From assembly GCA_034422835.1 (NCBI GenBank), contig DAOUJJ010000005.1, positions 74,891 to 138,890 of the forward strand: DNA of 64,000 bases. The letters run 5' to 3'. Shown here piece by piece: positions 1 through 64,000 of the stretch. Both the position numbers and the translations under genes were made by a program. Under the pieces are notes generated by a model, which worked only from the letters and a program-made list of their open reading frames with translations, was not told where the DNA came from and ran no database searches. Each line of letters starts with the position of its first letter. The first letter of the stretch is position 1. This DNA comes from Dehalococcoidia bacterium. Lineage in GTDB: Bacteria > Chloroflexota > Dehalococcoidia > UBA6926.

Positions 1-210
1 GACGGATGCGGTGAGGATGGCGGGCTGGGTGTTGATGGTCTGCGTCAGGTCCTCCATGGGGCCCTCAAAGCAGAGCTGGGAGAGTGAGAACCCAAGGGCC
101 TCATCGGCCTCGTCAAAGATGGCCTTTGCGGCGGGAACGGCGTCATAGAGATCCTTGCCCATGCCGACTGCCTGCGCGCCCTGCCCGGGAAAGAGATATG
201 CGACTGTCAT
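1..210 (-). CDS. fabD: malonyl CoA-ACP transacylase, N-terminal fragment (gene runs off window start)
   Basis: Minus-strand translation from ATG (rc of cat 208-210) gives MTVAYLFPGQGAQAVGMGKDLYDAVPAAKAIFDEADEALGFSLSQLCFEGP..., carrying the FPGQG(A/S)Q acyltransferase motif. Not in the ORF track because it is truncated by the window edge. Confidence 0.6.
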   Translation of the reverse strand, partial: MTVAYLFPGQGAQAVGMGKDLYDAVPAAKAIFDEADEALGFSLSQLCFEGPMEDLTQTINTQPAILTASV

Positions 211-324
211 TTTCGGCTACTCCCTCTGTGTCCTTTGTCCTCGCGCTGTGCGCCCTGTGTGTTTCGCTTTCCGGCCTGCCGAGGGCGCTTTGGCAGGCTG
301 CCTCAAATAGTTGCAGACTTTCCG

Positions 325-516
325 CTATTCGGCGGCGCGGCGCGGCGTGGTGACCTGCCTGCCGTTATAGATGCCACAGGACGGGCAGACGCGGTGGGAA
401 ACTCTCCGGTTCCCGCAGTCGGGGCACAGTGACGTGAGGATTGTGGATTTGGCGGTGTGCGCCATGCGTTTGTTCTGGCGCGCCCGCGAGCGTCGCCTCT
501 TTGGAAGAGGTGGCAT
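325..516 (-). CDS. rpmF: 50S ribosomal protein L32
   Basis: 63 aa starting MPPLPKRRRSRARQNKRMAH with a CPDCGNRRVSHRVCPSCG zinc ribbon. It sits directly downstream of yceD, the classical yceD-rpmF pairing. Confidence 0.9.
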   Translation of the reverse strand: MPPLPKRRRSRARQNKRMAHTAKSTILTSLCPDCGNRRVSHRVCPSCGIYNGRQVTTPRRAAE

Positions 517-542
517 GCCGTGATGTTCCTTTCCTTTACGAG

Positions 543-1055
543 TTAATCATCGGATTTGGTCACCCATAGCTCTTGCAGCTTGGCCCACTCACTGCGAGCG
601 GGAACGGGCGGACATTTGCAGGATACCGTATTGCGGTCGACTCCGCACTGCGGACAGAGGCCGAGGCAATCGGTTTTGCAAACGGGGTTCTGCGGCTCAT
701 GGATGATCAGGTACTGGCGAACGGCATCAGCGACATCAAGATGATGCTGCTCGTTGATCTGCAGGTCCTCGAATGAATCACGCTCCGGCATCTTGCGGCC
801 GGTGGCGATATCAATGACGGGGAAGAACTCCTCATCAAAGGAGAATCGAAGTTTGTGAGGGTAGGGCTTGAGGCAGAGGGAGCAGGTCTGCTGGTTCTCC
901 GCGTCGCACGTGGCAGAGACAAGGACCCCGGCGTCCGTGCGCATAAGCTCGGCCTGGCAGTTGACGAGGGCAGTACCAACGTCTTCACCGATGAAGCCAT
1001 AGGATCGGCGCGCGCCGATCGGTTCCTGCATCAGCCCGCTGACGTTAATCAGCAT
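543..1055 (-). CDS. yceD: YceD/DUF177 family protein (large-subunit rRNA accumulation protein)
   Basis: 170 aa with C-terminal CxxC...CxxC (CLGLCPQCG...CKC). Immediately upstream of rpmF as in most bacteria. Confidence 0.8.
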   Translation of the reverse strand: MLINVSGLMQEPIGARRSYGFIGEDVGTALVNCQAELMRTDAGVLVSATCDAENQQTCSLCLKPYPHKLRFSFDEEFFPVIDIATGRKMPERDSFEDLQINEQHHLDVADAVRQYLIIHEPQNPVCKTDCLGLCPQCGVDRNTVSCKCPPVPARSEWAKLQELWVTKSDD

Positions 1056-1062
1056 GGCGAGG

Positions 1063-1479
1063 TTACTCTTCGGGGGCGGGGGTGCCCGTTACTTCGCGGG
1101 TGAAGTCGACGATTTCCTTGAGGCTGGTGCCGGGGCCGAAGATGCCCGCGATCCCCATCTGTGTGAGGGCGTCATAGTCCTCCTTGGGGATGATGCCGCC
1201 GGAGAACACAGGAATATCGAGGCCGTTTTCACGCAGGCCGTTGACGATTGCGGGCAGGAGATCAAGGTGCGCGCCGGAGAGGATGCTGAGGCCGATGGCA
1301 TCCACGTCCTCCTGCACCGCGGCCTGGACGATCATCTCAGGCGTCTGGCGGATGCCGGTGTAGATGACCTCAAAGCCGGCGTCGCGCAGCGCTCGCGCGA
1401 CAACCTTTGCGCCACGGTCGTGGCCGTCAAGGCCGGGCTTGGCGATAAGAACCCGCGCGGGGGCCGTTGCTGTTGTCAT
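1063..1479 (-). CDS. methylmalonyl-CoA mutase, B12-binding small subunit (stand-alone cobalamin-binding domain)
   Basis: 138 aa containing the [32 protein letters not shown] motif, the DxHxxG cobalamin-binding signature of MCM C-terminal domains. Confidence 0.85.
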
Positions 1480-1526
1480 CGTTACTGCTCCTCTCCCTTG
1501 GGCGGGCGCTGTCTGACGCGCCGCCC

Positions 1527-2414
1527 TTAGTGCGCTGCGCCGTCTGCGGGCTGCGTGCGGTTCATTCCCGCATGTGCCGCGTCGCGCTGCGCTATCAATA
1601 CTAGAGTACCGAGAAAATCAAGGGGGTGGACGGCGCGGAGCACGTTGGTGGGCTCGCCGTCATCGACGATCATACGGACGCCCGCCGCGCGCACGCGCTC
1701 TTCAACGGCCACCGGGTCGTCTGTCTCCAGCACGACGGCGTGCAGTCCCTCACCCATGAGCTTGAGGGCGCGGGCAACGGGGCCGTCTTCACGCAGGTCC
1801 TGAGCGAACTCGACCTCTGCATCTCCGGCGTCCAGCCACGCGGTGTCCATGCCGAACCCCTCGGAGACGGCGCGGCGCTTGAGCGGCATCCTGAACAGGT
1901 GCTGCCAGGTGGCCGACGCAGTGCCAACATCTGCCGTTCGGATGGTGACGTGGTGGAGGCCGATGTCCCGCGACGTGCCGGGCGTGAACAGGGTTGTTTC
2001 CTTGATCTCCACAGGAACGCCGCCGGTGCTGGCAGGGGAGATGATGGTGTTCTTGCCGGTGATGCCCTGTTGGGGAGTATGGACGATGAACTCACCGCCG
2101 CGTTCCTGGATCTCCGCCGTTGCCTGCTCAACGTCATCGACGTGGAAGCTGACGTGGTGCATACCCTCGCCGCGTTCCTCCAGTTGCTTGGCGAGCGGGG
2201 AGTCGTCGGTTGTGGGCTGGAGCAGCAAGAGACGGCCAAGCCGCAAAGGAATGATGGCGGCGCGATAACCCTCGTCATACGCATCCCGCTTGACGGTTGT
2301 GGTCAAGCCGAGAACGTCTTCGAATTTCTGTGCCGCCTCATCGATGTCTCGTACAAGGAGACCGACCTGGTCAAATCGCTGGAGGAGGAGGTCTTGCTGT
2401 TGGTCTGTCATCAT
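1527..2414 (-). CDS. two-domain VOC (glyoxalase/bleomycin-resistance/dioxygenase fold) protein, paralogue of the downstream gene
   Basis: 295 aa with two VOC modules. It shares the [14 protein letters not shown] motif with the adjacent 2433-3236 gene. Located between the two mutase subunits. Confidence 0.7.
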
Positions 2415-2432
2415 GGTTGCCTTTCCGAGCGT

Positions 2433-3236
2433 TTAGGCGCGCTGGTTGATCATGATGAGGGTGCCGAAGAAGTCCTGGGGGTGGACGACGCGGATGACGC
2501 TGTCGCCCTCAGGGTCTTCGATGACACGAAGTCCCTGCGATTTGATGTGCTCGGCCAGGCCGGCGGCGTCGTCTGACTCAAGGACGATGCCAAAGACACC
2601 AGGACCCCGTTCCTCGATGAACTTGGCCAACGGGCCCTCCTCCGAGGTCTGCTGGGCGAATTCGACCTCGGCGTCGCCCGCGTCCAGCCAGCCGGCGATG
2701 ATGCCGGCGTTCTCCCGCTCGGAGTTGCGATTTAGTTTGAGGTCAAAGCTCTTCGACCAGTTTGCGACCGCGGCGTCACGGTCAGGCGTTGCGATGGTGA
2801 TGTGGTGAAGCTTGAGGTCATGGTCGGTGGGGGTGCGGCGCGTGATCTGGGCAACCTCGACAAGGACGCCGTTGGCGGCGCGGGGGTGGATGAAGTCCAC
2901 CTCGCCGACAAAGCCGGTCTCAGGCTCGCCCTGGATGAGTTGGACCTCGCGTTCCTTTAGGGTGGCGATGGCAGCGTGAATGTCCTCCACCTCGAAACAG
3001 ACATGCTGTATGCCCTCGCCACGGCGTGCGATGAACCTGCCGACGGCGCTTTCCGGATCTATGGGCTGCATGACCTCAAAGCGGACGTTTGCGGTGGGGA
3101 GGAGGGCGGCAACGAGGCCGCGCTCTTCGATGACCTCCTGGGCGGCGATCTTCAGGCCGAAGAGATTTTCAAAGGCGTCCGTCGCCTCCTTGAGGTCACG
3201 GACGACGACGCCGATGTGGTCGATTGCTTTGAACAT
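2433..3236 (-). CDS. two-domain VOC protein, candidate methylmalonyl-CoA epimerase
   Basis: The ORF track extends it to 3746, but that extension is Arg/Ser-rich and overlaps the mutase gene in another frame. The true start is ATG at 3234-3236 (MFKAIDHIGVVVRDL...), preceded by an AAGGAGG Shine-Dalgarno (rc of 3251-3257). VOC fold (HIGVVV, HHITIA). Context between the MCM subunits supports an epimerase role. Confidence 0.7.
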   Translation of the reverse strand: MFKAIDHIGVVVRDLKEATDAFENLFGLKIAAQEVIEERGLVAALLPTANVRFEVMQPIDPESAVGRFIARRGEGIQHVCFEVEDIHAAIATLKEREVQLIQGEPETGFVGEVDFIHPRAANGVLVEVAQITRRTPTDHDLKLHHITIATPDRDAAVANWSKSFDLKLNRNSERENAGIIAGWLDAGDAEVEFAQQTSEEGPLAKFIEERGPGVFGIVLESDDAAGLAEHIKSQGLRVIEDPEGDSVIRVVHPQDFFGTLIMINQRA

Positions 3237-3292
3237 CTTTAAGTTTGGCCTCCTTGGTTTTACGGTTCGAGTTCGCGGTGTTTTGCTTCGTT

Positions 3293-3322
3293 CTGGATTC
3301 CCGCTTTCGCGGGAATGACGGG
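3293..3322. repeat. family-A palindromic element, copy 1 (TGGATTCCCGCTTTCGCGGGAATGACGGGTGG)
   Basis: Inverted repeat ATTCCCGC/GCGGGAAT around a TTTC loop, 27 nt 3' of the mutase large-subunit stop. Near-identical copies at 5143, 12321 and 37455. Confidence 0.8.
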
Positions 3323-3348
3323 TGGAAAGCAGGAATGGGCGATGGGTG

Positions 3349-5013
<1,665 letters not shown>

Positions 5014-5142
5014 GGGCTGATCCTCCCATCGGGCGCGTGCAGGTGTCGCGGCCTACGCGCGAATTTGCTCACAACAGGATACAGCGGCGATAGGCGTGTT
5101 GTCAGTTGGGGGCTGCCAAGGCAGCCCTGCGGGCGGCACTGG

Positions 5143-5175
5143 ATTCCCGTGTCAAGCACGGGAATGACGGGCGGG
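5143..5175. repeat. family-A palindromic element, copy 2 (GGATTCCCGTGTCAAGCACGGGAATGACGGGCGG)
   Basis: Stem ATTCCCGTG/CACGGGAAT with loop TCAAG, about 55 nt 3' of the ispG stop. Directly followed by the family-B motif. Confidence 0.75.
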
Positions 5176-5178
5176 GGG

Positions 5179-5203
5179 CCTTCGACAGGCTCAGGGCGAA
5201 CGG
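5179..5203. repeat. family-B motif, copy 1 (CCTTCGACAGGCTCAGGGCGAACGG)
   Basis: A 23-25-nt motif shared with 16244-16267 and 59726-59752 at 21-22 of 23 positions. GCTCAGGG(C/T)G is repeated again at 5211-5220. Confidence 0.65.
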
Positions 5204-5227
5204 GGGAGGCGCTCAGGGTGTGGGGGA

Positions 5228-6394
5228 TTAGGTGGTGGCGGCTTCGGGGTCGAGTTCAATCTGCTCAATCTCTTCCATGAGAGCGGAGACGAACTCGGAC
5301 TCGGGAACGACGCGAACCTTCTGGCCCTTGCGGAAGATGATGCCGCGGCCATTGCCTGCGGCGATCCCCACGTCGGCGTCCTTTGCCTCGCCGGGGCCGT
5401 TCACCTCACAGCCCATGACGGCCACGCGCACCGGCTTGTCCACCTGTTTGAGCGCCTCGTCCACCATCTCGGAGTACTTGATGATGTCAACGTCGGCGCG
5501 CCCGCAGGACGGGCAGGCGATGAGAGTGACGCCCTTGTTGCGCATGTTGAGCGACTTGAGAATCTCCCAACCGGCTTCGACTTCTTTGACAGGGTCTCCG
5601 GCGAGAGAGACGCGGATAGTATCGCCGATGCCCTCATAGAGAAGGTGTCCGAGACCGACGGCGCTGCGGATCGAGCCGCCAAACGGCGTGCCCGCCTCCG
5701 TGATCCCCAGGTGCAGGGGATAGTCAACCTGCTCAGCAACGCGGCGGTAGGCCTCAACGGTCATGGGGACATCGAATCCCTTGACGGAGATCTTGATTTG
5801 GTCGAAGTCCATCTCCTCGAGGATTCCGACCTCCCAAAGCGCAGTCGCCACCATGTGGTCAACGACGGTGTAGTCGCCCTCGCCCTCCTGGCTGGCCTTG
5901 GCGAGCTTGTTGACGCCGTCGGCGAGTCGATGGAAATCACCGGTCTTACCGATGCCGCCGATGGGGGGCAGGGAACCGAAGTTGACACCGATGCGGATGG
6001 GAATCTCGTATTCCTTGGCAAGCGTGACGACTTCCCGCACCTTGTCTGCGTCGCGGATGTTGCCGGGGTTCAGTCGGATGCCGCTGACGCCGCTCTTGAT
6101 CGCCTCAAGCGCGAGCAGGTGGTGGAAGTGGATGTCCGCGATAACGGGGATGGGGGCGCGGCTGCAGATCCATTTGAGGGCTTGTGCGGCGTCCATATTC
6201 GGGACGGCGCAGCGGATGATGTCACATCCGGCGGCGGCAACCTCATAGATCTGGGAGACCGTTGCTTCCACATCACGGGTATCAGTCTTGGTCATCGACT
6301 GCACGGCGACAGGCGCATCGCCGCCCACGGGGACCTTTCCAACATGGATTTGCCGAGAAACACGTCGCTCCGGCATGGTCTTTCTCCTATCCAT
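5228..6394 (-). CDS. ispG: 4-hydroxy-3-methylbut-2-enyl diphosphate synthase (flavodoxin)
   Basis: 388 aa showing [28 protein letters not shown], the hallmark IspG/GcpE N-terminus, and C-terminal CPSCGR cluster cysteines. The true start is possibly the internal MPERR. Confidence 0.9.
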   Translation of the reverse strand: [388 protein letters not shown]

Positions 6395-6470
6395 AAGGCG
6401 ACTCCAAACCTACCTACACGATACCACAGAGAGCCTAAGCGACAGGCTAGTTGAGACGGGTTATCAGAGG

Positions 6471-6890
6471 TTATGAGGTTTCCCAGGGATTGATGACATC
6501 GACACCTAGGCCGGTGAAGTCTCGTACATTGCGTGTGACTATAACCATGTCATTGACGCTTGCCGTTCCTGCGATCAAGGCATCGCCGAGTTCCAGTTCA
6601 CCGCCGCTCCGACGCACTTGCGCCTGGAACACTGCGGCACGTTCTGCTTCCCGTCTCCCAATAGGTGAGATACGCCCCTCATAGTCCTCGAGGAGCAGGT
6701 TTAACCACTCTCTCAACCTTTCGCGCCGGCGGCCTTGCGGCAAGATTTGTACTCCTAATTCCAACTCTTCAACAACGATGGCTGATAGCCACAGATCATC
6801 ATGGTTGCTCAGAAAGTCCAGCACAGTCGGGGCAGGGTCTTCCTTAGTGCGCTCCGAAACGACGTTTGTGTCTAGGAGAAAGCCGGTCAT
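6471..6890 (-). CDS. vapC: type II toxin VapC (PIN-domain ribonuclease)
   Basis: 139 aa carrying the PIN acidic residues (LLDTNVV..., ...GDALIAGTA..., ...IVTRNVRDF). It overlaps the upstream antitoxin by 4 nt. Confidence 0.8.
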   Translation of the reverse strand: MTGFLLDTNVVSERTKEDPAPTVLDFLSNHDDLWLSAIVVEELELGVQILPQGRRRERLREWLNLLLEDYEGRISPIGRREAERAAVFQAQVRRSGGELELGDALIAGTASVNDMVIVTRNVRDFTGLGVDVINPWETS

Positions 6891-7189
6891 TGGGCACTAT
6901 CTTCATCCTCTTCCAAGTCCTGGAAGGGAATCTCTCGATGGGACTCTCGACTGCGGGGCGGGATTTCAAGATTGGTTCCCCTGGGCGTGTTCTCGACCAG
7001 CCACTTTCCCAAGGGCATCCGGGGCTTCGCCTTTTCATCCCACACCGCTGCGGGCACGACAACGAAGGGTTTGCGAGCGCCGATGCGCTGCGGTCCTTCT
7101 TCCTCTGCCAGTCGTAGAATCTCAGATAGCCGCGCTTTCGCCTCAGTAACAGTCCAGATACGCTCAGAACCGGAGTGTTGAATGGCCAT
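6887..7189 (-). CDS. vapB: type II antitoxin, Phd/YefM-like
   Basis: 100 aa with the WTVTEAKARLSEILRLAEEEGPQRIGARKPFVVVP motif, typical of the Phd/YefM antitoxin N-domain. Its stop overlaps the vapC start (ATGA-type coupling). Acidic disordered C-terminus. Confidence 0.65.
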   Translation of the reverse strand: MAIQHSGSERIWTVTEAKARLSEILRLAEEEGPQRIGARKPFVVVPAAVWDEKAKPRMPLGKWLVENTPRGTNLEIPPRSRESHREIPFQDLEEDEDSAQ

Positions 7190-7204
7190 GACGCCTCCTC
7201 GATC

Positions 7205-7245
7205 AGAATACTAGTCTAATATAGACCAGATTATTGAAACTGTGT
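7205..7245 (-). promoter_or_regulatory. AT-rich promoter/operator region upstream of vapB with near-palindrome TAGTCTAATATAGACCA
   Basis: Only strongly AT-rich stretch in the neighbourhood. It lies immediately 5' of the antitoxin start and contains an imperfect dyad, as expected for TA autoregulation. Confidence 0.35.
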
Positions 7246-7302
7246 TGGTTGTAGCAAGGACATCATTGATTTCAGGTCGACGGAGGCTGGCCCACCTCTG
7301 TA

Positions 7303-8370
7303 TTACGGCAGGACGGAGTCTCCTTGCAGGAGGCGGGGAAGGTCTATGCCGACGGTGACGAAGAAGACCAGTGAGAGCAGGAAGACAAAGCCGATGAGGT
7401 GGACGAGGTTCTCACGCTGAGGAGAGAGGCGTCGTCCGCGACGGACCACCTCCAGGATGAGGAATGGGATGCGGCCGCCGTCCAGGGCAGGGATGGGCAG
7501 CAGGTTCAGGATGCCCAGGTTGAGGCTCAGCAGGGCGACGATAATCAGCAGGGAAATCGGCCCCTGCTGCGCCGCCTCCCCCGTCGCCTGCGCGATGCCC
7601 ACCGGCCCCGCAATGCCGGGGTTGCTTGAGGAACCGACGGCGCGTTGAATCTCCGTCGCAGTGCTTGTAACCACGTTGCCCATGAGCACGATGCCGTTCC
7701 ACGGCGCCTGCCAAACGGGGGCGGCACGGCGTTCAAAGACGGGATTGAGAAGGTGAATCGACACGCCCATCGGCCCCTCGCCGGGCAGAGGATTCGCACG
7801 GGGAGCGAGGTAGACGGCAAGCGGGACGCTCCCGCGCTGAACCCGCAACTCCACCTCATCGCCGTCGGCGCGGTTGATGCGGTCGGAGAGCTGCCCCAAT
7901 GTCAGCACGTCCTGGCCATCCACGGCTCGGATCACATCGCCCACTCGCAGGTCGGCCTCGTCCGCCGGGGACCCGGCGACAACTTCTTCAATCACGATTT
8001 CACTGTCAACGAGCCGGTCCACGGGCAGGGAGGCGAGGGCGCTGAAGATGAACCACGCGAGCAGGATGTTCATGGCGGAGCCGGCCACCAACACGATGAA
8101 GCGCGCCCAGACGGGCTTGCCCGCGTAGCCATCGGGCACGGTTGGATCGCTCTCGCCCTCCAGCCGCACAAACCCGCCGACGGGTATCCAGTTCAGGGAA
8201 TAGACGATGCCGTTGCGCCAGATGCCCTTGAGACGGGGCGGAAAGCCGATGCCGAGCTCCCGCACGCGAATGCCGAGCAGGCGCGCCGCCCAGAAATGGC
8301 CGAGTTCATGGATGAGCACGAGGAAGCTCAGGACAACGGCAAAGGCCGCGATGGTAACGAGGATCGACAT
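7303..8370 (-). CDS. rseP: RIP metalloprotease RseP (site-2 protease, M50 family, with PDZ domain)
   Basis: HELGH zinc motif in the first TM, a PDZ-like segment (GSPADEADLRVGDVIRAVDG) and C-terminal TMs. The start was moved to the MSILVT ATG at 8368-8370. The ORF track begins 15 codons upstream at 8415. Confidence 0.85.
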   Translation of the reverse strand: MSILVTIAAFAVVLSFLVLIHELGHFWAARLLGIRVRELGIGFPPRLKGIWRNGIVYSLNWIPVGGFVRLEGESDPTVPDGYAGKPVWARFIVLVAGSAMNILLAWFIFSALASLPVDRLVDSEIVIEEVVAGSPADEADLRVGDVIRAVDGQDVLTLGQLSDRINRADGDEVELRVQRGSVPLAVYLAPRANPLPGEGPMGVSIHLLNPVFERRAAPVWQAPWNGIVLMGNVVTSTATEIQRAVGSSSNPGIAGPVGIAQATGEAAQQGPISLLIIVALLSLNLGILNLLPIPALDGGRIPFLILEVVRRGRRLSPQRENLVHLIGFVFLLSLVFFVTVGIDLPRLLQGDSVLP

Positions 8371-8372
8371 TG

Positions 8373-9485
8373 TCAGCGCGCCTTTGCCGAGTTCCTGACG
8401 TGGTCGCGCGCCCACGCATCGACCGCAAGCAAGTCGTCAAGGGTCGGCTGATTTACAGGAGTGTGGGCGTCAAGCGCGTCGGCAATCAAAGACGGTATGG
8501 AGTTGAAGGGGATGGCGCCTGAGAGGAAGAATTCGACGGCGATCTCGTCGGCGGCGTTGAGAACGGCCGGGTACGTCTTGCCGCTTCGAGCAGCATCGAC
8601 GGCGAGCCAGAAACACGGGAATCGGCCACGATCCAGCGCCTCGAATGTCTGCTCAACCGAGTAGTCCATCTCGCGCCAATCAGCGGGGCGCTCGATGCGT
8701 TCTGGCCAGGCAAGCGCGTATTGGATGGGGAGGCGCATGTCCGGCATGGATAGCTGCGCCTTGAGCGTGCCGTTGGTGAACTCGACCATCGAGTGGACGA
8801 TGCTCTGGCGATGCACCATGACATCGATGCGGTCGTAATCGATGTCGTAGAGCCAGCGCGCCTCTATGACCTCCAGCGCCTTGTTCATCAGGGTGGCGGA
8901 GTCGATGGTGACTTTAGGCCCCATGCGCCACGTTGGATGTGCCAAAGCCTCGTCCGGCGTGACGGATTCAAGTTCCTCTTGGCTGCGGGCAAAGAACGGT
9001 CCCCCGGAGGCGGTCAGGATGAGGCGGCTGACAGAATCCGTCGGCTCTCCGGCCAGGCATTGCCAAAGCGCGTTGTGCTCACTGTCAACGGGGAGGAGCG
9101 CCGCGCCGGTTCTGGCCACCTCGCTCATCACAAGTTCACCGGCCACGACGAGGATTTCCTTGCTCGCAAAGGCAACGGTCTTGCCCGCCTCGATGGCGGC
9201 AAGGGCAGGGACGAGGGCGGCGAGGCCGGGGATGGCGAGGACGACGGCGTCCACATCGGGACTGCGGGCGATATCCGCGAGCTTCTCAGGCGTAGACGCC
9301 TCTCCTGAGGCGGAGAGAGCGGGGGTAAATTCCGCCACCTGCGCGTGAAAGGCGTCGCTGTCATGTCCGGCGGCAAGGCCAACCACGCGGAATCGGTCGG
9401 CATTTCGTCGGACAACATCCAGCGTTTGGGTGCCGATGGAGCCCGTTGATCCAAGGACGGCGATGCGTTTCTGTGCGTCACTCAT
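8373..9485 (-). CDS. dxr: 1-deoxy-D-xylulose 5-phosphate reductoisomerase
   Basis: 370 aa with the KRIAVLGSTGSIGTQTLDVV NADPH-binding N-terminus and conserved dxr-rseP synteny. Confidence 0.9.
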   Translation of the reverse strand: MSDAQKRIAVLGSTGSIGTQTLDVVRRNADRFRVVGLAAGHDSDAFHAQVAEFTPALSASGEASTPEKLADIARSPDVDAVVLAIPGLAALVPALAAIEAGKTVAFASKEILVVAGELVMSEVARTGAALLPVDSEHNALWQCLAGEPTDSVSRLILTASGGPFFARSQEELESVTPDEALAHPTWRMGPKVTIDSATLMNKALEVIEARWLYDIDYDRIDVMVHRQSIVHSMVEFTNGTLKAQLSMPDMRLPIQYALAWPERIERPADWREMDYSVEQTFEALDRGRFPCFWLAVDAARSGKTYPAVLNAADEIAVEFFLSGAIPFNSIPSLIADALDAHTPVNQPTLDDLLAVDAWARDHVRNSAKAR

Positions 9486-9486
9486 G

Positions 9487-10161
9487 TCATTCCATAGTAG
9501 TGACGATGGTCACATAGACAAGGACGGCGGGAAGAATCGGCAGCAGCGAATCAAGCCGGTCAAGGACGCCGCCGTGGCCGGGGAGCAGGTTGCCGGAATC
9601 CTTGACGCCTGCCTTTCGCTTGAGCCGGGACTCGGCCAGGTCCCCCAGCTGACCAAGCGCGGAGAGTACCGCGCCCAGTGGGATAGCCGCGACAAGCGGG
9701 AGAGTTTCCAAATCGATGAACAGAGCAAACCCGGCGCTCACCGCCGCCGCGCCGATGACTCCGCCCACCGCGCCCTCCCACGTCTTGCTCGGGCTGATCG
9801 ACGGGGCGAGTTGGTGGCGGCCAATGAGGCTGCCGACCGCGTAGGCGGCCGTATCGGAGGCGAACGTAATGAGGATGGCGTAGAAGAGCCACGCAAGGCC
9901 GTCGTTCGATTCCCGGAGCACCAAGCCGGACGCGAGGGCAGCGGCCACAATGAGGGATGCCAAGAGCCAGAGGATAAGGCTGAATCGCCGGAGCATGGCG
10001 CGCAGTTCCCAGATCGCGACCAGCGCCGCCGCCCCCGTTACAAGCAGTAGCGGGATGCCGCCCAGCCAGACAGCGGCGGCCAACAGCGGAATACCGACAA
10101 CTGCCGTGGCCAGCCGGAGCGGTAGAGAATCCCTGTTTCCCGCAGCGTCCTCCTGGTTCAT
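9487..10161 (-). CDS. cdsA: phosphatidate cytidylyltransferase
   Basis: Multi-TM protein carrying the SPSKTWEGAVGGVIG CdsA signature. The ORF track extends to 10245, which overlaps uppS. An internal MGMNQ start avoids that overlap. Confidence 0.8.
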   Translation of the reverse strand: MNQEDAAGNRDSLPLRLATAVVGIPLLAAAVWLGGIPLLLVTGAAALVAIWELRAMLRRFSLILWLLASLIVAAALASGLVLRESNDGLAWLFYAILITFASDTAAYAVGSLIGRHQLAPSISPSKTWEGAVGGVIGAAAVSAGFALFIDLETLPLVAAIPLGAVLSALGQLGDLAESRLKRKAGVKDSGNLLPGHGGVLDRLDSLLPILPAVLVYVTIVTTME

Positions 10162-10201
10162 ACCCATAGAGAGATTATGGGGGAGAGGGACGTAGCGCGG
10201 C

Positions 10202-10927
10202 TTATTCTCCCTCCACGCCTCCGAAACGCCGTTTGCGGGCGGCATATGAGTCTAGGGCTTTGGTGACTTCTTCGGGGCCGAAGTCGGGCCAGAGCGTCGA
10301 CGTGAAATAGAGTTCCGCGTAGGCGGCCTGCCACAGCAGGAAATTGCTGATGCGCAGTTCGCCGCCGGTGCGGATAATCAGGTCCGGGTCCGGCAGGCCG
10401 TTGGTGAACAGGCGGCTCGCGAATGCGGATTCGTCCAGGTCTTCGGGAGCAACATCATCTCGCAGCAGTGTTCTGGCCGCCTCAAGAATCTCCTCGCGGC
10501 CTCCGTAATCGAACGCGACACTGAGTGTGATGCCGGTATTGCCCTTCGTCATGTCAACAACGCGGTTGATGGCGGCGGCGATGTCCGGGCTGATGCGGTC
10601 GTTGCGTCCAAGATGGACCAGCCGCGCTCCCTCCTCGTGCAGACGGGGGGCGTCCTGCTTGATAGCCTCGGCGGCAAGCGTCATCAAACCCTGGACTTCT
10701 TCGGACGGACGCCGCCAATTCTCCGTGGAAAAGGCATAGAGCGTCAGATAGCGGACGCCTCGCTCAGAGAACGCGCGGACAACATCATGCAGCTTGATGC
10801 GGCCATGCTGATGCCCCTGCTCACGTGGGAGTTCCCGTTCCCGCGCCCATCGCCCATTGCCATCCATGACGATGGCGACGTGCTGCGGGGTGGCAGTGGG
10901 GAGGCGAGATTCGTCCGATGGTGTCAT
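10202..10927 (-). CDS. uppS: isoprenyl transferase (undecaprenyl-diphosphate synthase family)
   Basis: Shows HVAIVMDGNGRWA and YLTLYAFSTENWRRP, the canonical cis-prenyltransferase motifs. Confidence 0.9.
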   Translation of the reverse strand: MTPSDESRLPTATPQHVAIVMDGNGRWARERELPREQGHQHGRIKLHDVVRAFSERGVRYLTLYAFSTENWRRPSEEVQGLMTLAAEAIKQDAPRLHEEGARLVHLGRNDRISPDIAAAINRVVDMTKGNTGITLSVAFDYGGREEILEAARTLLRDDVAPEDLDESAFASRLFTNGLPDPDLIIRTGGELRISNFLLWQAAYAELYFTSTLWPDFGPEEVTKALDSYAARKRRFGGVEGE

Positions 10928-10945
10928 GCGCGGGCGGATACGACG

Positions 10946-11503
10946 CTAGACTTCCATGACCGCGGCTTCCTTGGCCGCACCCATCTCATCGACCTGCCCC
11001 GTGTAGCGGTCGGTGATCTTCTGGAGTTGGTCCGCCGCGCGGCGTTCCTCGTCTTCTGAGATTTCCTTGTCGCGCTGCAGTCGGCGCAGGTGGTCCATGG
11101 CGTCACGGCGGACGTTGCGTATGGCCACACGCTCATCCTCGGCCTTGGAGCGAACCAGCCGGCTCATCTCCTTGCGACGTTCCTCCGTCATCTGCGGAAT
11201 CGGGATGCGGAGCAATTGTCCGTCTGCAGCGGGGGATAGTCCCAGGTCTGTCTGAAGGATGGCGCGCTCGATGGCCGTCATGGCGGAGTGGTCATAGGGC
11301 TGAACGACGAGGAGGCGCGGTTCCGGGGCGGTGATGGTCGCCAGCTGTTTGAGCGGAGTGGGCGTCCCGTAGTAATCGACCCGGAGTTCCTCGATCAGGG
11401 TAGGGGAGGCGCGGCCGGTGCGGATGCCTGCCAACTCGCGGTCAAGAACCTCGCACGTGACCTGCATTCGGTGTTCTGCACCGTCGAGAATCTCTTGCGT
11501 CAT
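10946..11503 (-). CDS. frr: ribosome recycling factor
   Basis: 185 aa with typical RRF sequence (…ELRVDYYGTPTPLKQLATITAPEPRLLVVQPYD…). Confidence 0.9.
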   Translation of the reverse strand: MTQEILDGAEHRMQVTCEVLDRELAGIRTGRASPTLIEELRVDYYGTPTPLKQLATITAPEPRLLVVQPYDHSAMTAIERAILQTDLGLSPAADGQLLRIPIPQMTEERRKEMSRLVRSKAEDERVAIRNVRRDAMDHLRRLQRDKEISEDEERRAADQLQKITDRYTGQVDEMGAAKEAAVMEV

Positions 11504-11527
11504 GGCTTGTCCTCCCTCCGGGCGCGC

Positions 11528-12259
11528 CTAGCGTGTTCCGCTTGAGTTGACGAGCGTGCCGACCGTTTCACCCCTCAGTATTCTGCCAACGCTTCCCGCG
11601 TCAAAGATGTCAAAGACGACGATGGGCAGGCTGTTGTCCATGCAGAGGGTCAGCGCCGTGCTGTCCATGACGCCAAGCCGCAGATTGAGGGCCTCCATGT
11701 AGCTGATGGCGGAATACCGCTTCGCGTCAGGTTTCTCATTGGGGTCGGCGTCGTAGATGCCGTCCACCTTGTTCTTGGACATGAGGAGGACGTTCGCGCC
11801 CACTTCCACGGCGCGCAGGGAGGCCGCCGTGTCCGTCGTCATGTACGGGTTGCCGGTTCCGGCGGCGAAGATGACCACGCGGCCTTTCTCCATGTGGCGA
11901 ATGGCGCGGCGGCGGATGTACGGCTCCGCGACGGCCTGGATGGCGATGGCGGAGAGAGTGCGGACATCCGCGCCGAGGCTTTCAAGCGTCGTCTGGAGCG
12001 CGAGGGCGTTGATGACGGTGGCCAACATGCCGGAATAATCGGCGGTGGCGCGATCCATGCCGGACTCCTGGGCGATTCTGCCGCGCCAGATATTGCCGCC
12101 GCCCACGACGATGCCCATCTGCGCGCCGGTCTGCAGAACGTCATAGATCTCGGATGCGACGACACGGACGGTATCAACGTCAATGCCGGACGCACGAGGG
12201 CCCATCAGCGCCTCGCCACTGAGCTTGAGGAGGACTCGCCGCGGTTTGTCGCCGTCCAG
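11528..12259 (-). CDS. pyrH: UMP kinase
   Basis: Shows GGGNIWRG and [17 protein letters not shown]. The first ATG (12203-12205) would remove the conserved [15 protein letters not shown]-terminus, which is encoded in-frame upstream. No ATG, GTG or TTG lies between the upstream stop (12290-12292) and that ATG. The 5' end is therefore placed at a CTG (12257-12259) preceded by GAAAGG; see findings. Confidence 0.75.
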
Positions 12260-12320
12260 CGCCCCGTTCCTTTCTCTTTCGCCCTCATCCTAAACCCTCT
12301 CCAAGCGGGAGAGGAGATTC

Positions 12321-12350
12321 TGGATTCCCGCTTTCGCGGGAATGACGGGT
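12321..12350. repeat. family-A palindromic element, copy 3 (TGGATTCCCGCTTTCGCGGGAATGACGGGTAG)
   Basis: Identical to copy 1 over 29 nt, about 20 nt 3' of the tsf stop. Preceded by a second hairpin, CCCTCTCC-AAGC-GGGAGAGG (12295-12314). Confidence 0.8.
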
Positions 12351-12370
12351 AGTAGAGGAGATGTACCTGG

Positions 12371-12880
12371 CTACTCCTCGCCGATGCCGTAGCGGGCAAA
12401 TCGCCTGATGACGATATTTTCACCCACCTTGGCGACGGTGTCGGTGAGAAGGTTGCCGATTGTGAGGCTTGCGTCCTTGACGAATGGTTGGTGGAGAAGA
12501 CGTGGCTCGCCGGAGGACGTATCGAGATCATCGAGAGGGATTTCATCATCAATGGCCTGCGGATTCATCGCAGCGACCTGTAGGGCGATGTTGTGGGCGA
12601 GCTCCCTGAAATCCTCGGTGCGCGCAACGAAATCCGTCTCGCAGTTGAGCTCAACGATCACGCCGATGCGCCCGCCTGCGTGAACGTAGGTCTCGATGAG
12701 TCCCTCGTTTGCCGCGCGTGAGGCCTTCTTGGCAACGGTGGCGATGCCGCGCTCCTTGAGCAAGTCGCTTGCCTTGTCCATGTCGCCCTGCGCATCCTCA
12801 AGTGCACGTTTGCAGTCCATGATGCCCGCGCCGGTGCGCTCCCGCAGTTCCTTGATGGCATCAGCTGAGATTGTCGTCAC
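12371..12880 (-). CDS. tsf: elongation factor Ts (short form)
   Basis: 169 aa with the ISADAIKELRERTGAGIMDCKRAL UBA-like N-terminus and ELNCETDFVAR motif. Confidence 0.85.
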   Translation of the reverse strand: MTTISADAIKELRERTGAGIMDCKRALEDAQGDMDKASDLLKERGIATVAKKASRAANEGLIETYVHAGGRIGVIVELNCETDFVARTEDFRELAHNIALQVAAMNPQAIDDEIPLDDLDTSSGEPRLLHQPFVKDASLTIGNLLTDTVAKVGENIVIRRFARYGIGEE

Positions 12881-13008
12881 TTCATACTCCTGCCGTTATT
12901 TTCTGCGCGCCGCCGTTGCGAGCAGCGCGGTCAGCGCCTGTTTCTCATCGAAGCCCGCGCGATTGCAAGCTTGCGTCTTACGTGGTTGAGTTGGATCAGG
13001 GTAGGGGG

Positions 13009-13830
13009 TCAGGCAGTCGCTGCGGCGGCCTCGCCCTCCTGCCTCATGTTCTGTCCCTCGGTGGCGCCCTCGATGACGGCATCGGCGATGCGGCCGGTCA
13101 TCAGGCGAAGGGCGCGGATGGCGTCATCGTTGCCGGGAATCGGGTAATCAATGAGGTCAACGTTGCAGTCCGTATCGGCGATGGCGACGATTGGGATCCC
13201 CATCTTGCGCCCCTCGGCAATGGCGATCTTCTCGCGGGCCGCATCGATGACGTAGATCGCGCCCGGCATCTCCGTCATCTCCTTGATTCCGCCGAGATAA
13301 CGGTTGAGCTTGGCGATACGATCTTCAAGCCGTCCCGCCTCTTTCTTGGGCAGGAATGCGAACTCTCCTTTGGCGCGGCGATCCTCCTGCCGCACGAGGT
13401 AGTCGATGCGCGACTGAATGGTGCGGAAATTGGTGAGAGTACCGCCCAGCCAACGCTGGTTGACCCATGGCTGTTCGGCGCGTGTAGCCTCCGATGAAAT
13501 CGCGTCTTGCGCCTGCTTCTTGGTGCCGACGAAGAGCACCTTCTTGCCGGACATAGCGACTTCACGGACGAACTCAGCGGCCGCCTCAAGGCGATTGAGG
13601 GTCTTCTGGAGATCGATGATGTGGATGCCGTTGCGCTGCGTGAACACGAACGGCTTCATCTTGGGGTGCCAGCGGCGTGTGGGGTGTCCGAAATGGACTC
13701 CGGCCTCCAACAGGGTCTTCATCGTGATTTCAGGCTTATCCCCGTCTTCCGGAGTCGGCGGCGTCTCCGCCGCAGCCTGAATCGTCGTCGTTTCCTCGCC
13801 GGACGTTGTTGTCTCACCGTCAGTCGTCAA
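13009..13830 (-). CDS. rpsB: 30S ribosomal protein S2
   Basis: Shows [22 protein letters not shown] and the rest of the S2 core. The ORF as tracked starts at TTG 13828-13830 with an AAAGGGGTG Shine-Dalgarno, giving a 36-aa acidic Thr-rich extension. An alternative ATG at 13720-13722 gives the canonical N-terminus. The start is ambiguous. Confidence 0.85.
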
Positions 13831-14034
13831 GAGCCACCCCTTTGAATCCGCAATGCATATCTGGCTCAGTATAGCATGCGAGCCATGAGATGCTTAGGTT
13901 GACCGCAGATACAACCACACATACAATCTTATGTGCCGCCAAATACGAATTGGAATCGGAAATATGCCCGTATGGCCGGTGGCGGTTGACACGAAACCGG
14001 GTCAGTCCGGCCACGAGGGAACGGGGAAATAATC

Positions 14035-14298
14035 GTGCCACGATACGACTACGATTGCCCAGAATGCGACCTGCGCTTTGAGCTTCGGCAGAGTTTCGAT
14101 GCGGAACCCGTCGCGCCGTGTCCAACCTGCCAGGCGGAGAGCAAGCGCGTACTGCACGTTCCGCAGGTTGTCTATAACGCGGACGGATTCTATACGAGTG
14201 AGCAGAAGAAGACCGGCTTTGGCAGCTATTGGAATCGCAAGGCGGAGGCCGAGGACCAGGGCAAGATGGACCCTGACACGGGAGTCGGCGCTTACTAG
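14035..14298 (+). CDS. FmdB-family zinc-ribbon protein
   Basis: 87 aa from a GTG start, MPRYDYDCPECDLRFE...CPTC, with the FmdB-type CxxC-x(n)-CxxC arrangement and a GFY motif. Confidence 0.8.
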   Translation: MPRYDYDCPECDLRFELRQSFDAEPVAPCPTCQAESKRVLHVPQVVYNADGFYTSEQKKTGFGSYWNRKAEAEDQGKMDPDTGVGAY

Positions 14299-14360
14299 AT
14301 TGTAGGGCCGTCTCTGTCAGGCCTTTTCGATTCAATTACCAATCAACGGGAATAACAGTC

Positions 14361-14681
14361 ATGCCGATGTACGACTATGAGTGCCCATCATGCCCGCATC
14401 GCTTTACCGTGCGGCAGGGGTATCACGATGCTCGGAAGGCGACGTGCCCGGAGTGCGGCGACGAGGCAAAGCAGCGTATCTCCATGCCCGCCGTCGTGTT
14501 CAAGGGGAGCGGCTTCTATGTGAACGATTACGGCGGCAGGAAGACCGGGCAGCCGCCTGCAAGAGAGTCCGACGACGGCGGTGATTCCGGCGGAGACGCC
14601 TCAAGCGGCGATGATCACGACCATGCCTCCGCCGGCGCATCGGACCATTCCCACCCCCACCCCCATCCCCATCCTCACTAA
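14361..14681 (+). CDS. FmdB-family zinc-ribbon protein with acidic and His-rich (HPHPHPHPH) tail
   Basis: 106 aa, MPMYDYECPSCPHRF...CPECG, paralogous to the upstream gene. The C-terminus reads DDGGDSGGDASSGDDHDHASAGASDHSHPHPHPHPH. Confidence 0.8.
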   Translation: MPMYDYECPSCPHRFTVRQGYHDARKATCPECGDEAKQRISMPAVVFKGSGFYVNDYGGRKTGQPPARESDDGGDSGGDASSGDDHDHASAGASDHSHPHPHPHPH

Positions 14682-14687
14682 ACATCC

Positions 14688-15152
14688 GTGCGGGTCGTCA
14701 TTCAGCGAGTCTCACAGGCGAGCGTGCGCGTTGACGGCGAGATTATTGGTCAGACAGGGCACGGGGCGCTCATCCTGGCAGGTGTTAGGGACGGCGACAC
14801 CGAGGAGGACGTCCGCTACCTCGCGGGGAAGATACCCGGGCTCCGCATCTTTGCCGACGGCGAAAGCCATTTCCAAAACTCCGTGGCCGAGACGGGCGGC
14901 TCAGTGCTTGTCGTCAGCCAGTTCACCCTGTACGCGGATACGCGCAAGGGACGCAGGCCGAGTTTCGTGGAGGCGGCGCAGCCCGCAGAGGCTGAGCGGC
15001 TCTATGAACTGCTGGTCAGCGAGCTGCGCGAGCACGGGCTGACAGTCGAGACGGGACGTTTCGGGGCGATGATGGACGTGGAACTGGTCAACGACGGGCC
15101 AGTGACGATCATCATCGACAGCGAGGACAGGCAGCGGGCCAGACGCGGTTAA
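14688..15152 (+). CDS. dtd: D-aminoacyl-tRNA deacylase
   Basis: 154 aa with MRVVIQRVSQASV... and the SQFTL motif. GTG start. Confidence 0.9.
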   Translation: MRVVIQRVSQASVRVDGEIIGQTGHGALILAGVRDGDTEEDVRYLAGKIPGLRIFADGESHFQNSVAETGGSVLVVSQFTLYADTRKGRRPSFVEAAQPAEAERLYELLVSELREHGLTVETGRFGAMMDVELVNDGPVTIIIDSEDRQRARRG

Positions 15153-15661
15153 CCACCCAGATCCGGCGGTCGTATGGTCAATTCGGCGGAGATAAGAGCC
15201 AAAACGATCGCCACAATAACAACCAGCGAGATTCCAACGAACCACGGGATGTACTTCTGGAACGGCAGCGGCTCTTCAGGTCGCCTCAACGGCGGCCACA
15301 TCGCGCCACGATAGGCCAGAACCAGGTTCTCCAATGATTGGCCGGCGATAACCGTGACGCCGGCCTCCTCCACACGCTCCCGCGCGGCATCAGAAAGCTC
15401 TCCGTCAGTGATCAGAAAGGCAGCTGTCGCCTGGAGCGACTCCTTTTGGTTGCTGAACTCCTCCACCACGGACGGGTCGAGTTTTCCAGGCGACACGCCG
15501 AATTCGAATCGCGCAATTGCGCGATGGCCGCGACCGTGAAGGATAACGAGATCGCCGATGGGCGGCTCCTCGCCGGACTCATTGGTGGGCAGCATGTAGC
15601 CGCCGCGTCCGAGATAGCCGAGAACGACGTCTTTAACGGTCTCCGGCTCGTAACGCCTCAT
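15149..15661 (-). CDS. hypothetical membrane-anchored protein with a C-terminal TM (possible restriction-endonuclease-like/Mrr_cat-like fold, low confidence)
   Basis: 170 aa with a soluble N-domain (…GDLVILHGRGHRAIARFEFGVS…AAFLITDGELSDAARERVEEAGVTVIAGQSLENLVLAY) followed by the TM segment YIPWFVGISLVVIVAIVLALI. Good GC3 bias. Confidence 0.5.
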   Translation of the reverse strand: MRRYEPETVKDVVLGYLGRGGYMLPTNESGEEPPIGDLVILHGRGHRAIARFEFGVSPGKLDPSVVEEFSNQKESLQATAAFLITDGELSDAARERVEEAGVTVIAGQSLENLVLAYRGAMWPPLRRPEEPLPFQKYIPWFVGISLVVIVAIVLALISAELTIRPPDLGG

Positions 15662-15674
15662 GGCCCGCGGATAA

Positions 15675-16049
15675 TCAGCGCCTGCGGCGTCGGCGGTTGG
15701 CGTTGGGCCTCATGCTTGGCGGCAGGCGCTTGCCGCCGCCGGGACCACGATAGGACGGCTCACCGGGCTCCGGGTTCTCAATCGGCGCGGGCGCCTCTCT
15801 GCGAGGAGTCTGTCCGGCGTTGCGCCTCCGACGCCACAGCCAGATGTAGACGGGAATCATCACCGCCGTGAAGTAAACTGTCGCGCCAACAATGATCTGT
15901 GACTCATACGTGGCGACGAAATCGCCCAGCGGAGTGCCGGACCGATTGTCGATGACCCATTGCATCGTCCACGGCAGATGGAGTGGGTTCAAGACAATGA
16001 AGCCCACGGCCACGAGGCCGATGATGTAGTTTCGGTAGACCTTGTTCAT
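15675..16049 (-). CDS. hypothetical small membrane protein (2 TM, Arg-rich C-terminus)
   Basis: 124 aa with two hydrophobic helices and an RRRRNAGQTPRR...RRRRRR tail. Downstream of hflX on the same strand. Confidence 0.5.
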   Translation of the reverse strand: MNKVYRNYIIGLVAVGFIVLNPLHLPWTMQWVIDNRSGTPLGDFVATYESQIIVGATVYFTAVMIPVYIWLWRRRRNAGQTPRREAPAPIENPEPGEPSYRGPGGGKRLPPSMRPNANRRRRRR

Positions 16050-16228
16050 GTTGGATTATCGTGGGGTCAGGGGTTAGGGGATGTCAACGGCGAGAATCAC
16101 GGATCCCTTTCGGTTCACGTTTGCCCACCCTTATTTGAAAACAACATAATATCTATTGTGCGAAGTTGGGTACGGCATCAAGAAAACAGGCCGTGAGTCC
16201 CTGCCCGACAGTTTTGAGGCCAAGCTGG

Positions 16229-16272
16229 GAAGCTCCGTTCACTCTTCGACAGGCTCAGGGTGAACGGAGCTT
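16229..16272 (-). repeat. 12-bp perfect hairpin (AAGCTCCGTTCA...TGAACGGAGCTT) containing family-B motif copy 2
   Basis: Perfect inverted repeat with an 18-20 nt loop, about 35 nt 3' of the hflX stop. Family-B motif CTTCGACAGGCTCAGGGTGAACGG lies at 16244-16267. Confidence 0.7.
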
Positions 16273-16307
16273 TGTCATTCTGAATGGAGCGCAGCGGAGT
16301 GAAGAAT

Positions 16308-17480
16308 CTAGCGTCGCGTCGAGGCGGCGAGGTTGAACTCGATGGCGCTGCGGAGGTCATCAAGGCCGCGGCCCGAGAGCACCGATACCGGGATGATTGT
16401 GAGGTCTGGCGTCTTGCCGAGAGCCTGATCCAGCAGCGCGCGGTATTCCGGCGACGACTCTGCATCAACGAGGTCCATCTTGTTCATGACGAGAATGCGC
16501 GGCTTGTCCGCCACCTCAAGCTCGTCCAAGAGCGAGAGCACCGATTTGTAGTGCATTGACGCGGCAGGCGCGTTGGCGTCCTCCACGTGGAGTAGAAGGT
16601 CGGCATCCTGCAATTCCTCAAGCGTTGCCCTGAAGGCCGCGACGAGGCTGTGCGGGAGTTTCTGGATGAAACCGACCGTGTCCGTGAGCAGTCCTTCACC
16701 CCCGGCCGGAAGCCGCATCATGCGTGTGACGGGGTCAAGCGTCGCGAACGGCTTGTCCTCCGCAAGCACGTCGGCACGCGTGAGCGCGTTCATCAGGGTG
16801 CTCTTGCCCGCGTTCGTATAGCCAATGAGAGAGACGGTGGGCAGGCCCTTGTTTTTGCGCGATTCACGGTGTTGAGCGCGGCGGCGGCGCACATCCTCCA
16901 ACTGCCCCTTGAGACGGTGGATGCGGTTGCGGACAAGGCGGCGATCCGTTTCCAATTGAGATTCACCGGGGCCTCGCGTCCCGATGCCGCCGCCCAGACG
17001 CTCAAGGTGGCTCCACTGCCCCCGAATGCGCGGCAACAGGTACTCGTGCTGCGCCAATTCAACTTGCAGCCGCCCTTCCATGGACTGGGCGCGCTGCGCG
17101 AATATGTCCAGGATCAGCGCGGTCCTATCCAGCACCTTGACCTTGAAGGACTCTTCGAGGTTGCGCTGCTGCGTTGGGGTCAGCTCGTCATCGAGAATGA
17201 CAGTGGAAATCTCTTCGTCACGCGCGAGGTGGAGCATCTCTTCGAGCTTGCCGCTGCCCATGTAGTGAGCGGTGAAACGATCGAGCCGTTGGCGCTCAAC
17301 AGCCACGACTGTGGCGCCGGCGCTCTGCGCAAGGGCGCTGAGTTCTTCAAGAGACTCATCGAGCAACGAGGACGCTCCCCTGCCCTTGACCGCCGCGCCG
17401 ATGAGCAGCGCGCGTTCGTCGGGCCGGGCCGTTGCATGGCCGTTTGACCCCGGGCTGCTGCTGTTGCGTCGCTTGCTCAT
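16308..17480 (-). CDS. hflX: GTPase HflX
   Basis: Shows [20 protein letters not shown] (G1), DTVGFI (G3) and NKMD (G4). The start is placed at ATG 17478-17480 (MSKRRNSSS…) with a GGAGGCAG Shine-Dalgarno. The ORF track extends to 17576. Confidence 0.85.
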
Positions 17481-17608
17481 CTGCCTCCGCGTATGTCCCT
17501 TGTAACGACTACCCTCACGGGTCGTTGTGCGTTCAAGTATACGATGCAACGGCAGCAAACCCATCTTGGCGTACACCTTATGTGGCGCGCGTAGAATGAA
17601 ATCAGGTC

Positions 17609-19072
17609 ATGAATCTGCATCAACCTGAGTCCGAACACCGCTCTCCTGAGCCTCGACAGAACCCGGGCCGTGCGCTGTCGTTCACGGTTGGACTGTCCCT
17701 GCTCCTGGTGTTCATCGTCCTGGTCGCCGGCGTGCGTGAAACGTTCGTTGTGCGGGACGCTGATCGGATATCGTTCGGCGGCCCGGGAACCTTCGGCATT
17801 CTCTCTGAGGCGATACGTGTCTTTGAAGAGACCACGGGTATTCCACTGCGTCCCGACCAGGACGACATCGACCGCACCATCTATTTCATGACCATTGCGG
17901 CTTCCGGCGAGCGGGGTTTCAATACCGCCGAACGCATCCTGTCCGAAGTGCAAAGTTCGAGTGAGGAAGTGCCGTCCGCGGTGCCTCCCGGCCTCGAGGA
18001 CGTTTGGCGGGCGATGCAGATCCTCCGGCGAGATTACCCTGACGCGCCATTGGAGGCGGTCACGGAGGCTGCGCGGCGGGGACTGTTTGTGCGCGGCGAA
18101 GACCCTGCCCTCACGTTCCTGGATGCCGGACAGTATGAGGATGCGCAGGAGTTCTTCGCGGAGAGCTCCTATGAGGGCATCGGGGCGCGTGTCGGAAACA
18201 CGGGTGAGATCAACGTAATCTCGGACGTATTCATCGGCGGCCCCGCGGAAGCGGCAGGACTGCAGGCGGGCGACGGCATCGTGTCGGTAGACGGCGTGGA
18301 CGTGACGGGAATGGCAGTCAATGACCTGGTGGAAATCGTCAAGGGAGAGAGCGGCACTGAGGTCGTGCTTGAGATAAGGCGGCCATGGGACGACCCCGCT
18401 AACCGGATAAGCGTCACGGTCGTGCGTGGAGTGGTAGCGACATCCCTTGAGACGCGAATCTTTGGCGAGGACACAGGACGACCATTGATCGGCTACATAC
18501 GAGTCGAACGCTTTCACCGGGAAACCGGGGATGATTTCCGTGAAGCGCTGGGAAACCTGCTCGAGCGAGACATCGAGGGGCTGATCCTGGATGTTCGCTC
18601 GAATCCCGGCGGCTCACTGTCCGGCGCAGTCAGCATCGTCGGGGAATTCGTTCCGGATGGACTCGCGATGTACGAGGTGACGCGCGAGGGCCGCCGCATC
18701 GAATGGGAGGTCGACGAGGACGGACAGGCCTATGAACTACCCCTGGCGGTTCTTGTCAATGGATTCTCGGCCAGCGCGTCTGAGGTCGTGGCCGGCGCCC
18801 TGCAGGATCATGAACGTGCCACACTATACGGCACCCGAACATTCGGCAAGGGCAGCGTGCAGGCGTTCCAGGAACTGAGCGACGGTTCCGCACTGTACGT
18901 GACCGTCTCGAATTGGCACACGCCGTCAGGACGTCAGATCCAGGAAACAGGAATTGCACCGAACGTAGTGATAGTCCCAACGCTCGGCGACTACATCAAT
19001 GATCGTGATCCGTCGCTGGCAACAGCCTATTGGGACCTTGTTGATGAACTCGCGCCAGCGCCCGCGGCGTGA
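17609..19072 (+). CDS. ctpA: C-terminal processing peptidase (S41 family) with N-terminal TM and PDZ domain
   Basis: 487 aa with a PDZ segment (GGPAEAAGLQAGDGIVSVDG) and an S41 catalytic region (…LILDVRSNPGGSLS…VLVNGFSASASEVVAGALQD…TFGKGSVQ). Confidence 0.85.
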   Translation: MNLHQPESEHRSPEPRQNPGRALSFTVGLSLLLVFIVLVAGVRETFVVRDADRISFGGPGTFGILSEAIRVFEETTGIPLRPDQDDIDRTIYFMTIAASGERGFNTAERILSEVQSSSEEVPSAVPPGLEDVWRAMQILRRDYPDAPLEAVTEAARRGLFVRGEDPALTFLDAGQYEDAQEFFAESSYEGIGARVGNTGEINVISDVFIGGPAEAAGLQAGDGIVSVDGVDVTGMAVNDLVEIVKGESGTEVVLEIRRPWDDPANRISVTVVRGVVATSLETRIFGEDTGRPLIGYIRVERFHRETGDDFREALGNLLERDIEGLILDVRSNPGGSLSGAVSIVGEFVPDGLAMYEVTREGRRIEWEVDEDGQAYELPLAVLVNGFSASASEVVAGALQDHERATLYGTRTFGKGSVQAFQELSDGSALYVTVSNWHTPSGRQIQETGIAPNVVIVPTLGDYINDRDPSLATAYWDLVDELAPAPAA

Positions 19073-19078
19073 GCGCGA

Positions 19079-19324
19079 CTAGTCGTTGCTGTCAGAACCC
19101 TCGCCGCCGCCGAGATACGCTTCGGGGTTGCCGATAAACTTCTGCCGCTCGGACAGGCTCCTGAAGTAGTACCACCTGCCATCATGGCGGAACTTGGTGC
19201 CGACGCGGTTGTTGCCGTTGTCGATCTCCGTAACCTCGCTGTCGGAAAACTCGTACCCGGTAACAGGATCTGTTTCAGCCATCCCCACTCCCCCACTTTC
19301 TACGTGTTCAAGGCAATAATTCAT
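19079..19324 (-). CDS. YHS-domain-like small protein lacking the metal-binding cysteines
   Basis: 81 aa with the DPVTGYEF…GTKFRHDGRWYYFRSLSERQKFIGNPEAY motif. It matches the YHS/TRASH topology (DPVCG…YYFCS…F..NP..Y) but Cys is replaced by Thr/Arg. Confidence 0.5.
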   Translation of the reverse strand: MNYCLEHVESGGVGMAETDPVTGYEFSDSEVTEIDNGNNRVGTKFRHDGRWYYFRSLSERQKFIGNPEAYLGGGEGSDSND

Positions 19325-19432
19325 GCCGACTGTACGCCGCCGCCCAATTGCATGTCAAGAAGCGAGACGTGTCCTGGAGCGACCACGTTAGTATTGATGG
19401 GCAGTCATGCAACACGGAACGGCGCAAGAGGA

Positions 19433-20605
19433 ATGACAACAAGACACCTGCTGATTCGCTACCACGAGGTGGCGCTCAAGGGCAAGAACCGCGGCGTGTT
19501 TGTCGGCGCGTTGGCTAACAACGTGCGCAAGGCGCTGGCACGGGCCGGGCTGGATCATCCCGTTCGGCAGGAACGCAGCCAGATTCGTGTGGATCTGCCG
19601 GACGAGGCAGATGCCTCCCCTGCCCTGAGCGCGCTTTCCCGCGTCTATGGCATCGCCCGCATCGCACCGGCCCTCCGTACAGGCCTGGAGTTTGACGAGA
19701 TCGTCGACGGTGTCAGGGACGTTATTCGCGCCGAATGGAACGGCGCAGAGACCTTCCGCGTTTCCGCATCCCGGTCAGACAAACGCTATCCGTTGACCTC
19801 TGTCGACCTAAACAACCGTATCGGCGCTCTCGTGGAAGAGGAGACCGGCGCGGCGGTCAAGCTGCGCGGAGCGGATATCGATCTGCGTGTGGACGTACGG
19901 GAGAAGGGCGCGTTTGTCTACGTGGAGTCCATTCCCGGCGCGGGCGGGCTGCCGGTTGGCAGTTCCGGCCACGTCATGGCGCTGTTGTCAGGCGGCATCG
20001 ATTCGCCGGTCGCGGCGGCGCGTATGTTCCGGCGTGGGTGCACGGTGGACTTTGTCCACTTCCACAGTTTCCCGCTCGTGGACGGTTCATCGCGGGACAA
20101 GGCACGAGACCTCGTGCGCGTTCTGGATGAATCACAGTTCGGGTCACGGCTGCACCTCGTTCCGTTCGCGGACGCGCAGCGGCAGATCGTCGCGGCGGTC
20201 AACCCGGCGTATCGGGTAGTTGCCTACAGGCGATTCATGGTGCGGGCGGCGGAGGAACTCGCGAGGCGCGGCGGCGCGTTAGCGCTTGTAACGGGTGAGA
20301 GCATCGGGCAGGTGGCCAGCCAGACCGTGGAGAATATCGCCACCATTGACTCGGTGGCTACTATGCCCGTGCTGCGGCCTCTGGTCGGCATGGACAAGAA
20401 CGAGATCATCGCAGAGGCCCGAAGGCTGGAGACGTTTGATATTTCAATCTTGCCGGATGAGGACTGCTGCTCACTCTTCGTGCCGAAACATCCGGTTCTG
20501 CGGTCTTCGCCGGGCGAGGCTGAGCGCATGGAAAACGTGCTGGACGTGGACGAGCTGGTCAGGATGAGCGCGGACGCTGCACAGATGGTGACGTTCGGGG
20601 AGTGA
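19433..20605 (+). CDS. thiI: tRNA 4-thiouridine(8) synthase ThiI (THUMP plus PP-loop ATPase)
   Basis: Shows HLLIRYHEVALKGKNR (THUMP N-terminus) and ALLSGGIDSPVAA (PP-loop). The start is set at ATG 19433 with an AGAGGA Shine-Dalgarno. The ORF track starts at 19184 and would overlap the convergent YHS gene. Confidence 0.85.
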   Translation: MTTRHLLIRYHEVALKGKNRGVFVGALANNVRKALARAGLDHPVRQERSQIRVDLPDEADASPALSALSRVYGIARIAPALRTGLEFDEIVDGVRDVIRAEWNGAETFRVSASRSDKRYPLTSVDLNNRIGALVEEETGAAVKLRGADIDLRVDVREKGAFVYVESIPGAGGLPVGSSGHVMALLSGGIDSPVAAARMFRRGCTVDFVHFHSFPLVDGSSRDKARDLVRVLDESQFGSRLHLVPFADAQRQIVAAVNPAYRVVAYRRFMVRAAEELARRGGALALVTGESIGQVASQTVENIATIDSVATMPVLRPLVGMDKNEIIAEARRLETFDISILPDEDCCSLFVPKHPVLRSSPGEAERMENVLDVDELVRMSADAAQMVTFGE

Positions 20606-20710
20606 GGCAGAGAACCGAGCAGCGGCGCTAATGAGACTGAAATATCGCACGAGCGCATTGGCGCATGGGGCGCGGCGGCGGCTATACTGACTGCTCAAGC
20701 GCAATGCGCC

Positions 20711-22189
20711 TTGGGGGAGGTGTACGTGGTCTCATCCGACTATCCCGAATATGGCTACACCGTCACCATACGCCTGGAGTATCCGAACAAGATCGGAATG
20801 CTCGGCATGATTACAACCACTGTTGGCGAGCACGAGGCCGACATCACTGCCGTCGATCTCGTTCGCACGCGGGGTAAGCGCATCGTCCGTGACCTCACCA
20901 TCGGCGTGATGAACATGGAGCACGGACAGCGCGTCGCGCGGGCGCTGCGCAAGGCCGGCGCAAAGATCATCGCTTTCACAGACCCATCGTTCCTCGTCCA
21001 CACGGGCGGCAAGATCGAGATGCACACGCGGACACCCGTTGAGAACCACCGTGATCTCTCGCAGGTGTATACGCCGGGTGTTGGCCGCGTGGCCTCCTTC
21101 ATTGGTGAGAACCCGGAGTCCGTGTGGTCGCTCACGTCCAAAGCAAACACCGTGGCCGTTGTCTCGGACGGGACGGCGGTGTTGGGACTCGGCAACATCG
21201 GGCCTGAGGCCGCCCTGCCCGTCATGGAGGGCAAAGCCATTCTCTTCAAGGAACTCGCTGACGTGGACGCATGGCCGATCTGCCTGGACACCAGTGACCC
21301 GGACCAGATTGTGGACACGGTCAAGGCGCTGGCTGTTGGGTTCGGCGGCATCAATTTGGAGGACATCTCCGCGCCGCGCTGCTTCGAGATCGAGGAGCGG
21401 CTGAAGGAGGAGCTGGATATCCCCGTGTTCCATGACGACCAGCACGGGACCGCGGTTGTCGTGACCGCAGCCCTGATCAACGCGCTCAAGATCGTCGACA
21501 AGGACATCGGCCAGCTTCGCGCCGTCATGACCGGCGCCGGGGCGAGCGGCGTGGCCACGTCGCGGATGCTCGTTGCGGCGGGACTCCGTGACCTTATCGT
21601 CTTTGACCGGCAGGGCGCTATTCACCGCGACCGCGGCGATATTGAAGGCAATACTGGCAAGATGTGGCTTGCGGAGAACACAAACCCACGCAACTTCGCC
21701 GGTGATATTCGAGCCGGCCTGAACGACGCAGACCTCTTCATCGGCCTTTCCGGGCCGGGAGTCATCGAACCCGAAGACCTGGCAAGCATGAACAGCGACG
21801 GCATCGTCTTTGCGCTGGCCAACCCCGATCCCGAAGTGTCGCCGGAAGAGGCGCATCGATACGTGCGCGTGGTGGCGACGGGGCGCTCGGACTACCCGAA
21901 TCAGATCAACAACGCTCTCTGCTTCCCCGGCCTCTTTCGCGGGGTGTTGGACGTCCGCGCGCGCAGCATCAATGAGGACATGAAGATGGCGGCGGCGCAG
22001 GCTCTTGCCGCCGTCGTGTCCAATCGCGAACTGAGCGAGGAGAACATCATCCCCAGCCTCTTCAACTCACGCGTGGTGACGGCGGTCTCACGCGCCGTGA
22101 GCAAGGCGGCTCTGCGAACCGGTGTTGCGCGCCGCTCGCGCATCCACCACGGGGAGCACATGCCCGATCTGTCGCCGCTGGCGCATTAG
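20711..22189 (+). CDS. NAD(P)-dependent malic enzyme with N-terminal ACT domain
   Basis: The malic-enzyme core (…VYTPGVGRV…, VVSDGTAVLGLGNIGP, GINLEDISAPRCFEIE, VMTGAGASGVA) is preceded by about 75 aa of ACT-like sequence. The start may be GTG at 20726 just after the GGGGGAGG Shine-Dalgarno. Confidence 0.8.
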   Translation: MGEVYVVSSDYPEYGYTVTIRLEYPNKIGMLGMITTTVGEHEADITAVDLVRTRGKRIVRDLTIGVMNMEHGQRVARALRKAGAKIIAFTDPSFLVHTGGKIEMHTRTPVENHRDLSQVYTPGVGRVASFIGENPESVWSLTSKANTVAVVSDGTAVLGLGNIGPEAALPVMEGKAILFKELADVDAWPICLDTSDPDQIVDTVKALAVGFGGINLEDISAPRCFEIEERLKEELDIPVFHDDQHGTAVVVTAALINALKIVDKDIGQLRAVMTGAGASGVATSRMLVAAGLRDLIVFDRQGAIHRDRGDIEGNTGKMWLAENTNPRNFAGDIRAGLNDADLFIGLSGPGVIEPEDLASMNSDGIVFALANPDPEVSPEEAHRYVRVVATGRSDYPNQINNALCFPGLFRGVLDVRARSINEDMKMAAAQALAAVVSNRELSEENIIPSLFNSRVVTAVSRAVSKAALRTGVARRSRIHHGEHMPDLSPLAH

Positions 22190-22194
22190 ACGTC

Positions 22195-22248
22195 GTTAGG
22201 CACATCAGCCTTTTCGAGCGTTTGCCTAACCCCTCTTTCGTTTTCTCC
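22195..22248 (+). terminator. bidirectional hairpin terminator (GTTAGGCA…TGCCTAAC followed by a T-rich tract)
   Basis: 8-bp stem with a large loop, then CCCTCTTTCGTTTTCTCC. It lies between the convergent malic-enzyme and dedA genes. Confidence 0.45.
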
Positions 22249-22864
22249 ACCTGTAGGCGCGCCAGCCAAAGAAAGCCACGACAGCCACCGCTATCAATAT
22301 CAGCGTGGCGTTCTGATAAGGTCCCGTAATCTCCGTGATTCTCTCCCAATTCTCGCCAAGCACCCGGCCTATGTAGGTCTGGATGAGGCTCCAGATGAAT
22401 GTTCCGAGGGTCGTATACAGCAGAAACTTTAGAAGATTCATGCGGGTATAGCCCGCCGGAATCGAAATCACACTGCGGATGATGGGGATGAGCCGCCCAA
22501 AGACGATGGCAGCCTCCCCGTACTTTTCAAACCACGCAGTTGCGCGGTCGAGGTCGTTCTCGGAGATAAACGCATATTTCCCGTATACGGCGACAATATG
22601 GCGCACGCCGGCTTCCCGGGCGAAATAGCCTACGCCATAGAGAACCAGCGCCCCAATCACGGAGCCCGCCGTGCCGGCAGCAACAACGCCCCAGAAGTTC
22701 AGCTCGTCTCTTGCGGAGAGCGCGCCGGCGAATGGGAGAACGAATTCAGACGGCACCGGAGGAAAGATGTTCTCGGCGGCCATGAGAAAAACGATTCCGG
22801 GGTAGCCGATGGCAAGGATGACTTCCTGGATCCACCCGCCCAGAGTCTCAATGATGCCGGTCAC
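22226..22864 (-). CDS. DedA/SNARE-associated family membrane protein
   Basis: 212 aa, multi-TM, with the typical DedA core (…FLMAAENIFPPVPSEFVLPFAGAL…YTRMNLLKFLLYTTLGTFIW…). Confidence 0.8.
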   Translation of the reverse strand: MTGIIETLGGWIQEVILAIGYPGIVFLMAAENIFPPVPSEFVLPFAGALSARDELNFWGVVAAGTAGSVIGALVLYGVGYFAREAGVRHIVAVYGKYAFISENDLDRATAWFEKYGEAAIVFGRLIPIIRSVISIPAGYTRMNLLKFLLYTTLGTFIWSLIQTYIGRVLGENWERITEITGPYQNATLILIAVAVVAFFGWRAYRWRKRKRG

Positions 22865-22867
22865 GGC

Positions 22868-23662
22868 TTACGCCTTGAGAGTCTCCACCAACCAATTGAC
22901 GGCGATGTCCACGGCCTCCACGTTGCTGCGGAATCGATGCCCCGCCCCCGGCAGCATCATCAACTCCGTCACGGATTCATCGGACGCCGCCAACAGCGCG
23001 TGAGCGTCCCCCGGCGGCACAACGTCATCCGCGTCGCCGTGCATGAGCAGCAAAGGCCGCGGCGCCACACGGGCAACCGACTGCGTCACGTCCATTTCCC
23101 CGTACTCATCAGCCCATTTTTCAACGGACGGTGGAAAGTCGGGGTCACGGATGATGCCAACGTCTCTGGCGTTCTGCACCATCTCCTCCGGTGAGCGGCT
23201 CCACCGCGAGCGGGCCGGTGAGGCGAACGAGAGAACAGCCGCAACCTCCGGCCTGCGTGCCGCCACATGGATCGCCACACGCGCACCCATGCTTGAGCCA
23301 AGCACGCCGATGCGGTCGATGTCCACCTCGGGACGCTCCCACACCCATGACAGCACGGCCTCCAGGTCTTGCGCCCATCCCAGCGGATGAAAATTGCCGC
23401 CGCTCTCGCCCGTCCCACGGAAATTGAAAATCACGGCGGCAAGGCCGCGGTGGGCGCATAGCTCCGCAATCTCGGCGTACGTCAGGCCCTCATCTGTTGG
23501 CGCGGACAGTGTGATATCCGCCGTTGGCGTGGGGCGGGCGGCGGGCATCCCATGGCAGAGAACCACTGCCGGATGCGGCCCCTGCCCGTCCGGTATGGAG
23601 ATAGCGCCGACCAGCTCAATGCCGTCGCTGTCGATTGTTATGCGTTCAGTCGTGACGGGCAT
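22868..23662 (-). CDS. alpha/beta hydrolase (dienelactone-hydrolase-like)
   Basis: 264 aa with the nucleophile elbow GSSMG and a HG…oxyanion region (VVLCHGMPA). Confidence 0.75.
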   Translation of the reverse strand: MPVTTERITIDSDGIELVGAISIPDGQGPHPAVVLCHGMPAARPTPTADITLSAPTDEGLTYAEIAELCAHRGLAAVIFNFRGTGESGGNFHPLGWAQDLEAVLSWVWERPEVDIDRIGVLGSSMGARVAIHVAARRPEVAAVLSFASPARSRWSRSPEEMVQNARDVGIIRDPDFPPSVEKWADEYGEMDVTQSVARVAPRPLLLMHGDADDVVPPGDAHALLAASDESVTELMMLPGAGHRFRSNVEAVDIAVNWLVETLKA

Positions 23663-23706
23663 GATCTTGCCTCCGCGAACGCCCTGCCCTCGCTATTGCC
23701 GGCTTG

Positions 23707-24675
23707 CTAGGGCGCGCTAGCCGATGGGGCTGCTGATGGAGTCGAGCCGCCGCGTCCGCCGCCGATGAACGGCAGGCTGCCGAAACTCCGCGTCTCCCAT
23801 GACACGATCACCTGCGAGGCGGTGAAGATGGAGCTGTACGTTCCGGACACGACGCCAATGATCATCACGAAGAGGAAATCGCGAATCGTCGCCGGGCCAA
23901 GCAGGAACAGTGCCAACAGCACCACAAGGGTCGTAAAGCTCGTGTTGATTGAACGCCCCATGCTTTCCATGATCGAGTAGTTGGTGGTAGCGACGATGTC
24001 TCGGTTCGTATCTCGCAGGATGTTCTCGCGGATGCGGTCGAAGATAACGATGGTGTCATTGATGCTGTAGCCGAGCAGGGTCAGCACGCCGACGAGGAAC
24101 ATGCTGCTGATTTCAAGATGCAGCCATTGAGAGCCCACGAGCATGAACAGCCCCGCCATGGCAAATGCAACGGCGATGTCATGCACAAGGGCGATGATGG
24201 CCGCGATGCCATAGCGGAACGGGTGCCGGATACTGCGGAATGCGTAGACGATGTAGCCGAGAATGCCGACCACCGCGATGAGGACGGCGATCAGTCCGTT
24301 CCGCACCGTCTCACGGGCGACGGCGGGTGAGACCAGGTCAAAGCTGTAACCCTGCAGTGGCCCGGCGTATTCCTCCAACGCGTTGCGCACGTCCAACTGT
24401 TGGCGTTCGGAGGCGTCCGCCAACGGCAGCCGCAGGAAATACTCGCGGTCGCCAAACCCCTGCACCACCGCGCCCTCATATCCGAGTGATTCAATGGCGA
24501 GGTCCACGTCCTCCTGCTCAGTTGCATTGACGAACGTCGCGTCAACGGCGGCGCCGCTGCTGAACTCGATGCTGAAGCTCAGGCCGGGGCCGAGGAACAG
24601 CGCGGCCAGCCCGGCGGCGATAAGCACGAGGGAAAAGAGGAAGTACGTGGCGCGGTATTTGGCAAAGTTGATCAT
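23707..24675 (-). CDS. secF: protein-export membrane protein SecF
   Basis: SecF core followed by a Gly/Ser/Pro-rich C-terminal tail. The start is set at ATG 24673-24675 (MINFAKYRATYF) with an AAGGGAAG Shine-Dalgarno. The ORF track start at 24726 would overlap secD. Confidence 0.85.
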   Translation of the reverse strand: MINFAKYRATYFLFSLVLIAAGLAALFLGPGLSFSIEFSSGAAVDATFVNATEQEDVDLAIESLGYEGAVVQGFGDREYFLRLPLADASERQQLDVRNALEEYAGPLQGYSFDLVSPAVARETVRNGLIAVLIAVVGILGYIVYAFRSIRHPFRYGIAAIIALVHDIAVAFAMAGLFMLVGSQWLHLEISSMFLVGVLTLLGYSINDTIVIFDRIRENILRDTNRDIVATTNYSIMESMGRSINTSFTTLVVLLALFLLGPATIRDFLFVMIIGVVSGTYSSIFTASQVIVSWETRSFGSLPFIGGGRGGSTPSAAPSASAP

Positions 24676-24688
24676 TCTTGGCTTCCCT

Positions 24689-26392
24689 TTACGGAATATA
24701 GAGCCTCGTCTTGCGGAGTGGCTCAAAGTTGGTTACGAGGCGCAGCAGGCGGCGTGTGATGACGAGGGCGCTGAACATGCTGAGCACAACGCCGATAGCA
24801 AGAGTAAGCGCAAAGCCCTGCACGAGGCTTGCGCCGAGCCGCTCGCCGAACCAGAAGAGGATGGCGGCGATGATAAGCGTCGTGAAATTGCCGTCCCTGA
24901 TGGCGGGCCATGCGCGGTTGAATCCGATATCGATAGCCGAACCCATGCTGCGGCCTGCCCGCAATTCCTCCTTCATCCGTTCGAATATCAGGACATTGGC
25001 GTCAACAGCCAAGCCGAATGAGAGAACGAATGCCGCGAGGCCGGAGAGGGTTAGCACGACGGGAATCGACTTGAACACGCCAAGCACGAGGAGCGCATAG
25101 ATGATGAGCGCAATTGCCGCCACAACCCCGTTCATGCGGTAGTAGAGCACCATGAACAGCGCGACCAGCAGGATACCGACCATGCCGGCGCGGAGGCCGC
25201 GCTCAAGCGCGTCGGCCCCGAGGAATGCGTCCACGTCACGCTCAAGGATCGGCTCCTTTTCAAGCGGTATCGGGAACGCGCCCGCGTTGAGTTGGATGGC
25301 GAGGATCTGCGCCTCTTCAAGATCGAGTCCGGTTATGCGGGGGCTCGTTGGGATTTCGGACTGTATGCGCGGGGTGAGGATGGCTTCGCCGTCAAGGAAG
25401 ATGCCTAGCAGTTGGCCAACCATACGCCTTGACACCAGCCTGAACGCCTCACGGCCCTGGCTGTCCATCTGGAAATAGACTTCCGGAGCGCCCGTTGTGG
25501 GGTTGAATCCCACCTGCGCGGACCCCGGCTCAAGCCGGTCACCCGTCAGTTCAACCTCTTCTCCATCGACAACCGCCGTCGCAATCTCCCATTCCAGACG
25601 GAACTCCGGTTCAGGCTCAGGCGTCGGCGTTTCTTCCACCGCTTCGGTTTGGCCTTCCGCAGGAGTCGCTTCCGGGGTCGTTTCGGCAACGACAGTTGGC
25701 TCAGTATCGGCGGTTGGTTCAGGGGTTGTCTGAGCCGCTATTGATTGAGAGACGTTTGCAATCTTGGGCGCCGATGTCGTTCCGTCCGAGGGCCCCGCGG
25801 TTGAGTCCGCGGCATCGGACGGAGTTTGGTCAGCGGGCGCAGGTGTCGATTCCGCGCCCTCCCCAATGGTGGGCTCTGCTTCAGAAATTGCCTCCGCATC
25901 AGTCGCGTCATCGGATTCCGTTTCGGTTTCGGTGACTGTCTCCTCACCGGGTTCGATGGGTATCGGGATAAGCTCACGGAAATCAAGGACGGCGGGAGCG
26001 CCGATAAGGTCCTTGGCCGCCTGCACGTCCTGCACGCCCGGCAGCTGAACGACGATGCGGTTTGCGCCGAGCGTCTGAATGAGAGGCTCCGCCACGCCGA
26101 ATTGGTCGACGCGCGTGCGGATGATCTGCACCACGCCCTGCAGCTGCTCGGGGGTGGGATTCGGATCGACGGTTTCATAAACGAGATGGACGCCGCCCTG
26201 CAGATCGAGTCCGAGTGTGAGGCCAAGCGGCGTATCCTGCTGGCCCCGCTCGATGTCCGTCAGGGGGATGCGCCACTCATCGCGCACAAGGCTGAGCGCC
26301 GCAAACAAAACAAAGAGAACGATAAACCCGGGGATGATCCATCTGCGCAGCCGAAGGCCGACTGCGCCCAGTAAGCCGCTCAATCGCTCCAA
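24689..26392 (-). CDS. secD: protein-export membrane protein SecD, with roughly 110-aa acidic Thr/Pro/Glu-rich insertion
   Basis: Shows LGLDLQGGVHLVYE and C-terminal TM bundle motifs. A low-complexity insert EETVTETETESDDATDAEAISEAEP…TEAVEETPTPEPEPE lies in the periplasmic domain. Confidence 0.85.
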   Translation of the reverse strand: MERLSGLLGAVGLRLRRWIIPGFIVLFVLFAALSLVRDEWRIPLTDIERGQQDTPLGLTLGLDLQGGVHLVYETVDPNPTPEQLQGVVQIIRTRVDQFGVAEPLIQTLGANRIVVQLPGVQDVQAAKDLIGAPAVLDFRELIPIPIEPGEETVTETETESDDATDAEAISEAEPTIGEGAESTPAPADQTPSDAADSTAGPSDGTTSAPKIANVSQSIAAQTTPEPTADTEPTVVAETTPEATPAEGQTEAVEETPTPEPEPEFRLEWEIATAVVDGEEVELTGDRLEPGSAQVGFNPTTGAPEVYFQMDSQGREAFRLVSRRMVGQLLGIFLDGEAILTPRIQSEIPTSPRITGLDLEEAQILAIQLNAGAFPIPLEKEPILERDVDAFLGADALERGLRAGMVGILLVALFMVLYYRMNGVVAAIALIIYALLVLGVFKSIPVVLTLSGLAAFVLSFGLAVDANVLIFERMKEELRAGRSMGSAIDIGFNRAWPAIRDGNFTTLIIAAILFWFGERLGASLVQGFALTLAIGVVLSMFSALVITRRLLRLVTNFEPLRKTRLYIP

Positions 26393-26407
26393 CTCAGTTC
26401 CCTCTCC

Positions 26408-27934
26408 TCATTGCATTGTCTCCCCGCGCTCACCTGCCGGGGCGCCGAATCGTGCCTCCCATTCCCTGCGGGCAAACCCAAGCGCCTCCTCGGGGGTCGA
26501 CACCTCGTCCGCGGCCAACGCCTCCCTGACAGCCTCAAGTATCTGCCCCAACTGCGGGCCGGGGCCAACGCCAAGAGCTTTCATGAGCATGTGGCCATTC
26601 ACCACCATTGGCGCGGCCATGTCATCAGCGGGCTCGGCGAGAATCGACTCCATCACTAGGCTACAGTGGCTGACCCGCCTTCGCCACTCATTGGGGTCGA
26701 GCATGGGGCCCTTTGCGGCCAGAAAGTCGGCCATGCTCAGCCACACTGCTCCGATTGCCGCATCGCCGAGATCACGCTTGAAACGATAGAGAGCGCGGCG
26801 CGTTGGCGTCTGAAGATTGTTGCTGAGCTGCATGGGGCGCAGGTGCTGCCGCACAAGCAGGGTGACGTAGGCGTTGGCGCGGCGGCTGAAATGCAGCCGT
26901 TCCATCACGACCTCCGTCACATCGGCTCCCTGCTCCGGGTGGCCGAGAAAGCGCGTCCTGCCGGATTCTTCAACGGTCTTTGTCTCCGGCTTGGCGATGT
27001 CATGCAGCAGACATGCAAGCCTGGTCAGAACGGCCCGGTCTACTCCGCCGGACACCTCTTCCGCGAAATAGCCGGCAACGTGCTCGCTCCACGGCATCTG
27101 GGACAGGCTGGGATCGGCGATCCGTCTGTCACCGTCAAGCAGGCCGTCCATGAATCCGACGGTCTCCACAAGATGGTCGAACACGTCCCAGTAGTGCTCA
27201 ATCGGCTGCGTCACACCGCGCGCGGCATCAAGTTCCGGCAGAATCCGGCTGAGTACGCCGATGTCATCAAGAAGGCGCAGGGCGGATTTTGTATCGCTCA
27301 GCCCCAACAGCTTGCAGAACTCGTCACGTAGCCGATCCGGTGAAACATCCGCGATGTGGGCGGCGTCGCGCTTGGCCAGCTCCGTCGTCCCCTCATCGAC
27401 AGCGAAACCCAACTGCCCTGCCAGTCTCGCAAGGCGCATGAGTCGAATCCCATCATCGGCATAGATGGTGGGTTTGACGGCACGGAGAACACGTTCCTTG
27501 AGATCAGCGCAGCCGTCGAGCGGATCGATGAGATCATCCGGTGTCTGCCAGCTATCCAGCGGCAGCGCCATTGCGTTGACGGTGAAATCACGCCGCCCAA
27601 GTTCCGAGGCAATGTCCCGATTCCCAAGCGGCGTGATATCCAGAGTGGCGCGCTCCCCTGCTTCATCCACCGCGGAAAGCACACGGACATAGTTCCGGTC
27701 CTGGTCAAGGTGATAGAACGCGCCGCCGATCTCGTCCGCGAACTGTCTGCCCAGCTGCGGAACGTTCGCCGCATCCACCACCAGATCGGCGTCCGCGGTT
27801 GGAACGCCAAGGAGCATATCGCGAACGGAGCCGCCAACTACCCACGCTGCGGCCTGCCGCCCGGCAAGAAAGACGCGGGCGCGTTCGAGCATCTCGCCGA
27901 TAGCTGTCCCGCGAACGTCGGCGGGAGACACCAT
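26408..27934 (-). CDS. cca: CCA tRNA nucleotidyltransferase / poly(A) polymerase family protein with HD domain
   Basis: Shows GGSVRDMLLG…DADLVV (Pol-beta NTase), RDFTVNAMA and an HD region (LLHDIAKP). The internal ATG at 27932-27934 avoids overlap with def. The ORF track start is 27985. Confidence 0.75.
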   Translation of the reverse strand: MVSPADVRGTAIGEMLERARVFLAGRQAAAWVVGGSVRDMLLGVPTADADLVVDAANVPQLGRQFADEIGGAFYHLDQDRNYVRVLSAVDEAGERATLDITPLGNRDIASELGRRDFTVNAMALPLDSWQTPDDLIDPLDGCADLKERVLRAVKPTIYADDGIRLMRLARLAGQLGFAVDEGTTELAKRDAAHIADVSPDRLRDEFCKLLGLSDTKSALRLLDDIGVLSRILPELDAARGVTQPIEHYWDVFDHLVETVGFMDGLLDGDRRIADPSLSQMPWSEHVAGYFAEEVSGGVDRAVLTRLACLLHDIAKPETKTVEESGRTRFLGHPEQGADVTEVVMERLHFSRRANAYVTLLVRQHLRPMQLSNNLQTPTRRALYRFKRDLGDAAIGAVWLSMADFLAAKGPMLDPNEWRRRVSHCSLVMESILAEPADDMAAPMVVNGHMLMKALGVGPGPQLGQILEAVREALAADEVSTPEEALGFARREWEARFGAPAGERGETMQ

Positions 27935-27939
27935 CACGC

Positions 27940-28569
27940 TCACCGTCGACGCACGACCGGCGCAACGGGCCGGCGCAGTCGCCAAATAAGGTTTGGGTCG
28001 GGCGGCGGCTTTGGCTCCCCATCTTCAGACGCCTGCCTCTCAACGTCTACATCTGCCCGCAAATCGAGAGGGTACAAGTCCTCGATACGTTCCATGCGAT
28101 CGATGTACAGAATGCCGTTGAGGTGGTCGGTCTCATGCTCCAGCGCCTGCGCCAGCAGTCCGTCCGCCTTTATCCTTACCTCTTGTCCATCCAGGTCAAG
28201 GGCCTTGACGGTCACACGCTCTGAGCGAATCAGCTTGCCGCGCCAGCCCGGGATGCTAAGGCAGCCCTCCTCAACCTCCCGCTCGCCCACACGCCGTATG
28301 ATCTCCGGATTGATTAAGATGTGCGACACGTGCTCCTGCACAACGTTGCCGTCCTCATCGCGTTCCTCAGGAACCTCGATGTACGTCATACGCAGGCTGC
28401 GCCCCACCTGGTTGGCGGCGATTCCGACGCCGTGTTCCTTGTACATGGTCTCGATCATGTCATCGACAAGCGCACGCAGTGCGGGTGTAACGTTTGGCAC
28501 GCGCTTCGTCTTTTCGCGCAGGACGGGGTCAGGTATGTGACGAACGGGAATGACACTCATAAGCGGCAA
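27940..28569 (-). CDS. def: peptide deformylase
   Basis: Shows GVGIAANQVG, EGCLSIPG and HETDHLNG, the three PDF motifs. Confidence 0.9.
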   Translation of the reverse strand: MPLMSVIPVRHIPDPVLREKTKRVPNVTPALRALVDDMIETMYKEHGVGIAANQVGRSLRMTYIEVPEERDEDGNVVQEHVSHILINPEIIRRVGEREVEEGCLSIPGWRGKLIRSERVTVKALDLDGQEVRIKADGLLAQALEHETDHLNGILYIDRMERIEDLYPLDLRADVDVERQASEDGEPKPPPDPNLIWRLRRPVAPVVRRR

Positions 28570-28593
28570 CTTAGATTATAGCTGAGCCGCCAA

Positions 28594-29643
28594 CTACAAC
28601 AATTGAGGGCGGTTCGGGTCCGGGCCACTGTCCTGTGCGGGGGGCTCGACGCCGAGATGTTCATAGGCGCGGCGAGTGGCGCGACGGCCTCGCGGCGTCC
28701 TGTCCAGGAAGCCCAGCTGCAGCAGGTACGGCTCATAGACATCCATCACGGTGTCCGGCTCCTCAGCAATGGATGACGCCAATGTTTCCAGCCCCACCGG
28801 TCCCCCGCTAAACGTATTGATGAGGCTGTCCAGAACGCGGTGATCCGTGTCATCGAGCCCGAGCGAGTCGATGCCGAGACTGTTCAGTGCCTCACGCGCG
28901 GCCTCGCCTGTCACCGTGCCATCGCCCTTGACCTGAGCATAATCACGGACGCGGCGGAGCAGCCTGTTGGCAACACGCGGCGTTCCCCGGGACCGCCCCG
29001 CAATCTCCACAAGGCCGTCACTTCTCGCATCAACGTTCAGCACAGTGGCGGAGCGAACGAGAATCCTCTCGATCTCCTCCGGTGAGTAGAAGTCCAGCCG
29101 ATACGTCGCGCCGAAACGGTCGCGAAGGGGGTTGCTGAGGAGAGCATAGCGCGTCGTGGCGCCGACGAGCGTGAACGGCGGCAGGCTCACGCGCACGGAA
29201 TGCGCGCCCGGCCCCTTGCCGATCATGATGTCCAGCACGTGATCCTCCATGACGGGATAGAGCACCTCCTCAACGGAGCGCGGTAGACGGTGGAACTCAT
29301 CCACAAACAGCACATCGTGCGGACGGAGTTGGGTGAGCATCTGCGCGAGATCGCCCGCGCGAGTGAATGACGGCCCGGCGGTGACGCGGACGCTGACGCC
29401 CATCTCTGCCGCGATGATAAACGCGAGCGTCGTCTTGCCGAGGCCGGGAGGTCCGTGCATGAGAACGTGATCCAGCGGCTCATTCCGCTGCAGGGCGGCC
29501 TGGATGGAGACCTTGAGATTGTCGATGACGCGGCTTTGGCCGACGTAGTCCGGCAGGCGGCGAGGGCGCAGACCGCTCTCAAGCGCGGTGTCCTCGTTCT
29601 GCGTTTCCGGCGCGACTAGCCGATCCTCTGTAGGCTCCGTCAT
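28594..29643 (-). CDS. ruvB: Holliday junction branch-migration helicase RuvB
   Basis: Shows [20 protein letters not shown] (Walker A), [10 protein letters not shown] (Walker B) and a C-terminal winged helix. No ruvA is adjacent. Confidence 0.9.
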
Positions 29644-29655
29644 GCCGGTATTGTG

Positions 29656-30363
29656 TCACGTACGGGCGCGAGACTGCATCCGCCGTTGCATGGCCTCGGA
29701 TGGCTTGGCCATCTTGTGGCCGGTGGTGAGTTTGTTCTGCACTTCCCGGATGATGCGGGGCGCGAGCCTGCCCTTATGCCGCTCGATGAACGCCAGGACG
29801 GGCGCGGGATCGCGTTGGCCGAGTTCACGCAATGCCCAGCTCAGCGCCTTTATGTGCAGGTCCGCCCGTTCATCGATGAACAACTCGCAGATCGCCAACG
29901 TTCGCGCGGCATCGCCCTTGCCAAGATGCCGTTCGTTCAGAGCGATGGTCGAGACCAGCCCTACCCTCTGCCACCAGAAGTTTTTTGACCGTGCCCACGC
30001 CAGCACATCGGAATCAGCGATCTGGCCACGCTGCCAAGCGGGGCCGCTCAGCTTGCGGGCAAAGTGATCGACCGATGCCCACCCGTCCAGCGTTCGGCCA
30101 AGTCGTTCCAGCATCCGCCCATCCAGGGAGTCCCGCAGTCCGCGATGACGATATGCAATCTCAAACGCAACCGTTCGCGCAGCATCATGGAGTTCGTCAG
30201 TTTCAATCAGCGCGTCACACAGAGCAAATACCGACTCGGCATCCACGCCGTCGGCCTTGAGTTGCTTAGTAGCGGCAGTTGCTACCGCACGCATGACAGG
30301 CCTGCGGAGAGGCTGTTCGCTCTCTACAAGCGAACGCAGGATGGATTCAACCGTGACCGGCAT
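29656..30363 (-). CDS. DNA alkylation repair protein (AlkD/AlkC-like HEAT-repeat glycosylase family)
   Basis: 235 aa, all-helical, with motifs …WARSKNFWWQRVGLVS…IKALSWALRELGQRD…, typical of the DNA alkylation repair enzyme family. Confidence 0.65.
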   Translation of the reverse strand: MPVTVESILRSLVESEQPLRRPVMRAVATAATKQLKADGVDAESVFALCDALIETDELHDAARTVAFEIAYRHRGLRDSLDGRMLERLGRTLDGWASVDHFARKLSGPAWQRGQIADSDVLAWARSKNFWWQRVGLVSTIALNERHLGKGDAARTLAICELFIDERADLHIKALSWALRELGQRDPAPVLAFIERHKGRLAPRIIREVQNKLTTGHKMAKPSEAMQRRMQSRART

Positions 30364-30394
30364 GTGCCCGCTCCGGCAGAGCAGTCCTGCCTGT

Positions 30395-32626
30395 CTATTG
30401 ATTCAATGCGCGGTGGAGTTTCTCCGCGGTGAACGGCGCGCTCTTGAGCCTTATGCCGACGGCGTCATCGATGGCGTTGGCGATAGCCGGGAGAGTGGTC
30501 AGGTTGGAATGCTCGCCGACGGCCTTGACGCGGTACGCACCCCTGCCCTCGCTCGTCTCAACGATACCCACGCGGAGTTCGGGAATGTCCGGCTCGGTGG
30601 GCATCTTGAAATCGGCGAACGACGGATTCGTCACACGGCCGCCCTCATCCACCGTCAACTCCTCCATCATTGCAAAGCCGTAGGCGTTGATCATGCCGCC
30701 CTCGATCTGTCCATAGAATCCGACGGGATTGATGATGCGGGACGTGTCATGGACTGCCGTGATGACCTTGACCTGGGGCTCGCCCGTCTCCCGATCGACC
30801 TCAACCTCTGCAACCTGCGCCACGAAGGACGTATAGGGGCTTTGGTCGGCCTCTTCCAGCCTACCCAGACCCGACACCGGCTCGCCCGATCTTTCGGCAA
30901 TTCGCTCCATCGGCACCGACTCGCCGGTTCGCGTGTTGGTGAGAGCGCCCGCCCCAAACTCGACGATCTCCTCGTCCCAGCCATTGAACTCCGCCGCCAG
31001 CCGCTTGAGCTTGCCACGGACATCATCTGCGGCCATGAAAGCCGACTCCGTGATGATGAAGCTGCCGCGGCTGCCGCCAACGCCGGTGTCAAAATCCGCC
31101 TGGTCCGTGTTGAGCGGAACAACAGACACGCGTGAGATGTCAATGCCCAACTCATCCGCCGTGACCTGCTGCATCATCGTGTGGTTGCCCATGCCGGGAT
31201 CGTAGATGGAGCTTGCGGCGAGGACGCTGCCGTCCGCGTTGACAGTGATGTTGATGGTGGTCTGACCGCCGCCCTGCGTGCGATGCCCAAAGGCGATGCC
31301 CCGCCCAACGTTCTCAGCCTTGGGCGTGTCCCAGCCGGATAGCCGCCCGGCCTCACGCAGAACTTCTTCGGCCTTGACGTCGAGGAAAACGCGGCCAACC
31401 GGCGTCTCGTCGCCGTCATGAAGGACGTTCCTGATTCGCAGCTCCAGCGGGTCCATGCCGAGTTCCTGCGCGATGAGGTCCATGTGGGACTCGCCGGCGA
31501 AGATGCCCTGCACCTCGCCGGGCGAACGATGGAATCCGCACGGAACCGTGTTGGTGTAGACCTGGTAGGCGTCAATCTGGACGTGAGGTATCACGTACGG
31601 GCCCGCAATCTCGGCGATGCCGGGGAGGTTGGAGCCGGGCACGGGTTTGTAGCTGCCATAGGCGCCGGAGTTGAAATAGACCTCTGCCTCCCATGCCGTG
31701 AGAGTGCCGTCACGCTTGACGCCTGCCTTGACGCGCATCGTGCTCTCATGACGGGGATTCATGGCGTAGAACTCTTCCGAGTAATCGAACGCCAGCTTGA
31801 CGGGCCTGCCCGTCTTCTTTGCAAGGAAATAGCAGATGGGCGCGCCGTTGATGTCGCCCTTGCCGCCGAAATCCCCACCCACGTACGCGTAATTCACAGT
31901 GATGTTGTCCGGCTCCTCGCCGATAACAAGTGCAATTGCGCGGCGGTTGGCGAATGGCGACTTTGATCCCAGCCAGACCTGAACGTGGCCGGTCTCATCG
32001 ATCCAGACAATAGTGTTGTGGACCTCAAGGTAGCCCTGGTGCGTGCGGGGAGTTGTGTACTCGTGCTCGACAATGAGATCAGCCTCCGCGAACCCTTCAG
32101 AAACGTCTCCCTTGCCCCAGGTTCCCTTCGCGAAGATATTGGACGGCGTTTCCTGTTCACCGGGGATGCCAAAGTACGTATTGAATTCCGGGTGCAGAAT
32201 CGGCGCGCCGTCGGCCAGCGCCTCGTCCATCGTGACCACGCCGGGAAGTTCCTCGTATTCAACGTCGAGGAGTTCGAGCGCTCGCTCGGCGATGTCCTCA
32301 TCCTCAGCGGCGACGGCTGCGATTGCGTCCCCGATATAGCGCGCCGCATCATACGCCAAAACGTGCTCATCCATGATCCGCTTGCCGAAACGCAGTCCCT
32401 GCACGTCCTCCGGCGTCAGAACCGCATGTACTCCCGGCAGCGCGAGCGCGGCGGAGGTGTCTATGGACTTAACGCGGGCGTGCGGGTACGGGGATCGGAG
32501 GACTTTGCACCACAACATCCCGGGCAGCGTCACGTCAAGCGCGTATTGACCGATTCCCGTCACCTTGTCCGGGCCGTCCGAGCGACCTATCGGCGCTCCG
32601 ACGGCAGGCTGCTGCGCTGTTGCCAT
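30395..32626 (-). CDS. xanthine dehydrogenase/aldehyde oxidase-family molybdopterin-binding large subunit (orphan; no adjacent FeS/FAD subunits)
   Basis: 743 aa with the DKVTGIGQYALDV N-terminus and MoCo-domain motifs. The active-site region reads CGFHRSPG. It lacks both the form-I AYXCSFR and the form-II AYRGAGR CoxL signatures. Confidence 0.85.
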   Translation of the reverse strand: MATAQQPAVGAPIGRSDGPDKVTGIGQYALDVTLPGMLWCKVLRSPYPHARVKSIDTSAALALPGVHAVLTPEDVQGLRFGKRIMDEHVLAYDAARYIGDAIAAVAAEDEDIAERALELLDVEYEELPGVVTMDEALADGAPILHPEFNTYFGIPGEQETPSNIFAKGTWGKGDVSEGFAEADLIVEHEYTTPRTHQGYLEVHNTIVWIDETGHVQVWLGSKSPFANRRAIALVIGEEPDNITVNYAYVGGDFGGKGDINGAPICYFLAKKTGRPVKLAFDYSEEFYAMNPRHESTMRVKAGVKRDGTLTAWEAEVYFNSGAYGSYKPVPGSNLPGIAEIAGPYVIPHVQIDAYQVYTNTVPCGFHRSPGEVQGIFAGESHMDLIAQELGMDPLELRIRNVLHDGDETPVGRVFLDVKAEEVLREAGRLSGWDTPKAENVGRGIAFGHRTQGGGQTTINITVNADGSVLAASSIYDPGMGNHTMMQQVTADELGIDISRVSVVPLNTDQADFDTGVGGSRGSFIITESAFMAADDVRGKLKRLAAEFNGWDEEIVEFGAGALTNTRTGESVPMERIAERSGEPVSGLGRLEEADQSPYTSFVAQVAEVEVDRETGEPQVKVITAVHDTSRIINPVGFYGQIEGGMINAYGFAMMEELTVDEGGRVTNPSFADFKMPTEPDIPELRVGIVETSEGRGAYRVKAVGEHSNLTTLPAIANAIDDAVGIRLKSAPFTAEKLHRALNQ

Positions 32627-32657
32627 TGTGTGTTTCTCCCCTACCCGTTTACCTCGT

Positions 32658-32683
32658 CAAAAAGGAGGCCGGACGGCCTCCGC
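32658..32683 (-). terminator. intrinsic terminator of the GYD gene (GGAGGCC-GUCC-GGCCUCC followed by UUUUUU on the minus-strand transcript)
   Basis: Perfect 7-bp GC stem at 32664-32682 with an A6 run (T6 on the minus strand) immediately 3' in the transcript sense. It is about 70 nt downstream of the GYD stop. Confidence 0.6.
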
Positions 32684-32754
32684 CGACTGTGTGATTCCTG
32701 TAACAAAGTATAGGGAAACGGATTATCCGCCGCTAGGGAGGGGCGCAGGTCTCC

Positions 32755-33129
32755 CTAGGTGGACACCGGCCCCGCAAAGTCTGGCGAATCATCGCCGTCA
32801 TCAGTTGCAAGAACCGGCCGTTGCACGGAAGTCAGCGTCTCAAGCGTCTCATCGGACCCGTCGGCCAGTTGGCGGACGGCAATGGTGACGAGCGTCTCTA
32901 TGTGGACGTGGGCGCGGGCGCCGAGTTCGAGTGACAGGCGGGCGGCATCCTCATGGGTGCGGGCCTCGACCATGGCAACGTAATCGTATTGTCCGAGGAC
33001 GGCGTAGCGCGCCAGCAACTGTGTGCCATCCACGTTAACCTCGTCGGCGACGTGAGAAAACATCTCCGGGTCGCGCAGCATCGCCTGCTGGCCCTCTTCA
33101 GTGACGGTACACAGGAATATGTAGAGCAT
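32755..33129 (-). CDS. GYD-domain protein
   Basis: 124 aa with the GYD signature (…YAVLGQYDYVAMVEARTHEDAARLSLELGA…). The C-terminal roughly 30 aa is acidic and disordered. Confidence 0.7.
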   Translation of the reverse strand: MLYIFLCTVTEEGQQAMLRDPEMFSHVADEVNVDGTQLLARYAVLGQYDYVAMVEARTHEDAARLSLELGARAHVHIETLVTIAVRQLADGSDETLETLTSVQRPVLATDDGDDSPDFAGPVST

Positions 33130-33213
33130 CCCGCCCTCCGATGATAATCATTGACATAGTAACGCAACGGGGACGGTTGCTGGGAGAAGGTGACGCCTTC
33201 TCCAATCAAACCT

Positions 33214-33747
33214 TTAGGTCAGTCCCCCCTCCATGTAGAGATAGCGGAGGAGGCCGGCGATTGATTTGGCGTCACGGATCTCGCCGCTGCGGATGAGGTC
33301 CGGGATATCGGCGGGAGGCGTCGGCACGACGGTGATTTCCTCGTCTGCGTCCGGCTCCACACCCTCAATGGGTGTCAGACCTGTAGCAAGAAAGAGATGC
33401 AGGAATTCGTCGCAGAAGCCGGGGGCGCTGTAGAAACCGCCCAGCGGCGCCATCGCCCCCGGATCGTGGGCAATCTCTTCCTGCAGCTCGCGCCGCGCCG
33501 TTATCTCGGGCTCTTCGCCTTCTTCACGTGTTCCGGCGGGGAGTTCAAGCAAGACATCACGGGCTGATGGACGGGGCTGGCGCACAAGCAGAATGTTGCC
33601 ATCAGAATCGACGGGCACCATGACAGCTGCGCCCGGATGCTGAATGGTCGTCCACATCTGCTCCCGTCCGCCGTCCAATCGCATATGGTCCTCATAGACG
33701 GTGACAATGCGGCCCTCATGGACGGCGCGGCGTGAAAGGCGTTCCAT
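33214..33747 (-). CDS. NUDIX hydrolase (ADP-ribose pyrophosphatase-like)
   Basis: Nudix box ELPAGTREEGEEPEITARRELQEEIA. Confidence 0.8.
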   Translation of the reverse strand: MERLSRRAVHEGRIVTVYEDHMRLDGGREQMWTTIQHPGAAVMVPVDSDGNILLVRQPRPSARDVLLELPAGTREEGEEPEITARRELQEEIAHDPGAMAPLGGFYSAPGFCDEFLHLFLATGLTPIEGVEPDADEEITVVPTPPADIPDLIRSGEIRDAKSIAGLLRYLYMEGGLT

Positions 33748-33770
33748 AGCGTCCTCCGGTTGCCTAAGCG

Positions 33771-34349
33771 CTAAGCGCGGGTTGGAATGGGATCGAGAAG
33801 ATCATCGTCGTCCGGCAGGTCAGCCGTGAACTCCCGGGCCACCGGCCTGCTCATCGCGATCTCGTTGCAGTTGGAGAACTTGGGGCAGCGGATGCACTCC
33901 GACCACACTTTGCGCGGAAATGCGAGTACATCGGCACGCTCGAATTGCAGCTTTTCATAGAAACCGGGCTTGTGCGTCAGGACGAAGACAGTCGGCAGCT
34001 CCATCCGCGCCGCTTCCTCAACGCATTTCTCCACGAGGTACGCGCCAATGCCCTGCCCGTGCAGAGCCTCGCTGACGGCGACGGATTTTATCTCGGCCAG
34101 GTCGTCCCAGAGGATATGGAGCGCGGCGGTGGCAGCCACCTCGTCGTTCTCATCCGCAATGATGAGGAAATCGCGGATATTCTCATAGAGCTCGGACGCG
34201 CTGCGCGGCAGCATCTCACCCTGGCTGGCAAAGTTGTTGATCATCTCGGCCATCCGGGGAACATCAGCCAGGCGCGCCGACCTGACGCGGAAGCCGCGTT
34301 GCGCGAGGGCGGCTTCCCTGACGGCAAGCGCTTCAGAAAGGGTGGTCAT
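33771..34349 (-). CDS. GNAT family N-acetyltransferase (amino-acid N-acetyltransferase-like)
   Basis: 192 aa with the acetyl-CoA motif (…LHGQGIGAYLVEKCVEEAAR…). Overlaps nadK by 4 nt. Confidence 0.75.
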   Translation of the reverse strand: MTTLSEALAVREAALAQRGFRVRSARLADVPRMAEMINNFASQGEMLPRSASELYENIRDFLIIADENDEVAATAALHILWDDLAEIKSVAVSEALHGQGIGAYLVEKCVEEAARMELPTVFVLTHKPGFYEKLQFERADVLAFPRKVWSECIRCPKFSNCNEIAMSRPVAREFTADLPDDDDLLDPIPTRA

Positions 34350-35230
34350 GGCGCCGTAACTCCCTGCGGCGCGGCAACGTCATCACCAGCGCCGTCCACA
34401 TCCAGCAAGTCTGGGTGACGGCGGCGGCGGTTCAACAGATCACCGAGGCTGCGGTAGAAGTAACCGGAATCACGGAATCGCAGGAGGCGCGCCTGATGAG
34501 GGCTCCGGCGAACGGTGACAACAGTGTCGTCATGGACATCGAAATCATCCTGCCCGTCAAAGCTGAGAACCGCGCCGTGATCCGTTCTGATGCGAATCAC
34601 AATCTCTGCGTCAGGCTCAACGAGGACGGGGGACTCAGACACGGGGTGCGCCGAAACGGGATTGATGATTAACTCTGCCGTCGTGGGCGGCAACACGGGC
34701 CCTCCGGCGGCGAGATTGTAAGCGGTGCTGCCGGTGGCGGTGGCGACAATAACGCCGTCGCCGCGAAAGGCAAGCAGTTCAACGCCGTTCACGGTGACGC
34801 CGACCTGCACAGTGCGGGCGGGGCCACCACGGCTGATGATGGCGTCATTGAGGGCATAGGACGTTGCGTCGTCATGATCGACTGCCAGCATCGTCCTCTC
34901 CTCGATTCGGCCTTCACCGTTCAGGGCCCGCGGCAACAGTTCAGACGAGGTGGATGCGTCAATCTCCGTAAGGAAACCGAGTCTACCGGCGTTGACGCCG
35001 AGGATGGGGATGCCCGAAGGGGCGACGACACGGGCAACCCGCAGGAGGGTCCCGTCACCCCCCACACTGACGATCAGGTCCGTACCCCGGTTGATTTGAT
35101 CGATGCCGTCATCCCAGGACGATTGGAGCCACACATCACGGCCCAGCGCCCGCGCCTGGTCGGCCAGCATCGACGCAACCGTTTCCGGTTCCGCCGTTCG
35201 TGTCTGGTAGAGGATGCCGACTCGTTTCAT
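34346..35230 (-). CDS. nadK: NAD(+) kinase
   Basis: Shows the GGDGTLL motif and the NAD kinase C-terminal beta-domain. Confidence 0.85.
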   Translation of the reverse strand: MKRVGILYQTRTAEPETVASMLADQARALGRDVWLQSSWDDGIDQINRGTDLIVSVGGDGTLLRVARVVAPSGIPILGVNAGRLGFLTEIDASTSSELLPRALNGEGRIEERTMLAVDHDDATSYALNDAIISRGGPARTVQVGVTVNGVELLAFRGDGVIVATATGSTAYNLAAGGPVLPPTTAELIINPVSAHPVSESPVLVEPDAEIVIRIRTDHGAVLSFDGQDDFDVHDDTVVTVRRSPHQARLLRFRDSGYFYRSLGDLLNRRRRHPDLLDVDGAGDDVAAPQGVTAP

Positions 35231-35331
35231 GGGAACGCCATTATGCCGGGATTGCGCGGCGGCGTCAGACGGTCGGCGCGGTCTCGTCTCTCTAGATCAG
35301 GCGAAAACCGTCTCGCGCCCCTGCCCCGCCG

Positions 35332-36243
35332 CTATGCCTCGTCCTTCACTATCTGAATGAGCACTCCCGCCGCGCTCTTGGGATGAATCCACGCGAACTC
35401 GTCATTCGGCTTGCCGATGAGCTTCAGGCCGTTGCCCTGCACGAAATCGGCCGCGGCCTTGACGTCCTTCGTCGCAAAAGCGATGTGGTGCATGGTGCCG
35501 CTTGCGCTGCCGCCGTACTTCTCCAGGAAACGCGCCGTGCCGCTCGTGCTGTCATCCGGCGAGACGGCGAGGATCCCGCCGCCATTGTCGCCGGCAGGGA
35601 TGCTCAGCACGCGGACGTTGTCCGACTCGATCTTTCGACCGCCCTTGAGGACGTTCGTCCTGAGCATGTCGGCTCGCATGCCGATGACGTTGCACCAGAA
35701 ATGGCGGGCCTTCTCCATATCGCCTGCGACGACGCCGATGTGGTTCATCCGCGTGAAAACGCCCTTGCCCTGGTAGCGCTTGCCGACGTGATGGTCGTCC
35801 GTGAACCAGATCTCCAGCAGGATGCCCATGCAGTCGCGCGGGTGGAAGAACGCAACGCTGTCGAATGGCTCGTTCCTGGCAAGCTCCTCCGGTGAGGCGG
35901 CAATCTGCTGGATGCCGGACGCGCGCAGGTGCGCAACGTCATCGGGCACGTTCGTGGAGTGCAGGCAGACGTGGTGGAGCGCACCAACGCCGCCGCGCCG
36001 CTCGATGAATGTATGCGTTCCGCCGGGCGGGGTGCCGTCCGCAGGCGGAGCGTTCATCTCAAGCTCAGCGTTGCCGATGGGAATATCGAGAATGTCCGTG
36101 GGATCCGGGCCGCGCTGCTTGCTGCCCTCCGGCAGCGGTGAGCGGGTCTGGTCGACGTTCAGGCCGAGCCCGTCCGCAAAGACGTTCTTGGCCGTCACGA
36201 GGTCGGCGATGGCGATTCCTGCGTGGTGAATTCTGTCAAACAA
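35332..36243 (-). CDS. two-domain VOC-fold protein (MFDRIHHAGIA… type), paralogue of 36291-37322
   Basis: 303 aa with two VOC modules (FDRIHHAGIAI…ALHHVCLHS; FTRMNHIGVVAGD…GTMHHIAFAT). Roughly 60% identical by eye to the neighbouring gene. Confidence 0.7.
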   Translation of the reverse strand: MFDRIHHAGIAIADLVTAKNVFADGLGLNVDQTRSPLPEGSKQRGPDPTDILDIPIGNAELEMNAPPADGTPPGGTHTFIERRGGVGALHHVCLHSTNVPDDVAHLRASGIQQIAASPEELARNEPFDSVAFFHPRDCMGILLEIWFTDDHHVGKRYQGKGVFTRMNHIGVVAGDMEKARHFWCNVIGMRADMLRTNVLKGGRKIESDNVRVLSIPAGDNGGGILAVSPDDSTSGTARFLEKYGGSASGTMHHIAFATKDVKAAADFVQGNGLKLIGKPNDEFAWIHPKSAAGVLIQIVKDEA

Positions 36244-36290
36244 TGTTGTATTTCCTTATGGATTGTGTGTTGTCGTCAGTTCCGGCTGCC

Positions 36291-37322
36291 TTACTCGCCC
36301 ACTATCTCGGCGACCTCAGCTTCAGTCACGCCGTATTCGCTCGCAAGCTCCCTATTTGTTCGGCCTACCGTCTTGCCCTGCCGGATTGCGCGCGCTCGCT
36401 CTGATGGGCTGAGCGGCCTGGGTTTGCCCAGATCGTCCTTGACGATCTGGATCAGGACGCCTGAGGCGCTCTTCGGATGAATCCATGCGCTGTCGTCAGT
36501 TGCGGCGCCGATGAGCTGAAGGCCGCGTGACTGCACAACGTCCGCGGCGGTCTTGACGTCGGCAGTGGCCAACGCGATGTGGTGCATCGTGCCACCGGCC
36601 CGCGCGCCGTACTTCTCAAGGAAACGCGCCGTGCCGCTCTCGCTGTCGTCGGGATGAACGCACGTGATGCCGGAATCGCCCATCGGCAGATTCAGAACAG
36701 TCACGTTGTCGGATTCCACGTGCCGGCCGCCCTTGAGGACGTTCGACCTGAACATATCGACACGGAAGCCAATGATATTCGTCCAGAAGTGGCGAGACTT
36801 CTCGATGTCTGTCGCCACGACGCCGATGTGCGCCATCCGTGTGAATAGGCCTTCACCCTGGTAGCGCATATCAACGCGGTGATTCTCAGTCGGCCATATC
36901 TCAAACAGGATGCCCATGCAGTCCCGCGGATGGAAGAATGCAACGTCCGTCCACGGCTCGTTCTCGGCAAGGACCTCCAGCGGCGCGGCAACCTGCTGTA
37001 GGCCGGAGGCCCGCAGGTGGCCTACGTCGTCTGCCATGTTGGTGGTATGCAGGCACACATGGTGGAGCGCGCCCAGCCCACCGCGTGATTCCACAAACCG
37101 ATGAACGCCCGTGCCCTCTGCGGCGGCGGCGTTCAGTTCAAGTTCTGAGTGCCCGATGGGAATATCGATGATGTCCGTCGGGTCCGCCCCTCGCTGCGCT
37201 CGACCCTGGGGCCGTGGAGAGCGAATCCCGTCGACGCGAAGCCCAAGTGCGTCTGCAAAGATGTCCGTAGCTCCCTGGAGATCGCCAACGGCGATTCCGG
37301 CGTGGTGGACACGGTCAAACAT
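36291..37322 (-). CDS. two-domain VOC-fold protein with a roughly 45-aa C-terminal HTH-like extension
   Basis: 343 aa with the same architecture as 35332-36243. It carries the tail LGKPRPLSPSERARAIRQGKTVGRTNRELASEYGVTEAEVAEIVGE, which resembles a helix-turn-helix of the sigma region-4 or transposase N-terminal type. Confidence 0.7.
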   Translation of the reverse strand: MFDRVHHAGIAVGDLQGATDIFADALGLRVDGIRSPRPQGRAQRGADPTDIIDIPIGHSELELNAAAAEGTGVHRFVESRGGLGALHHVCLHTTNMADDVGHLRASGLQQVAAPLEVLAENEPWTDVAFFHPRDCMGILFEIWPTENHRVDMRYQGEGLFTRMAHIGVVATDIEKSRHFWTNIIGFRVDMFRSNVLKGGRHVESDNVTVLNLPMGDSGITCVHPDDSESGTARFLEKYGARAGGTMHHIALATADVKTAADVVQSRGLQLIGAATDDSAWIHPKSASGVLIQIVKDDLGKPRPLSPSERARAIRQGKTVGRTNRELASEYGVTEAEVAEIVGE

Positions 37323-37454
37323 AGTTGCTTACCTCCGATAGGTTCTGTGTCCGGGCCTCAGGCCGCAATGGCGCTGTTGCCGTCACTTGTTAGGAAATCA
37401 TAGCGCATAGGCGCGGACTTGCGTTATTGAACGTAGCTGACCAAACGTGATTCA

Positions 37455-37490
37455 GATTCCCGCCTTCGCGGGAATGACGAGTGGCGGAGC
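37455..37490. repeat. family-A palindromic element, copy 4 (AGATTCCCGCCTTCGCGGGAATGACGAGTGG plus a partial second unit)
   Basis: About 40 nt 3' of the nuoN stop. A second half-unit, GCGGGAATTACGGG, follows at 37478-37494. Confidence 0.75.
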
Positions 37491-37529
37491 GGGAATTACG
37501 GGTCCTGAAACACCAAGAGCAAATGAGAT

Positions 37530-39041
37530 TTATGGTGTGAAGGACGCGGCGGCCTCCGTTGCGCGGGTGATGAGCCAGAACGGAACGATGCCCAGGATAA
37601 TGACGCCGATGAGGCTGACGGCCATTGATGCCCGCAGCGAGAGGGAGCGCCCGGGTTCGCTCTCTGTCGCGGCGGGACCGCCGGACTGCCACAGCCGGCG
37701 CACGGGGCGCAGGTAGTAGTACGCGGAGACGAAGCTGTTGAGGGCGCCCGCCAGCGCCAGCCACCAGAGATCGCCCTGCACCGCCCCGTAGAAGAGGTAG
37801 ATCTTGCCAACAAAGAGCCCCGTGGGCGGCAGACCCACCAGTGAGATGAGCGCCACCGTCAGGACAACTGCGGCGAACGGCGACCGGGAGAATCCACCTG
37901 TCAATTCCTCGATGGAGTCGTTGCCGTTGGGCCGGCTGAGGGCGATGAGAGCACCGAACGCGGCCAGGTTTGAGAACGTGTAGGCCGCGAGGTAGAAGAT
38001 GACGCCGCTCGTTGCCAGTTCATAGACGTTCGCCGCGCTGTTGCCCATCACGGCAACGCCGATCAGGATGTAACCGGCCTGCGCTATCGTGCTGTAGGCT
38101 AGCAGTCGCTTGATGTTGGTCTGGATGATGGCAACCACGTTGCCGATGGTCATGGAGGCGATGGCAAGCGCGCCGATGAGCAGCGGCCAGTCCAGCGCAT
38201 CCAACCCCGCCTGCTCAAACGTAACGATGAAGAACCGCAGGAGGACGGCAAATCCGGCGGCTTTGGATGCCACGGAAAGGTAACCAACGATGGGCGTGGG
38301 CGCGCCCTCATAGACCGCAGGAACCCACATCTGGAACGGCACGCTGGAGATCTTGAAGCCGAACCCGACGATAATCAGCACGGCGGCCATGACTAGCGCG
38401 AGGTTGTTGGCTACGCCGCCTTCTGCGACGCGCTCCGCCACCACACCCGGCATGTCCGCGATGAACGTCGTGCCGGTCAGGCCAAACAGGATCGCCATTC
38501 CGTACAACATGACGGCCGTCGCGACGGCGCTGAGCAGCAGGAATTTCAGGGCTGATTCCGTGGAGCGCTCGTCCTTGAGCAGCGCTATCAGGGCGACAAG
38601 CGCAAATGTCTGGATCTCAAGCGCCAGAACGATGGAGATCAAGTCACCCATCGAGACGAGCAGCATCATGCCGACGGTCGCCAGCAGAAGGAGGCCGTAG
38701 TATTCGCCGTGGAAACGAGCTAGGCGGCGTTCAACGTAGGCGGGCGAGAAGAGAATAGCCAGCAGCGTCCCGCCAAGCACGATGAGCTTGAACATCGTGC
38801 CGAAGAGGTCTGTGACGACGATGCCGGAGTAGCTTGTGCCGGAGGCATCGGACGTCCAGAGCCAAACGGCAGCGCCGCCCGCCATGGCTACGCCCAGAGC
38901 GCTAAGCCACGCGAGAACTCGTTTGTCCCGCGCGATGAGGTCAACCAGGACAACGGCGATGGCGGCAAGCGTCAGGATGATCTCCGGCGCGAGATGCCCA
39001 AAGTCGATGCCCAGAGAGGCGGCGTCTATCTGCGTCGGCAT
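37530..39041 (-). CDS. nuoN: NADH-quinone oxidoreductase subunit N
   Basis: 503 aa with about 14 TM, the last gene of the nuo cluster. Antiporter-like fold. Confidence 0.9.
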   Translation of the reverse strand: MPTQIDAASLGIDFGHLAPEIILTLAAIAVVLVDLIARDKRVLAWLSALGVAMAGGAAVWLWTSDASGTSYSGIVVTDLFGTMFKLIVLGGTLLAILFSPAYVERRLARFHGEYYGLLLLATVGMMLLVSMGDLISIVLALEIQTFALVALIALLKDERSTESALKFLLLSAVATAVMLYGMAILFGLTGTTFIADMPGVVAERVAEGGVANNLALVMAAVLIIVGFGFKISSVPFQMWVPAVYEGAPTPIVGYLSVASKAAGFAVLLRFFIVTFEQAGLDALDWPLLIGALAIASMTIGNVVAIIQTNIKRLLAYSTIAQAGYILIGVAVMGNSAANVYELATSGVIFYLAAYTFSNLAAFGALIALSRPNGNDSIEELTGGFSRSPFAAVVLTVALISLVGLPPTGLFVGKIYLFYGAVQGDLWWLALAGALNSFVSAYYYLRPVRRLWQSGGPAATESEPGRSLSLRASMAVSLIGVIILGIVPFWLITRATEAAASFTP

Positions 39042-39047
39042 GACCGC

Positions 39048-40529
39048 CTACCCTCCGCCCACCAGCAGGGTCACGCCGTCACGGAACACGTCGGCCACGA
39101 GCGCGGGATAGACGCCGACAATGATGATCGGCAGAACAAGCAGCGCCATCGCCACGAAATCGGCTCGTGATGCGTCCTTTACGGACTGCCACCGCTCCTT
39201 CAACGGGCCGAGCAGCACGCGCTCCACCGTCCACAGGATGTAGCCCGCAGTCAGGACGATGCCCAGCACGGCGAAACCGGTCTGCCATGGATAGGCGTCG
39301 AAGCTGCCGAGGAAGACCATCAACTCCGCCGCGAATCCGCTCAACAACGGCAGGCCGAGGCTCGCGAGTCCGGCAAAGACAAACACCGCGCCAACAATGG
39401 GCATCCGCGCCATGAGACCGCCGAGGTCCGGGATGTGGCGGGTGTGCGCGTTCTCATAGATGATTCCGACGACAAGGAACAGCAGGCCGGTGATCGTGCC
39501 ATGCGCGAACATCTGCAAGGCCGCGCCCGTCACGCTCACGGCGCCAAGCGAGGCCACACCCAATAAGACCAGTCCCATATGGCTCACGCTTGAGTACGCG
39601 ACAAGTCGTTTGAGGTCCGTCTGTCTGAACACCACCGCCGCGCCGTAGAGCACGCTGATGACGGAAAAGGCCACGAGTACCGGCGCCCATTGCTCCATCT
39701 CAGCAGGGAACATGCCCACGTTGATGCGGATCAGGCCGTAGCCGCCCATCTTTAGCAGCACGCCGGCAAGGAGCACGCTGACGGCGGTCGGCGCGTCCGT
39801 GTGCGCGTCCGGCAGCCACGTGTGCAGCGGCCAGACCGGCAGCTTGATGGCGAACGCGGCCAGGAACATGAGGAAGATGGCATCCAGCCCGAGGAAGGCG
39901 ACGCGGAGAGTGTCCTCCTGCCCTGCCAGCGTCATCGCGCCCATATCGAATGAGCCGATGGCGAATCTCAGCGCAAGCACGCCCACAAGCATGAACGCGC
40001 TCCCAAAGAGCGTATACAAAACGAATTTCATGGCGGAGTATTCGCGGTGGCCGGTGCCCCACATCGCGATGAGGAAATACATCGGCACCAGCTCCACCTC
40101 CCAGAACAGGAAGAAGAGGAGCAGATCGCCCGCCACGAACACTCCCTGCACGCCGGTCAGCAGAAGCAACAGCCAGACATGGTACTCGCGGACGCGCTCC
40201 TTGACGTGCCACGACCCGAGCACGGCCACGACTCCCAACAGCGCCGTCAGGAAAACGAGCGGCATTGAGAGGCCGTCGATGGTCAGCAGATAGGAGGCGT
40301 TGACACCCGGAATCCACGGGTCTGACCCGTATTGTCCAAGCTGTTCGATGATCGGGCCGTTCGCGTTATAGGAGAGCCACGCGTAGGTTGCGAGAATGAG
40401 GTCAAGGATCATCGCTCCAAGCGCGATGCGCCGCACCAACATCTGCTCGCGTCCCGCAATCGCGACGGCCGCCGCTCCCGCCACAGGCAGGAAAACGATG
40501 AGGGTTATGAGGCCGTCGAAGGCTTGCAT
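39048..40529 (-). CDS. nuoM: NADH-quinone oxidoreductase subunit M
   Basis: 493 aa antiporter-like subunit, placed between nuoL and nuoN. Confidence 0.9.
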   Translation of the reverse strand: MQAFDGLITLIVFLPVAGAAAVAIAGREQMLVRRIALGAMILDLILATYAWLSYNANGPIIEQLGQYGSDPWIPGVNASYLLTIDGLSMPLVFLTALLGVVAVLGSWHVKERVREYHVWLLLLLTGVQGVFVAGDLLLFFLFWEVELVPMYFLIAMWGTGHREYSAMKFVLYTLFGSAFMLVGVLALRFAIGSFDMGAMTLAGQEDTLRVAFLGLDAIFLMFLAAFAIKLPVWPLHTWLPDAHTDAPTAVSVLLAGVLLKMGGYGLIRINVGMFPAEMEQWAPVLVAFSVISVLYGAAVVFRQTDLKRLVAYSSVSHMGLVLLGVASLGAVSVTGAALQMFAHGTITGLLFLVVGIIYENAHTRHIPDLGGLMARMPIVGAVFVFAGLASLGLPLLSGFAAELMVFLGSFDAYPWQTGFAVLGIVLTAGYILWTVERVLLGPLKERWQSVKDASRADFVAMALLVLPIIIVGVYPALVADVFRDGVTLLVGGG

Positions 40530-40532
40530 GAC

Positions 40533-42509
40533 CTAGCCCACGCCTCCCCATGCGATGTATGCGGCAATGATGATCACCGCGCCGATGGAGAGCACGGTGA
40601 TGGACGTTTGCAGCTGCCCGTTCTCGACCACGCGGATGCCCTTGCCCACGTTGCGCCCCACCAGGCCAAGCGTGTTGACCGCCCTGTCCACGACTCCCTT
40701 GTCGCTGTCGAACCACGCGAGGAACCGCCACATCCAGCCGTACAACGCCTTGCCGACAAACAGGTTCTCGTATAGCTCGTCCATGTAGTACTTGCGGGTG
40801 ATGAGGTTTGCTATTGGTGCTAGCGGGCCGCTGACGGACGGCGCGCTTGTCCTCCCGCCCCGGTATAGAACCGTCACCACGCTGATGCCAAGCAGTCCGG
40901 CCACAAGTCCGATAGCGGCGGGGATGACTTGAATCTCCTCCACGTGCGCGCCCAGCGGCTTCAGAAGATCGGTGAACCAGTGCGTGACCGGGAAATTGAT
41001 GAACCAGGAGCCGATGGCCAGCACCGCGAGAATCGCCATCGGGATGACCATGACCCACGGCGATTCGTGCGGGGTCGCGCCATGCCCCTCGTCATGGGTT
41101 TCATGGGCATCAGCGGAGCCGTCAGCTTCCTGCACCTCCCCGCCCCGGTATTGGCCGTGGAAAGTCATATACAGCGCGCGGAAGATGTAGGCGGCGGTCA
41201 TGAACGCGCCCACGATGGCCAGCACGAACAGGATCATTCCGAGTGCGCCTTCGTATGACCACGCGATACCGAGTATCTCGTCCTTGCTCCAGAAGCCAGA
41301 GAACGGTGGGATGCCAGCAAGGCTCAGCGAACCGATGAGAAAGACGCCGTAAGTCCACGGCATGACACGGCGCAGCCCGCCCATCAGGCGCATATCGAAC
41401 GTGCCGGTGGCGTGGTTGACGGAGCCGGAACCGAGGAACAGCAGCGCCTTGAAGAAAGCGTGGTTGAACAGGTGGAACAGCGCGGGGCCGAGCGCGCCAA
41501 GGCCGAGTGCCAGGAACATATAGCCCAACTGGCTGACGGTGGAATAGGCGAGAACGCGCTTGATGTCGTTCATCACGAGGCCCATCGACGCCGCAAAAAC
41601 GACGGTGAATCCGCCGATGAGCGCCACGATGGTCCGTGCAGTCTCCGCCTCCTCGAACAGCGGCAGGAATCGCGCCACGAGGAATACGCCTGCGGCAACC
41701 ATCGTAGCGGCGTGGATGAGCGCGCTGACGGGCGTGGGACCCTCCATCGCGTCCGGCAGCCACGTGTGGAGAGGGAATTGTGCGCTCTTGCCCGCCGCGC
41801 CCGCCATGATTCCCAGGCAGATAAGTGTCAGTCCCGTTCCCGTCAACGCCGCCCCGCCCGCGCTGAGCAGGTCCATGGAGGCGTTCGGGGCGCTGAGGGC
41901 GAACGTGACAGGTTGGTCATCCGGCCACAGCAGGAAGATTCCGAGAATGGCGAGTAGGAAGAAGAGGTCGCCGAATCTTGTGATGATAAAGGCCTTCTTG
42001 GCCGCTGCCGCCGCGCTCGGCCGCGTGAACCAGAACCCGATCAGCAGATACGAGCACAGCCCAACAAGTTCCCATCCCACGAACAGCAGGATCAGGTTGT
42101 TGGCAAGCACCAGCGTCAGCATCGCCGCCGTAAACAGGGCCATGAATGTGTAGTACCGGACGTAGCTCCTGTCGTCGCGCATGTAGCCATGTGAATAGAT
42201 CTGCACGAGGAGGCTCACGGACGTGACGACCACCAGCATGATGGCCGTCAGGCCGTCGAGGAGTAGTCCTATTCGAAGCGAAAATTCATCGACACGGATA
42301 ATCTCGTGGAGGGGTAGCACAACCTCCTGGTCTGTCCAAACGGCGTACAGCGCCCAGAGCGAGAGAATGAACGACAAACCGATGGCGCCAACGGTCGCGT
42401 CGAATGCGACACGCGACACCGGCCCACGCAGAGGACGGATAATCAGGCCGTTGAAAACGGCCGCCGCGAGCGGCGCGGCAATGATCAACCAGACTGCTGC
42501 CTCGGGCAT
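40533..42509 (-). CDS. nuoL: NADH-quinone oxidoreductase subunit L
   Basis: 658 aa with a long C-terminal amphipathic helix region, typical of NuoL. Confidence 0.9.
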   Translation of the reverse strand: MPEAAVWLIIAAPLAAAVFNGLIIRPLRGPVSRVAFDATVGAIGLSFILSLWALYAVWTDQEVVLPLHEIIRVDEFSLRIGLLLDGLTAIMLVVVTSVSLLVQIYSHGYMRDDRSYVRYYTFMALFTAAMLTLVLANNLILLFVGWELVGLCSYLLIGFWFTRPSAAAAAKKAFIITRFGDLFFLLAILGIFLLWPDDQPVTFALSAPNASMDLLSAGGAALTGTGLTLICLGIMAGAAGKSAQFPLHTWLPDAMEGPTPVSALIHAATMVAAGVFLVARFLPLFEEAETARTIVALIGGFTVVFAASMGLVMNDIKRVLAYSTVSQLGYMFLALGLGALGPALFHLFNHAFFKALLFLGSGSVNHATGTFDMRLMGGLRRVMPWTYGVFLIGSLSLAGIPPFSGFWSKDEILGIAWSYEGALGMILFVLAIVGAFMTAAYIFRALYMTFHGQYRGGEVQEADGSADAHETHDEGHGATPHESPWVMVIPMAILAVLAIGSWFINFPVTHWFTDLLKPLGAHVEEIQVIPAAIGLVAGLLGISVVTVLYRGGRTSAPSVSGPLAPIANLITRKYYMDELYENLFVGKALYGWMWRFLAWFDSDKGVVDRAVNTLGLVGRNVGKGIRVVENGQLQTSITVLSIGAVIIIAAYIAWGGVG

Positions 42510-42703
42510 TAGACTTTTCGCTCAATCTCTTCGGCGACGTGTTCACGGGCACGGGGGATGCAGACCTTGAACTCGGCGAACTCGTCGCCCCACTGCTCCA
42601 CGCGGTCGGGCATGATGCGTGTGGGCAGGCCCTCTCCTTCATAGAGGGTCTTCCACATCTCCGCGGCCTTCAGTCCCTTCACCCGCTTGAACTCAACCCA
42701 CAT
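42509..42703 (-). CDS. small conserved-looking hypothetical protein (64 aa) embedded between nuoK and nuoL
   Basis: The sequence is MWVEFKRVKGLKAAEMWKTLYEGEGLPTRIMPDRVEQWGDEFAEFKVCIPRAREHVAEEIERKV. Strong Shine-Dalgarno AGGAAAGAGAC before the ATG. Its TAA overlaps the nuoL ATG (TAATG). High GC3. The protein is soluble and charged with no TM. Confidence 0.55.
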   Translation of the reverse strand: MWVEFKRVKGLKAAEMWKTLYEGEGLPTRIMPDRVEQWGDEFAEFKVCIPRAREHVAEEIERKV

Positions 42704-42719
42704 GTCTCTTTCCTGTCCG

Positions 42720-43031
42720 TCACTTCAACAGATTGATCTCCGCCGCATCCACCGTGTTCCGCCGCGCAAAGATGGTCAGCAGAATCGCCAAGCCGATGGC
42801 AACCTCCGCCGCCGCCACGGTGATGATGAAAATGGCGAAGATATGGCCTGCAAGCTCGTCCACCGGGGAGTAGCGTGAAAACGCCACGAGCGCCACGTTA
42901 ACACCGTTCAGCATCAGTTCGATGGCCATGAGAATCACAACGACGTTGCGCTTGGCGAGAACGCCGACCAGTCCAACGGCAAATAGCCCGGCGGAAAGCA
43001 GGAGGTAGTGTTCAAGCGCGAGCGCGTCCAT
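42720..43031 (-). CDS. nuoK: NADH-quinone oxidoreductase subunit K
   Basis: 103 aa with 3 TM (…ELMLNGVNVALVAFSRY…). Confidence 0.9.
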   Translation of the reverse strand: MDALALEHYLLLSAGLFAVGLVGVLAKRNVVVILMAIELMLNGVNVALVAFSRYSPVDELAGHIFAIFIITVAAAEVAIGLAILLTIFARRNTVDAAEINLLK

Positions 43032-43043
43032 GCCCTGCCCGCC

Positions 43044-43547
43044 TCACCGCTCCCGCGCGATCACGAGCGCGCCAATCGTCGCAACAAGCAGCAGAAGTCC
43101 CGCCAGTTCGAACGGCAGGAGATACGTGCTGAACAACAGGTCAGGCAGGTGGACGCCTCCCGATGCCGCGTCGCCGACCATGGGTGAGATCGTTTCACCC
43201 CTGTCCTCACTGCGCCATTCCGTGTTGATCATGATGTACGCCAACCCGGCGAGCGTCGCCGCTCCGGTCAGCAGGCCGAGCGGCCAGAGTCGGTGGGAGT
43301 TGCTCGCCCTATTGATCTGCGCCGTCATCATCACCGCGAAGACGATGAGCACGGCAATGCCGCCAACGTAAATCAGGAACTGCGCGAGCGCTAGAAAGTC
43401 GGCGTCCAGCGTGATGTAGATGCCCGCGACGGCTGCGAGACTGACAAGCAGGCCCAACGCGGCATAGAAGAGGTTGCGCGCTGTCACGACGGCAAGCGCG
43501 CCGATCATGGCGGCGGTGGCGAGAAAGAAAAAAGCTAGAGTGACCAA
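43044..43547 (-). CDS. nuoJ: NADH-quinone oxidoreductase subunit J
   Basis: 167 aa hydrophobic protein with NuoJ-like sequence. Confidence 0.85.
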   Translation of the reverse strand: MVTLAFFFLATAAMIGALAVVTARNLFYAALGLLVSLAAVAGIYITLDADFLALAQFLIYVGGIAVLIVFAVMMTAQINRASNSHRLWPLGLLTGAATLAGLAYIMINTEWRSEDRGETISPMVGDAASGGVHLPDLLFSTYLLPFELAGLLLLVATIGALVIARER

Positions 43548-44041
43548 CGTCCCGCCTCGTGCTCCTCAAGCTCGTCCTTGCCTGTGTGCCCAATCATCTC
43601 CATCTGCGGGCGGAACTGCGTGCGCGGCTTCTTGGGCATCGCCTTCAGGTCCTCAACGCTGATAACCATGTCCTCACGGCCGTATGACGCTTGCTCGAAA
43701 TCACCGCCCATGTGGAGCGCATCGTAGGGGCAGACCTCCACGCAGAGCGCGCAGAACATGCAGCGGCCCGTATCGATGTCGAAAACATCAACGTGATAGT
43801 CGCTGCCTACCTGTGAGTGTGGTTCCGGGTGCGTGACGATGCGAATGATGCCGAGCGGGCAGCCCTTGGCGCACGTGGCGCAGCCAGTGCAGCGCTCCTC
43901 GTACCAGACGAAGGTGTTGCCGCGGAATCTTGGCGACTGCTCCAGCTTCTCTTCCGGATACTGCGTGGTGAACGGCTTGCGGCGGAGGTAGCCGAGCGTC
44001 ACCATCAGCCCCTTGATTGCTCCCGCGCCGAATAGAGCCAT
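43535..44041 (-). CDS. nuoI: NADH-quinone oxidoreductase subunit I (2x[4Fe-4S] ferredoxin)
   Basis: Carries two CxxCxxCxxxCP motifs (CTGCATCAKGCP, CMFCALCVEVCP). Confidence 0.9.
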   Translation of the reverse strand: MALFGAGAIKGLMVTLGYLRRKPFTTQYPEEKLEQSPRFRGNTFVWYEERCTGCATCAKGCPLGIIRIVTHPEPHSQVGSDYHVDVFDIDTGRCMFCALCVEVCPYDALHMGGDFEQASYGREDMVISVEDLKAMPKKPRTQFRPQMEMIGHTGKDELEEHEAGRWSL

Positions 44042-44050
44042 GGCCTCCTC

Positions 44051-45214
44051 CTACACCTGCGCTCCTGCCGGCGCAGCCAGTTGTTGATCGAATTTCGCAA
44101 GGCCGGGCACGCGCGCCAACAGCGCCAACACAACCACGGTCAGGCCGATATTGATGGCTGCGATGATGGCCAGCGCGGCGGTCGGCAGCGCCTCCCCGGG
44201 CTCCAGCGAGAACAGCGCTTGCATCGCCAAGATCTCTCCTGCCGTGACAAGGATGTTGATCGTCGCGAGCGGGAAAAGCAGCTTCCACGCCAGCGCAAGC
44301 ATCTGGTCGATGCGGACGCGCGGCCATGTGCCGCGGAACCAGAAGAAGAGGAACACAATCACCGAGGTCTTGAGGCCGAACCAGATAACGCCGCCGATAT
44401 CCGGCTTCCAGCCGGCGAAGAACAGCGTGACGATGACGGCCGACCAGCCGAGCGCGGCGACATACTCCGCGCCGTAGATGAGCGCGAATTTGGTGCCCGT
44501 GTACTCCGTGTGGAATCCGGCAACGATCTCCGACTCGGCCTCGTTGATGTCAAACGGCGTGCGGTTCAATTCCGCCGTCACGGCGATCAGCATGATGAGG
44601 AATCCGAGCGGCTGAACGAGAACGAAGGGGATGCCCTGCGCTTCGACAATCTCCTGCAGGTTCAGGGAACCGGCCAGCACAACGACGGACGTGACGGCCA
44701 GGATCAGCGGAACTTCATAACTGACGAGCTGCGCCACGCCGCGCACCGCGCCATAGAGTGAATACTTGTTGTTGGATGCCCATCCCGCCGCAAACGCGGC
44801 CAGCGACGATATGGACGTCACAGCGATGACATACACGATGCCCGCGTCCAGGTCCGCCACCGTCCAGCCGTCGAAGAACGGCACAACGGCAAACAAGGCG
44901 ATGGCGGGCGCAAAGAAGAGGATAGGCGCGATGAGAAAGACGAGTCTGTCGGCCGCGCGCGGCGTCAAGTCCTCTTTGAGCACCAGTTTCATGAGGTCGG
45001 CGACACCCTGCAGCAGGCCGAACGGACCAACACGGTTGGGGCCGATGCGATTCTGCATCCGGGCGACGAGTCGGCGCTCGGCGTAGGTCAGCATGACGGC
45101 GCTGCCGAGCAGGATGTTGACGACAATGAACAGCCCCAGCAGCGGCATGAGGATGTCAACCCAATCAACCGGCAGGTATCCCTCAAGGATGTCGCGAGTA
45201 AGGTCGGCAATCAT
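44051..45214 (-). CDS. nuoH: NADH-quinone oxidoreductase subunit H
   Basis: 387 aa with 8-9 TM (…RIGPNRVGPFGLLQ…). Confidence 0.9.
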   Translation of the reverse strand: MIADLTRDILEGYLPVDWVDILMPLLGLFIVVNILLGSAVMLTYAERRLVARMQNRIGPNRVGPFGLLQGVADLMKLVLKEDLTPRAADRLVFLIAPILFFAPAIALFAVVPFFDGWTVADLDAGIVYVIAVTSISSLAAFAAGWASNNKYSLYGAVRGVAQLVSYEVPLILAVTSVVVLAGSLNLQEIVEAQGIPFVLVQPLGFLIMLIAVTAELNRTPFDINEAESEIVAGFHTEYTGTKFALIYGAEYVAALGWSAVIVTLFFAGWKPDIGGVIWFGLKTSVIVFLFFWFRGTWPRVRIDQMLALAWKLLFPLATINILVTAGEILAMQALFSLEPGEALPTAALAIIAAINIGLTVVVLALLARVPGLAKFDQQLAAPAGAQV

Positions 45215-46365
45215 CGGTCAACCTCGCCCACGTTGATATCCAGCGTGCCGAAATTCACGATGAGATCGGCCAACTTCCAACCGATGCAGAGTTCGCGCAG
45301 GACGGTCAGGTTGATGAACGACGGAGCGCGGATACCGCAGCGGTACGGCGCAATAGTGCCGTCGCTGACAAGGTAGAAACCAAGCTCGCCCTTGGTGGCC
45401 TCGATGGCGCTATAGACCTCGCCGGCGGGCGGCCGGATGAAAAAGTCGGCGGGTGTGCGCGTGATGCCCTCAGGCAACTCGGCCATGCACTGCCGCACCA
45501 TCTTTGCGGACTCTTTCATCTCCTGCAGGCGCACCCACATGCGATCCCAGTTGTCCCCGTTCTGCGTTACAGGAACATCAAAATTCATGCGGTCGTAGAC
45601 CTCGTACGGCGCCTGCTTGCGGAGATCGAAATTGACGCCGGATGCTCGCAAGTTGGGGCCGGTGACGGAGCACTCGATAGCGCGTTCACCCGTCAACGAC
45701 GCGATGCCTTTCATGCGGGAGACAAGAATCTCGTTCTCCAGCAGCAGTTTCTCGTATTCCGCCACGCGCTCCTCAAAATCATCCAGGAAACCGTTGACGG
45801 CGGTGTCGAACCCAGGCGGCAGGTCGTGGGAGACGCCGCCGATTCTCATATAGCTGAACGTGATGCGCGCGCCGCAGATCATCTCAAACAGGTCCAGCAC
45901 CTTCTCGCGCTCGCGGAACATGTGCATGAGCGGCGTGACCCATGCGCCGAGGTCGTTGATGAGGAATCCGAGCGCCATCAGATGGCTGGCGATGCGCATC
46001 AGTTCGGCGGTCATCACGCGCAGATACTGCGCCCGCTCAGGCACCTCGACTCCCGCCAAGGCCTCCACGGCGCGGACGTAGGCGAGGTTGTTGGTCATGC
46101 CGGAGAGATAATCGAGGCGATCCGTCAGCGTGATGACCTGTGTGTAGCTCCGCTCCTCCGCGAGCTTGGAACTGCCCCGGTGCAGGTAACCGAACACCGG
46201 CTCAACGTCCACAACCTCCTCGCCGTCCAACAGCGCCCGTATGCGGAACACGCCGTGCGTGGACGGGTGCTGTGGCCCCAGGTTGAGCAGCACCGGCTCG
46301 ATATCATAGTCGGGCGAGTCGACCGTGTTGGGTTGTTGTGGCGACTGCATGGCAGGTCTACGCAA
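45211..46365 (-). CDS. nuoD: NADH-quinone oxidoreductase subunit D (49-kDa)
   Basis: Shows LNLGPQHPSTHGVFR and the NiFe-hydrogenase-like fold. Follows nuoC directly. No nuoE/F/G lies between D and H. Confidence 0.9.
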   Translation of the reverse strand: MRRPAMQSPQQPNTVDSPDYDIEPVLLNLGPQHPSTHGVFRIRALLDGEEVVDVEPVFGYLHRGSSKLAEERSYTQVITLTDRLDYLSGMTNNLAYVRAVEALAGVEVPERAQYLRVMTAELMRIASHLMALGFLINDLGAWVTPLMHMFREREKVLDLFEMICGARITFSYMRIGGVSHDLPPGFDTAVNGFLDDFEERVAEYEKLLLENEILVSRMKGIASLTGERAIECSVTGPNLRASGVNFDLRKQAPYEVYDRMNFDVPVTQNGDNWDRMWVRLQEMKESAKMVRQCMAELPEGITRTPADFFIRPPAGEVYSAIEATKGELGFYLVSDGTIAPYRCGIRAPSFINLTVLRELCIGWKLADLIVNFGTLDINVGEVDR

Positions 46366-46798
46366 AGTCTTTCCGCAGGGGATGGCCCGGAAAACCCTCC
46401 CACAGCAGGATCCGTTTCATGTTCGGATGGCCGTCAAACTCGATGCCGAACAGGTCATAGATCTCGCGCTCCTGCAGATTCGCGCCCTCCCACACCGGCG
46501 TCACGGACGGCAGGCTGAGCTCATCCCTGCCCCACACACGGACCTTGAGCGTGGCCTCCTGGTTGCGGCGGATGGAAAGCAGGCCGTAGCGCAACTCGAA
46601 CCGGTCGATGAAATCGACGGCGTCGATAGAGCGGAGCATCCGGAAATCAGTCTCATCATCGTCCCGGAGAAGCCGGCACACGTCTGCAATGGACTCAGGA
46701 GAGACAACAACCCACTCGTCGCGCTCCTCCTCAACTGCGTCCGGCAGCGCGGCACGGAGTTTCTCGGCGATGTCGTGACCTGACAGGGTGGTTGTCAT
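46358..46798 (-). CDS. nuoC: NADH-quinone oxidoreductase subunit C (30-kDa)
   Basis: 146 aa with NuoC-like sequence (…EGANLQEREIYDLFGIEFDGHPNMKRILL…). Confidence 0.85.
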   Translation of the reverse strand: MTTTLSGHDIAEKLRAALPDAVEEERDEWVVVSPESIADVCRLLRDDDETDFRMLRSIDAVDFIDRFELRYGLLSIRRNQEATLKVRVWGRDELSLPSVTPVWEGANLQEREIYDLFGIEFDGHPNMKRILLWEGFPGHPLRKDFA

Positions 46799-46804
46799 AC
46801 GGCC

Positions 46805-47470
46805 TCAGGAGATGAGTTTTCTCAGGCGCGGCCCACTCTCTTTCACAAGGGACTCGCGCTTGATCTTTTCCTGCAGCTTGAGGAGGCCGTGAAGCAAGGC
46901 GTCGGGACGCGGGGGGCAGCCGGGCACATAGACGTCGACGGGCACCAAGCGATTGACGCCCGGAACGACGCTGTAGCCCTGGTAATACGGCCCGCCGCTT
47001 GTGGCGCAGACACCCATGGAGATGACCCACTTGGGGTTCGGCATCTGCTCATAGATGCGGCGGACGACGGGCGCCATCTTCCACGTCACCGTGCCGGAGA
47101 CGATCATCAGATCAGCCTGTCGCGGCGAGGCGCGGAAGATCTCCATGCCGAATCGCGCTTGGTCGAATCGCGGCATCACGGCGGCGATCATCTCAAAGGC
47201 GCAGCAGGCGAGGCCAAGCGTAACGGGCCACACGGAGTTGGAGCGGCCCCAATCCAGCAGCGCATCAAGGGATGTGACGAGAACCGAGCGCTTGAGCGAC
47301 TCGGGAACCTCAATCGGCTCATCGACGTGCTGCTCCGTCGCCAGGGCGCGCAGCCGCTCGATAACCTCTCCCTCTTCATTGTCCAACTGGTTCGTGGTAA
47401 CTGTGAGAGGAATGCCGTAGGGCGAGGGCAGCTGCTCAGGCCCGGGCGGCGTGGGGGTCATTTCTGCCAC
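46805..47470 (-). CDS. nuoB: NADH-quinone oxidoreductase subunit B (20-kDa, N2 cluster)
   Basis: Shows GLACCAFEM…GVCATSGG…VPGCPP cluster-binding cysteines and a long acidic N-terminal extension. Confidence 0.9.
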
Positions 47471-47850
47471 TCAAGCGCCTCCTTTTTCCATTCATAGAGG
47501 AATCCAACGAGCACAAACAGGAGGAATATCGCCATGCCGATGAACGCCACCCATCCCAGTGAGAGAAATCGCGCCGCCCATGGCAGCAGGAAGATCACTT
47601 CAACGTCAAAGATGACAAAGAGCAGGGCGAACAGGTAGAAGCGGAAGTTGAATTGCACATTTGCCTCTCCCGTTGGGACCATTCCGGACTCATACGTCAT
47701 GCGCATGAACCGGGGCTCCTGGTCGGCGGGTGTGGAGGGTCGAATGCGGATGCGCTGAAGCATCCCGGAGAAGATCATCAGGCTCAGCGGAACGAGTACG
47801 GCGGCAACTGCCATAGCCGCGATAATCCAATACTTGCCACTCTCAACCAC
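47458..47850 (-). CDS. nuoA: NADH-quinone oxidoreductase subunit A
   Basis: 130 aa with 3 TM (…YESGMVP…[12 protein letters not shown]…), the first gene of the cluster. Confidence 0.85.
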
Positions 47851-47902
47851 TGTCGAGGCTCCCTAGGCAGGTCGGGTTCCGCTTGGCACCATAGCTCACT
47901 CT

Positions 47903-48958
47903 ATGTACGCGCGCGCGGCCATGTCAAATGGCATGGGTCGAAACGTGCCGTATCCTAATCGCATGACAATTCCTGCCGAACCGCTGCTAAGCGTGGACAA
48001 TCTGCACACGTCCTTTTTCACCCAGGACGGCACCGTCAAGGCCGTTCAGGAAACGAGCTTTGCCGTTCGCCCCGGGGAAATCCTGGGCATCGTCGGCGAG
48101 AGCGGCTGCGGCAAGACGACGGCGGGCCTCTCCGTGATGGGACTCGTGCCCTACCCCGGCCGGGTGGTGGACGGGCGCATCAGCTTCAGGGGAACCGACC
48201 TGGATGAGATGGACGAGGACGATCGTCGCATCCTGCGCGGCGAGGCGATGGCCATGATATTCCAGGACCCGCAGGCCGCGCTAAATCCCCTTATCACCAT
48301 CGGCGACCAGATCGCGGAGATATTCAACGCGCACGGGCGCATTGACGCGGATGAGGTGCGTGAGCAAACGCTGACGGCCCTGGCCTCGCTCGGCCTGCCG
48401 GACCCCGAGCACGTCATGCAAAGCTATCCGTGGGAGATGAGTGGCGGCATGTGCCAGCGGGCGATGCTGGCGATGATGCTGGTGCTGGAACCGGAGCTGC
48501 TCATCGCGGATGAGCCGACATCCGCGCTCGACGTGACGCTGCAAGCCGAGATTCTGGAACGAATCATGGGGTTGGCGAAAGACTCCGGCACGGCAATCAT
48601 CCTCATCACCCACGATATGGGTGTCATTGCGCGGGCGGCGGATAAGGTATTGGTGATGTACGGCGGGCGCATCGTGGAATCCGCCGACACGGTCACGCTG
48701 TTCCACAACCCCAGGCATCCCTATACCGCGGCGTTGTTGAACGCCGTACCCCGCCTGGACAGGGATACCAGGCCATTGCACGGCATTCCGGGGGCGCCGC
48801 CGGACCTGCTTGACCCGCCGGACGAGTGCCCATTCCTGCCCCGCTGCAACAAGGCAACCGTCGTCTGCCGCACAAATCCGATGCCGCCGCTGGTCACCAT
48901 CGATGAGGGGCACACCCTCGCCTGCTACAACCCCCTCACAGAGCCGCGGGTACGCTAA
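47903..48958 (+). CDS. ABC transporter ATP-binding protein (oligopeptide/dipeptide DppD/OppD type), orphan
   Basis: Walker A GESGCGKTT, signature MSGGMCQRA, Walker B LLIADEPTSALD and the C-terminal Opp-type extension. No permease or substrate-binding-protein genes are adjacent. The start is possibly ATG 47963. Confidence 0.75.
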   Translation: MYARAAMSNGMGRNVPYPNRMTIPAEPLLSVDNLHTSFFTQDGTVKAVQETSFAVRPGEILGIVGESGCGKTTAGLSVMGLVPYPGRVVDGRISFRGTDLDEMDEDDRRILRGEAMAMIFQDPQAALNPLITIGDQIAEIFNAHGRIDADEVREQTLTALASLGLPDPEHVMQSYPWEMSGGMCQRAMLAMMLVLEPELLIADEPTSALDVTLQAEILERIMGLAKDSGTAIILITHDMGVIARAADKVLVMYGGRIVESADTVTLFHNPRHPYTAALLNAVPRLDRDTRPLHGIPGAPPDLLDPPDECPFLPRCNKATVVCRTNPMPPLVTIDEGHTLACYNPLTEPRVR

Positions 48959-48962
48959 CCCA

Positions 48963-50030
48963 TTAGCCCCTCTGCGGCGTCCCAACGCCGCAGAGGTCTG
49001 CGATGAGCAGCTCCATCGCCGTGTCCTCGTTGAGCTGGCCGGTCTTGAGCGCGATGTCATAGTCCAGGATGGCCCGGTGCATCTCACGAAGGCGGGGCAT
49101 CGTGAAACTGCGGCTCTGGTTCACCGTTTTGCGGATAGCGAAATCGGAGCGCGTGCCGATAGCATCCTGGAGTTCGGACTGTGAGACGCGGCGATCCGTC
49201 GCGTCCTTGGCTGCCAGTAGCCGCCTGACCTGCGTGCCAAGCATGGCCATGATCTGCGGCACGGCTGCCCCGGTGTCCGCTCTCAGCCTCTCGATTCGCT
49301 CCCGGGCGCGGGGGTAGCGGCGCTCAATCACGTCATCGACCATCGCGAAGATGTTTTCCTCACGCGTTGCCCCGGTCATGGAGCTAACATCCTCAACCGT
49401 GATCGGCCTGTCGGGTCCAGCGTAGAGCAGTAGCTTGTCGATCTCGTTGGAGAGCGCCCAAAGATTGCTGCCATGAGCATCGGCGAGCGCGCGCTGGGCC
49501 GCATTATCTATTCGGCCTCCTCGTTCGTGGACAGTTTGGCCGATCCATCCGGTCAGATCGTTGCCGCGCATGGGCGCGAACACACGAACGTTGGCAACGG
49601 GCGCGAGATGCCGCAGCAGCGGATTGGAGTCCGTGGCCGCATTATCCGACAGCACGAGGACGTTCGATTCCGGCAAGCCCGGGGCGATGTCCTTCAGTTG
49701 GCCCCACCCACGAAACGAGTCTGTTGATTGTGGCTCAGAATCCTGAAGAGCAGTCTGCCGGGAACGTGAAGACCGCCCAGCCCCTCTGCCGCCCCCGCCG
49801 CCCTGTGAACGGGAGAACATGCCCAGCAGCCCCTCAACAACCACAAGGCGGCCATTGGCGAGAAACGGCACCGCGCCCGCCTGTGCCACAACTTCCGCCG
49901 GAGTCGTGTCGGCTGCATTCAGCGTCACGGAATTGAGAGACGCCATCTCCGGGTCGCCGAGCTGTTCCCGGAGCGCATCGATGGCGCGCTTACGGGAATA
50001 GTCGTCCTCTCCGTAGTAGATCTCAAGCAT
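48963..50030 (-). CDS. holA: DNA polymerase III subunit delta
   Basis: HolA-like (…LEIYYGEDDY…LVLSDNAATDSNPLLRHLA…) with a low-complexity Gly/Arg/Ser insertion. The start is placed at ATG 50028-50030. The ORF track extends to 50135. Confidence 0.75.
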   Translation of the reverse strand: MLEIYYGEDDYSRKRAIDALREQLGDPEMASLNSVTLNAADTTPAEVVAQAGAVPFLANGRLVVVEGLLGMFSRSQGGGGGRGAGRSSRSRQTALQDSEPQSTDSFRGWGQLKDIAPGLPESNVLVLSDNAATDSNPLLRHLAPVANVRVFAPMRGNDLTGWIGQTVHERGGRIDNAAQRALADAHGSNLWALSNEIDKLLLYAGPDRPITVEDVSSMTGATREENIFAMVDDVIERRYPRARERIERLRADTGAAVPQIMAMLGTQVRRLLAAKDATDRRVSQSELQDAIGTRSDFAIRKTVNQSRSFTMPRLREMHRAILDYDIALKTGQLNEDTAMELLIADLCGVGTPQRG

Positions 50031-50094
50031 GACGGTTCCCTGCTTTTCCTGTTGCCGCGCGGCACGCGTCTCCGTACAATATGCCGCAATACCT

Positions 50095-52428
50095 ATGACA
50101 TCATCGCCCGCGTCGCTGCAAGAGCGATACGACATTATTGCCGCCCTGCCCGGGACATCCCTGTATTCAGTCTATTCCGCCATCGAACGTGAAAGCGGCG
50201 ATGCGGTAGAAATCCGAGAGCCGCGTGTTCGCGCCCTTGAGAATACGTCCACGCTGGGGCCGTTTCACTCGCTCATGGACCGGCATCTGGATGTCCATCA
50301 TGCGCATCTGGGCAGATTGTTGGAAATCCACCCGGACGGCGAGACATTCTGGATGGTGTATGAGCCGGCGCGCGGCGAGCAGCTCCGCGGATGGCTCACA
50401 CGAGGGCTGCAGCTTGATGAGGCGCTGCAGCTCATAGCTCAGGCAGCGTCGGGACTACAGGCGCTGCATGACGCAGGCCTCATCCACGGTGACGTTAATT
50501 CTCGCGATGTCTTTGTCACGCCCGTGTCCGGCGCGCAGCTCCGGAACGCCGGGCTGTCCGAGTTGTCTATCAGTATGAGCGGCCTGCAGTCGTCTCTGCA
50601 GATTCCTCTGCCCGCATTCATGGCGCCGGAGGTCCTGCGCGGTTCCGAGCCGGGGCCAAAGTCGGACATCTTCTCACTCGGCATGGTGCTGTATGAGACG
50701 CTGACCGGCCATTTGCCCTTCACCGGCAACAATCGTGACACCGTGCGGGTTAAGCAGCAGGAGGGGCGTATCGCGCCTGTTACCGCGCTGAACCCTGCAC
50801 TGCCCGCCGCGCTGGACGAGATTGTGGGCAGGGCGCTTGCATGGGACCCGAACGAGCGCTTCGCATCCGCGCAGGAGATGCGGGAAACGCTGTTGGAGTT
50901 TCGGAACAACCTCCCCATGCCGGAGGCGCAGATTGTTGTCCCCGACGAGGCTGCGCGGCAGGAGATCCTGGAGGACATCGCTCAATTCGAGCCAACGCGC
51001 ATGAGCGTGGATGGGGACGGAACAGGCAAGTTCCGCGTTTGCGGGGAGTGCCTCGCCATCAATCTTGCAAGCGTGACACGCTGCGCTGTGTGCTGGCGGG
51101 ATATTCGAGATGCGCCCGTGCTGAGTCGCACTGAGGCAGAGGAATTTGCGCAGGGCACTCAACGCCGGCGAACCAGACAGAAGTGGGTACGCCGCGGAGC
51201 AGTCGCCTTTGCCGTGCTCGCCCTGCTCGTCCTGTTCATCTATGACCGCGGCGCTCCGCCCGGCCTTTTGACCGGCCCCCCAACAACCACGCTAACGGCG
51301 CAAATCGGCGACGGCCTGTGGACGACTCCGCGTGGCGGGGCCGCCAGCATGGGCAGCGCCACTACCGTAGATGCCGTGCCGCAGGGAGTTGAGCGCTGGC
51401 GCACGGAAATCGGGGCGGAGGTGACGTCGTCGCCGACAATCGCCGATGGCCGCGTATTCGTCACGACTCTCGATGCCCGGATCTTTGCATATTCGACTGA
51501 AGACGGTTCACTGATCTGGGAACGGCCGGGGCCCGGCCCAATGGACGCGTCGCCAATAGTCGCGGATGATCGGCTCTACATCGCATACAGAAATTCGAGA
51601 TTGGCCGCGCTTGAAGCCGACACCGGTGAGACAATCTGGGAATCCGTGATCTCGAACCCGCTTTTCTCCTGGGTCAACGTTGCTGATGGCAGCGTGTACC
51701 TTTCGTCCCAGAACGGCGTGATCCAGGCGTTTGATGCCGGAACAGGCGAGAAGCGATGGGAGATAGAGACCGGAGACGGTATGTTCGCGCCTCCATCCAT
51801 CAGCGAGGGGATGGTCATCATCCCGACGCGGGGCAACCAGGTTCTTGTTCTCGTCGGCGAGACGGGGCAGACACGGCTCAGTTATGTTGTTCCCGCCGCG
51901 GTTGAGGGGGCCGCTGCGGTGAGTCACGGTACGGCCGCGTTCGGCGACGTGCGCGGATTCATTTACGCCATCGACATCCGAGCACAGAACCTTCCATTCG
52001 AAAAGACAGTTCTCAGATTCTGGGCCCAGTTCGCCATCTGGGGTCTCGCCCCTTTCCCGCCTGCGCAGAGCGGCACGGCATGGACTCACAGCATTCGGGA
52101 AGAGGTCTGGGCTGACGCAGCCATCGCTGGCAATCGCGCATTCTTCGCAACGCGAGAGGGCAATGTCTACGCTTTCACTCTTACCGGCGGCCAGGAACTG
52201 TGGAAGACGGCGCTGGGCGACGAGCCTGCCTGGGCCGGCTCGCCCACGGTCGTAGATGACGTGCTGTACGTCGGATCACAAGACGGGCGCCTCTATGCTC
52301 TTGACACAGTCACAGGCGACCACGTGTGGAGCCTTGACCTCGAGTACTCGGTGTCCTCAGCGCCGGCCTATGCTGACGGCGGCCTCTTTGTGCTGACCGA
52401 CAACGGCACGCTCTACGCTTTCGAGTAG
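50095..52428 (+). CDS. membrane-anchored protein with a kinase-fold (predicted pseudokinase) domain, zinc-ribbon, TM and PQQ-repeat beta-propeller
   Basis: The N-terminal roughly 270 aa align to Ser/Thr protein kinases (APE: FMAPEV; SDIFSLGMVLYETLTGHLPF). Catalytic residues are substituted: the VAIK Lys becomes Arg (VEIRE), HRD becomes HGD, the catalytic-loop K becomes N and N becomes D (HGDVNSRD), and DFG becomes NAG. A CGECLA…CAVCW zinc ribbon follows, then the TM AVAFAVLALLVLFIY, then about 400 aa of repeated PQQ-like WxxxxG… motifs (LIWER…, TIWES…, KRWEI…, ELWKT…, HVWSL…). Confidence 0.75.
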   Translation: MTSSPASLQERYDIIAALPGTSLYSVYSAIERESGDAVEIREPRVRALENTSTLGPFHSLMDRHLDVHHAHLGRLLEIHPDGETFWMVYEPARGEQLRGWLTRGLQLDEALQLIAQAASGLQALHDAGLIHGDVNSRDVFVTPVSGAQLRNAGLSELSISMSGLQSSLQIPLPAFMAPEVLRGSEPGPKSDIFSLGMVLYETLTGHLPFTGNNRDTVRVKQQEGRIAPVTALNPALPAALDEIVGRALAWDPNERFASAQEMRETLLEFRNNLPMPEAQIVVPDEAARQEILEDIAQFEPTRMSVDGDGTGKFRVCGECLAINLASVTRCAVCWRDIRDAPVLSRTEAEEFAQGTQRRRTRQKWVRRGAVAFAVLALLVLFIYDRGAPPGLLTGPPTTTLTAQIGDGLWTTPRGGAASMGSATTVDAVPQGVERWRTEIGAEVTSSPTIADGRVFVTTLDARIFAYSTEDGSLIWERPGPGPMDASPIVADDRLYIAYRNSRLAALEADTGETIWESVISNPLFSWVNVADGSVYLSSQNGVIQAFDAGTGEKRWEIETGDGMFAPPSISEGMVIIPTRGNQVLVLVGETGQTRLSYVVPAAVEGAAAVSHGTAAFGDVRGFIYAIDIRAQNLPFEKTVLRFWAQFAIWGLAPFPPAQSGTAWTHSIREEVWADAAIAGNRAFFATREGNVYAFTLTGGQELWKTALGDEPAWAGSPTVVDDVLYVGSQDGRLYALDTVTGDHVWSLDLEYSVSSAPAYADGGLFVLTDNGTLYAFE

Positions 52429-52435
52429 CCCCGCC

Positions 52436-53536
52436 ATGGACGTTGGCATCATCGGCCTGCCCTCAAGCGGCAAGACCACATTGCTCAACGCTCTCACACA
52501 TGCCCACGCGGAGACGGGCGCATTCAGCGCCGCCCAACAGCCCAACCTTGGAGTCGTCCGCATCCCTGATCCCCGGCTGGACCGCATCTCGGAGTTGGTT
52601 GAACCGAAGCGCGTTGTGCAGGCAGAGCTTTCGTTCATCGATATTCCGGGACAGCCGCCGGAGATGGGCAAGTCGCGCGGCATCCAGGGGCAGTACCTGC
52701 TGGAGGTGAGCCAGGCCGACGCGCTTCTGCTGGTGGTTCGCGGTTTTCGTTCTCCGGCTCTGCCCGATCCGACGCCGGACACCGACGTCGAAACGATGCT
52801 CATGGAGATGGTGTTCGCAGACATGGCCATCGTCACACGGCGGCTTGAGCGCATCGATGATTCCCTGAAAGGGGCCCGCGCCACGGAACGAGACACAATG
52901 TTGGCCGAGGCTGATCTGCTACGTCGACTCCACGGCGCGCTCGAAAACAGCGAAGCTATCCGAAGCGTGGACATGACTCCCGACGAGGAGCGGATGATCT
53001 CCGGTTTCACATTCCTGACGACCAAGCCGCTGATCATCGTGCTGAACATTTCAGAGGACGATTTGGCACGCAGTGATGAATTGTCGATGGAGTGGAACAC
53101 CACACACGGCGGCTCCACTACAGGCTGCATCGCGCTCTCAGCCCGGCTGGAAGAGGAATTATCCCAGCTTGAGCCGGAGGAGGCCGCAGCGTTCCGTGAG
53201 GAGATGGGCGCGCCGCATGATGCCACCGGCGAGTTGTCACGACTTGCCCAGAACGTGGCGGGCCTCATCACGTTCTACACGGTTGGGCCAAACGAGACAC
53301 GGGCATGGCAGCTTGAGACGGACACACCTGCCCCACAGGCAGCGGGCAGGAAGATTCACACGGACATGGAACGTGGTTTCATCCGCGCTGAGGTCACGTC
53401 CTACCATGACTTCATCGCGGTGGAGGGCAAGTTCGCCGAGGCGCGCCGCCGCGGCACACTCCGCCAGGAGGGCAAGACCTACATCATCCAGGACGGAGAC
53501 GTCGTAACGTTCCTGTTCAACGTCTCAGGGCGGTAA
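52436..53536 (+). CDS. ychF: redox-regulated ATPase YchF/OLA1 (Obg-family GTPase with C-terminal TGS domain)
   Basis: N-terminal P-loop GIIGLPSSGKTTLLNALT and the C-terminal TGS-like segment …GFIRAEVTSYHDFIAVEG…GKTYIIQDGDVVTFLFNVS. Confidence 0.8.
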   Translation: MDVGIIGLPSSGKTTLLNALTHAHAETGAFSAAQQPNLGVVRIPDPRLDRISELVEPKRVVQAELSFIDIPGQPPEMGKSRGIQGQYLLEVSQADALLLVVRGFRSPALPDPTPDTDVETMLMEMVFADMAIVTRRLERIDDSLKGARATERDTMLAEADLLRRLHGALENSEAIRSVDMTPDEERMISGFTFLTTKPLIIVLNISEDDLARSDELSMEWNTTHGGSTTGCIALSARLEEELSQLEPEEAAAFREEMGAPHDATGELSRLAQNVAGLITFYTVGPNETRAWQLETDTPAPQAAGRKIHTDMERGFIRAEVTSYHDFIAVEGKFAEARRRGTLRQEGKTYIIQDGDVVTFLFNVSGR

Positions 53537-55867
53537 CTACCCCTGCGCGTCCTGGATGGCGCGCCAGACACGCTCGGGCGTTAGCGGCATCTCAATGTGG
53601 CTGACACCGAGAGGAGAAAGTGCATCGACGACCGCGTTTACCACGGCGGACGGCGCGCCCGTCGTCGGGCCTTCGCCCATTCCCTTGACACCCAGTGAGT
53701 TCAGCGGGGAGGGCGTCTCCGAAAACGCCACGACGAATTCCGGCGTCATCTCAGCCGTCGGTATCGCATAATCCATCAGCGAGGCATTCAGGAGCTGTCC
53801 GGCCTGATCGTATTCGGAAATCTCGTACAGTGCCTGGCCGATGCCCTGCGTCGCGCCGCCATGCACCTGCCCCACCACCGTCATCGGGTTCACGATGACA
53901 CCCTGATCGTCGACGGTGTACAGGCGCTGTAGGTCAACGTCACCTGTTTCGATGTCTACATCAACGACGGCGATATACGTGCCGAAGTTGTACGTAAGGC
54001 CGCTCGGCTGGAAGAACGAGTCCTCATCCAGGCCGAATTCCATATCCGCCGGGCGCGCGAGCACCTGGAAAGACGCGTCGGCAACCTCGGCGAACGGGAG
54101 TCGTCGCTCCCCGTCCGTGGTGCAGATGAACACGCCGCCTTCCAGCGTTACCTGATCCGGCTCGCAGTTCATCATGTGGGCGGCGAGTTTCAGCATCTTG
54201 TCGCGCACCTTTTCGGCGGCGATCTTGGCGGACATGCCGCCCGTCACAAGCGCGCGGCTGCCGTATGTCCCGACTCCGTGCGCGATGGTGGCCGTGTCGC
54301 CATGGAGAACGGTCACGTCGGCATCTGAAATGCCAAAAACGTCGGCGACTATCTGGGCAAAGACGGTCTCGCCGCCCTGCCCATGTGGGGACGAGCCGGT
54401 GAACAGCGTGACCTTGCCGCCGCGGTCAACACGCACCCTGCCCCATTCGTAGCGGCTGCTGCTGGGATCAACCGGGCTGGGGCCGGAGCCGCCCGTCTTG
54501 ACCCAAGAGGCGATGCCGACGCCCATGTGACGCCCCTCCGCCCGTGCCTGCTGCTGCTGTTCTCGCAGTTGCTGATAGCTGCTGAGCTCCATGACTTGAT
54601 CCAAGGAGGCTTCGTAGTTTCCGCTGTCGAAAACATCCCCGCCGCCCGAGCGCATCGGCTGATCAAACGGCGGGAGGTAGTTGCGGCGTCGAATCTCTGT
54701 TGGATCGAGGCCAAGCTCACTGGCAAGTCGGTCCAGTCCGCGCTCGATGAGGTGAATGCCCTCCGGCCTGCCCGCGCCGCGGTACGGTCCCTGCGGCGTT
54801 GTATTCGTGTAGCCGTTCTCGACCTCGAATTCCACATTGGGTATGTCGTAGACACCGGTTGAAATCATGGCGGATGAGGCGGACAAGGACGGCTCAGGCC
54901 CCTTGGCGTACGCGCCGAGATCATGCAGATGGCGCACGCGGAGGCCGGTCAACTTGCCGTCCGCATCTGCGGAAACCTCCAGGTAGGATGTCTTGCCGCG
55001 CGCCTGGTGCATCGCCAAAAAGTCCTCGGTGCGCGTGGCAACCCACTTGACGGGCACGCCAAGCTGCATCGAGGCGATGCAGATGAGCGCATACTCCGGG
55101 TCCTCATGCTTCACGCCGAAACCGCCGCCAACATCCGGCGCAACCACGCGGACGCTGTCATTCGTCAGATGCAGGATCTCGGCAAGGTGATCACGCAGCG
55201 CGTGCGGCGTTTGAACCGTCGCCCACAGGCTCATCGTCTCCTGTACGGCGTCCCAGTGCGCGAGGCCGGCGCGGGGTTCCATCGGCACACCATGGATCTT
55301 CTGGTTCACGATCCGTTCACGAACGATAACCGCGGCCTCCTCGAATGCCTGGGAGACGTTCCCGAGTTGATAGCGCCAGTGGATGATCCCGTTCGGTCGG
55401 TCGTCATGGACGCGCGGGGCATCGTCTCTCAGCGCTTTCTCCACCTCGATTGCCGCCTCCAGCGGCTCGTAGTCGACAAAGATGAGGTCCGCCGCGTCCC
55501 GCGCTCCGTAGCGGGTATCAGCAACGACTACAGCGACAACTTCGCCGACATGTCGCGCCTTATCGACTGCAATCAGGTCATATGGAGCCGATTCCGCGTC
55601 GTAAAACTTCAGAGAGACGGTTGGATTGGTGCCGAATCGCGGGTGAATATCCTTTCCTGTCAGCACTGCGGTGACGCCGGGCGTCTGCAAGGCTGTCGAG
55701 GTGTCGATGCTGCGGATGCGCGCATGGGCGTGTGGACTGCGGACAAGGCTGGCCCATTGGATGCCGGGAACCTTGATGTCCTCGACAAACGCGCCGCGGC
55801 CACGCAGGAGCTTGTCATCCTCCCGCCGGGCGACCGACTGACCAACGAGTTTCGTATCCGTGGCCAT
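53537..55867 (-). CDS. form-II CoxL-like molybdopterin-binding large subunit (paralogue L')
   Basis: Shows MATDTKLVGQSVARREDDKLLRGRGAFVEDI and the active-site loop GPYRGAGRPEG (AYRGAGR type, not the AYXCSFR of bona fide CO dehydrogenase). The start is placed at ATG 55865-55867 with an AAAGGA Shine-Dalgarno, 20 nt after the FAD-subunit stop. Confidence 0.85.
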   Translation of the reverse strand: MATDTKLVGQSVARREDDKLLRGRGAFVEDIKVPGIQWASLVRSPHAHARIRSIDTSTALQTPGVTAVLTGKDIHPRFGTNPTVSLKFYDAESAPYDLIAVDKARHVGEVVAVVVADTRYGARDAADLIFVDYEPLEAAIEVEKALRDDAPRVHDDRPNGIIHWRYQLGNVSQAFEEAAVIVRERIVNQKIHGVPMEPRAGLAHWDAVQETMSLWATVQTPHALRDHLAEILHLTNDSVRVVAPDVGGGFGVKHEDPEYALICIASMQLGVPVKWVATRTEDFLAMHQARGKTSYLEVSADADGKLTGLRVRHLHDLGAYAKGPEPSLSASSAMISTGVYDIPNVEFEVENGYTNTTPQGPYRGAGRPEGIHLIERGLDRLASELGLDPTEIRRRNYLPPFDQPMRSGGGDVFDSGNYEASLDQVMELSSYQQLREQQQQARAEGRHMGVGIASWVKTGGSGPSPVDPSSSRYEWGRVRVDRGGKVTLFTGSSPHGQGGETVFAQIVADVFGISDADVTVLHGDTATIAHGVGTYGSRALVTGGMSAKIAAEKVRDKMLKLAAHMMNCEPDQVTLEGGVFICTTDGERRLPFAEVADASFQVLARPADMEFGLDEDSFFQPSGLTYNFGTYIAVVDVDIETGDVDLQRLYTVDDQGVIVNPMTVVGQVHGGATQGIGQALYEISEYDQAGQLLNASLMDYAIPTAEMTPEFVVAFSETPSPLNSLGVKGMGEGPTTGAPSAVVNAVVDALSPLGVSHIEMPLTPERVWRAIQDAQG

Positions 55868-55887
55868 GTCTTTGTCCTTTCTCGCGG

Positions 55888-56760
55888 TTATTCCCGGGCG
55901 CGCTCCACCGCCTGCGTGAGCGCGCGTTTGGTCAGCACGCGGCACAGATTCTGCCGATACTCCGGGGATCCGTGCAGGTCTGCAATGCACTCAAGGCCAT
56001 CCGCCGCCATGGCGGACGCCGCTGCAATGGCGTCCGGTGTCGGCACCTGCCCTCTCAGCGTCTCTTCGACGGCCGTTGCGCGGGCTGCGCGCGACGCCGC
56101 GCCGGTGATGCCCACGGCGACACGGGACAGGTAACCGCTGTCATCCAACGAAACGGCCGCGGCCACGCCGACGATGGCAAAGTGTGACGCCTTGTTCGCG
56201 AATTTGAGATAAGCCGCGCCCGTCCGCCCCTCTGAGATGGGGATGATAATCTCCGTGATGATCTCGTCCTCGGCAAGCGTTGTGATGAACGCGTCCATGA
56301 TGAGTTCATCAACGGATACGACGCGCACGCCGTTCGGCCCTGCAATCTCAACCTGCGCGTCAAGCGCAAGCAAGGTGGCGGGATAGTCGGCGACGGGGTC
56401 GGCGTGCGCGATGCTGCCGCCGAGCGTGCCGAGATTCCGCACCTGCACATCTGCGATCTCCGCGGCCGTTTCAGCCAGGACCGGAATCGTGTCAAGGACG
56501 ACGTCGGACCCGGCGACGTGAGCATGACTCGTCATCGAGCCGATTCGCAGATTGTTGCCGTCCGAGCTGATGTGGGACAACTCGCCGCGCGTCTTGCGCA
56601 AATCAACCACGAGGCCGGGCATGGCGACGCGGAGCTTCATCATCGGAAGGAGGCTCTGACCACCGGCAATGACCTTACCCTCGCCGGGCCGCTGTTGAAG
56701 GAGGATGATTGCCTCCGCAACAGAATCAGGGGCGGCGTAGTCGAATGCTCCGGGAATCAT
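55888..56760 (-). CDS. xanthine-dehydrogenase-family FAD-binding medium subunit (CoxM-like)
   Basis: Shows MIPGAFDYAAPDSVAEAI…GGQSLLPMMKLR. Its ATG overlaps the upstream L-subunit TGA (ATGA). Confidence 0.85.
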   Translation of the reverse strand: MIPGAFDYAAPDSVAEAIILLQQRPGEGKVIAGGQSLLPMMKLRVAMPGLVVDLRKTRGELSHISSDGNNLRIGSMTSHAHVAGSDVVLDTIPVLAETAAEIADVQVRNLGTLGGSIAHADPVADYPATLLALDAQVEIAGPNGVRVVSVDELIMDAFITTLAEDEIITEIIIPISEGRTGAAYLKFANKASHFAIVGVAAAVSLDDSGYLSRVAVGITGAASRAARATAVEETLRGQVPTPDAIAAASAMAADGLECIADLHGSPEYRQNLCRVLTKRALTQAVERARE

Positions 56761-59120
56761 GACTGATCTCCATTCTGCGCGTCCTGTATGGCGCGCCACA
56801 CGCACTCCGGCGTTAGCGGCATCGCGATGTCACGAACATTGAACGGGGCGAGAGCGTCAACAACTGCGTTGACCACGGCGGGGGGCGCGCCCGTCGTCGG
56901 CCCCTCTCCCATGCCCTTGACACCGAGTGGATTAGTTGGCGACGGAGTCTCGATGAATTCGGAGATGAATTCCGGCATCATCTCCGCCGTCGGCAGCGCA
57001 TAGTCCATTAGGGACCCGCTGAGCAGCTGGCCGTTCTCGTCGTAGACGATGTCCTCATAGAGCGCCTGGCCGATTCCCTGCGCTGCGCCGCCGTGAACCT
57101 GCCCCTCCACGATGACCGGATGCACGACCACGCCCTGGTCATCCACGCAGAACAATTGCTGCAGGTCTACGTCGCCTGTTTCAGGATCAACCTCCACCAC
57201 AGCGACATATGTGCCGTAGTTGAAGGTGAGGTGAGTCGGCTGGTAGAACGACGATTCGTCCAGTCCCATTTCCATGCTGGGCGGCCGCTCCAAGACCTGG
57301 TTGATTCGGGCAGCAACCTCGCGGAAGGTGATTGACGAGCCGTTGGCTGCGAACACGCCGTCCGTGAACTGCACGCCGTCCGGCTCTGCACCCAACGTGT
57401 GGGCAGCGAACCGGGTCATCTTTGCGAGGATCTTCTGGGAAGCCTGGAGCACGGCCATTCCGCCCACAACCATGTTCCGGCTGGCGAATGTGCCCATGCC
57501 ATACGTCACTGTCGCCGTATCACCGTGTGTGACGGAGATGTCGTCCAGTGGGACATGAAGAGTGTCCGCTGCCACCTGCGCGTAGGTTGTGTAGTTGCCC
57601 TGCCCGTGCGGCGAGGAACCCGTGTAGATGGTCACTGCTCCAGCGGGAGACACCTTCACACGCGCCCACTCAGGCATGGACGAGGAAGGGTCGAGGGACG
57701 ACGGGCCGAAGCCGCCGGTCTTGACCCAGGACGCGAGCCCGATCCCCAGATATTTCCCGTCTTCGCGCATTTCGCGTTGCCGCGCGCGCAAGCCCTCGTA
57801 GTCACTGACCTCAAGAGCCCGCTCCAGCGCCTCGGGGTAGTTTCCGCTGTCGTAGATGTCTCCGCCGGGCGTGCGGTAGTACGGGAACTCCTCCGGTTGG
57901 ATCATGTTCCGCCTGCGGATTTCCGCAGGGTCGATGTCGAGGTCACGCGCCAGCATGTCCATGGCGCGTTCGATCAGGTAGATTCCCTCGGGTCGACCGT
58001 ACCCGCGGTAGGCCCCCTCCGGCGTGTGGTTGGTGTAGACGGAATGGACTTCAAACGCGGCCTCTCGAATGCCATAGACACCGGTCGCGATGATGGCGGA
58101 TGTTTGCGCGACGATTGGAGTTGCGCCCTTGGGAAACGCGCCCAAATCCGTAGTGTGGCGGAGGCGCAGCGCCTTGACGCGACCGTCACGATCGGCGGCA
58201 ATCTCAAACTCCGAGGTTTTTCCACGCGCGTGGCTGAGGGATAGGAACTCTTCCGTGCGCGATGCAGCCCACTTGACCGGCAAGCCGAGCTCCATTGACG
58301 CGATGGCCAGAAGGAAGTACTCGACCTCTCCACCGTGTTTCGCGCCAAATCCCCCGCCGACGTCCGGCGCGACGGAGCGAATCTGATCGGGAGAAATGCC
58401 CAGCACCTCCGCCATCTGCGTTCGCAGTTCATGCGCACCCTGGATGGATGCCCAGATAGTCAGGAACTGCGTGGCGGGGTCCCAGTGGGCGATGCCGGCG
58501 CGCGGCTCCATGGGGACAGCGTGAATTCGCTGGTTGTTGAAATCATGCCGCAGGATAATCTCGGAGTCCTCGAACGTGCGGGACACATTCTCCGTGCTCT
58601 TGAGCCACCGAACCTGCTCATTGGAGCGGCCGTCATGCACTTCAGGCGCGCCGGGCTCCATCGCCTGCTCCGGTGTGTTGGCTACCCGCAGCGGCTCATA
58701 GTCGACTCTCAGCAGATCAGCCGCGTCGCGCGCCGCCTCCCGCGTCTCTCCAACGACAATGGCAACGATTTCCCCGGCGTACTTGGCCTTGTTCCTGGCG
58801 ATGAGGGTGAACGCGGGAGCGCCGCCTTCGTTGTCGCGATTCTCCGCGTCTCGCACGGCGAGAACGGGCGGAATCGGGTTATAGCGCGGATGGACATCCT
58901 CTCCGGTGAGAACACGCAGCGCTCCCGGATGAGCCAGCGCAGCCGAAGAATCGATATTGAGGATGCGGGCGTGAGCATGCGGGCTGCGGACGAAGTGCGC
59001 CCAGACGGTTCCAGGTATGTTGATGTCGTCGGAGAACGCGCCCTGCCCACGCAGCAGGCGATCATCTTCCTTGCGCCGGGGCGACTGGCCGATCTGACGA
59101 GGCGGGCTGTCTGTGGTCAT
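56757..59120 (-). CDS. form-II CoxL-like molybdopterin-binding large subunit (paralogue L)
   Basis: Shows MTTDSPPRQIGQSPRRKEDDRLLRGQGAFSDDI and the active-site loop GAYRGYGRPEG. The start is ATG 59118-59120 with a GGTGAGGTGAG Shine-Dalgarno, 10 nt after the S-subunit stop. Confidence 0.85.
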   Translation of the reverse strand: MTTDSPPRQIGQSPRRKEDDRLLRGQGAFSDDINIPGTVWAHFVRSPHAHARILNIDSSAALAHPGALRVLTGEDVHPRYNPIPPVLAVRDAENRDNEGGAPAFTLIARNKAKYAGEIVAIVVGETREAARDAADLLRVDYEPLRVANTPEQAMEPGAPEVHDGRSNEQVRWLKSTENVSRTFEDSEIILRHDFNNQRIHAVPMEPRAGIAHWDPATQFLTIWASIQGAHELRTQMAEVLGISPDQIRSVAPDVGGGFGAKHGGEVEYFLLAIASMELGLPVKWAASRTEEFLSLSHARGKTSEFEIAADRDGRVKALRLRHTTDLGAFPKGATPIVAQTSAIIATGVYGIREAAFEVHSVYTNHTPEGAYRGYGRPEGIYLIERAMDMLARDLDIDPAEIRRRNMIQPEEFPYYRTPGGDIYDSGNYPEALERALEVSDYEGLRARQREMREDGKYLGIGLASWVKTGGFGPSSLDPSSSMPEWARVKVSPAGAVTIYTGSSPHGQGNYTTYAQVAADTLHVPLDDISVTHGDTATVTYGMGTFASRNMVVGGMAVLQASQKILAKMTRFAAHTLGAEPDGVQFTDGVFAANGSSITFREVAARINQVLERPPSMEMGLDESSFYQPTHLTFNYGTYVAVVEVDPETGDVDLQQLFCVDDQGVVVHPVIVEGQVHGGAAQGIGQALYEDIVYDENGQLLSGSLMDYALPTAEMMPEFISEFIETPSPTNPLGVKGMGEGPTTGAPPAVVNAVVDALAPFNVRDIAMPLTPECVWRAIQDAQNGDQS

Positions 59121-59130
59121 GACACTCACC

Positions 59131-59610
59131 TCACCTGGAAAGTTGCTCCGCCGCGAATTCGATCGCCAGGACGATGTTCTGGTACCCCGTGCATCGACAC
59201 ATATTGCCCGCAAGCGCGTGACGTATTTCGTCACGGGTGGGGTTCGGGTTCTCGTTGAGGAGCGCCTTGGAGAGCATCAACATGCCGGGCGTGCAGAAAC
59301 CACATTGCAGTCCGTGCTTCTCCGCAAACGCCTGTTGGATGGGATGCAGATCGCCATCCGCGGCGGCAAGGCCCTCCACGGTCTCAATCTCTTGCCCGTC
59401 CGCCTGCGCGGCAAGCATCGAGCATGACTTGACCGCTTCCCCGTTAAGCAGAACCGTGCATGAGCCGCACTGGGACGTATCGCAACCGACGTGTGTGCCC
59501 GTCAGGCCGATGACATCACGGATGGCGTGAACAAGCAATAAGCGCGGCTCAACGTCTATGGAATGCTCGGTATTGTTGACGGTTAACGTAATTGACACCA
59601 AATCAGCCAT
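59131..59610 (-). CDS. (2Fe-2S)-binding small subunit (CoxS-like)
   Basis: Shows CxxGxCGxCxV…C (plant-type) and the C-terminal CGFCTPG…CRCTGY cluster motifs. The start is ATG 59608-59610 with a GGAGGGGAGG Shine-Dalgarno. Confidence 0.85.
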   Translation of the reverse strand: MADLVSITLTVNNTEHSIDVEPRLLLVHAIRDVIGLTGTHVGCDTSQCGSCTVLLNGEAVKSCSMLAAQADGQEIETVEGLAAADGDLHPIQQAFAEKHGLQCGFCTPGMLMLSKALLNENPNPTRDEIRHALAGNMCRCTGYQNIVLAIEFAAEQLSR

Positions 59611-59685
59611 AGCGCAGCAAGCCTCCCCTCCGTTTGCTACCCTCGCCGATGCTATTCCCACTGTGCGCGGGCGGTCAACTATTTA

Positions 59686-59752
59686 CAACCGCTCGTGGTG
59701 AGCCTGTCGAACCATGAACAGAACGCCCTTCGACAAGCTCAGGGCGAGCGGG
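59686..59752. repeat. imperfect 23-nt inverted repeat containing family-B motif copy 3 (CCTTCGACAAGCTCAGGGCGAGCGG)
   Basis: Left arm CCGCTCGTGGTGAGCCTGTCGAA pairs with right arm TTCGACAAGCTCAGGGCGAGCGG at about 20 of 23 positions, around a 16-nt spacer. It lies in the coxG-coxS intergenic gap. Confidence 0.65.
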
Positions 59753-59756
59753 AAGG

Positions 59757-60200
59757 CTATCCCTGCGCAGCAGCCTCTCGTGAGAGAGCCTCAAAGAACT
59801 GCCCCATCAGCATCCGCACGGCGGTCTGGATCATGCGCGATCCGATCTGCGCCAACGTCCCGCCCACCTGCGCGTCTGCCTCAACAGCGACAAGCGTGCC
59901 GTCACCGTCGGGGGAGAGTGTGATCGCGCCCTCTCCGGAGACGAAACCTGTCGGCCCCTGCCCACTCAGCGTCATCTTGTATGACTCGTTGACGGCAATG
60001 TCTTCAATTTCCACCGTGCCGTTGAATCGTCCCCTGATTGGACCAACGCCAACCGCAAGCATCGCGGAGAATTTTGTGGGCGTCTCCACGTCAAGGCTCT
60101 GACATCCCGGAACCATCCGCTGCAAAGCAACGGGGTCATGCAGCAATTCCCACACACGCTCACGCGGCGCATGGACGGTATGGCTGCCGCTGATGTTCAT
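59757..60200 (-). CDS. coxG: CoxG-like SRPBCC-fold protein (carbon monoxide dehydrogenase subunit G family)
   Basis: 147 aa with the MNISGSHTVHAPRERVWELLHDPVALQRMVPGCQSL… CoxG N-terminal signature. Confidence 0.75.
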   Translation of the reverse strand: MNISGSHTVHAPRERVWELLHDPVALQRMVPGCQSLDVETPTKFSAMLAVGVGPIRGRFNGTVEIEDIAVNESYKMTLSGQGPTGFVSGEGAITLSPDGDGTLVAVEADAQVGGTLAQIGSRMIQTAVRMLMGQFFEALSREAAAQG

Positions 60201-60205
60201 GCGGG

Positions 60206-61198
60206 TTAGTCAGTCGGTCCTGCGACGGGTGTGGCCGGGCGCGGCGGCTCAATAGCCACGCGCATTCCCTCTTCAAGTTGCCCGCGCACATCGTCGATGC
60301 TGGTGAGATGATGTTGTTCCACATAGGTCTTCAACCCGTCGATGACGTCCAGCATCGTTGTGGGACGTGTGAAATTGGCGGTGCCGACCGCGACGGCCGT
60401 CGCGCCCGCAAGGATGAACTCTAACGCATCCTTGGCAGACGTGATGCCGCCCATCCCGATAACAGGGAGCGAAACTGCAGCGCACACCTGCCAGACCATG
60501 CGAACGGCAATGGGACGGATGGCGGGACCGGAGACGCCGCCGGTCATCGTGCCCGTGACGGTTCTCTGATTGTCCACGTCGATAACCATGCCGGACAGGG
60601 TGTTGATGGCGGAGATGGCCGTCGCACCGCCCTGCTCTGAGGCCTGCGCGATATCAGCGATATTGGTGATATTCGGCGTGAGCTTGGCGATGACGGGGCC
60701 ATCGAAACGGTCCGACACGCCGCGCACAACGCGTTCAACATTGGCCGGGCTTGCGCCGATCTCCATGCCGCCCGCCTCAAGGTTCGGGCAGGAGATATTG
60801 ACCTCAAGCCCCGCGACGCCCGGTTCGCCGTTCAGCCGCTCAGCAAGGCGGTCGTATTCCTCGATCCCCAGCCCGCCGATGCTCACGACGACGGGCGAAT
60901 CGTACTTCGTATACTCGGGCAGGAGCTCGGTGAGGAAATGCTCGACGCCGCGCGACGGGATGCCGATGGAGTTGAGCATTCCGGCGGGAGATTCGGCGGT
61001 GCGGGGGGCGGGATTGCCTGCGCGTTCACCGTAGAAGATGGTCTTGGGAACGAGCGCGCCGAGCCGGCCAAGGTCAAACAGGGTTCCCATCTCCGGCCCG
61101 AAACAGCCGGATGCGGGCATGACCGGATTCTTGAGGGTCAGCCCGGCGCCGAGGTCAACCCCTAGCCTGCTGTCGGTCTCAGTGTCCTGTACGGCCAT
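60206..61198 (-). CDS. dihydroorotate-dehydrogenase-like flavoprotein, catalytic subunit (class 1B PyrD fold; possible dihydropyrimidine dehydrogenase subunit)
   Basis: Shows LKNPVMPASGCFGPE, …VNISCPNLEAGG… (active-site Cys) and …GGVSGPAIRPIA…, a TIM-barrel FMN enzyme of the DHOD/DPD family. Confidence 0.8.
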   Translation of the reverse strand: MAVQDTETDSRLGVDLGAGLTLKNPVMPASGCFGPEMGTLFDLGRLGALVPKTIFYGERAGNPAPRTAESPAGMLNSIGIPSRGVEHFLTELLPEYTKYDSPVVVSIGGLGIEEYDRLAERLNGEPGVAGLEVNISCPNLEAGGMEIGASPANVERVVRGVSDRFDGPVIAKLTPNITNIADIAQASEQGGATAISAINTLSGMVIDVDNQRTVTGTMTGGVSGPAIRPIAVRMVWQVCAAVSLPVIGMGGITSAKDALEFILAGATAVAVGTANFTRPTTMLDVIDGLKTYVEQHHLTSIDDVRGQLEEGMRVAIEPPRPATPVAGPTD

Positions 61199-61201
61199 CC
61201 C

Positions 61202-62119
61202 CTATACAGTAACGCCTGCCGGGTGACAGCGAAAGACGGGGCCGTCACGGCATACGAGCGGTGATTCCGCCGACTCCCCAAACGCGCCCGTTGCGCAGGA
61301 ATGGCAGTAGCCCAGACCGCAGGCCATATGGGCCTCAAGGGAGACGTACGTCTCAACATCCGCAGGAGCGGCGAGTCGGGTTGTCAGTTCGATCAGGCGG
61401 TTAGAGCCGCAGACGTAGGCCTGGTCGACGCGGCCCGAGTCAATGATCTCGCTGATCCACGGCTCCACGTTCCTGACGTCGCTGCTCCCATCAGCATCGT
61501 CGACATAGAGGGCGTGGCCGCGAGCCCTTTTGATGATGTCTTGCCCAAGGATGACATTCTTGTTGCGGGCGCTGAACACCGCGTATATCTCGATATTGCG
61601 CTGCTTGGCCTCGTCGATAAGCGTTGTCAGGGAACACACGCCGATGCCGCGCCCCACGATAAGAATGCCGTTGGCGTCATCGGAAATCGGGAATGGCCTC
61701 CCTACGGGGCCGACAATCTCCACGATATCCCCCGCCCTGCGCTGTGCCATCGCCGCCGTTCCATACCCCACAACGCGATAGACAAAATCAGCAGTGCCCG
61801 CCGCCTTGTCATAGCGATAAACGGCCATGGGGCGCGGCAGGATGGGGTGGACGTCCGTCGCTGAGCCGGGACGGATCACGCCGAATTGACCCGGCTCGCC
61901 GTTCGCCAATGCCTCGGAGCGCACGCGCATCAGATAGTGCTCCGGCGCGATCTCGTCGTTGGAGATGATCTCGGTTTCGACGAATGTCGCAGGCGGCGTA
62001 TGCGACCCGTTCGTGCGCATCACTTCCAGCCGCACGCTGGACGGCAGCCGTAGTTGCGGGACGTGCGTACCCGCGAAAACGGGAATCGTCCCGTTGGCGT
62101 CCATGAGTTCAGCTGTCAT
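61202..62119 (-). CDS. PyrK-like electron-transfer subunit (FAD/NAD-binding plus C-terminal [2Fe-2S])
   Basis: An FNR-like flavin domain plus the C-terminal MACGLGYCHSCATG…C cysteine cluster characteristic of PyrK. Overlaps the amidase gene by 4 nt. Confidence 0.75.
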   Translation of the reverse strand: MTAELMDANGTIPVFAGTHVPQLRLPSSVRLEVMRTNGSHTPPATFVETEIISNDEIAPEHYLMRVRSEALANGEPGQFGVIRPGSATDVHPILPRPMAVYRYDKAAGTADFVYRVVGYGTAAMAQRRAGDIVEIVGPVGRPFPISDDANGILIVGRGIGVCSLTTLIDEAKQRNIEIYAVFSARNKNVILGQDIIKRARGHALYVDDADGSSDVRNVEPWISEIIDSGRVDQAYVCGSNRLIELTTRLAAPADVETYVSLEAHMACGLGYCHSCATGAFGESAESPLVCRDGPVFRCHPAGVTV

Positions 62120-63453
62120 TCGGCAACCTCTTTCGTCAGGAAGGAGTCAATGTCCCGGATGCTCTCCGCGAGCGCCTGCGCGCCGATGGCGATGTCCTCC
62201 ATGCTCGTCCATTCTTCCGGGCAGTGGCTGAGACCGTCGCGGCTCGGCACAAAGAGCATTGCGGCAGGGATGGTGCGAGAGAGGATGCCGGCATCGTGCC
62301 CCGCCCCGCTCGTCGTCACTCGGTGCGGCACGCCAAGGCGGTCCGTGGCTGCGGTGGTGAGATCACGCAGCCACTTGGGCAGCACCACGGGTGAGGTATC
62401 CGACACAACCTCCCAGTCACAGCGCAGTCCGCGGCGGGCAGCCGTTTCCTCAGCGCGCGTAACAATGTCATTCGTCGTCAGCCGTTGGCGGTCGCTGTCC
62501 ACGTCGCGCACGTCAAGATAGAACTCCACGTCGCCGGGGATGGTGGTGATGCTGTTGGGAAAGACGTGGAGACGTCCGACGGTAGCAACGGTGGCGCGGC
62601 GGCGCGGCTCATTAGCAATGGACTCCGCTGCAAGAATGACTTCAGCTGCGGCGGCCAACGCATCACGCCGCTGGGACATGGGGGTGCCGCCTGAATGGTC
62701 CTGGCGGCCTCGTATCACAAGACGGATGCGGGTGTTTCCCGCGATGGCGTCCACAAGGCCGATGCGCTCTCCCGATTCCTCCAGTGACCGCGCCTGCTCA
62801 ATGTGCAGCTCAAGGAAGGCGGCAAGAGTGTTCGGAGCCCATCGCGCCTGCGGCAAGGCAAGAGGATCGAAGCTCAGCGCGCGCATCGCTTGGGCGAGCG
62901 TGGTGCCGTTCGCGTCACGCAGTCGCTCAAGATCGCGTTCCTGCAGGACACCGGCTATAGCCTTGCTGCCAAGGCACGGCTCGCCGAATCGCGCGCCTTC
63001 CTCAGAGGCAAATGCAATCGCCATGAGCGGATGGGCTGTTTTGATGTCTGCTTCAGTGAACATGCGGATGACTTCCAGCGCGGCAAGAACGCCAACGGCT
63101 CCGTCAAATCGCCCGCCGTGCGGTACGGAATCAAGATGTGAGCCGAAACCGATAGCGGGCCGGTTCGGGTCAGTCCCGGGCAGTGTTGCGACTGTGTTGC
63201 CGAAACTGTCCGTGCGGACGGAGAGGCCGAGGTCTACCATCCAACCTGAGACAAGATCGTGGGCCGCGCGCTCTTCCTGCGAAAACGCAATGCGCGAGAC
63301 GCCGCTGCCCGGCTCTGCGCCAATCTCTGACAAGCGTTCCAAGTCGGCTGCGATACGGCCGGGATCGGCGCGCAGCTCAGAGACAGCGACCTCGGATTCC
63401 TCCGCCGCGTCCGCCGATCCGGCCGCGAGCTCCTGCTCAGTCGTTGCCATCAA
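62116..63453 (-). CDS. M20-family Zn-dependent carbamoyl-amidohydrolase (allantoate amidohydrolase / N-carbamoyl-amino-acid or beta-ureidopropionase type)
   Basis: 445 aa carrying metal-ligand motifs of the AllC/HyuC/AmaB family (GSHLDSVPHGGRFDGAVGVLAALE, …EEGARFG…, …DHSGGTPM…, …GAGHDAG…). Confidence 0.8.
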   Translation of the reverse strand: MMATTEQELAAGSADAAEESEVAVSELRADPGRIAADLERLSEIGAEPGSGVSRIAFSQEERAAHDLVSGWMVDLGLSVRTDSFGNTVATLPGTDPNRPAIGFGSHLDSVPHGGRFDGAVGVLAALEVIRMFTEADIKTAHPLMAIAFASEEGARFGEPCLGSKAIAGVLQERDLERLRDANGTTLAQAMRALSFDPLALPQARWAPNTLAAFLELHIEQARSLEESGERIGLVDAIAGNTRIRLVIRGRQDHSGGTPMSQRRDALAAAAEVILAAESIANEPRRRATVATVGRLHVFPNSITTIPGDVEFYLDVRDVDSDRQRLTTNDIVTRAEETAARRGLRCDWEVVSDTSPVVLPKWLRDLTTAATDRLGVPHRVTTSGAGHDAGILSRTIPAAMLFVPSRDGLSHCPEEWTSMEDIAIGAQALAESIRDIDSFLTKEVAE

Positions 63454-63931
63454 CCCTCACCCTTACTGATATGAGCGAAAGCTCGTTTGCAACCTCACCC
63501 ACCCCAACCAGGGAGGCGGTAACCGCCAACCTGCCGCCCCTGTTCTCGACGAAAGCCCTGGCAAGATTGGCGTCGCGTTCGCTGAGAGTAACGCCCACCA
63601 AGGCGACTTCCTGCCCCGCCCCAACGTTGCCGGAAGCCGTGACAAGCCCCTCTGCATCAGACAGCAGGATGACAGGCTTGTCTACTCGCACGCCGATGGC
63701 AAATGCTAACACGACGTTGGACAGCCCCGGCCACGCGGCGATGATATCAGGCGCAGGAGATGGCAGCGCGTCCGACAGGCATCCGGCCAGTTCAGAGACG
63801 GCAGTGGGATTCGCCAGCGGCTCCATCGCCCCGGCAACCCAGCCGCTTTGGCCGTCGTCGGAATCCTCCAACTGCCCCTCAATAAGGCAGCCGGTGGACT
63901 TTAAAAGGTCAACAATATTCGTGTCATTCAT
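63437..63931 (-). CDS. hypothetical protein (weak phosphoribosyltransferase-like impression only)
   Basis: 164 aa, acidic, overlapping the amidase by 17 nt. Good GC3 bias. There is no convincing motif. The segment VALVGVTLSERDA resembles a PRPP-binding loop only loosely. Confidence 0.4.
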   Translation of the reverse strand: MNDTNIVDLLKSTGCLIEGQLEDSDDGQSGWVAGAMEPLANPTAVSELAGCLSDALPSPAPDIIAAWPGLSNVVLAFAIGVRVDKPVILLSDAEGLVTASGNVGAGQEVALVGVTLSERDANLARAFVENRGGRLAVTASLVGVGEVANELSLISVRVRVDGND

Positions 63932-64000
63932 TGGACTAGGTGTTGTGGCGTATCTTTCTTGTTTACCGGGCTGCGTGTTGTCAAGTTTAAAACATTCAGA

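What the first reader, a model, noticed from the sequence alone, without database searches (positions are those of the whole stretch)
53537..59610. CoxS-CoxL-CoxM-CoxL' cluster: two form-II-like catalytic paralogues sharing one FeS and one FAD subunit
The gene order on the minus strand is (2Fe-2S) small subunit, large subunit L (AYRGYGR loop), FAD medium subunit, then large subunit L' (PYRGAGR loop). The S-L junction and the M-L' junction have 10- and 20-nt gaps, and L-M shows ATGA coupling. Neither large subunit has the AYXCSFR signature of true CO dehydrogenase. Both are form II putative enzymes of unknown substrate. A four-gene arrangement with two different catalytic subunits implies two substrate specificities on a common electron-transfer scaffold, or a heteromeric (LL')(M)(S) enzyme. 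A coxG accessory gene lies immediately upstream.
Basis: partly seen in the sequence, partly recalled or inferred. Interest (0 to 1): 0.5.

Follow-up and report, generated by a model that had tools for sequence, protein, structure and literature searches.

The report
Two-catalytic-subunit molybdenum hydroxylase operon
A sponge-type Dehalococcoidia bacterium carries an operon with one iron-sulfur gene, one flavin gene and two different, both intact, molybdenum catalytic-subunit genes, so two enzymes of unknown substrate (not CO dehydrogenases) most likely share one electron-transfer module; this is an unusual layout of an ordinary enzyme family.

Summary
On the minus strand lie S (59610..59131), L (59120..56757, AYRGYGR), M (56760..55888) and L' (55867..53537, PYRGAGR), with 10-nt and 20-nt gaps and an ATGA overlap.

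- **Both large subunits are functional.** L and L' are 57% identical and full length. Both keep the catalytic Glu and Gln and are under strong purifying selection (dN/dS about 0.05 across 15-17 genomes). Neither is a CO dehydrogenase.
- **The four genes form their own transcription unit.** A promoter-like GTTGACC-N17-ATAGCATCG upstream of S is invariant in 10 genomes.
- **Related genomes are the most informative evidence.** Related genomes at the same locus carry S-M-L' without L. L-type genes elsewhere sit in canonical S-L-M operons. The window's M (and probably S) descends from such an operon. So this S/M lineage has served L alone, L' alone, and here both.
- **Most likely history.** An ancestral S-L-M operon acquired L' downstream, and L was later lost in sister lineages.
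- **Active sites differ.** Each clade has its own conserved active-site signature, which argues for two substrate specificities.
- **Still unknown.** Substrates are unknown, and subunit sharing is inferred rather than shown.
- **Context.** Orphan large subunits are common in this family, including a third in this window.

I rate this a new variant of a known kind, of moderate interest.

The parts
59649..59678 (-). Promoter-like site (TTGACC-18 nt-TAGCAT) about 39 nt upstream of the S start.
   Evidence: It is the only sigma-70-like match in 7.1 kb. The core GTTGACC...ATAGCATCG is invariant in 10 genomes while the flanks vary. Those genomes include the L-lacking relatives and genomes with a gene inserted between coxG and S.
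59131..59610 (-). S: [2Fe-2S] small subunit, 159 aa. It is the only one in the window.
   Evidence: Pfam Fer2_2 1e-36 plus Fer2. All eight cluster cysteines can be read in the translation. It is 74-84% identical to S of the S-M-L' loci. dN/dS is 0.069.
56757..59120 (-). L: molybdopterin-binding large subunit, 787 aa. Its clade signature is Q[GS]AH, AYRGYGR, GQG[NT]xT (conserved Glu missing) and GTFASR.
   Evidence: Pfam and NCBIfam, PDB alignments and clade signatures. Orthologues of 63-72% identity sit in S-L-M operons. dN/dS is 0.053 in 17 genomes.
55888..56760 (-). M: FAD-binding medium subunit, 290 aa. It is the only one in the window, and its ATG overlaps the L stop (ATGA).
   Evidence: Pfam FAD_binding_5 2e-45 plus CO_deh_flav_C. 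It is 71-79% identical to M of the S-M-L' loci and 58-67% identical to M of L-type S-L-M operons. The rooted tree is. dN/dS is 0.069.
53537..55867 (-). L': second molybdopterin-binding large subunit, 776 aa. Its clade signature is QTPH, GVK-HEDPEY (one-residue deletion), TPQGPYRGAGR, GQGGET and GTYGSR.
   Evidence: Orthologues of 79-85% identity are the sole large subunit in S-M-L' loci. Deeper relatives (69-70%) are orphan genes. dN/dS is 0.048 in 15 genomes.
59757..60200 (-). CoxG-like SRPBCC protein, 147 aa. It is a likely quinone carrier for the enzyme, but it is encoded at the end of the upstream pyr-type operon.
   Evidence: PF06240 1e-26. It starts 5 nt after the pyrD stop. Four genomes have an opposite-strand gene between it and S. 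The role of CoxG is described in PMC12202499.

Best explanation
This is one operon for a xanthine-oxidase-family molybdenum hydroxylase. A single electron-transfer module is made of S (two [2Fe-2S] clusters) and M (FAD). That module is used by two alternative catalytic subunits, L and L'.

**Proposed enzymes.** Each large subunit most likely assembles with S and M into its own (large-M-S)2 isoenzyme. Mixed dimers are possible but not required. Each hydroxylates a different substrate at its molybdenum-pterin site, using the conserved Gln and catalytic Glu. Electrons then pass through the two FeS clusters to FAD, and probably on to respiratory quinone through the neighbouring CoxG-type carrier. 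Neither subunit oxidises CO.

**Substrates.** These are unknown. L carries an aromatic Tyr where CODH has Phe390. Its orthologues elsewhere are paired with a divergently transcribed amidase. On that weak basis I guess that L acts on an aromatic or N-heterocyclic, amide-derived compound. L' has the ordinary form-II-like loop.

**History.** The arrangement most likely arose from a canonical S-L-M operon to which an orphan-type paralogue, L', was added downstream. Sister lineages later deleted L and kept S-M-L'.

**What is shown.** Gene structure, integrity, conservation, purifying selection, phylogeny and active-site differences.

**What is inferred.** Physical sharing of S and M, isoenzymes rather than a heteromer, quinone coupling, and substrate class.
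For: - **Tight operon with its own promoter.** The four genes have 10-nt, -4-nt and 20-nt junctions, each with a Shine-Dalgarno-like motif. A promoter-like site is conserved in 10 genomes.
- **Few S/M genes among those scanned.** I found no other S or M gene among the ORFs scanned in the 64 kb, but three large-subunit genes. A few small ORFs were not scanned.
- **Both large subunits are maintained.** They are intact, with dN/dS of 0.053 and 0.048, in 17 and 15 species-level genomes.
- **L' works with S and M alone.** Loci L075, L079 and L080 are the same syntenic locus with S-M-L' only. Their S and M are orthologous to the window's (S 74-84%, M 71-79% identity).
- **L-type works with S and M alone.** L-type genes of 63-72% identity lie in S-L-M operons.
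- **Common descent of M.** In a rooted tree, the M of the S-(L)-M-L' loci is nested in the grade of M from those S-L-M operons (bootstrap 97-100% for the deeper nodes, 61% for the sister node). The L tree has the same branching order.
- **Distinct active sites.** Clade-specific signatures are conserved within each clade and differ between them, while the catalytic Glu (GMGEGP) and Gln are kept in both.
- **Tyr at the CODH Phe390 position.** The Tyr of AYRGYGR aligns with Phe390 of the CODH loop.
- **Quinone coupling.** CoxG acts as a quinone shuttle for Mo-CODH and is associated with other family members (PMC12202499).
Against: - There is no biochemical or expression data.
- I could not census S and M genes across a whole genome of this clade. 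Another S/M pair elsewhere is not excluded.
- One copy each of S and M for two large subunits implies unequal translation or sub-stoichiometric assembly. This is untested.
- The gain-or-loss history is not settled. Counting events on the species tree favours one insertion of L over two or three losses. No L-type protein of 73-89% identity was found.
- The substrate guess rests on one aligned residue and one conserved neighbour, the amidase, seen in only two loci.
- The window's CoxG lacks the C-terminal membrane helix of the characterised M. smegmatis protein. It is also coupled to pyrD, not to S.
Confidence: 0.6

Rival explanations
1. The product is an obligate heteromeric enzyme, (L-L')M2S2. 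One molecule carries two different active sites, for example for two successive hydroxylations of one substrate.
For: The family forms dimers of heterotrimers through contacts between large subunits (established knowledge; structures 1N5W and 8UEM are listed). The two genes are co-transcribed and 57% identical, so mixed dimers are sterically plausible. Successive hydroxylations by one family member are known for xanthine dehydrogenase (my own knowledge).
Against: L' is the only large subunit in the syntenic S-M-L' loci of related genomes. L-type is the only one in S-L-M operons. Each can therefore function without the other, so a heterodimer cannot be obligatory.
Confidence: 0.1
2. The four genes are only co-regulated. 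One of the two large subunits, or the orphan third one, pairs with S and M proteins encoded elsewhere in the genome, so nothing is truly shared.
For: Orphan large-subunit genes are very common. In a sample of distant relatives, 26 of 37 large-subunit genes with at least 4 kb of flank on both sides have no S or M within 4 kb. Pairing in trans must therefore happen often. Sponge symbionts carry many COG1529 copies per genome (PMC8941161).
Against: L sits exactly between S and M with translational-coupling distances. L' follows M by 20 nt. The relatives with S-M-L' leave L' no other partner in cis. I found no second S or M among the ORFs scanned in the window.
Confidence: 0.15
3. L is a recent insertion, horizontal or by recombination from a relative, into an older S-M-L' operon. 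The ancestral S-L-M-plus-L' history proposed above is then wrong, and the current co-existence is a newly acquired function.
For: On the concatenated tree the L-containing genomes form one group, and the three L-lacking genomes branch outside it. That means one gain against two or three losses. No L-type protein of 73-89% identity exists among 5.8 billion clusters. Junctions of this operon do accept foreign genes: a 143-aa ORF lies between M and L' in L004 and L014, and a 676-aa gene lies between coxG and S in four genomes.
Against: M of the S-(L)-M-L' loci is nested within M of L-type S-L-M operons, and the L and M trees have the same branching order. An L-type partner between S and M is therefore the ancestral state. 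A regain would have to restore the same gene type at the same place and in the same orientation.
Confidence: 0.3
4. One or both proteins are aerobic CO dehydrogenases, as automatic annotation names them.
For: The best solved-structure matches are Mo-Cu CODH large subunits: 8UEM at 571/538 bits and 1N5W at 504/476 bits. Many database homologues are labelled carbon-monoxide dehydrogenase large subunit.
Against: The Cu-binding Cys loop (AYRCSFR) is absent, and the loop is one residue shorter. TIGR02416 scores of 606 and 590 are far below the cut-off of 991. The gene order is not M-S-L. No coxD/E/F genes were found nearby.
Confidence: 0.02

Closest known systems
Form II 'putative CO dehydrogenase' (CoxS-CoxL-CoxM clusters with an AYRGAGR loop)
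   Same: It has the same three-subunit Mo/FeS/FAD architecture. The S-L-M order holds for L. The loop lacks the Cu-binding Cys. The substrate is unknown. Canonical AYRGAGR proteins are the next relatives, at about 43-46% identity.
   Different: Each loop differs from the motif by one residue (AYRGYGR and PYRGAGR). A second large-subunit gene follows M. L also lacks the Glu of the conserved GQGxET motif and has GTFASR in place of GTYGSR.
Form I Mo-Cu CO dehydrogenase (Afipia/Oligotropha carboxidovorans CoxMSL, 1N5W; Mycobacterium smegmatis, 8UEM)
   Same: These are the best structural matches. They share the fold, the Gln240 and Glu763 equivalents, an (LMS)2 assembly, and an associated CoxG.
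   Different: There is no AYxCSFR Cys loop, no M-S-L gene order and no coxDEF genes. The scores fall well below the family cut-off.
Quinoline 2-oxidoreductase (1T3Q) and 6-hydroxypseudooxynicotine dehydrogenase (7DQX)
   Same: Both are characterised N-heterocycle hydroxylases from the same CoxL-like branch. They match at 475 and 446 bits, close to the CODH scores.
   Different: Each has one large subunit per enzyme. There is no evidence here for those specific substrates, and I did not examine residue-level active-site correspondence.
Archaeal glyceraldehyde oxidoreductase (NCBIfam NF041018/19/20; 4ZOH)
   Same: This is the best-scoring curated family for all three subunit types.
   Different: All scores fall below the equivalog cut-offs: 631/636 against 790, 292 against 350, and 243 against 290. 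It is a bacterial protein in a different genomic context.
Eubacterium barkeri nicotinate dehydrogenase (3HRD), which has two molybdopterin-subunit genes
   Same: The operon holds more than one gene for the molybdopterin-binding component.
   Different: In that enzyme the two genes are the N- and C-terminal halves of one large subunit (425 and 330 aa). Here both genes are complete large subunits.

Membership tests
Xanthine oxidase / molybdenum hydroxylase family, three-subunit (LMS)2 type | The large subunit has a/b-hammerhead plus two MoCo-binding domains, the small subunit has two [2Fe-2S] domains, and the medium subunit has FAD-binding and CO_deh_flav_C domains. | tested here: met
   Pfam hits cover the full length of all four proteins.
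Xanthine oxidase / molybdenum hydroxylase family, three-subunit (LMS)2 type | The catalytic Glu (CODH Glu763) and the Mo-oxo Gln (CODH Gln240) are conserved. | tested here: met
   GMGEGP and the loop Gln are present in L, L' and all clade members.
Form I Mo-Cu CO dehydrogenase | The active-site loop is AYxCSFR, with the Cu-ligand Cys. | tested here: not met
   L has AYRGYGR and L' has PYRGAGR. Alignment to 1N5W and 8UEM shows no Cys and a one-residue deletion.
Form I Mo-Cu CO dehydrogenase | The score reaches the TIGR02416 or NF040766 cut-off. | tested here: not met
   Scores are 606 and 590 against 991, and 563 and 583 against 950.
Form I Mo-Cu CO dehydrogenase | The gene order is coxM-S-L, with coxD/E/F maturation genes. 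| tested here: not met
   The order is S-L-M-L'. No MoxR/VWA/XdhC-type genes were found among the scanned ORFs of the window or in the gene calls of L001.
Form II putative CODH (King and Weber definition, recalled from memory; motif use confirmed in the papers) | The loop is AYRGAGR. | tested here: inconclusive
   Each protein differs by one residue, and the nearest canonical AYRGAGR proteins are only 43-46% identical. They are form-II-like, not canonical members.
Form II putative CODH | The gene order is coxS-coxL-coxM. | tested here: met
   This holds for S-L-M in the window and in the L-type operons L072, L082 and the P0002 contig. L' lies outside that order.
Glyceraldehyde oxidoreductase (NF041018/19/20) | The score reaches the curated equivalog cut-off for each subunit. 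| tested here: not met
   All three subunit types fall below the cut-off.
Shared-scaffold enzyme (one S/M module, several large subunits) | Both large subunits physically associate with the same S and M proteins. | not testable with these tools
   The support is comparative only. Testing it needs co-purification or multimer modelling.

The most novel reading that the evidence does not exclude
The S/M pair may be a generic electron-transfer module that services several interchangeable catalytic large subunits: L, L' and possibly the orphan third one 21 kb away. If so, large subunits can be added to or dropped from the module over evolutionary time. The S-L-M-L' and S-M-L' sister genomes would be snapshots of that process. 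This would explain the many orphan coxL-like genes of Chloroflexota, Actinomycetota and sponge symbionts as a plug-in catalytic repertoire on few scaffolds.
Probability: 0.4. Interest if true: 0.55.

Novelty: new variant of a known kind. Interest (0 to 1): 0.38.

Why it matters
Genes annotated as coxL far outnumber coxS and coxM in many environmental bacteria, and most have no known substrate (PMC8941161). How the orphans obtain electron-transfer partners is an open practical question, and automatic pipelines still label many of them as CO dehydrogenase.

This locus places two different catalytic subunits in one operon with one S and one M. Close relatives have lost one of the two. That gives a compact, testable system for subunit sharing and for how new specificities are added to an existing redox scaffold.

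It does not reveal a new enzyme chemistry, and the substrates remain unknown.

Tried and rejected
- **Pseudogene hypothesis.** Rejected. There are no stops in 15-17 genomes and dN/dS is about 0.05. The split L in L081 is best explained by a 4.9x long-read assembly that also breaks pyrD, the kinase gene and u164.
- **S-L-M module swapped in by recombination.** Rejected. The window's M is orthologous to the M of the S-M-L' loci (71-79% identity), not to that of L072 (58%).
- **ATGA overlap as proof of an ancestral L-M junction.** Not decisive. Every M starts ATGAT, so any upstream frame ends there, and the L tails after IQDAQ are not homologous.
- **Functional link to the upstream genes (pyrE, a 164-aa unknown, M20 carbamoylase, pyrK, pyrD).** Not supported. 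pyrE and pyrD pass the biosynthetic family cut-offs. S has its own conserved promoter. Four genomes carry an opposite-strand gene between coxG and S.
- **AlphaFold2 on the 164-aa protein.** The mean pLDDT was 44, so the model is unusable and no fold search was run.
- **Metagenome scan for the P0002 contig.** I wanted to see what follows M there. The scan returned only relatives of 44% identity or less. The DNA of that contig was unavailable.
- **Rfam scan of 50000-64000.** No matches.
- **Literature.** Five searches found no described operon with two complete large subunits and one S/M pair. The library is incomplete, so absence of a precedent is not proven.


Full report
**1. What is there**

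Reading the minus strand gives four closely packed genes:
- S, 59610..59131, 159 aa.
- L, 59120..56757, 787 aa.
- M, 56760..55888, 290 aa.
- L', 55867..53537, 776 aa.

The S-L gap is 10 nt, L and M overlap as ATGA, and the M-L' gap is 20 nt. Each start is preceded by a purine-rich Shine-Dalgarno-like stretch.

Pfam assigns the domains expected of a three-subunit molybdenum hydroxylase. S has two [2Fe-2S] domains. M has the FAD-binding and CO_deh_flav_C domains. Each large subunit has the hammerhead and both MoCo-binding domains. L and L' are 57% identical over their full length.

**2. Not CO dehydrogenases, and not any named enzyme**

The nearest solved structures are Mo-Cu CODH large subunits: 8UEM at 571/538 bits and 1N5W at 504/476 bits. 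Quinoline 2-oxidoreductase (475 bits) and 6-hydroxypseudooxynicotine dehydrogenase (446 bits) come next.

In those alignments the Cu-binding Cys of the AYRCSFR loop is missing and the loop is one residue shorter. No NCBIfam equivalog cut-off is reached. CODH scores 606/590 against a cut-off of 991. The best-scoring family, archaeal glyceraldehyde oxidoreductase, scores 631/636 against 790. The equivalents of CODH Gln240 and the catalytic Glu763 are present in both proteins.

No coxD/E/F or xdhC-type genes were found among the ORFs I scanned in the window or in the gene calls of the 8 kb beyond its end. A few small ORFs were not scanned.

**3. Source and conservation**

The window is part of a 164-kb metagenome scaffold. 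The genome scan found 17 species-level Dehalococcoidia genomes of about 1.6-2.4 Mb with L at 91-98% identity. Several isolate names suggest sponge metagenomes, which I did not verify.

Where the contigs extend far enough, these genomes carry the same locus. It reads: a divergent Amidohydro_2 gene, then pyrE, a 164-aa unknown, an M20 carbamoylase-family amidase, pyrK-like, pyrD, coxG, S, L, M and L', followed by a convergent ychF.

Pairwise dN/dS medians are 0.053 (L), 0.048 (L'), 0.069 (S) and 0.069 (M), with no internal stops. Both large subunits are therefore maintained by selection, which disposes of the pseudogene alternative.

**4. Transcription unit**

The only sigma-70-like match in 7.1 kb lies in the 146-nt coxG-S spacer (59678..59649). 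Aligned across ten genomes, GTTGACC-N17-ATAGCATCG is invariant while the surrounding spacer is not. Those genomes include four with extra DNA between coxG and S (a 676-aa opposite-strand membrane-protein gene where I examined it, in L006) and the L-lacking relatives.

S-L-M-L' therefore has its own promoter. coxG starts 5 nt after the pyrD stop and belongs to the upstream unit.

**5. The informative relatives**

L and L' belong to a Dehalococcoidia-centred group of large subunits that are at least 55% identical to each other. The group splits into several clades:
- The L clade, with AYRGYGR.
- The L' clade, with TPQGPYRGAGR.
- Further clades with TPDSPYRGAGR or TPE[AT]PYRGAGR.

These clades differ in genomic context:
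- Members of the further clades that I looked up are orphan genes with no S or M nearby (L073, L074, L076). The deepest L' relatives are also orphans (L077).
- L-type genes outside the window clade sit in canonical S-L-M operons with 4-nt overlaps. Examples are L072 at 65%, L082 at 66% and the P0002 contig at 72% identity. In two of these an amidase gene is divergently transcribed upstream of S.
- Three genomes whose L' is 79-85% identical (L075, L079, L080) have the same syntenic locus, from Amidohydro_2 through coxG, but with S-M-L' and no L.

The window's S and M are orthologous to the S and M of those three loci (S 74-84%, M 71-79% identity).

**6. History**

On a concatenated tree the L-containing genomes form one group, and L080, L079 and L075 branch outside it. 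Event counting alone therefore favours one insertion of L.

The rooted M tree points the other way. The M subunits of all S-(L)-M-L' loci form a clade (100% bootstrap). That clade is nested inside a grade of M subunits from L-type S-L-M operons: the P0002 contig, then L082, then L072. The L tree has the same branching order. An L-type gene between S and M is therefore the ancestral condition for this S/M lineage.

The simplest full account has three steps. An S-L-M operon came first. An orphan-type L' was then added after M. L was later deleted in the L075 group, L079 and L080.

Loss followed by regain from a close relative is not excluded. I put about 0.3 on a secondary insertion of L. Two observations keep that option open:
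- No L-type protein of 73-89% identity was found.
- Foreign genes do land in this operon's junctions, for example a 143-aa ORF between M and L' in L004 and L014.

**7. Why this supports sharing**

Whichever history is right, this S/M lineage has been paired with an L-type subunit alone (S-L-M operons), with L' alone (S-M-L' genomes) and with both (the window clade). That is the strongest available argument that both large subunits use the operon's S and M.

It also argues against an obligate L-L' heteromer, because each type is self-sufficient elsewhere.

Among the ORFs I scanned in the window there is no other S or M gene. There is a third, distantly related large subunit at 32626..30395 (743 aa, 30% identical to L', XdhA/HcrA-like), flanked by unrelated genes.

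I could not count S and M genes across a whole genome, so a second pair elsewhere remains possible.

**8. Different active sites**

The segments that line the cofactor and substrate site have clade-specific residues, conserved within each clade:

| Segment | L clade | L' clade |
|---|---|---|
| Gln loop | Q[GS]AH | QTPH |
| GGGFG region | GAKH.GEVEY | GVK-HEDPEY (one-residue deletion) |
| Active-site loop | AYRGYGR | TPQGPYRGAGR |
| Pterin-binding motif | GQG[NT]xT (usual Glu lost) | GQGGET |
| GSR motif | GTFASR | GTYGSR |

The extra Tyr of L aligns with Phe390 of the CODH loop. From memory, it also corresponds to the substrate-stacking Phe914 of bovine xanthine oxidase, but I did not test that correspondence. 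These differences fit two substrate specificities.

The substrates themselves are not identifiable. The amidase neighbour of L-type operons and the aromatic loop residue hint at an aromatic or N-heterocyclic compound for L. This is a guess.

**9. Electron path**

By analogy with the family, electrons go from Mo through the two FeS clusters of S to the FAD of M. Kropp et al. showed that CoxG binds menaquinone and couples Mo-CODH to the respiratory chain. They also showed that CoxG homologues accompany other family members (PMC12202499).

The CoxG here is only the 147-aa SRPBCC domain, without the C-terminal membrane helix of the M. smegmatis protein. Its role is therefore inferred.

**10. How unusual is it?**

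I examined 132 loci of more distant CoxL-like genes fetched from genomes and metagenomes. None has a tight S-L-M-L arrangement, and seven have two large subunits within the fetched flanks.

Of the 37 large-subunit genes with at least 4 kb on both sides, 26 have no S or M within 4 kb. Orphan large subunits are therefore the rule in this sample. Published work on sponge symbionts reports many COG1529 copies per genome, most of unknown function (PMC8941161).

The idea that large subunits borrow S and M is thus implicit in the field. What is new here is a cis arrangement that makes it explicit, together with sister genomes that differ by one catalytic gene. Five literature searches found no described precedent, but the library is incomplete.

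**11. Verdict**

It is a new variant of a known kind of enzyme system. Interest is moderate (0.38). It offers a clean test case for subunit sharing and for the turnover of catalytic subunits, but no new chemistry and no identified substrate.

Noticed in passing
window 30395..32626 (-): A third xanthine-oxidase-family large subunit of 743 aa. It is only 30% identical to L' and is XdhA/4-hydroxybenzoyl-CoA-reductase-like by NCBIfam, below all cut-offs. No S or M gene is next to it. Its neighbours are a DNA-alkylation-repair gene, a GYD-domain gene (32755..33129) and a NUDIX gene (33214..33747). One deep L' relative (L077) also sits next to a NUDIX gene.
   Followed up: partly
window 59757..61198 (-): coxG starts 5 nt after the pyrD stop and is similarly coupled in the L-lacking relatives. 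It is therefore co-transcribed with pyrK-pyrD rather than with the hydroxylase genes. It lacks the C-terminal membrane helix of the characterised M. smegmatis CoxG. Whether it also serves the PyrDK dehydrogenase is unexplored.
   Followed up: partly
window 61202..63931 (-) and L001 4568..5125: There is an operon-like string: pyrE, a 164-aa protein with no family, an M20 hydantoinase/carbamoylase-family amidase (overlapping pyrK by 4 nt), a divergent pyrK-like gene (133 bits against a cut-off of 219) and pyrD. A carbamoyl-amino-acid amidase embedded among pyrimidine biosynthesis genes is odd. It could indicate an orotate or dihydropyrimidine catabolic role rather than biosynthesis.
   Followed up: partly
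window 63437..63931 (-): The 164-aa protein has no Pfam or NCBIfam hit and evolves fastest in the cluster (dN/dS 0.12; 51-64% identity to the outgroup copies). A profile comparison gives a weak match to the adjacent PyrE over 67 columns (31% identity, E 4e-4, probability 34%). It may be a degenerate phosphoribosyltransferase paralogue. The AlphaFold2 single-sequence model was unusable (pLDDT 44).
   Followed up: partly
L006 7267..9297 (-); also L009, L016, L017: In four related genomes there is extra DNA between coxG and S. In L006, the one I examined, it is a 676-aa multi-pass membrane-protein gene on the opposite strand. The promoter-like motif upstream of S is retained in L006 and L017, the two of these genomes included in the promoter alignment.
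   Followed up: partly
L004 13279..13710 (+); also L014: A 143-aa ORF with no obvious relatives is inserted between M and L' in two genomes. It lengthens that junction from 20 nt to about 510 nt without disrupting either gene.
   Followed up: no
L011, between pyrD (about 5112-6100) and coxG (8987): About 2.9 kb of extra DNA separates pyrD from coxG in this genome. I did not examine its content.
   Followed up: no
L073 8772..12349 and L074 8766..12352: Orphan large subunits of the TPETPYRGAGR clade lie directly downstream of a luciferase-like (Bac_luciferase) monooxygenase gene in two other Dehalococcoidia genomes. This may be a conserved pairing.
   Followed up: no
L072 8010..9365 (-) and L082 1041..2126 (-): An amidase-signature (PF01425) gene is divergently transcribed just upstream of S in both L-type S-L-M operons that I could inspect. 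L072 also has a polysaccharide-deacetylase-family gene, a 788-aa CoA-transferase gene and an MFS transporter gene nearby. This is a possible catabolic cluster for the L-type enzyme.
   Followed up: partly
window 1527..2414, 35332..36243 and 36291..37322 (-): Three genes encode two-domain glyoxalase/extradiol-dioxygenase-superfamily proteins, two of them in tandem. Elsewhere the window is largely housekeeping: methylmalonyl-CoA mutase, ispG, dxr, rseP-like, uppS, pyrH, frr, tsf, rpsB, secDF, ruvB and a nuo operon at about 37.5-47.9 kb.
   Followed up: no
L081 (whole locus): This low-coverage (4.9x) long-read contig shows frameshift-split genes throughout, including L, pyrD, the Ser/Thr kinase gene and the 164-aa gene. 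The 600-aa L fragment in the protein database (P0003) is probably an assembly artefact, not a decaying gene.
   Followed up: yes

What the first reader, a model, noticed from the sequence alone, without database searches (positions are those of the whole stretch)
59757..63931. coxG + DHOD-like flavoprotein pair + M20 carbamoyl-amidohydrolase upstream of the Mo-hydroxylase genes: candidate N-heterocycle (pyrimidine-type) catabolic locus
Four genes sit directly upstream of the S-L-M-L' cluster on the same strand, with 4-17-nt overlaps. They are a short acidic hypothetical (63437-63931), an M20 allantoate/N-carbamoyl-amino-acid/β-ureidopropionase-type amidohydrolase, a PyrK-like FAD/[2Fe-2S] electron-transfer subunit and a PyrD-like FMN catalytic subunit with the class-1 active-site Cys. 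A PyrDK pair outside a pyr operon and coupled to a carbamoyl-amidase is what a reductive pyrimidine or dihydro-heterocycle pathway needs. That pathway would run as DPD-like reduction, ring opening, then N-carbamoyl hydrolysis. M20-type β-alanine synthases are known. The ring-opening dihydropyrimidinase or hydantoinase is not in the window and may lie just upstream. Combined with two Mo hydroxylases, this suggests an undescribed mixed oxidative/reductive degradation route for a pyrimidine, purine, hydantoin or nicotinate-like compound. It does not look like biosynthetic DHODH.
Basis: inference. Interest (0 to 1): 0.6.

Follow-up and report, generated by a model that had tools for sequence, protein, structure and literature searches.

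The report
Orotate breakdown gene module in Dehalococcoidia
The four genes belong to a five-gene module found in three bacterial phyla that most likely breaks the pyrimidine precursor orotate down to aspartate, a 1950s pathway whose genes were never mapped, while its link to the neighbouring molybdenum enzymes looks loose.

Summary
The genes are real and correctly typed: an M20 L-carbamoylase-type amidohydrolase, a divergent PyrK-like Fe-S flavoprotein, a canonical class-1B PyrD, and CoxG. The "acidic hypothetical" is a degenerate orotate phosphoribosyltransferase (OPRT) paralogue. Just beyond position 64000 lies a canonical pyrE, not a hydantoinase.

PRT-pseudoPRT-M20-PyrK-PyrD is a conserved cassette in Dehalococcoidia, other Chloroflexota and about 40 actinomycete genomes. 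A related set sits on alphaproteobacterial plasmids. Outside the window's lineage it travels with IclR regulators, importers (MFS, NMT1-ABC, TRAP), a genuine dihydroorotase paralogue and sometimes aspartase.

That enzyme set matches reductive orotate degradation: orotate to dihydroorotate to N-carbamoyl-aspartate to aspartate. It does not match a uracil/DPD-type or hydantoin route.

CoxG and the Mo hydroxylases occur only in the Dehalococcoidia lineages. In relatives unrelated genes separate them from the cassette, so coupling is unproven.

The substrate, the missing ring-opener and the Mo link are not as proposed.

I could not test whether this genome has another pyrD/pyrE. Its own locus lacks a regulator, transporter and dihydroorotase, so a biosynthetic or dual role remains possible.

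The parts
63996..64000 (-). Last 5 nt (stop codon plus 2 nt) of pyrE, the first gene of the cassette. The rest of the gene lies beyond the window and is read in L001:6646-7203 (185 aa).
   Evidence: One search gives the context and the sequence. TIGR00336 pyrE 135.3 bits against a cutoff of 106.8; best PDB matches are OPRTs (3QW4 4.5e-26, 2WNS, 5HKF). The PRPP loop VLLVEDVVTTG is intact. A 64-nt gap separates it from the next gene.
63437..63931 (-). 'Hypothetical' 164-aa protein: a degenerate type-I phosphoribosyltransferase-fold protein (pseudo-OPRT). It lacks the PRPP-loop acidic pair.
   Evidence: No Pfam or NCBIfam hit. hhalign against the cassette PRT gives probability 77%, E 2e-5 over 132 columns. 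The profile against PDB hits OPRT 4PAW at 2.5e-7 and PurR at 1.6e-6. The AF2 model has pLDDT 82, and Foldseek's top matches are APRT/OPRT at TM 0.67-0.72. It always sits between PRT and M20. Only 81 representatives match among 1.84 billion proteins.
62116..63453 (-). M20 hydantoinase/carbamoylase-family amidohydrolase. Candidate N-carbamoyl-L-aspartate amidohydrolase (ureidosuccinase). The likely start is the ATG at 63450.
   Evidence: TIGR01879 418 bits against 204; 3N5F L-N-carbamoylase 6e-99, against M20 beta-alanine synthases at 8.6e-61 and 2e-46. Its stop overlaps the PyrK start by 4 nt in every locus inspected.
61202..62119 (-). PyrK-like FAD/[2Fe-2S] electron-transfer subunit of a distinct, cassette-specific subfamily.
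   Evidence: PF10418 only; below all PyrK equivalog cutoffs; four Cys are conserved, with RPMA in place of RPxS and GRGIG in place of GGGIG; best PDB match is L. lactis PyrK at 2.5e-26; patterns taken from this subfamily retrieve almost only cassette loci from 185,579 species genomes.
60206..61198 (-). Class-1B dihydroorotate dehydrogenase catalytic subunit (PyrD), proposed to run as an NADH-dependent orotate reductase.
   Evidence: NF005574 369.5 bits against 269; PreA 159 against 335; 1EP1 7e-71. K52, N76, N134, C137, N139, K172 and N199 are invariant in 62 sequences, including L. lactis PyrDB.
59757..60200 (-). CoxG (SRPBCC) accessory protein. It belongs with the Mo-hydroxylase unit, not with the cassette.
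   Evidence: PF06240 1e-26. It is present only where the Mo enzyme is present (groups A and B). In L014 an MmeI-type gene separates it from PyrD.
59131..59610 (-). Mo-hydroxylase [2Fe-2S] small subunit. It is preceded by a 146-nt spacer containing a palindromic element and a promoter-like hexamer pair.
56757..59120 (-). Mo-hydroxylase large subunit L (signature AYRGYGR). This extra paralogue is present only in the closest relatives.
   Evidence: 57% identity to L'; more distant Dehalococcoidia have only S-M-L'.
55888..56760 (-). Mo-hydroxylase FAD-binding medium subunit.
53537..55867 (-). Mo-hydroxylase large subunit L' (signature PYRGAGR, form-II CoxL-like). Its substrate is unknown.
   Evidence: best PDB matches are CoxL 8UEM at 2.6e-160, quinoline 2-oxidoreductase and 6-hydroxypseudooxynicotine dehydrogenase.

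Best explanation
The finding is the downstream four-fifths of a conserved five-gene cassette: OPRT (pyrE, just outside the window), pseudo-OPRT, M20 L-carbamoylase, PyrK-like and PyrD.

The cassette most likely uses orotate (uracil-6-carboxylate) by the reductive route known biochemically from Clostridium oroticum.

1. PyrD/PyrK works in reverse as an NADH-dependent orotate reductase and makes L-dihydroorotate.
2. A dihydroorotase opens the ring to N-carbamoyl-L-aspartate. Actinomycete clusters encode this enzyme. This locus does not, so the housekeeping PyrC would have to do it.
3. The M20 enzyme hydrolyses the ureido group, giving L-aspartate, CO2 and NH3.
4. OPRT gives a salvage branch from orotate to OMP.
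5. The pseudo-OPRT is a non-catalytic partner whose role is unknown.

Shown: the gene identities, the conserved residues and the cross-phylum synteny. Inferred: the direction of the PyrDK reaction, orotate as the substrate, N-carbamoyl-aspartate as the M20 substrate, and every physiological role.

CoxG and the S-L-M-L' Mo hydroxylases form a separate neighbouring unit specific to this Dehalococcoidia lineage. Functional coupling to the cassette is possible, for example making orotate from a less oxidised heterocycle, but it is not supported beyond adjacency.
For: 1. The cassette PRT-hyp-M20-PyrK-PyrD is intact in every Chloroflexota context sampled, from 96% down to 42% PyrK identity.

2. It recurs, with permuted gene order, in about 40 Actinomycetota genomes. 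Among 42 such loci, 41 have IclR, 42 have a transporter, 40 have a dihydroorotase-like gene directly after PyrK, and 8 have an aspartate ammonia-lyase.

3. The actinobacterial ring-opener is a true dihydroorotase: NF006836 549 bits against 538, and 4e-86 to 4YIW/3MPG. It scores only 138 bits to dihydropyrimidinase. The lyase is aspartase (NF008909 715 against 510).

4. Alphaproteobacterial plasmids carry a regulator, a TRAP carboxylate importer, PyrK, PyrD, an M20 'Zn-dependent hydrolase' and OPRT. The module is therefore accessory in bacteria that normally use class-2 DHODH (Table 1 of PMC10395836).

5. All DHOD substrate and catalytic residues are invariant across 62 PyrDs. Cassette PyrDs from all three phyla pass the DHOD equivalog.

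6. The M20 is closest to L-alpha-carbamoylases.

7. Where the cassette PRT degenerates (Streptomyces, Amycolatopsis) or is lost (Pseudonocardiaceae), M20, PyrK, PyrD and the dihydroorotase are kept. The carbamoylase end, not the OMP end, is therefore the essential one.

8. C. oroticum DHOD is a class-1B enzyme (Argyrou et al. 2000, as cited in PMC10395836).
Against: - In the window's own lineage (groups A and B, 21 loci) the cassette has no adjacent regulator, importer or dihydroorotase. It sits among housekeeping genes (PGI, YchF).
- Its pyrE is fully canonical and is the most conserved cassette protein.
- The PyrD would be annotated as ordinary DHOD.
- These genomes are small, 1.6-2.4 Mb.
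- I could not check whether another pyrD, pyrK, pyrE or pyrC exists in the genome.
- No enzyme activity or growth phenotype is available, and no paper on such a gene cluster was found.
- The role of the two PRT-fold proteins is unexplained. A futile cycle with de novo synthesis would need regulation, and none is visible here.
Confidence: 0.6

Rival explanations
1. Biosynthetic or dual-use reading. In this small-genome Dehalococcoidia lineage, pyrE, PyrK and PyrD of the cassette are the housekeeping de novo pyrimidine enzymes. The M20 and the pseudo-OPRT are passengers or modulators. The locus is then an unusual pyr operon and not a catabolic one.
For: - PyrD passes the DHOD equivalog and pyrE passes TIGR00336.
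- All catalytic residues are intact.
- PRT is the best-conserved cassette protein: 96% identity between loci whose PyrK is 77% identical.
- There is no regulator, transporter or dihydroorotase next to the cassette in 21 Dehalococcoidia loci.
- No other pyrD/pyrK turned up among the roughly 30 larger ORFs I scanned across the 64-kb window, or in the 7 kb upstream.
- Genomes are only 1.6-2.4 Mb.
Against: - The PyrK belongs to the cassette-specific subfamily. That subfamily is accessory in actinomycetes and is plasmid-borne in Alphaproteobacteria.
- It fails all PyrK equivalog cutoffs.
- An enzyme that destroys a pathway intermediate is translationally coupled to PyrK and evolves at the same rate as PyrD.
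- No PyrR attenuator or other Rfam element was found.
- In other Chloroflexota the same cassette is under IclR control with importers.
Confidence: 0.25
2. One reading: a DPD-like reductive route for uracil, thymine or a hydantoin, fed by the two Mo hydroxylases. The pathway would be mixed oxidative and reductive, with the M20 acting as beta-ureidopropionase or a generic carbamoylase.
For: - M20-type beta-alanine synthases exist, and the M20 matches them at 1e-46 to 1e-60.
- The Mo unit is syntenic with the cassette in 20 of the 21 Dehalococcoidia loci (16 of 16 in group A, 4 of 5 in group B).
- Unrelated Mo hydroxylases lie near the cassette in 3 of 10 other Chloroflexota loci. In L060 they are in the same-strand array IclR-PyrK-PyrD-ABC-MoL-MoS-MoM-DHOase.
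- The best PDB relatives of L' include N-heterocycle hydroxylases.
Against: - PyrD scores 159 against 335 for PreA and has the DHOD-type SCPN motif.
- There is no PreT-like partner.
- The partner cyclic amidohydrolase in 40 of 42 actinomycete loci is a dihydroorotase, not a dihydropyrimidinase.
- OPRT and aspartase point to orotate and aspartate.
- No hydantoinase or racemase is present.
- The Mo unit is absent from all 42 actinomycete loci. In relatives it is separated from the cassette by MFS (opposite strand), MgtE, MmeI or cadherin genes.
- The genome has at least three Mo large subunits within 64 kb, so chance adjacency is plausible.
Confidence: 0.1

Closest known systems
Reductive orotate degradation of Clostridium oroticum: NADH orotate reductase (a class-1B DHOD), dihydroorotase and ureidosuccinase. 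This is classical enzymology recalled from my own knowledge. The class-1B assignment is cited in PMC10395836.
   Same: - Same predicted reaction order and enzyme types.
- Class-1B PyrD/PyrK with all orotate-binding residues.
- A dihydroorotase paralogue in the actinomycete clusters.
- A carbamoyl-amidohydrolase that would yield aspartate.
   Different: - No gene cluster has been described for that pathway in the library I searched.
- Here the PyrK is a distinct subfamily.
- The amidase is an M20 L-carbamoylase homologue.
- Two PRT-fold proteins (an OPRT and a pseudo-OPRT) are integral.
- The hosts are Chloroflexota, actinomycetes and Alphaproteobacteria, not fermenting clostridia.
- The window's own locus lacks the dihydroorotase.
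De novo pyrimidine operon genes pyrK-pyrD-pyrE of Gram-positive bacteria (class-1B DHODH, L. lactis 1EP1/5KSW)
   Same: - PyrD is 39% identical to L. lactis PyrDB with identical active-site residues.
- PyrK keeps the [2Fe-2S] cysteines.
- pyrE is canonical.
   Different: - No pyrB, pyrC, carAB, pyrF or pyrR, and no PyrR attenuator.
- An M20 carbamoylase and a pseudo-OPRT are inserted and translationally coupled.
- The PyrK falls below the equivalog thresholds.
- Elsewhere the set is under IclR control with importers and aspartase.
Reductive pyrimidine catabolism: PreT/PreA or PydA, dihydropyrimidinase and beta-ureidopropionase
   Same: - The same three-step logic: reduce the C5=C6 bond, open the ring, hydrolyse the carbamoyl group.
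- Homologous enzyme superfamilies at each step, the 'reaction module' idea of PMC4016543.
   Different: - The reductase is DHOD-type, not PreA-type.
- The ring-opener is a dihydroorotase.
- The amidase is closest to L-alpha-carbamoylases.
- The product is aspartate, not beta-alanine.
Hydantoin-utilisation (hyu) clusters: hydantoinase, L-N-carbamoylase and racemase
   Same: - The M20 enzyme is most similar to hyu L-carbamoylases (3N5F, 6e-99).
- NitT/TauT-type or other importers are often adjacent.
   Different: No hydantoinase or racemase is present. A DHOD pair and OPRT are present instead.
Form-II CoxL-type molybdenum hydroxylases, such as quinoline 2-oxidoreductase and 6-hydroxypseudooxynicotine dehydrogenase
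   Same: S, M and L subunits with the full domain set, a CoxG accessory protein, and an AYRGxGR-type signature.
   Different: - Two large subunits (57% identical) share one S and one M.
- No substrate can be assigned.
- The scores are below every NCBIfam equivalog cutoff.

Membership tests
Class-1B dihydroorotate dehydrogenase, catalytic subunit PyrD | Sequence passes the curated DHOD model. | tested here: met
   NF005574 369.5 bits against 269; TIGR01037 308.9 against 270.
Class-1B dihydroorotate dehydrogenase, catalytic subunit PyrD | Catalytic Cys, plus the Lys and Asn residues that bind FMN and orotate. | tested here: met
   K52, N76, N134, C137, N139, K172 and N199 are identical to L. lactis PyrDB and invariant in 62 sequences.
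Class-1B dihydroorotate dehydrogenase, electron-transfer subunit PyrK | Passes a curated PyrK equivalog model. | tested here: not met
   The best score is 133.7 against a cutoff of 219. Only the C-terminal Fe-S domain PF10418 is recognised by Pfam.
Class-1B dihydroorotate dehydrogenase, electron-transfer subunit PyrK | Four Cys of the [2Fe-2S] cluster, and the FAD/NAD motifs. | tested here: inconclusive
   The four Cys are invariant. The FAD motif reads RPMA instead of RPxS, and the NAD motif reads GRGIG instead of GGGIG.
De novo pyrimidine biosynthesis (housekeeping role) | It is the only DHOD and OPRT of the genome. | not testable with these tools
   Only the 64-kb window plus 7 kb upstream could be read. 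No other pyrD was seen among the ORFs scanned there. Whole-genome access was not available.
NAD-dependent dihydropyrimidine dehydrogenase PreA/PreT | Passes the PreA model; has a PreT partner and 4Fe-4S domains. | tested here: not met
   NF006183 158.8 against 335, covering residues 80-308 only. The partner is PyrK-like, not PreT-like.
Hydantoinase/carbamoylase-family M20 amidase (TIGR01879) | Passes the family model and has the M20 catalytic and dimerisation domains. | tested here: met
   418.3 bits against 204; NF006771 449.3 against 399; PF01546 and PF07687 present.
N-carbamoyl-L-aspartate amidohydrolase (ureidosuccinase, EC 3.5.1.7) | Hydrolyses N-carbamoyl-L-aspartate to aspartate. | not testable with these tools
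   This is inferred only from context: DHOD, dihydroorotase and aspartase neighbours, and closest similarity to L-alpha-carbamoylases.
Orotate phosphoribosyltransferase (for the 164-aa 'hypothetical') | Type-I PRT fold. | tested here: met
   hhalign probability 77%. The profile against PDB hits 4PAW at 2.5e-7. Foldseek gives TM 0.67-0.72 to APRT/OPRT. Only one of the five AF2 models was confident.
Orotate phosphoribosyltransferase (for the 164-aa 'hypothetical') | PRPP-binding loop with two acidic residues followed by TTG, and the orotate-binding SGxxSxYYFD region. | tested here: not met
   VLLVEDVVTTG is replaced by VALVGVTLSER and the YYFD region is absent. No Pfam or NCBIfam PRT hit.
Reductive orotate degradation pathway | A ring-opening dihydroorotase is encoded with the reductase and the amidase. 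| tested here: not met
   It is absent from the window, from the 7 kb upstream and from all 21 Dehalococcoidia loci. It is present in 40 of 42 actinomycete loci.
Hydantoin utilisation (hyu) cluster | Hydantoinase and/or hydantoin racemase next to the carbamoylase. | tested here: not met
   Neither is in the window or upstream. The upstream Amidohydro_2 is an ACMSD/LigW-type decarboxylase homologue.
Xanthine-oxidase-family Mo hydroxylase (S/M/L) | Fer2/Fer2_2 in S; FAD_binding_5 plus CO_deh_flav_C in M; Ald_Xan_dh_C plus MoCoBD_1 and MoCoBD_2 in L. | tested here: met
Aerobic CO dehydrogenase, form I | Passes the CoxL equivalog and has the AYXCSFR active-site loop. | tested here: not met
   TIGR02416 606 and 590 bits against 991. 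The loops read AYRGYGR and PYRGAGR.

The most novel reading that the evidence does not exclude
The cassette is the core of an undescribed, widely distributed orotate hub. In this reading the OPRT/pseudo-OPRT pair forms a non-catalytic or regulatory heterodimer that works with a dedicated orotate reductase and ureidosuccinase.

Lineage-specific funnel enzymes would convert still-unknown environmental N-heterocyclic carboxylates into orotate for use as nitrogen and carbon. The funnels would be the two Mo hydroxylases and the ACMSD-type decarboxylase in sponge or marine Dehalococcoidia, and the TRZ/ATZ-type deaminases in other Chloroflexota.
Probability: 0.15. Interest if true: 0.75.

Novelty: new variant of a known kind. 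Interest (0 to 1): 0.55.

Why it matters
Reductive orotate degradation is a textbook curiosity from 1950s clostridial enzymology. I found no genetic description of it.

If the cassette encodes that route, three things follow:
- Annotation pipelines are labelling hundreds of 'dihydroorotate dehydrogenase' and 'orotate phosphoribosyltransferase' genes in Chloroflexota, actinomycetes and Alphaproteobacteria as biosynthetic when they are catabolic.
- Orotate becomes a plausible exchanged nitrogen and carbon source in soil, groundwater and sponge or marine communities.
- A small uncharacterised family of pseudo-phosphoribosyltransferases gains a context in which its role can be tested.

The work also shows that the appealing 'Mo hydroxylase plus flavoprotein' hybrid pathway rests on adjacency alone.

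Tried and rejected
- **Exact-sequence lookup of the M20 with its TTG start** found nothing. The PyrD lookup gave the contig instead.
- **Hydantoinase or dihydropyrimidinase beyond position 64000:** none.
- **Literature:** eight full-text searches on orotate catabolism, degradation or utilisation, ureidosuccinase, orotate reductase and carbamoylase found no paper on such a cluster. Barba et al. 2013 describe other DHOD-like families, X1 and X2, not this one.
- **Second pyrD/pyrE in the same genome:** I found no way to test this with the tools.
- **Co-transcription:** promoter and terminator scans gave counts at or below the shuffled expectation, so they say nothing.
- **Rfam:** no PyrR attenuator or riboswitch.
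- **My GC3-based gene caller** for high-GC loci missed many genes. I replaced it with family HMMs searched against all stop-to-stop ORFs.
- **The CoxG-S intergenic palindrome** is single-copy in the window.
- **Rejected readings:**
  - DapE/ArgE-type peptidase for the M20: only about 20 bits.
  - DPD/PreA for the PyrD.
  - A cyclic-amidohydrolase role for the upstream Amidohydro_2: it is a decarboxylase-family protein.

Full report
**Observation.** On the minus strand the window carries, in order:
- a 164-aa ORF (63437-63931);
- an M20 amidohydrolase (62116-63450/63453);
- a PyrK-like protein (61202-62119);
- a PyrD (60206-61198);
- CoxG (59757-60200);
- the Mo-hydroxylase genes S, L, M and L' (53537-59610).

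The spacings follow from the coordinates and the gene calls:
- hyp/M20 overlap by 14-17 nt;
- M20/PyrK share an ATGA overlap;
- PyrK/PyrD are 3 nt apart;
- PyrD/CoxG are 5 nt apart;
- CoxG and S are 146 nt apart.

- The M20 passes the hydantoinase/carbamoylase amidase family (418 against 204).
- The PyrD passes the DHOD equivalog (369.5 against 269).
- The PyrK-like protein does not reach any PyrK cutoff (134 against 219).

**What lies upstream.** An exact-match lookup of the PyrD found the same locus on a 164-kb metagenome scaffold (L001). The gene just beyond position 64000, on the same strand and 64 nt from the 164-aa ORF, is a canonical orotate phosphoribosyltransferase. It scores 135 against 107 on TIGR00336 and its PRPP loop is intact. 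Further upstream, in divergent orientation, lie:
- an HtrA-like protease;
- an Amidohydro_2 protein whose solved relatives are LigW, ACMSD and iso-orotate decarboxylases;
- an asparaginase;
- PGI.

No hydantoinase or dihydropyrimidinase is present.

**The 'hypothetical' protein.** Several lines of evidence place it in the type-I phosphoribosyltransferase fold, closest to OPRT:
- profile-profile comparison with the cassette PRT: probability 77%, E 2e-5 over 132 columns;
- profile searches of the PDB: OPRT 4PAW at 2.5e-7 and PurR at 1.6e-6;
- an AlphaFold model with pLDDT 82, though only one of the five models was confident;
- Foldseek matches to APRT/OPRT at TM about 0.7.

It has lost the acidic PRPP loop and the orotate-binding segment. 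The family is tiny: 81 representatives match among 1.84 billion proteins. It has no Pfam model.

**A conserved cassette.** Homologues of the PyrK-like protein run continuously from 96% down to about 40% identity. All six contexts I sampled, at 77, 61, 54, 49, 44 and 42% identity, contain PRT-hyp-M20-PyrK-PyrD with the same M20/PyrK overlap.

I then scanned one genome per species (185,579 species) with patterns from this PyrK subfamily. The scan returned 79 loci. Mapping family HMMs onto all ORFs gave this picture:

| Group | Loci | Cassette | Neighbours |
|---|---|---|---|
| A, close Dehalococcoidia | 16 | full in all | divergent Amidohydro_2 16, asparaginase 16, CoxG 16, Mo hydroxylase 16; no regulator, dihydroorotase or cassette-linked importer (one stray ABC hit) |
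| B, more distant Dehalococcoidia | 5 | full in all | Amidohydro_2 5, asparaginase 2, CoxG 4, Mo hydroxylase 4; no regulator, dihydroorotase or cassette-linked importer (one stray ABC hit) |
| C, other Chloroflexota | 10 | full in 9 | IclR 4, importers 8, TRZ/ATZ-type deaminase 5, dihydroorotase-like 3, unrelated Mo hydroxylase 3 |
| D, Actinomycetota | 42 | gene order permuted; PRT 28, hyp 37, M20 40, PyrK and PyrD 42 | IclR 41, importer 42 (MFS or NMT1-type ABC), dihydroorotase-like directly after PyrK 40, Lyase_1 8, asparaginase 10, PrpD-like 10, Mo hydroxylase 0 |

The group D genera include Streptomyces, Amycolatopsis, Pseudonocardia, Prauserella and Nocardia. The typical order there is PyrD-(MFS)-IclR-PRT-hyp-M20-PyrK-dihydroorotase-like.

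The dihydroorotase-like gene passes a dihydroorotase equivalog (549 against 538) and matches solved dihydroorotases at 4e-86. It scores only 138 bits on the dihydropyrimidinase model. The Lyase_1 gene is aspartate ammonia-lyase (715 against 510).

A tblastn search of plasmids found a related set in Alphaproteobacteria: regulator, TRAP transporter, PyrK, PyrD, M20 'Zn-dependent hydrolase', OPRT and a small unrelated protein.

**Inference on function.**
- The recurring enzyme set matches, step for step, the reductive conversion of orotate to aspartate and on to fumarate. The set is a class-1B DHOD, a dihydroorotase, an L-carbamoylase and aspartase. It travels with carboxylate-type importers and IclR regulators.
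- Every residue that defines DHOD catalysis and orotate binding is invariant in 62 cassette PyrDs and identical to L. lactis PyrDB.
- The PyrD is far below the PreA threshold.
- The M20 is closest to L-alpha-carbamoylases.
- The window PyrD is more similar to actinobacterial (mean 52%) and alphaproteobacterial (47-49%) cassette PyrDs than to L. lactis PyrDB (39%).
- The cassette PRT has degenerated in Streptomyces and Amycolatopsis and is absent in Pseudonocardiaceae, while M20, PyrK, PyrD and the dihydroorotase persist. The carbamoylase end is therefore the indispensable one, which fixes the likely direction as catabolic.
- OPRT plausibly provides a salvage branch. The role of the pseudo-OPRT is unknown.
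- That C. oroticum's orotate-reducing enzyme is a class-1B DHOD is cited in PMC10395836. The rest of that pathway I cite from my own knowledge.
- I found no paper describing such a gene cluster. The DHOD-like families X1 and X2 of PMC4016543 are different.

**Caveat for this genome.** In the window's own lineage the cassette lacks the regulator, importer and dihydroorotase that make the catabolic reading compelling elsewhere. Several points leave the biosynthetic reading open:
- Its pyrE is canonical and very conserved.
- The genomes are small.
- No other pyr biosynthetic gene was seen among the window ORFs I scanned.
- No PyrR-type RNA element is present.

I could not examine the whole genome.

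**The Mo hydroxylases.** L and L' are 57% identical paralogues with form-II CoxL-like loops. The extra L exists only in the closest relatives.

Evidence that the Mo unit is separate from the cassette:
- CoxG co-occurs strictly with the Mo unit.
- In relatives the two units are separated by an opposite-strand MFS gene (L019, L020), by MgtE (L020), by an MmeI-type enzyme between PyrD and CoxG (L014), or by GSDH/cadherin genes (L004). The Mo unit must therefore have its own promoter in those genomes.
- The window has a third Mo large subunit at 30395-32626, so such operons are frequent in this genome.

Evidence in favour of a link:
- Unrelated Mo hydroxylases lie near the cassette in 3 of 10 other Chloroflexota loci.
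- One of these, L060, is a same-strand array with PyrK, PyrD, an ABC importer and a dihydroorotase.

I rate functional coupling as possible but unproven.

**Verdict.** The best explanation is a reductive orotate-utilisation cassette, a new genetic variant of a known biochemical route, next to a separate Mo-hydroxylase unit. Confidence is 0.6 for this locus and higher for the cassette family as a whole.

Noticed in passing
window 30395-32626 (-): A third Mo-hydroxylase large subunit (743 aa; Ald_Xan_dh_C, MoCoBD_1 and MoCoBD_2) lies about 21 kb from the S-L-M-L' cluster. The genome is rich in this family.
   Followed up: partly
window 2433-3746, 35332-36243, 36291-37322 (all -): Three two-domain glyoxalase/VOC-type (dioxygenase-like) paralogues occur in one 64-kb window. 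The first sits next to methylmalonyl-CoA mutase (3349-5013).
   Followed up: no
window 59689-59745 (-), CoxG-S spacer: The spacer holds a GC-rich palindromic element (cgccctgagcttgtcgaagggcg ... ttcgacaggctcaccacgagcgg) followed by a promoter-like TTGACC-18-TAGCAT. The element is single-copy in the window.
   Followed up: partly
L001:3286-4266 (-), conserved divergently upstream of the cassette in all 21 Dehalococcoidia loci: An Amidohydro_2 protein of the non-oxidative decarboxylase group (LigW 1e-41, ACMSD, iso-orotate decarboxylase 2.5e-24). Such an enzyme, acting on ortho-hydroxy or oxo (hetero)aromatic acids next to an orotate module, is suggestive but unexplained.
   Followed up: partly
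L045, L049, L052, L055, L058, L066, L068, L075, L079, L080; also L001:1946-3289: An asparaginase-family gene, and in actinomycetes also a PrpD/MmgE-family gene, recur with the cassette in two phyla. In Cryobacterium (L066) both sit inside the same-strand array. Their role in an orotate-to-aspartate route is unexplained.
   Followed up: partly
L006:12737-14104 and homologues in L033-L035, L038, L042: A TRZ/ATZ / 8-oxoguanine-deaminase-like amidohydrolase lies next to the cassette in other Chloroflexota. It is below all equivalog cutoffs. It could be a deaminating feeder step.
   Followed up: partly
L091 (Pacificitalea pDY25-A) and L092 (Nitratireductor pNK_1): The plasmid-borne alphaproteobacterial version of the module has a TRAP transporter and, after OPRT, a 106-aa helical hypothetical protein unrelated to the pseudo-OPRT.
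   Followed up: partly
(PLSDB search): 53 Klebsiella plasmids give a PyrK-like tblastn hit (E < 1e-20). I did not inspect them. They may carry a different PyrK-family oxidoreductase.
   Followed up: no
L046 (Nitriliruptorales MAG) 3947-10825: Two PyrK-like genes lie in one locus: PyrK-PyrD-IclR-PRT-hyp-M20-PyrK.
   Followed up: no
L014:11924-14788: An MmeI-type restriction-modification gene is inserted between PyrD and CoxG in a 95%-identical relative. This marks the junction as a recombination-tolerant boundary between two units.
   Followed up: partly
window 50029-52428 (+): A Ser/Thr protein kinase is fused to PQQ-like beta-propeller repeats. It is syntenic with YchF downstream of the Mo unit in relatives.
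   Followed up: no
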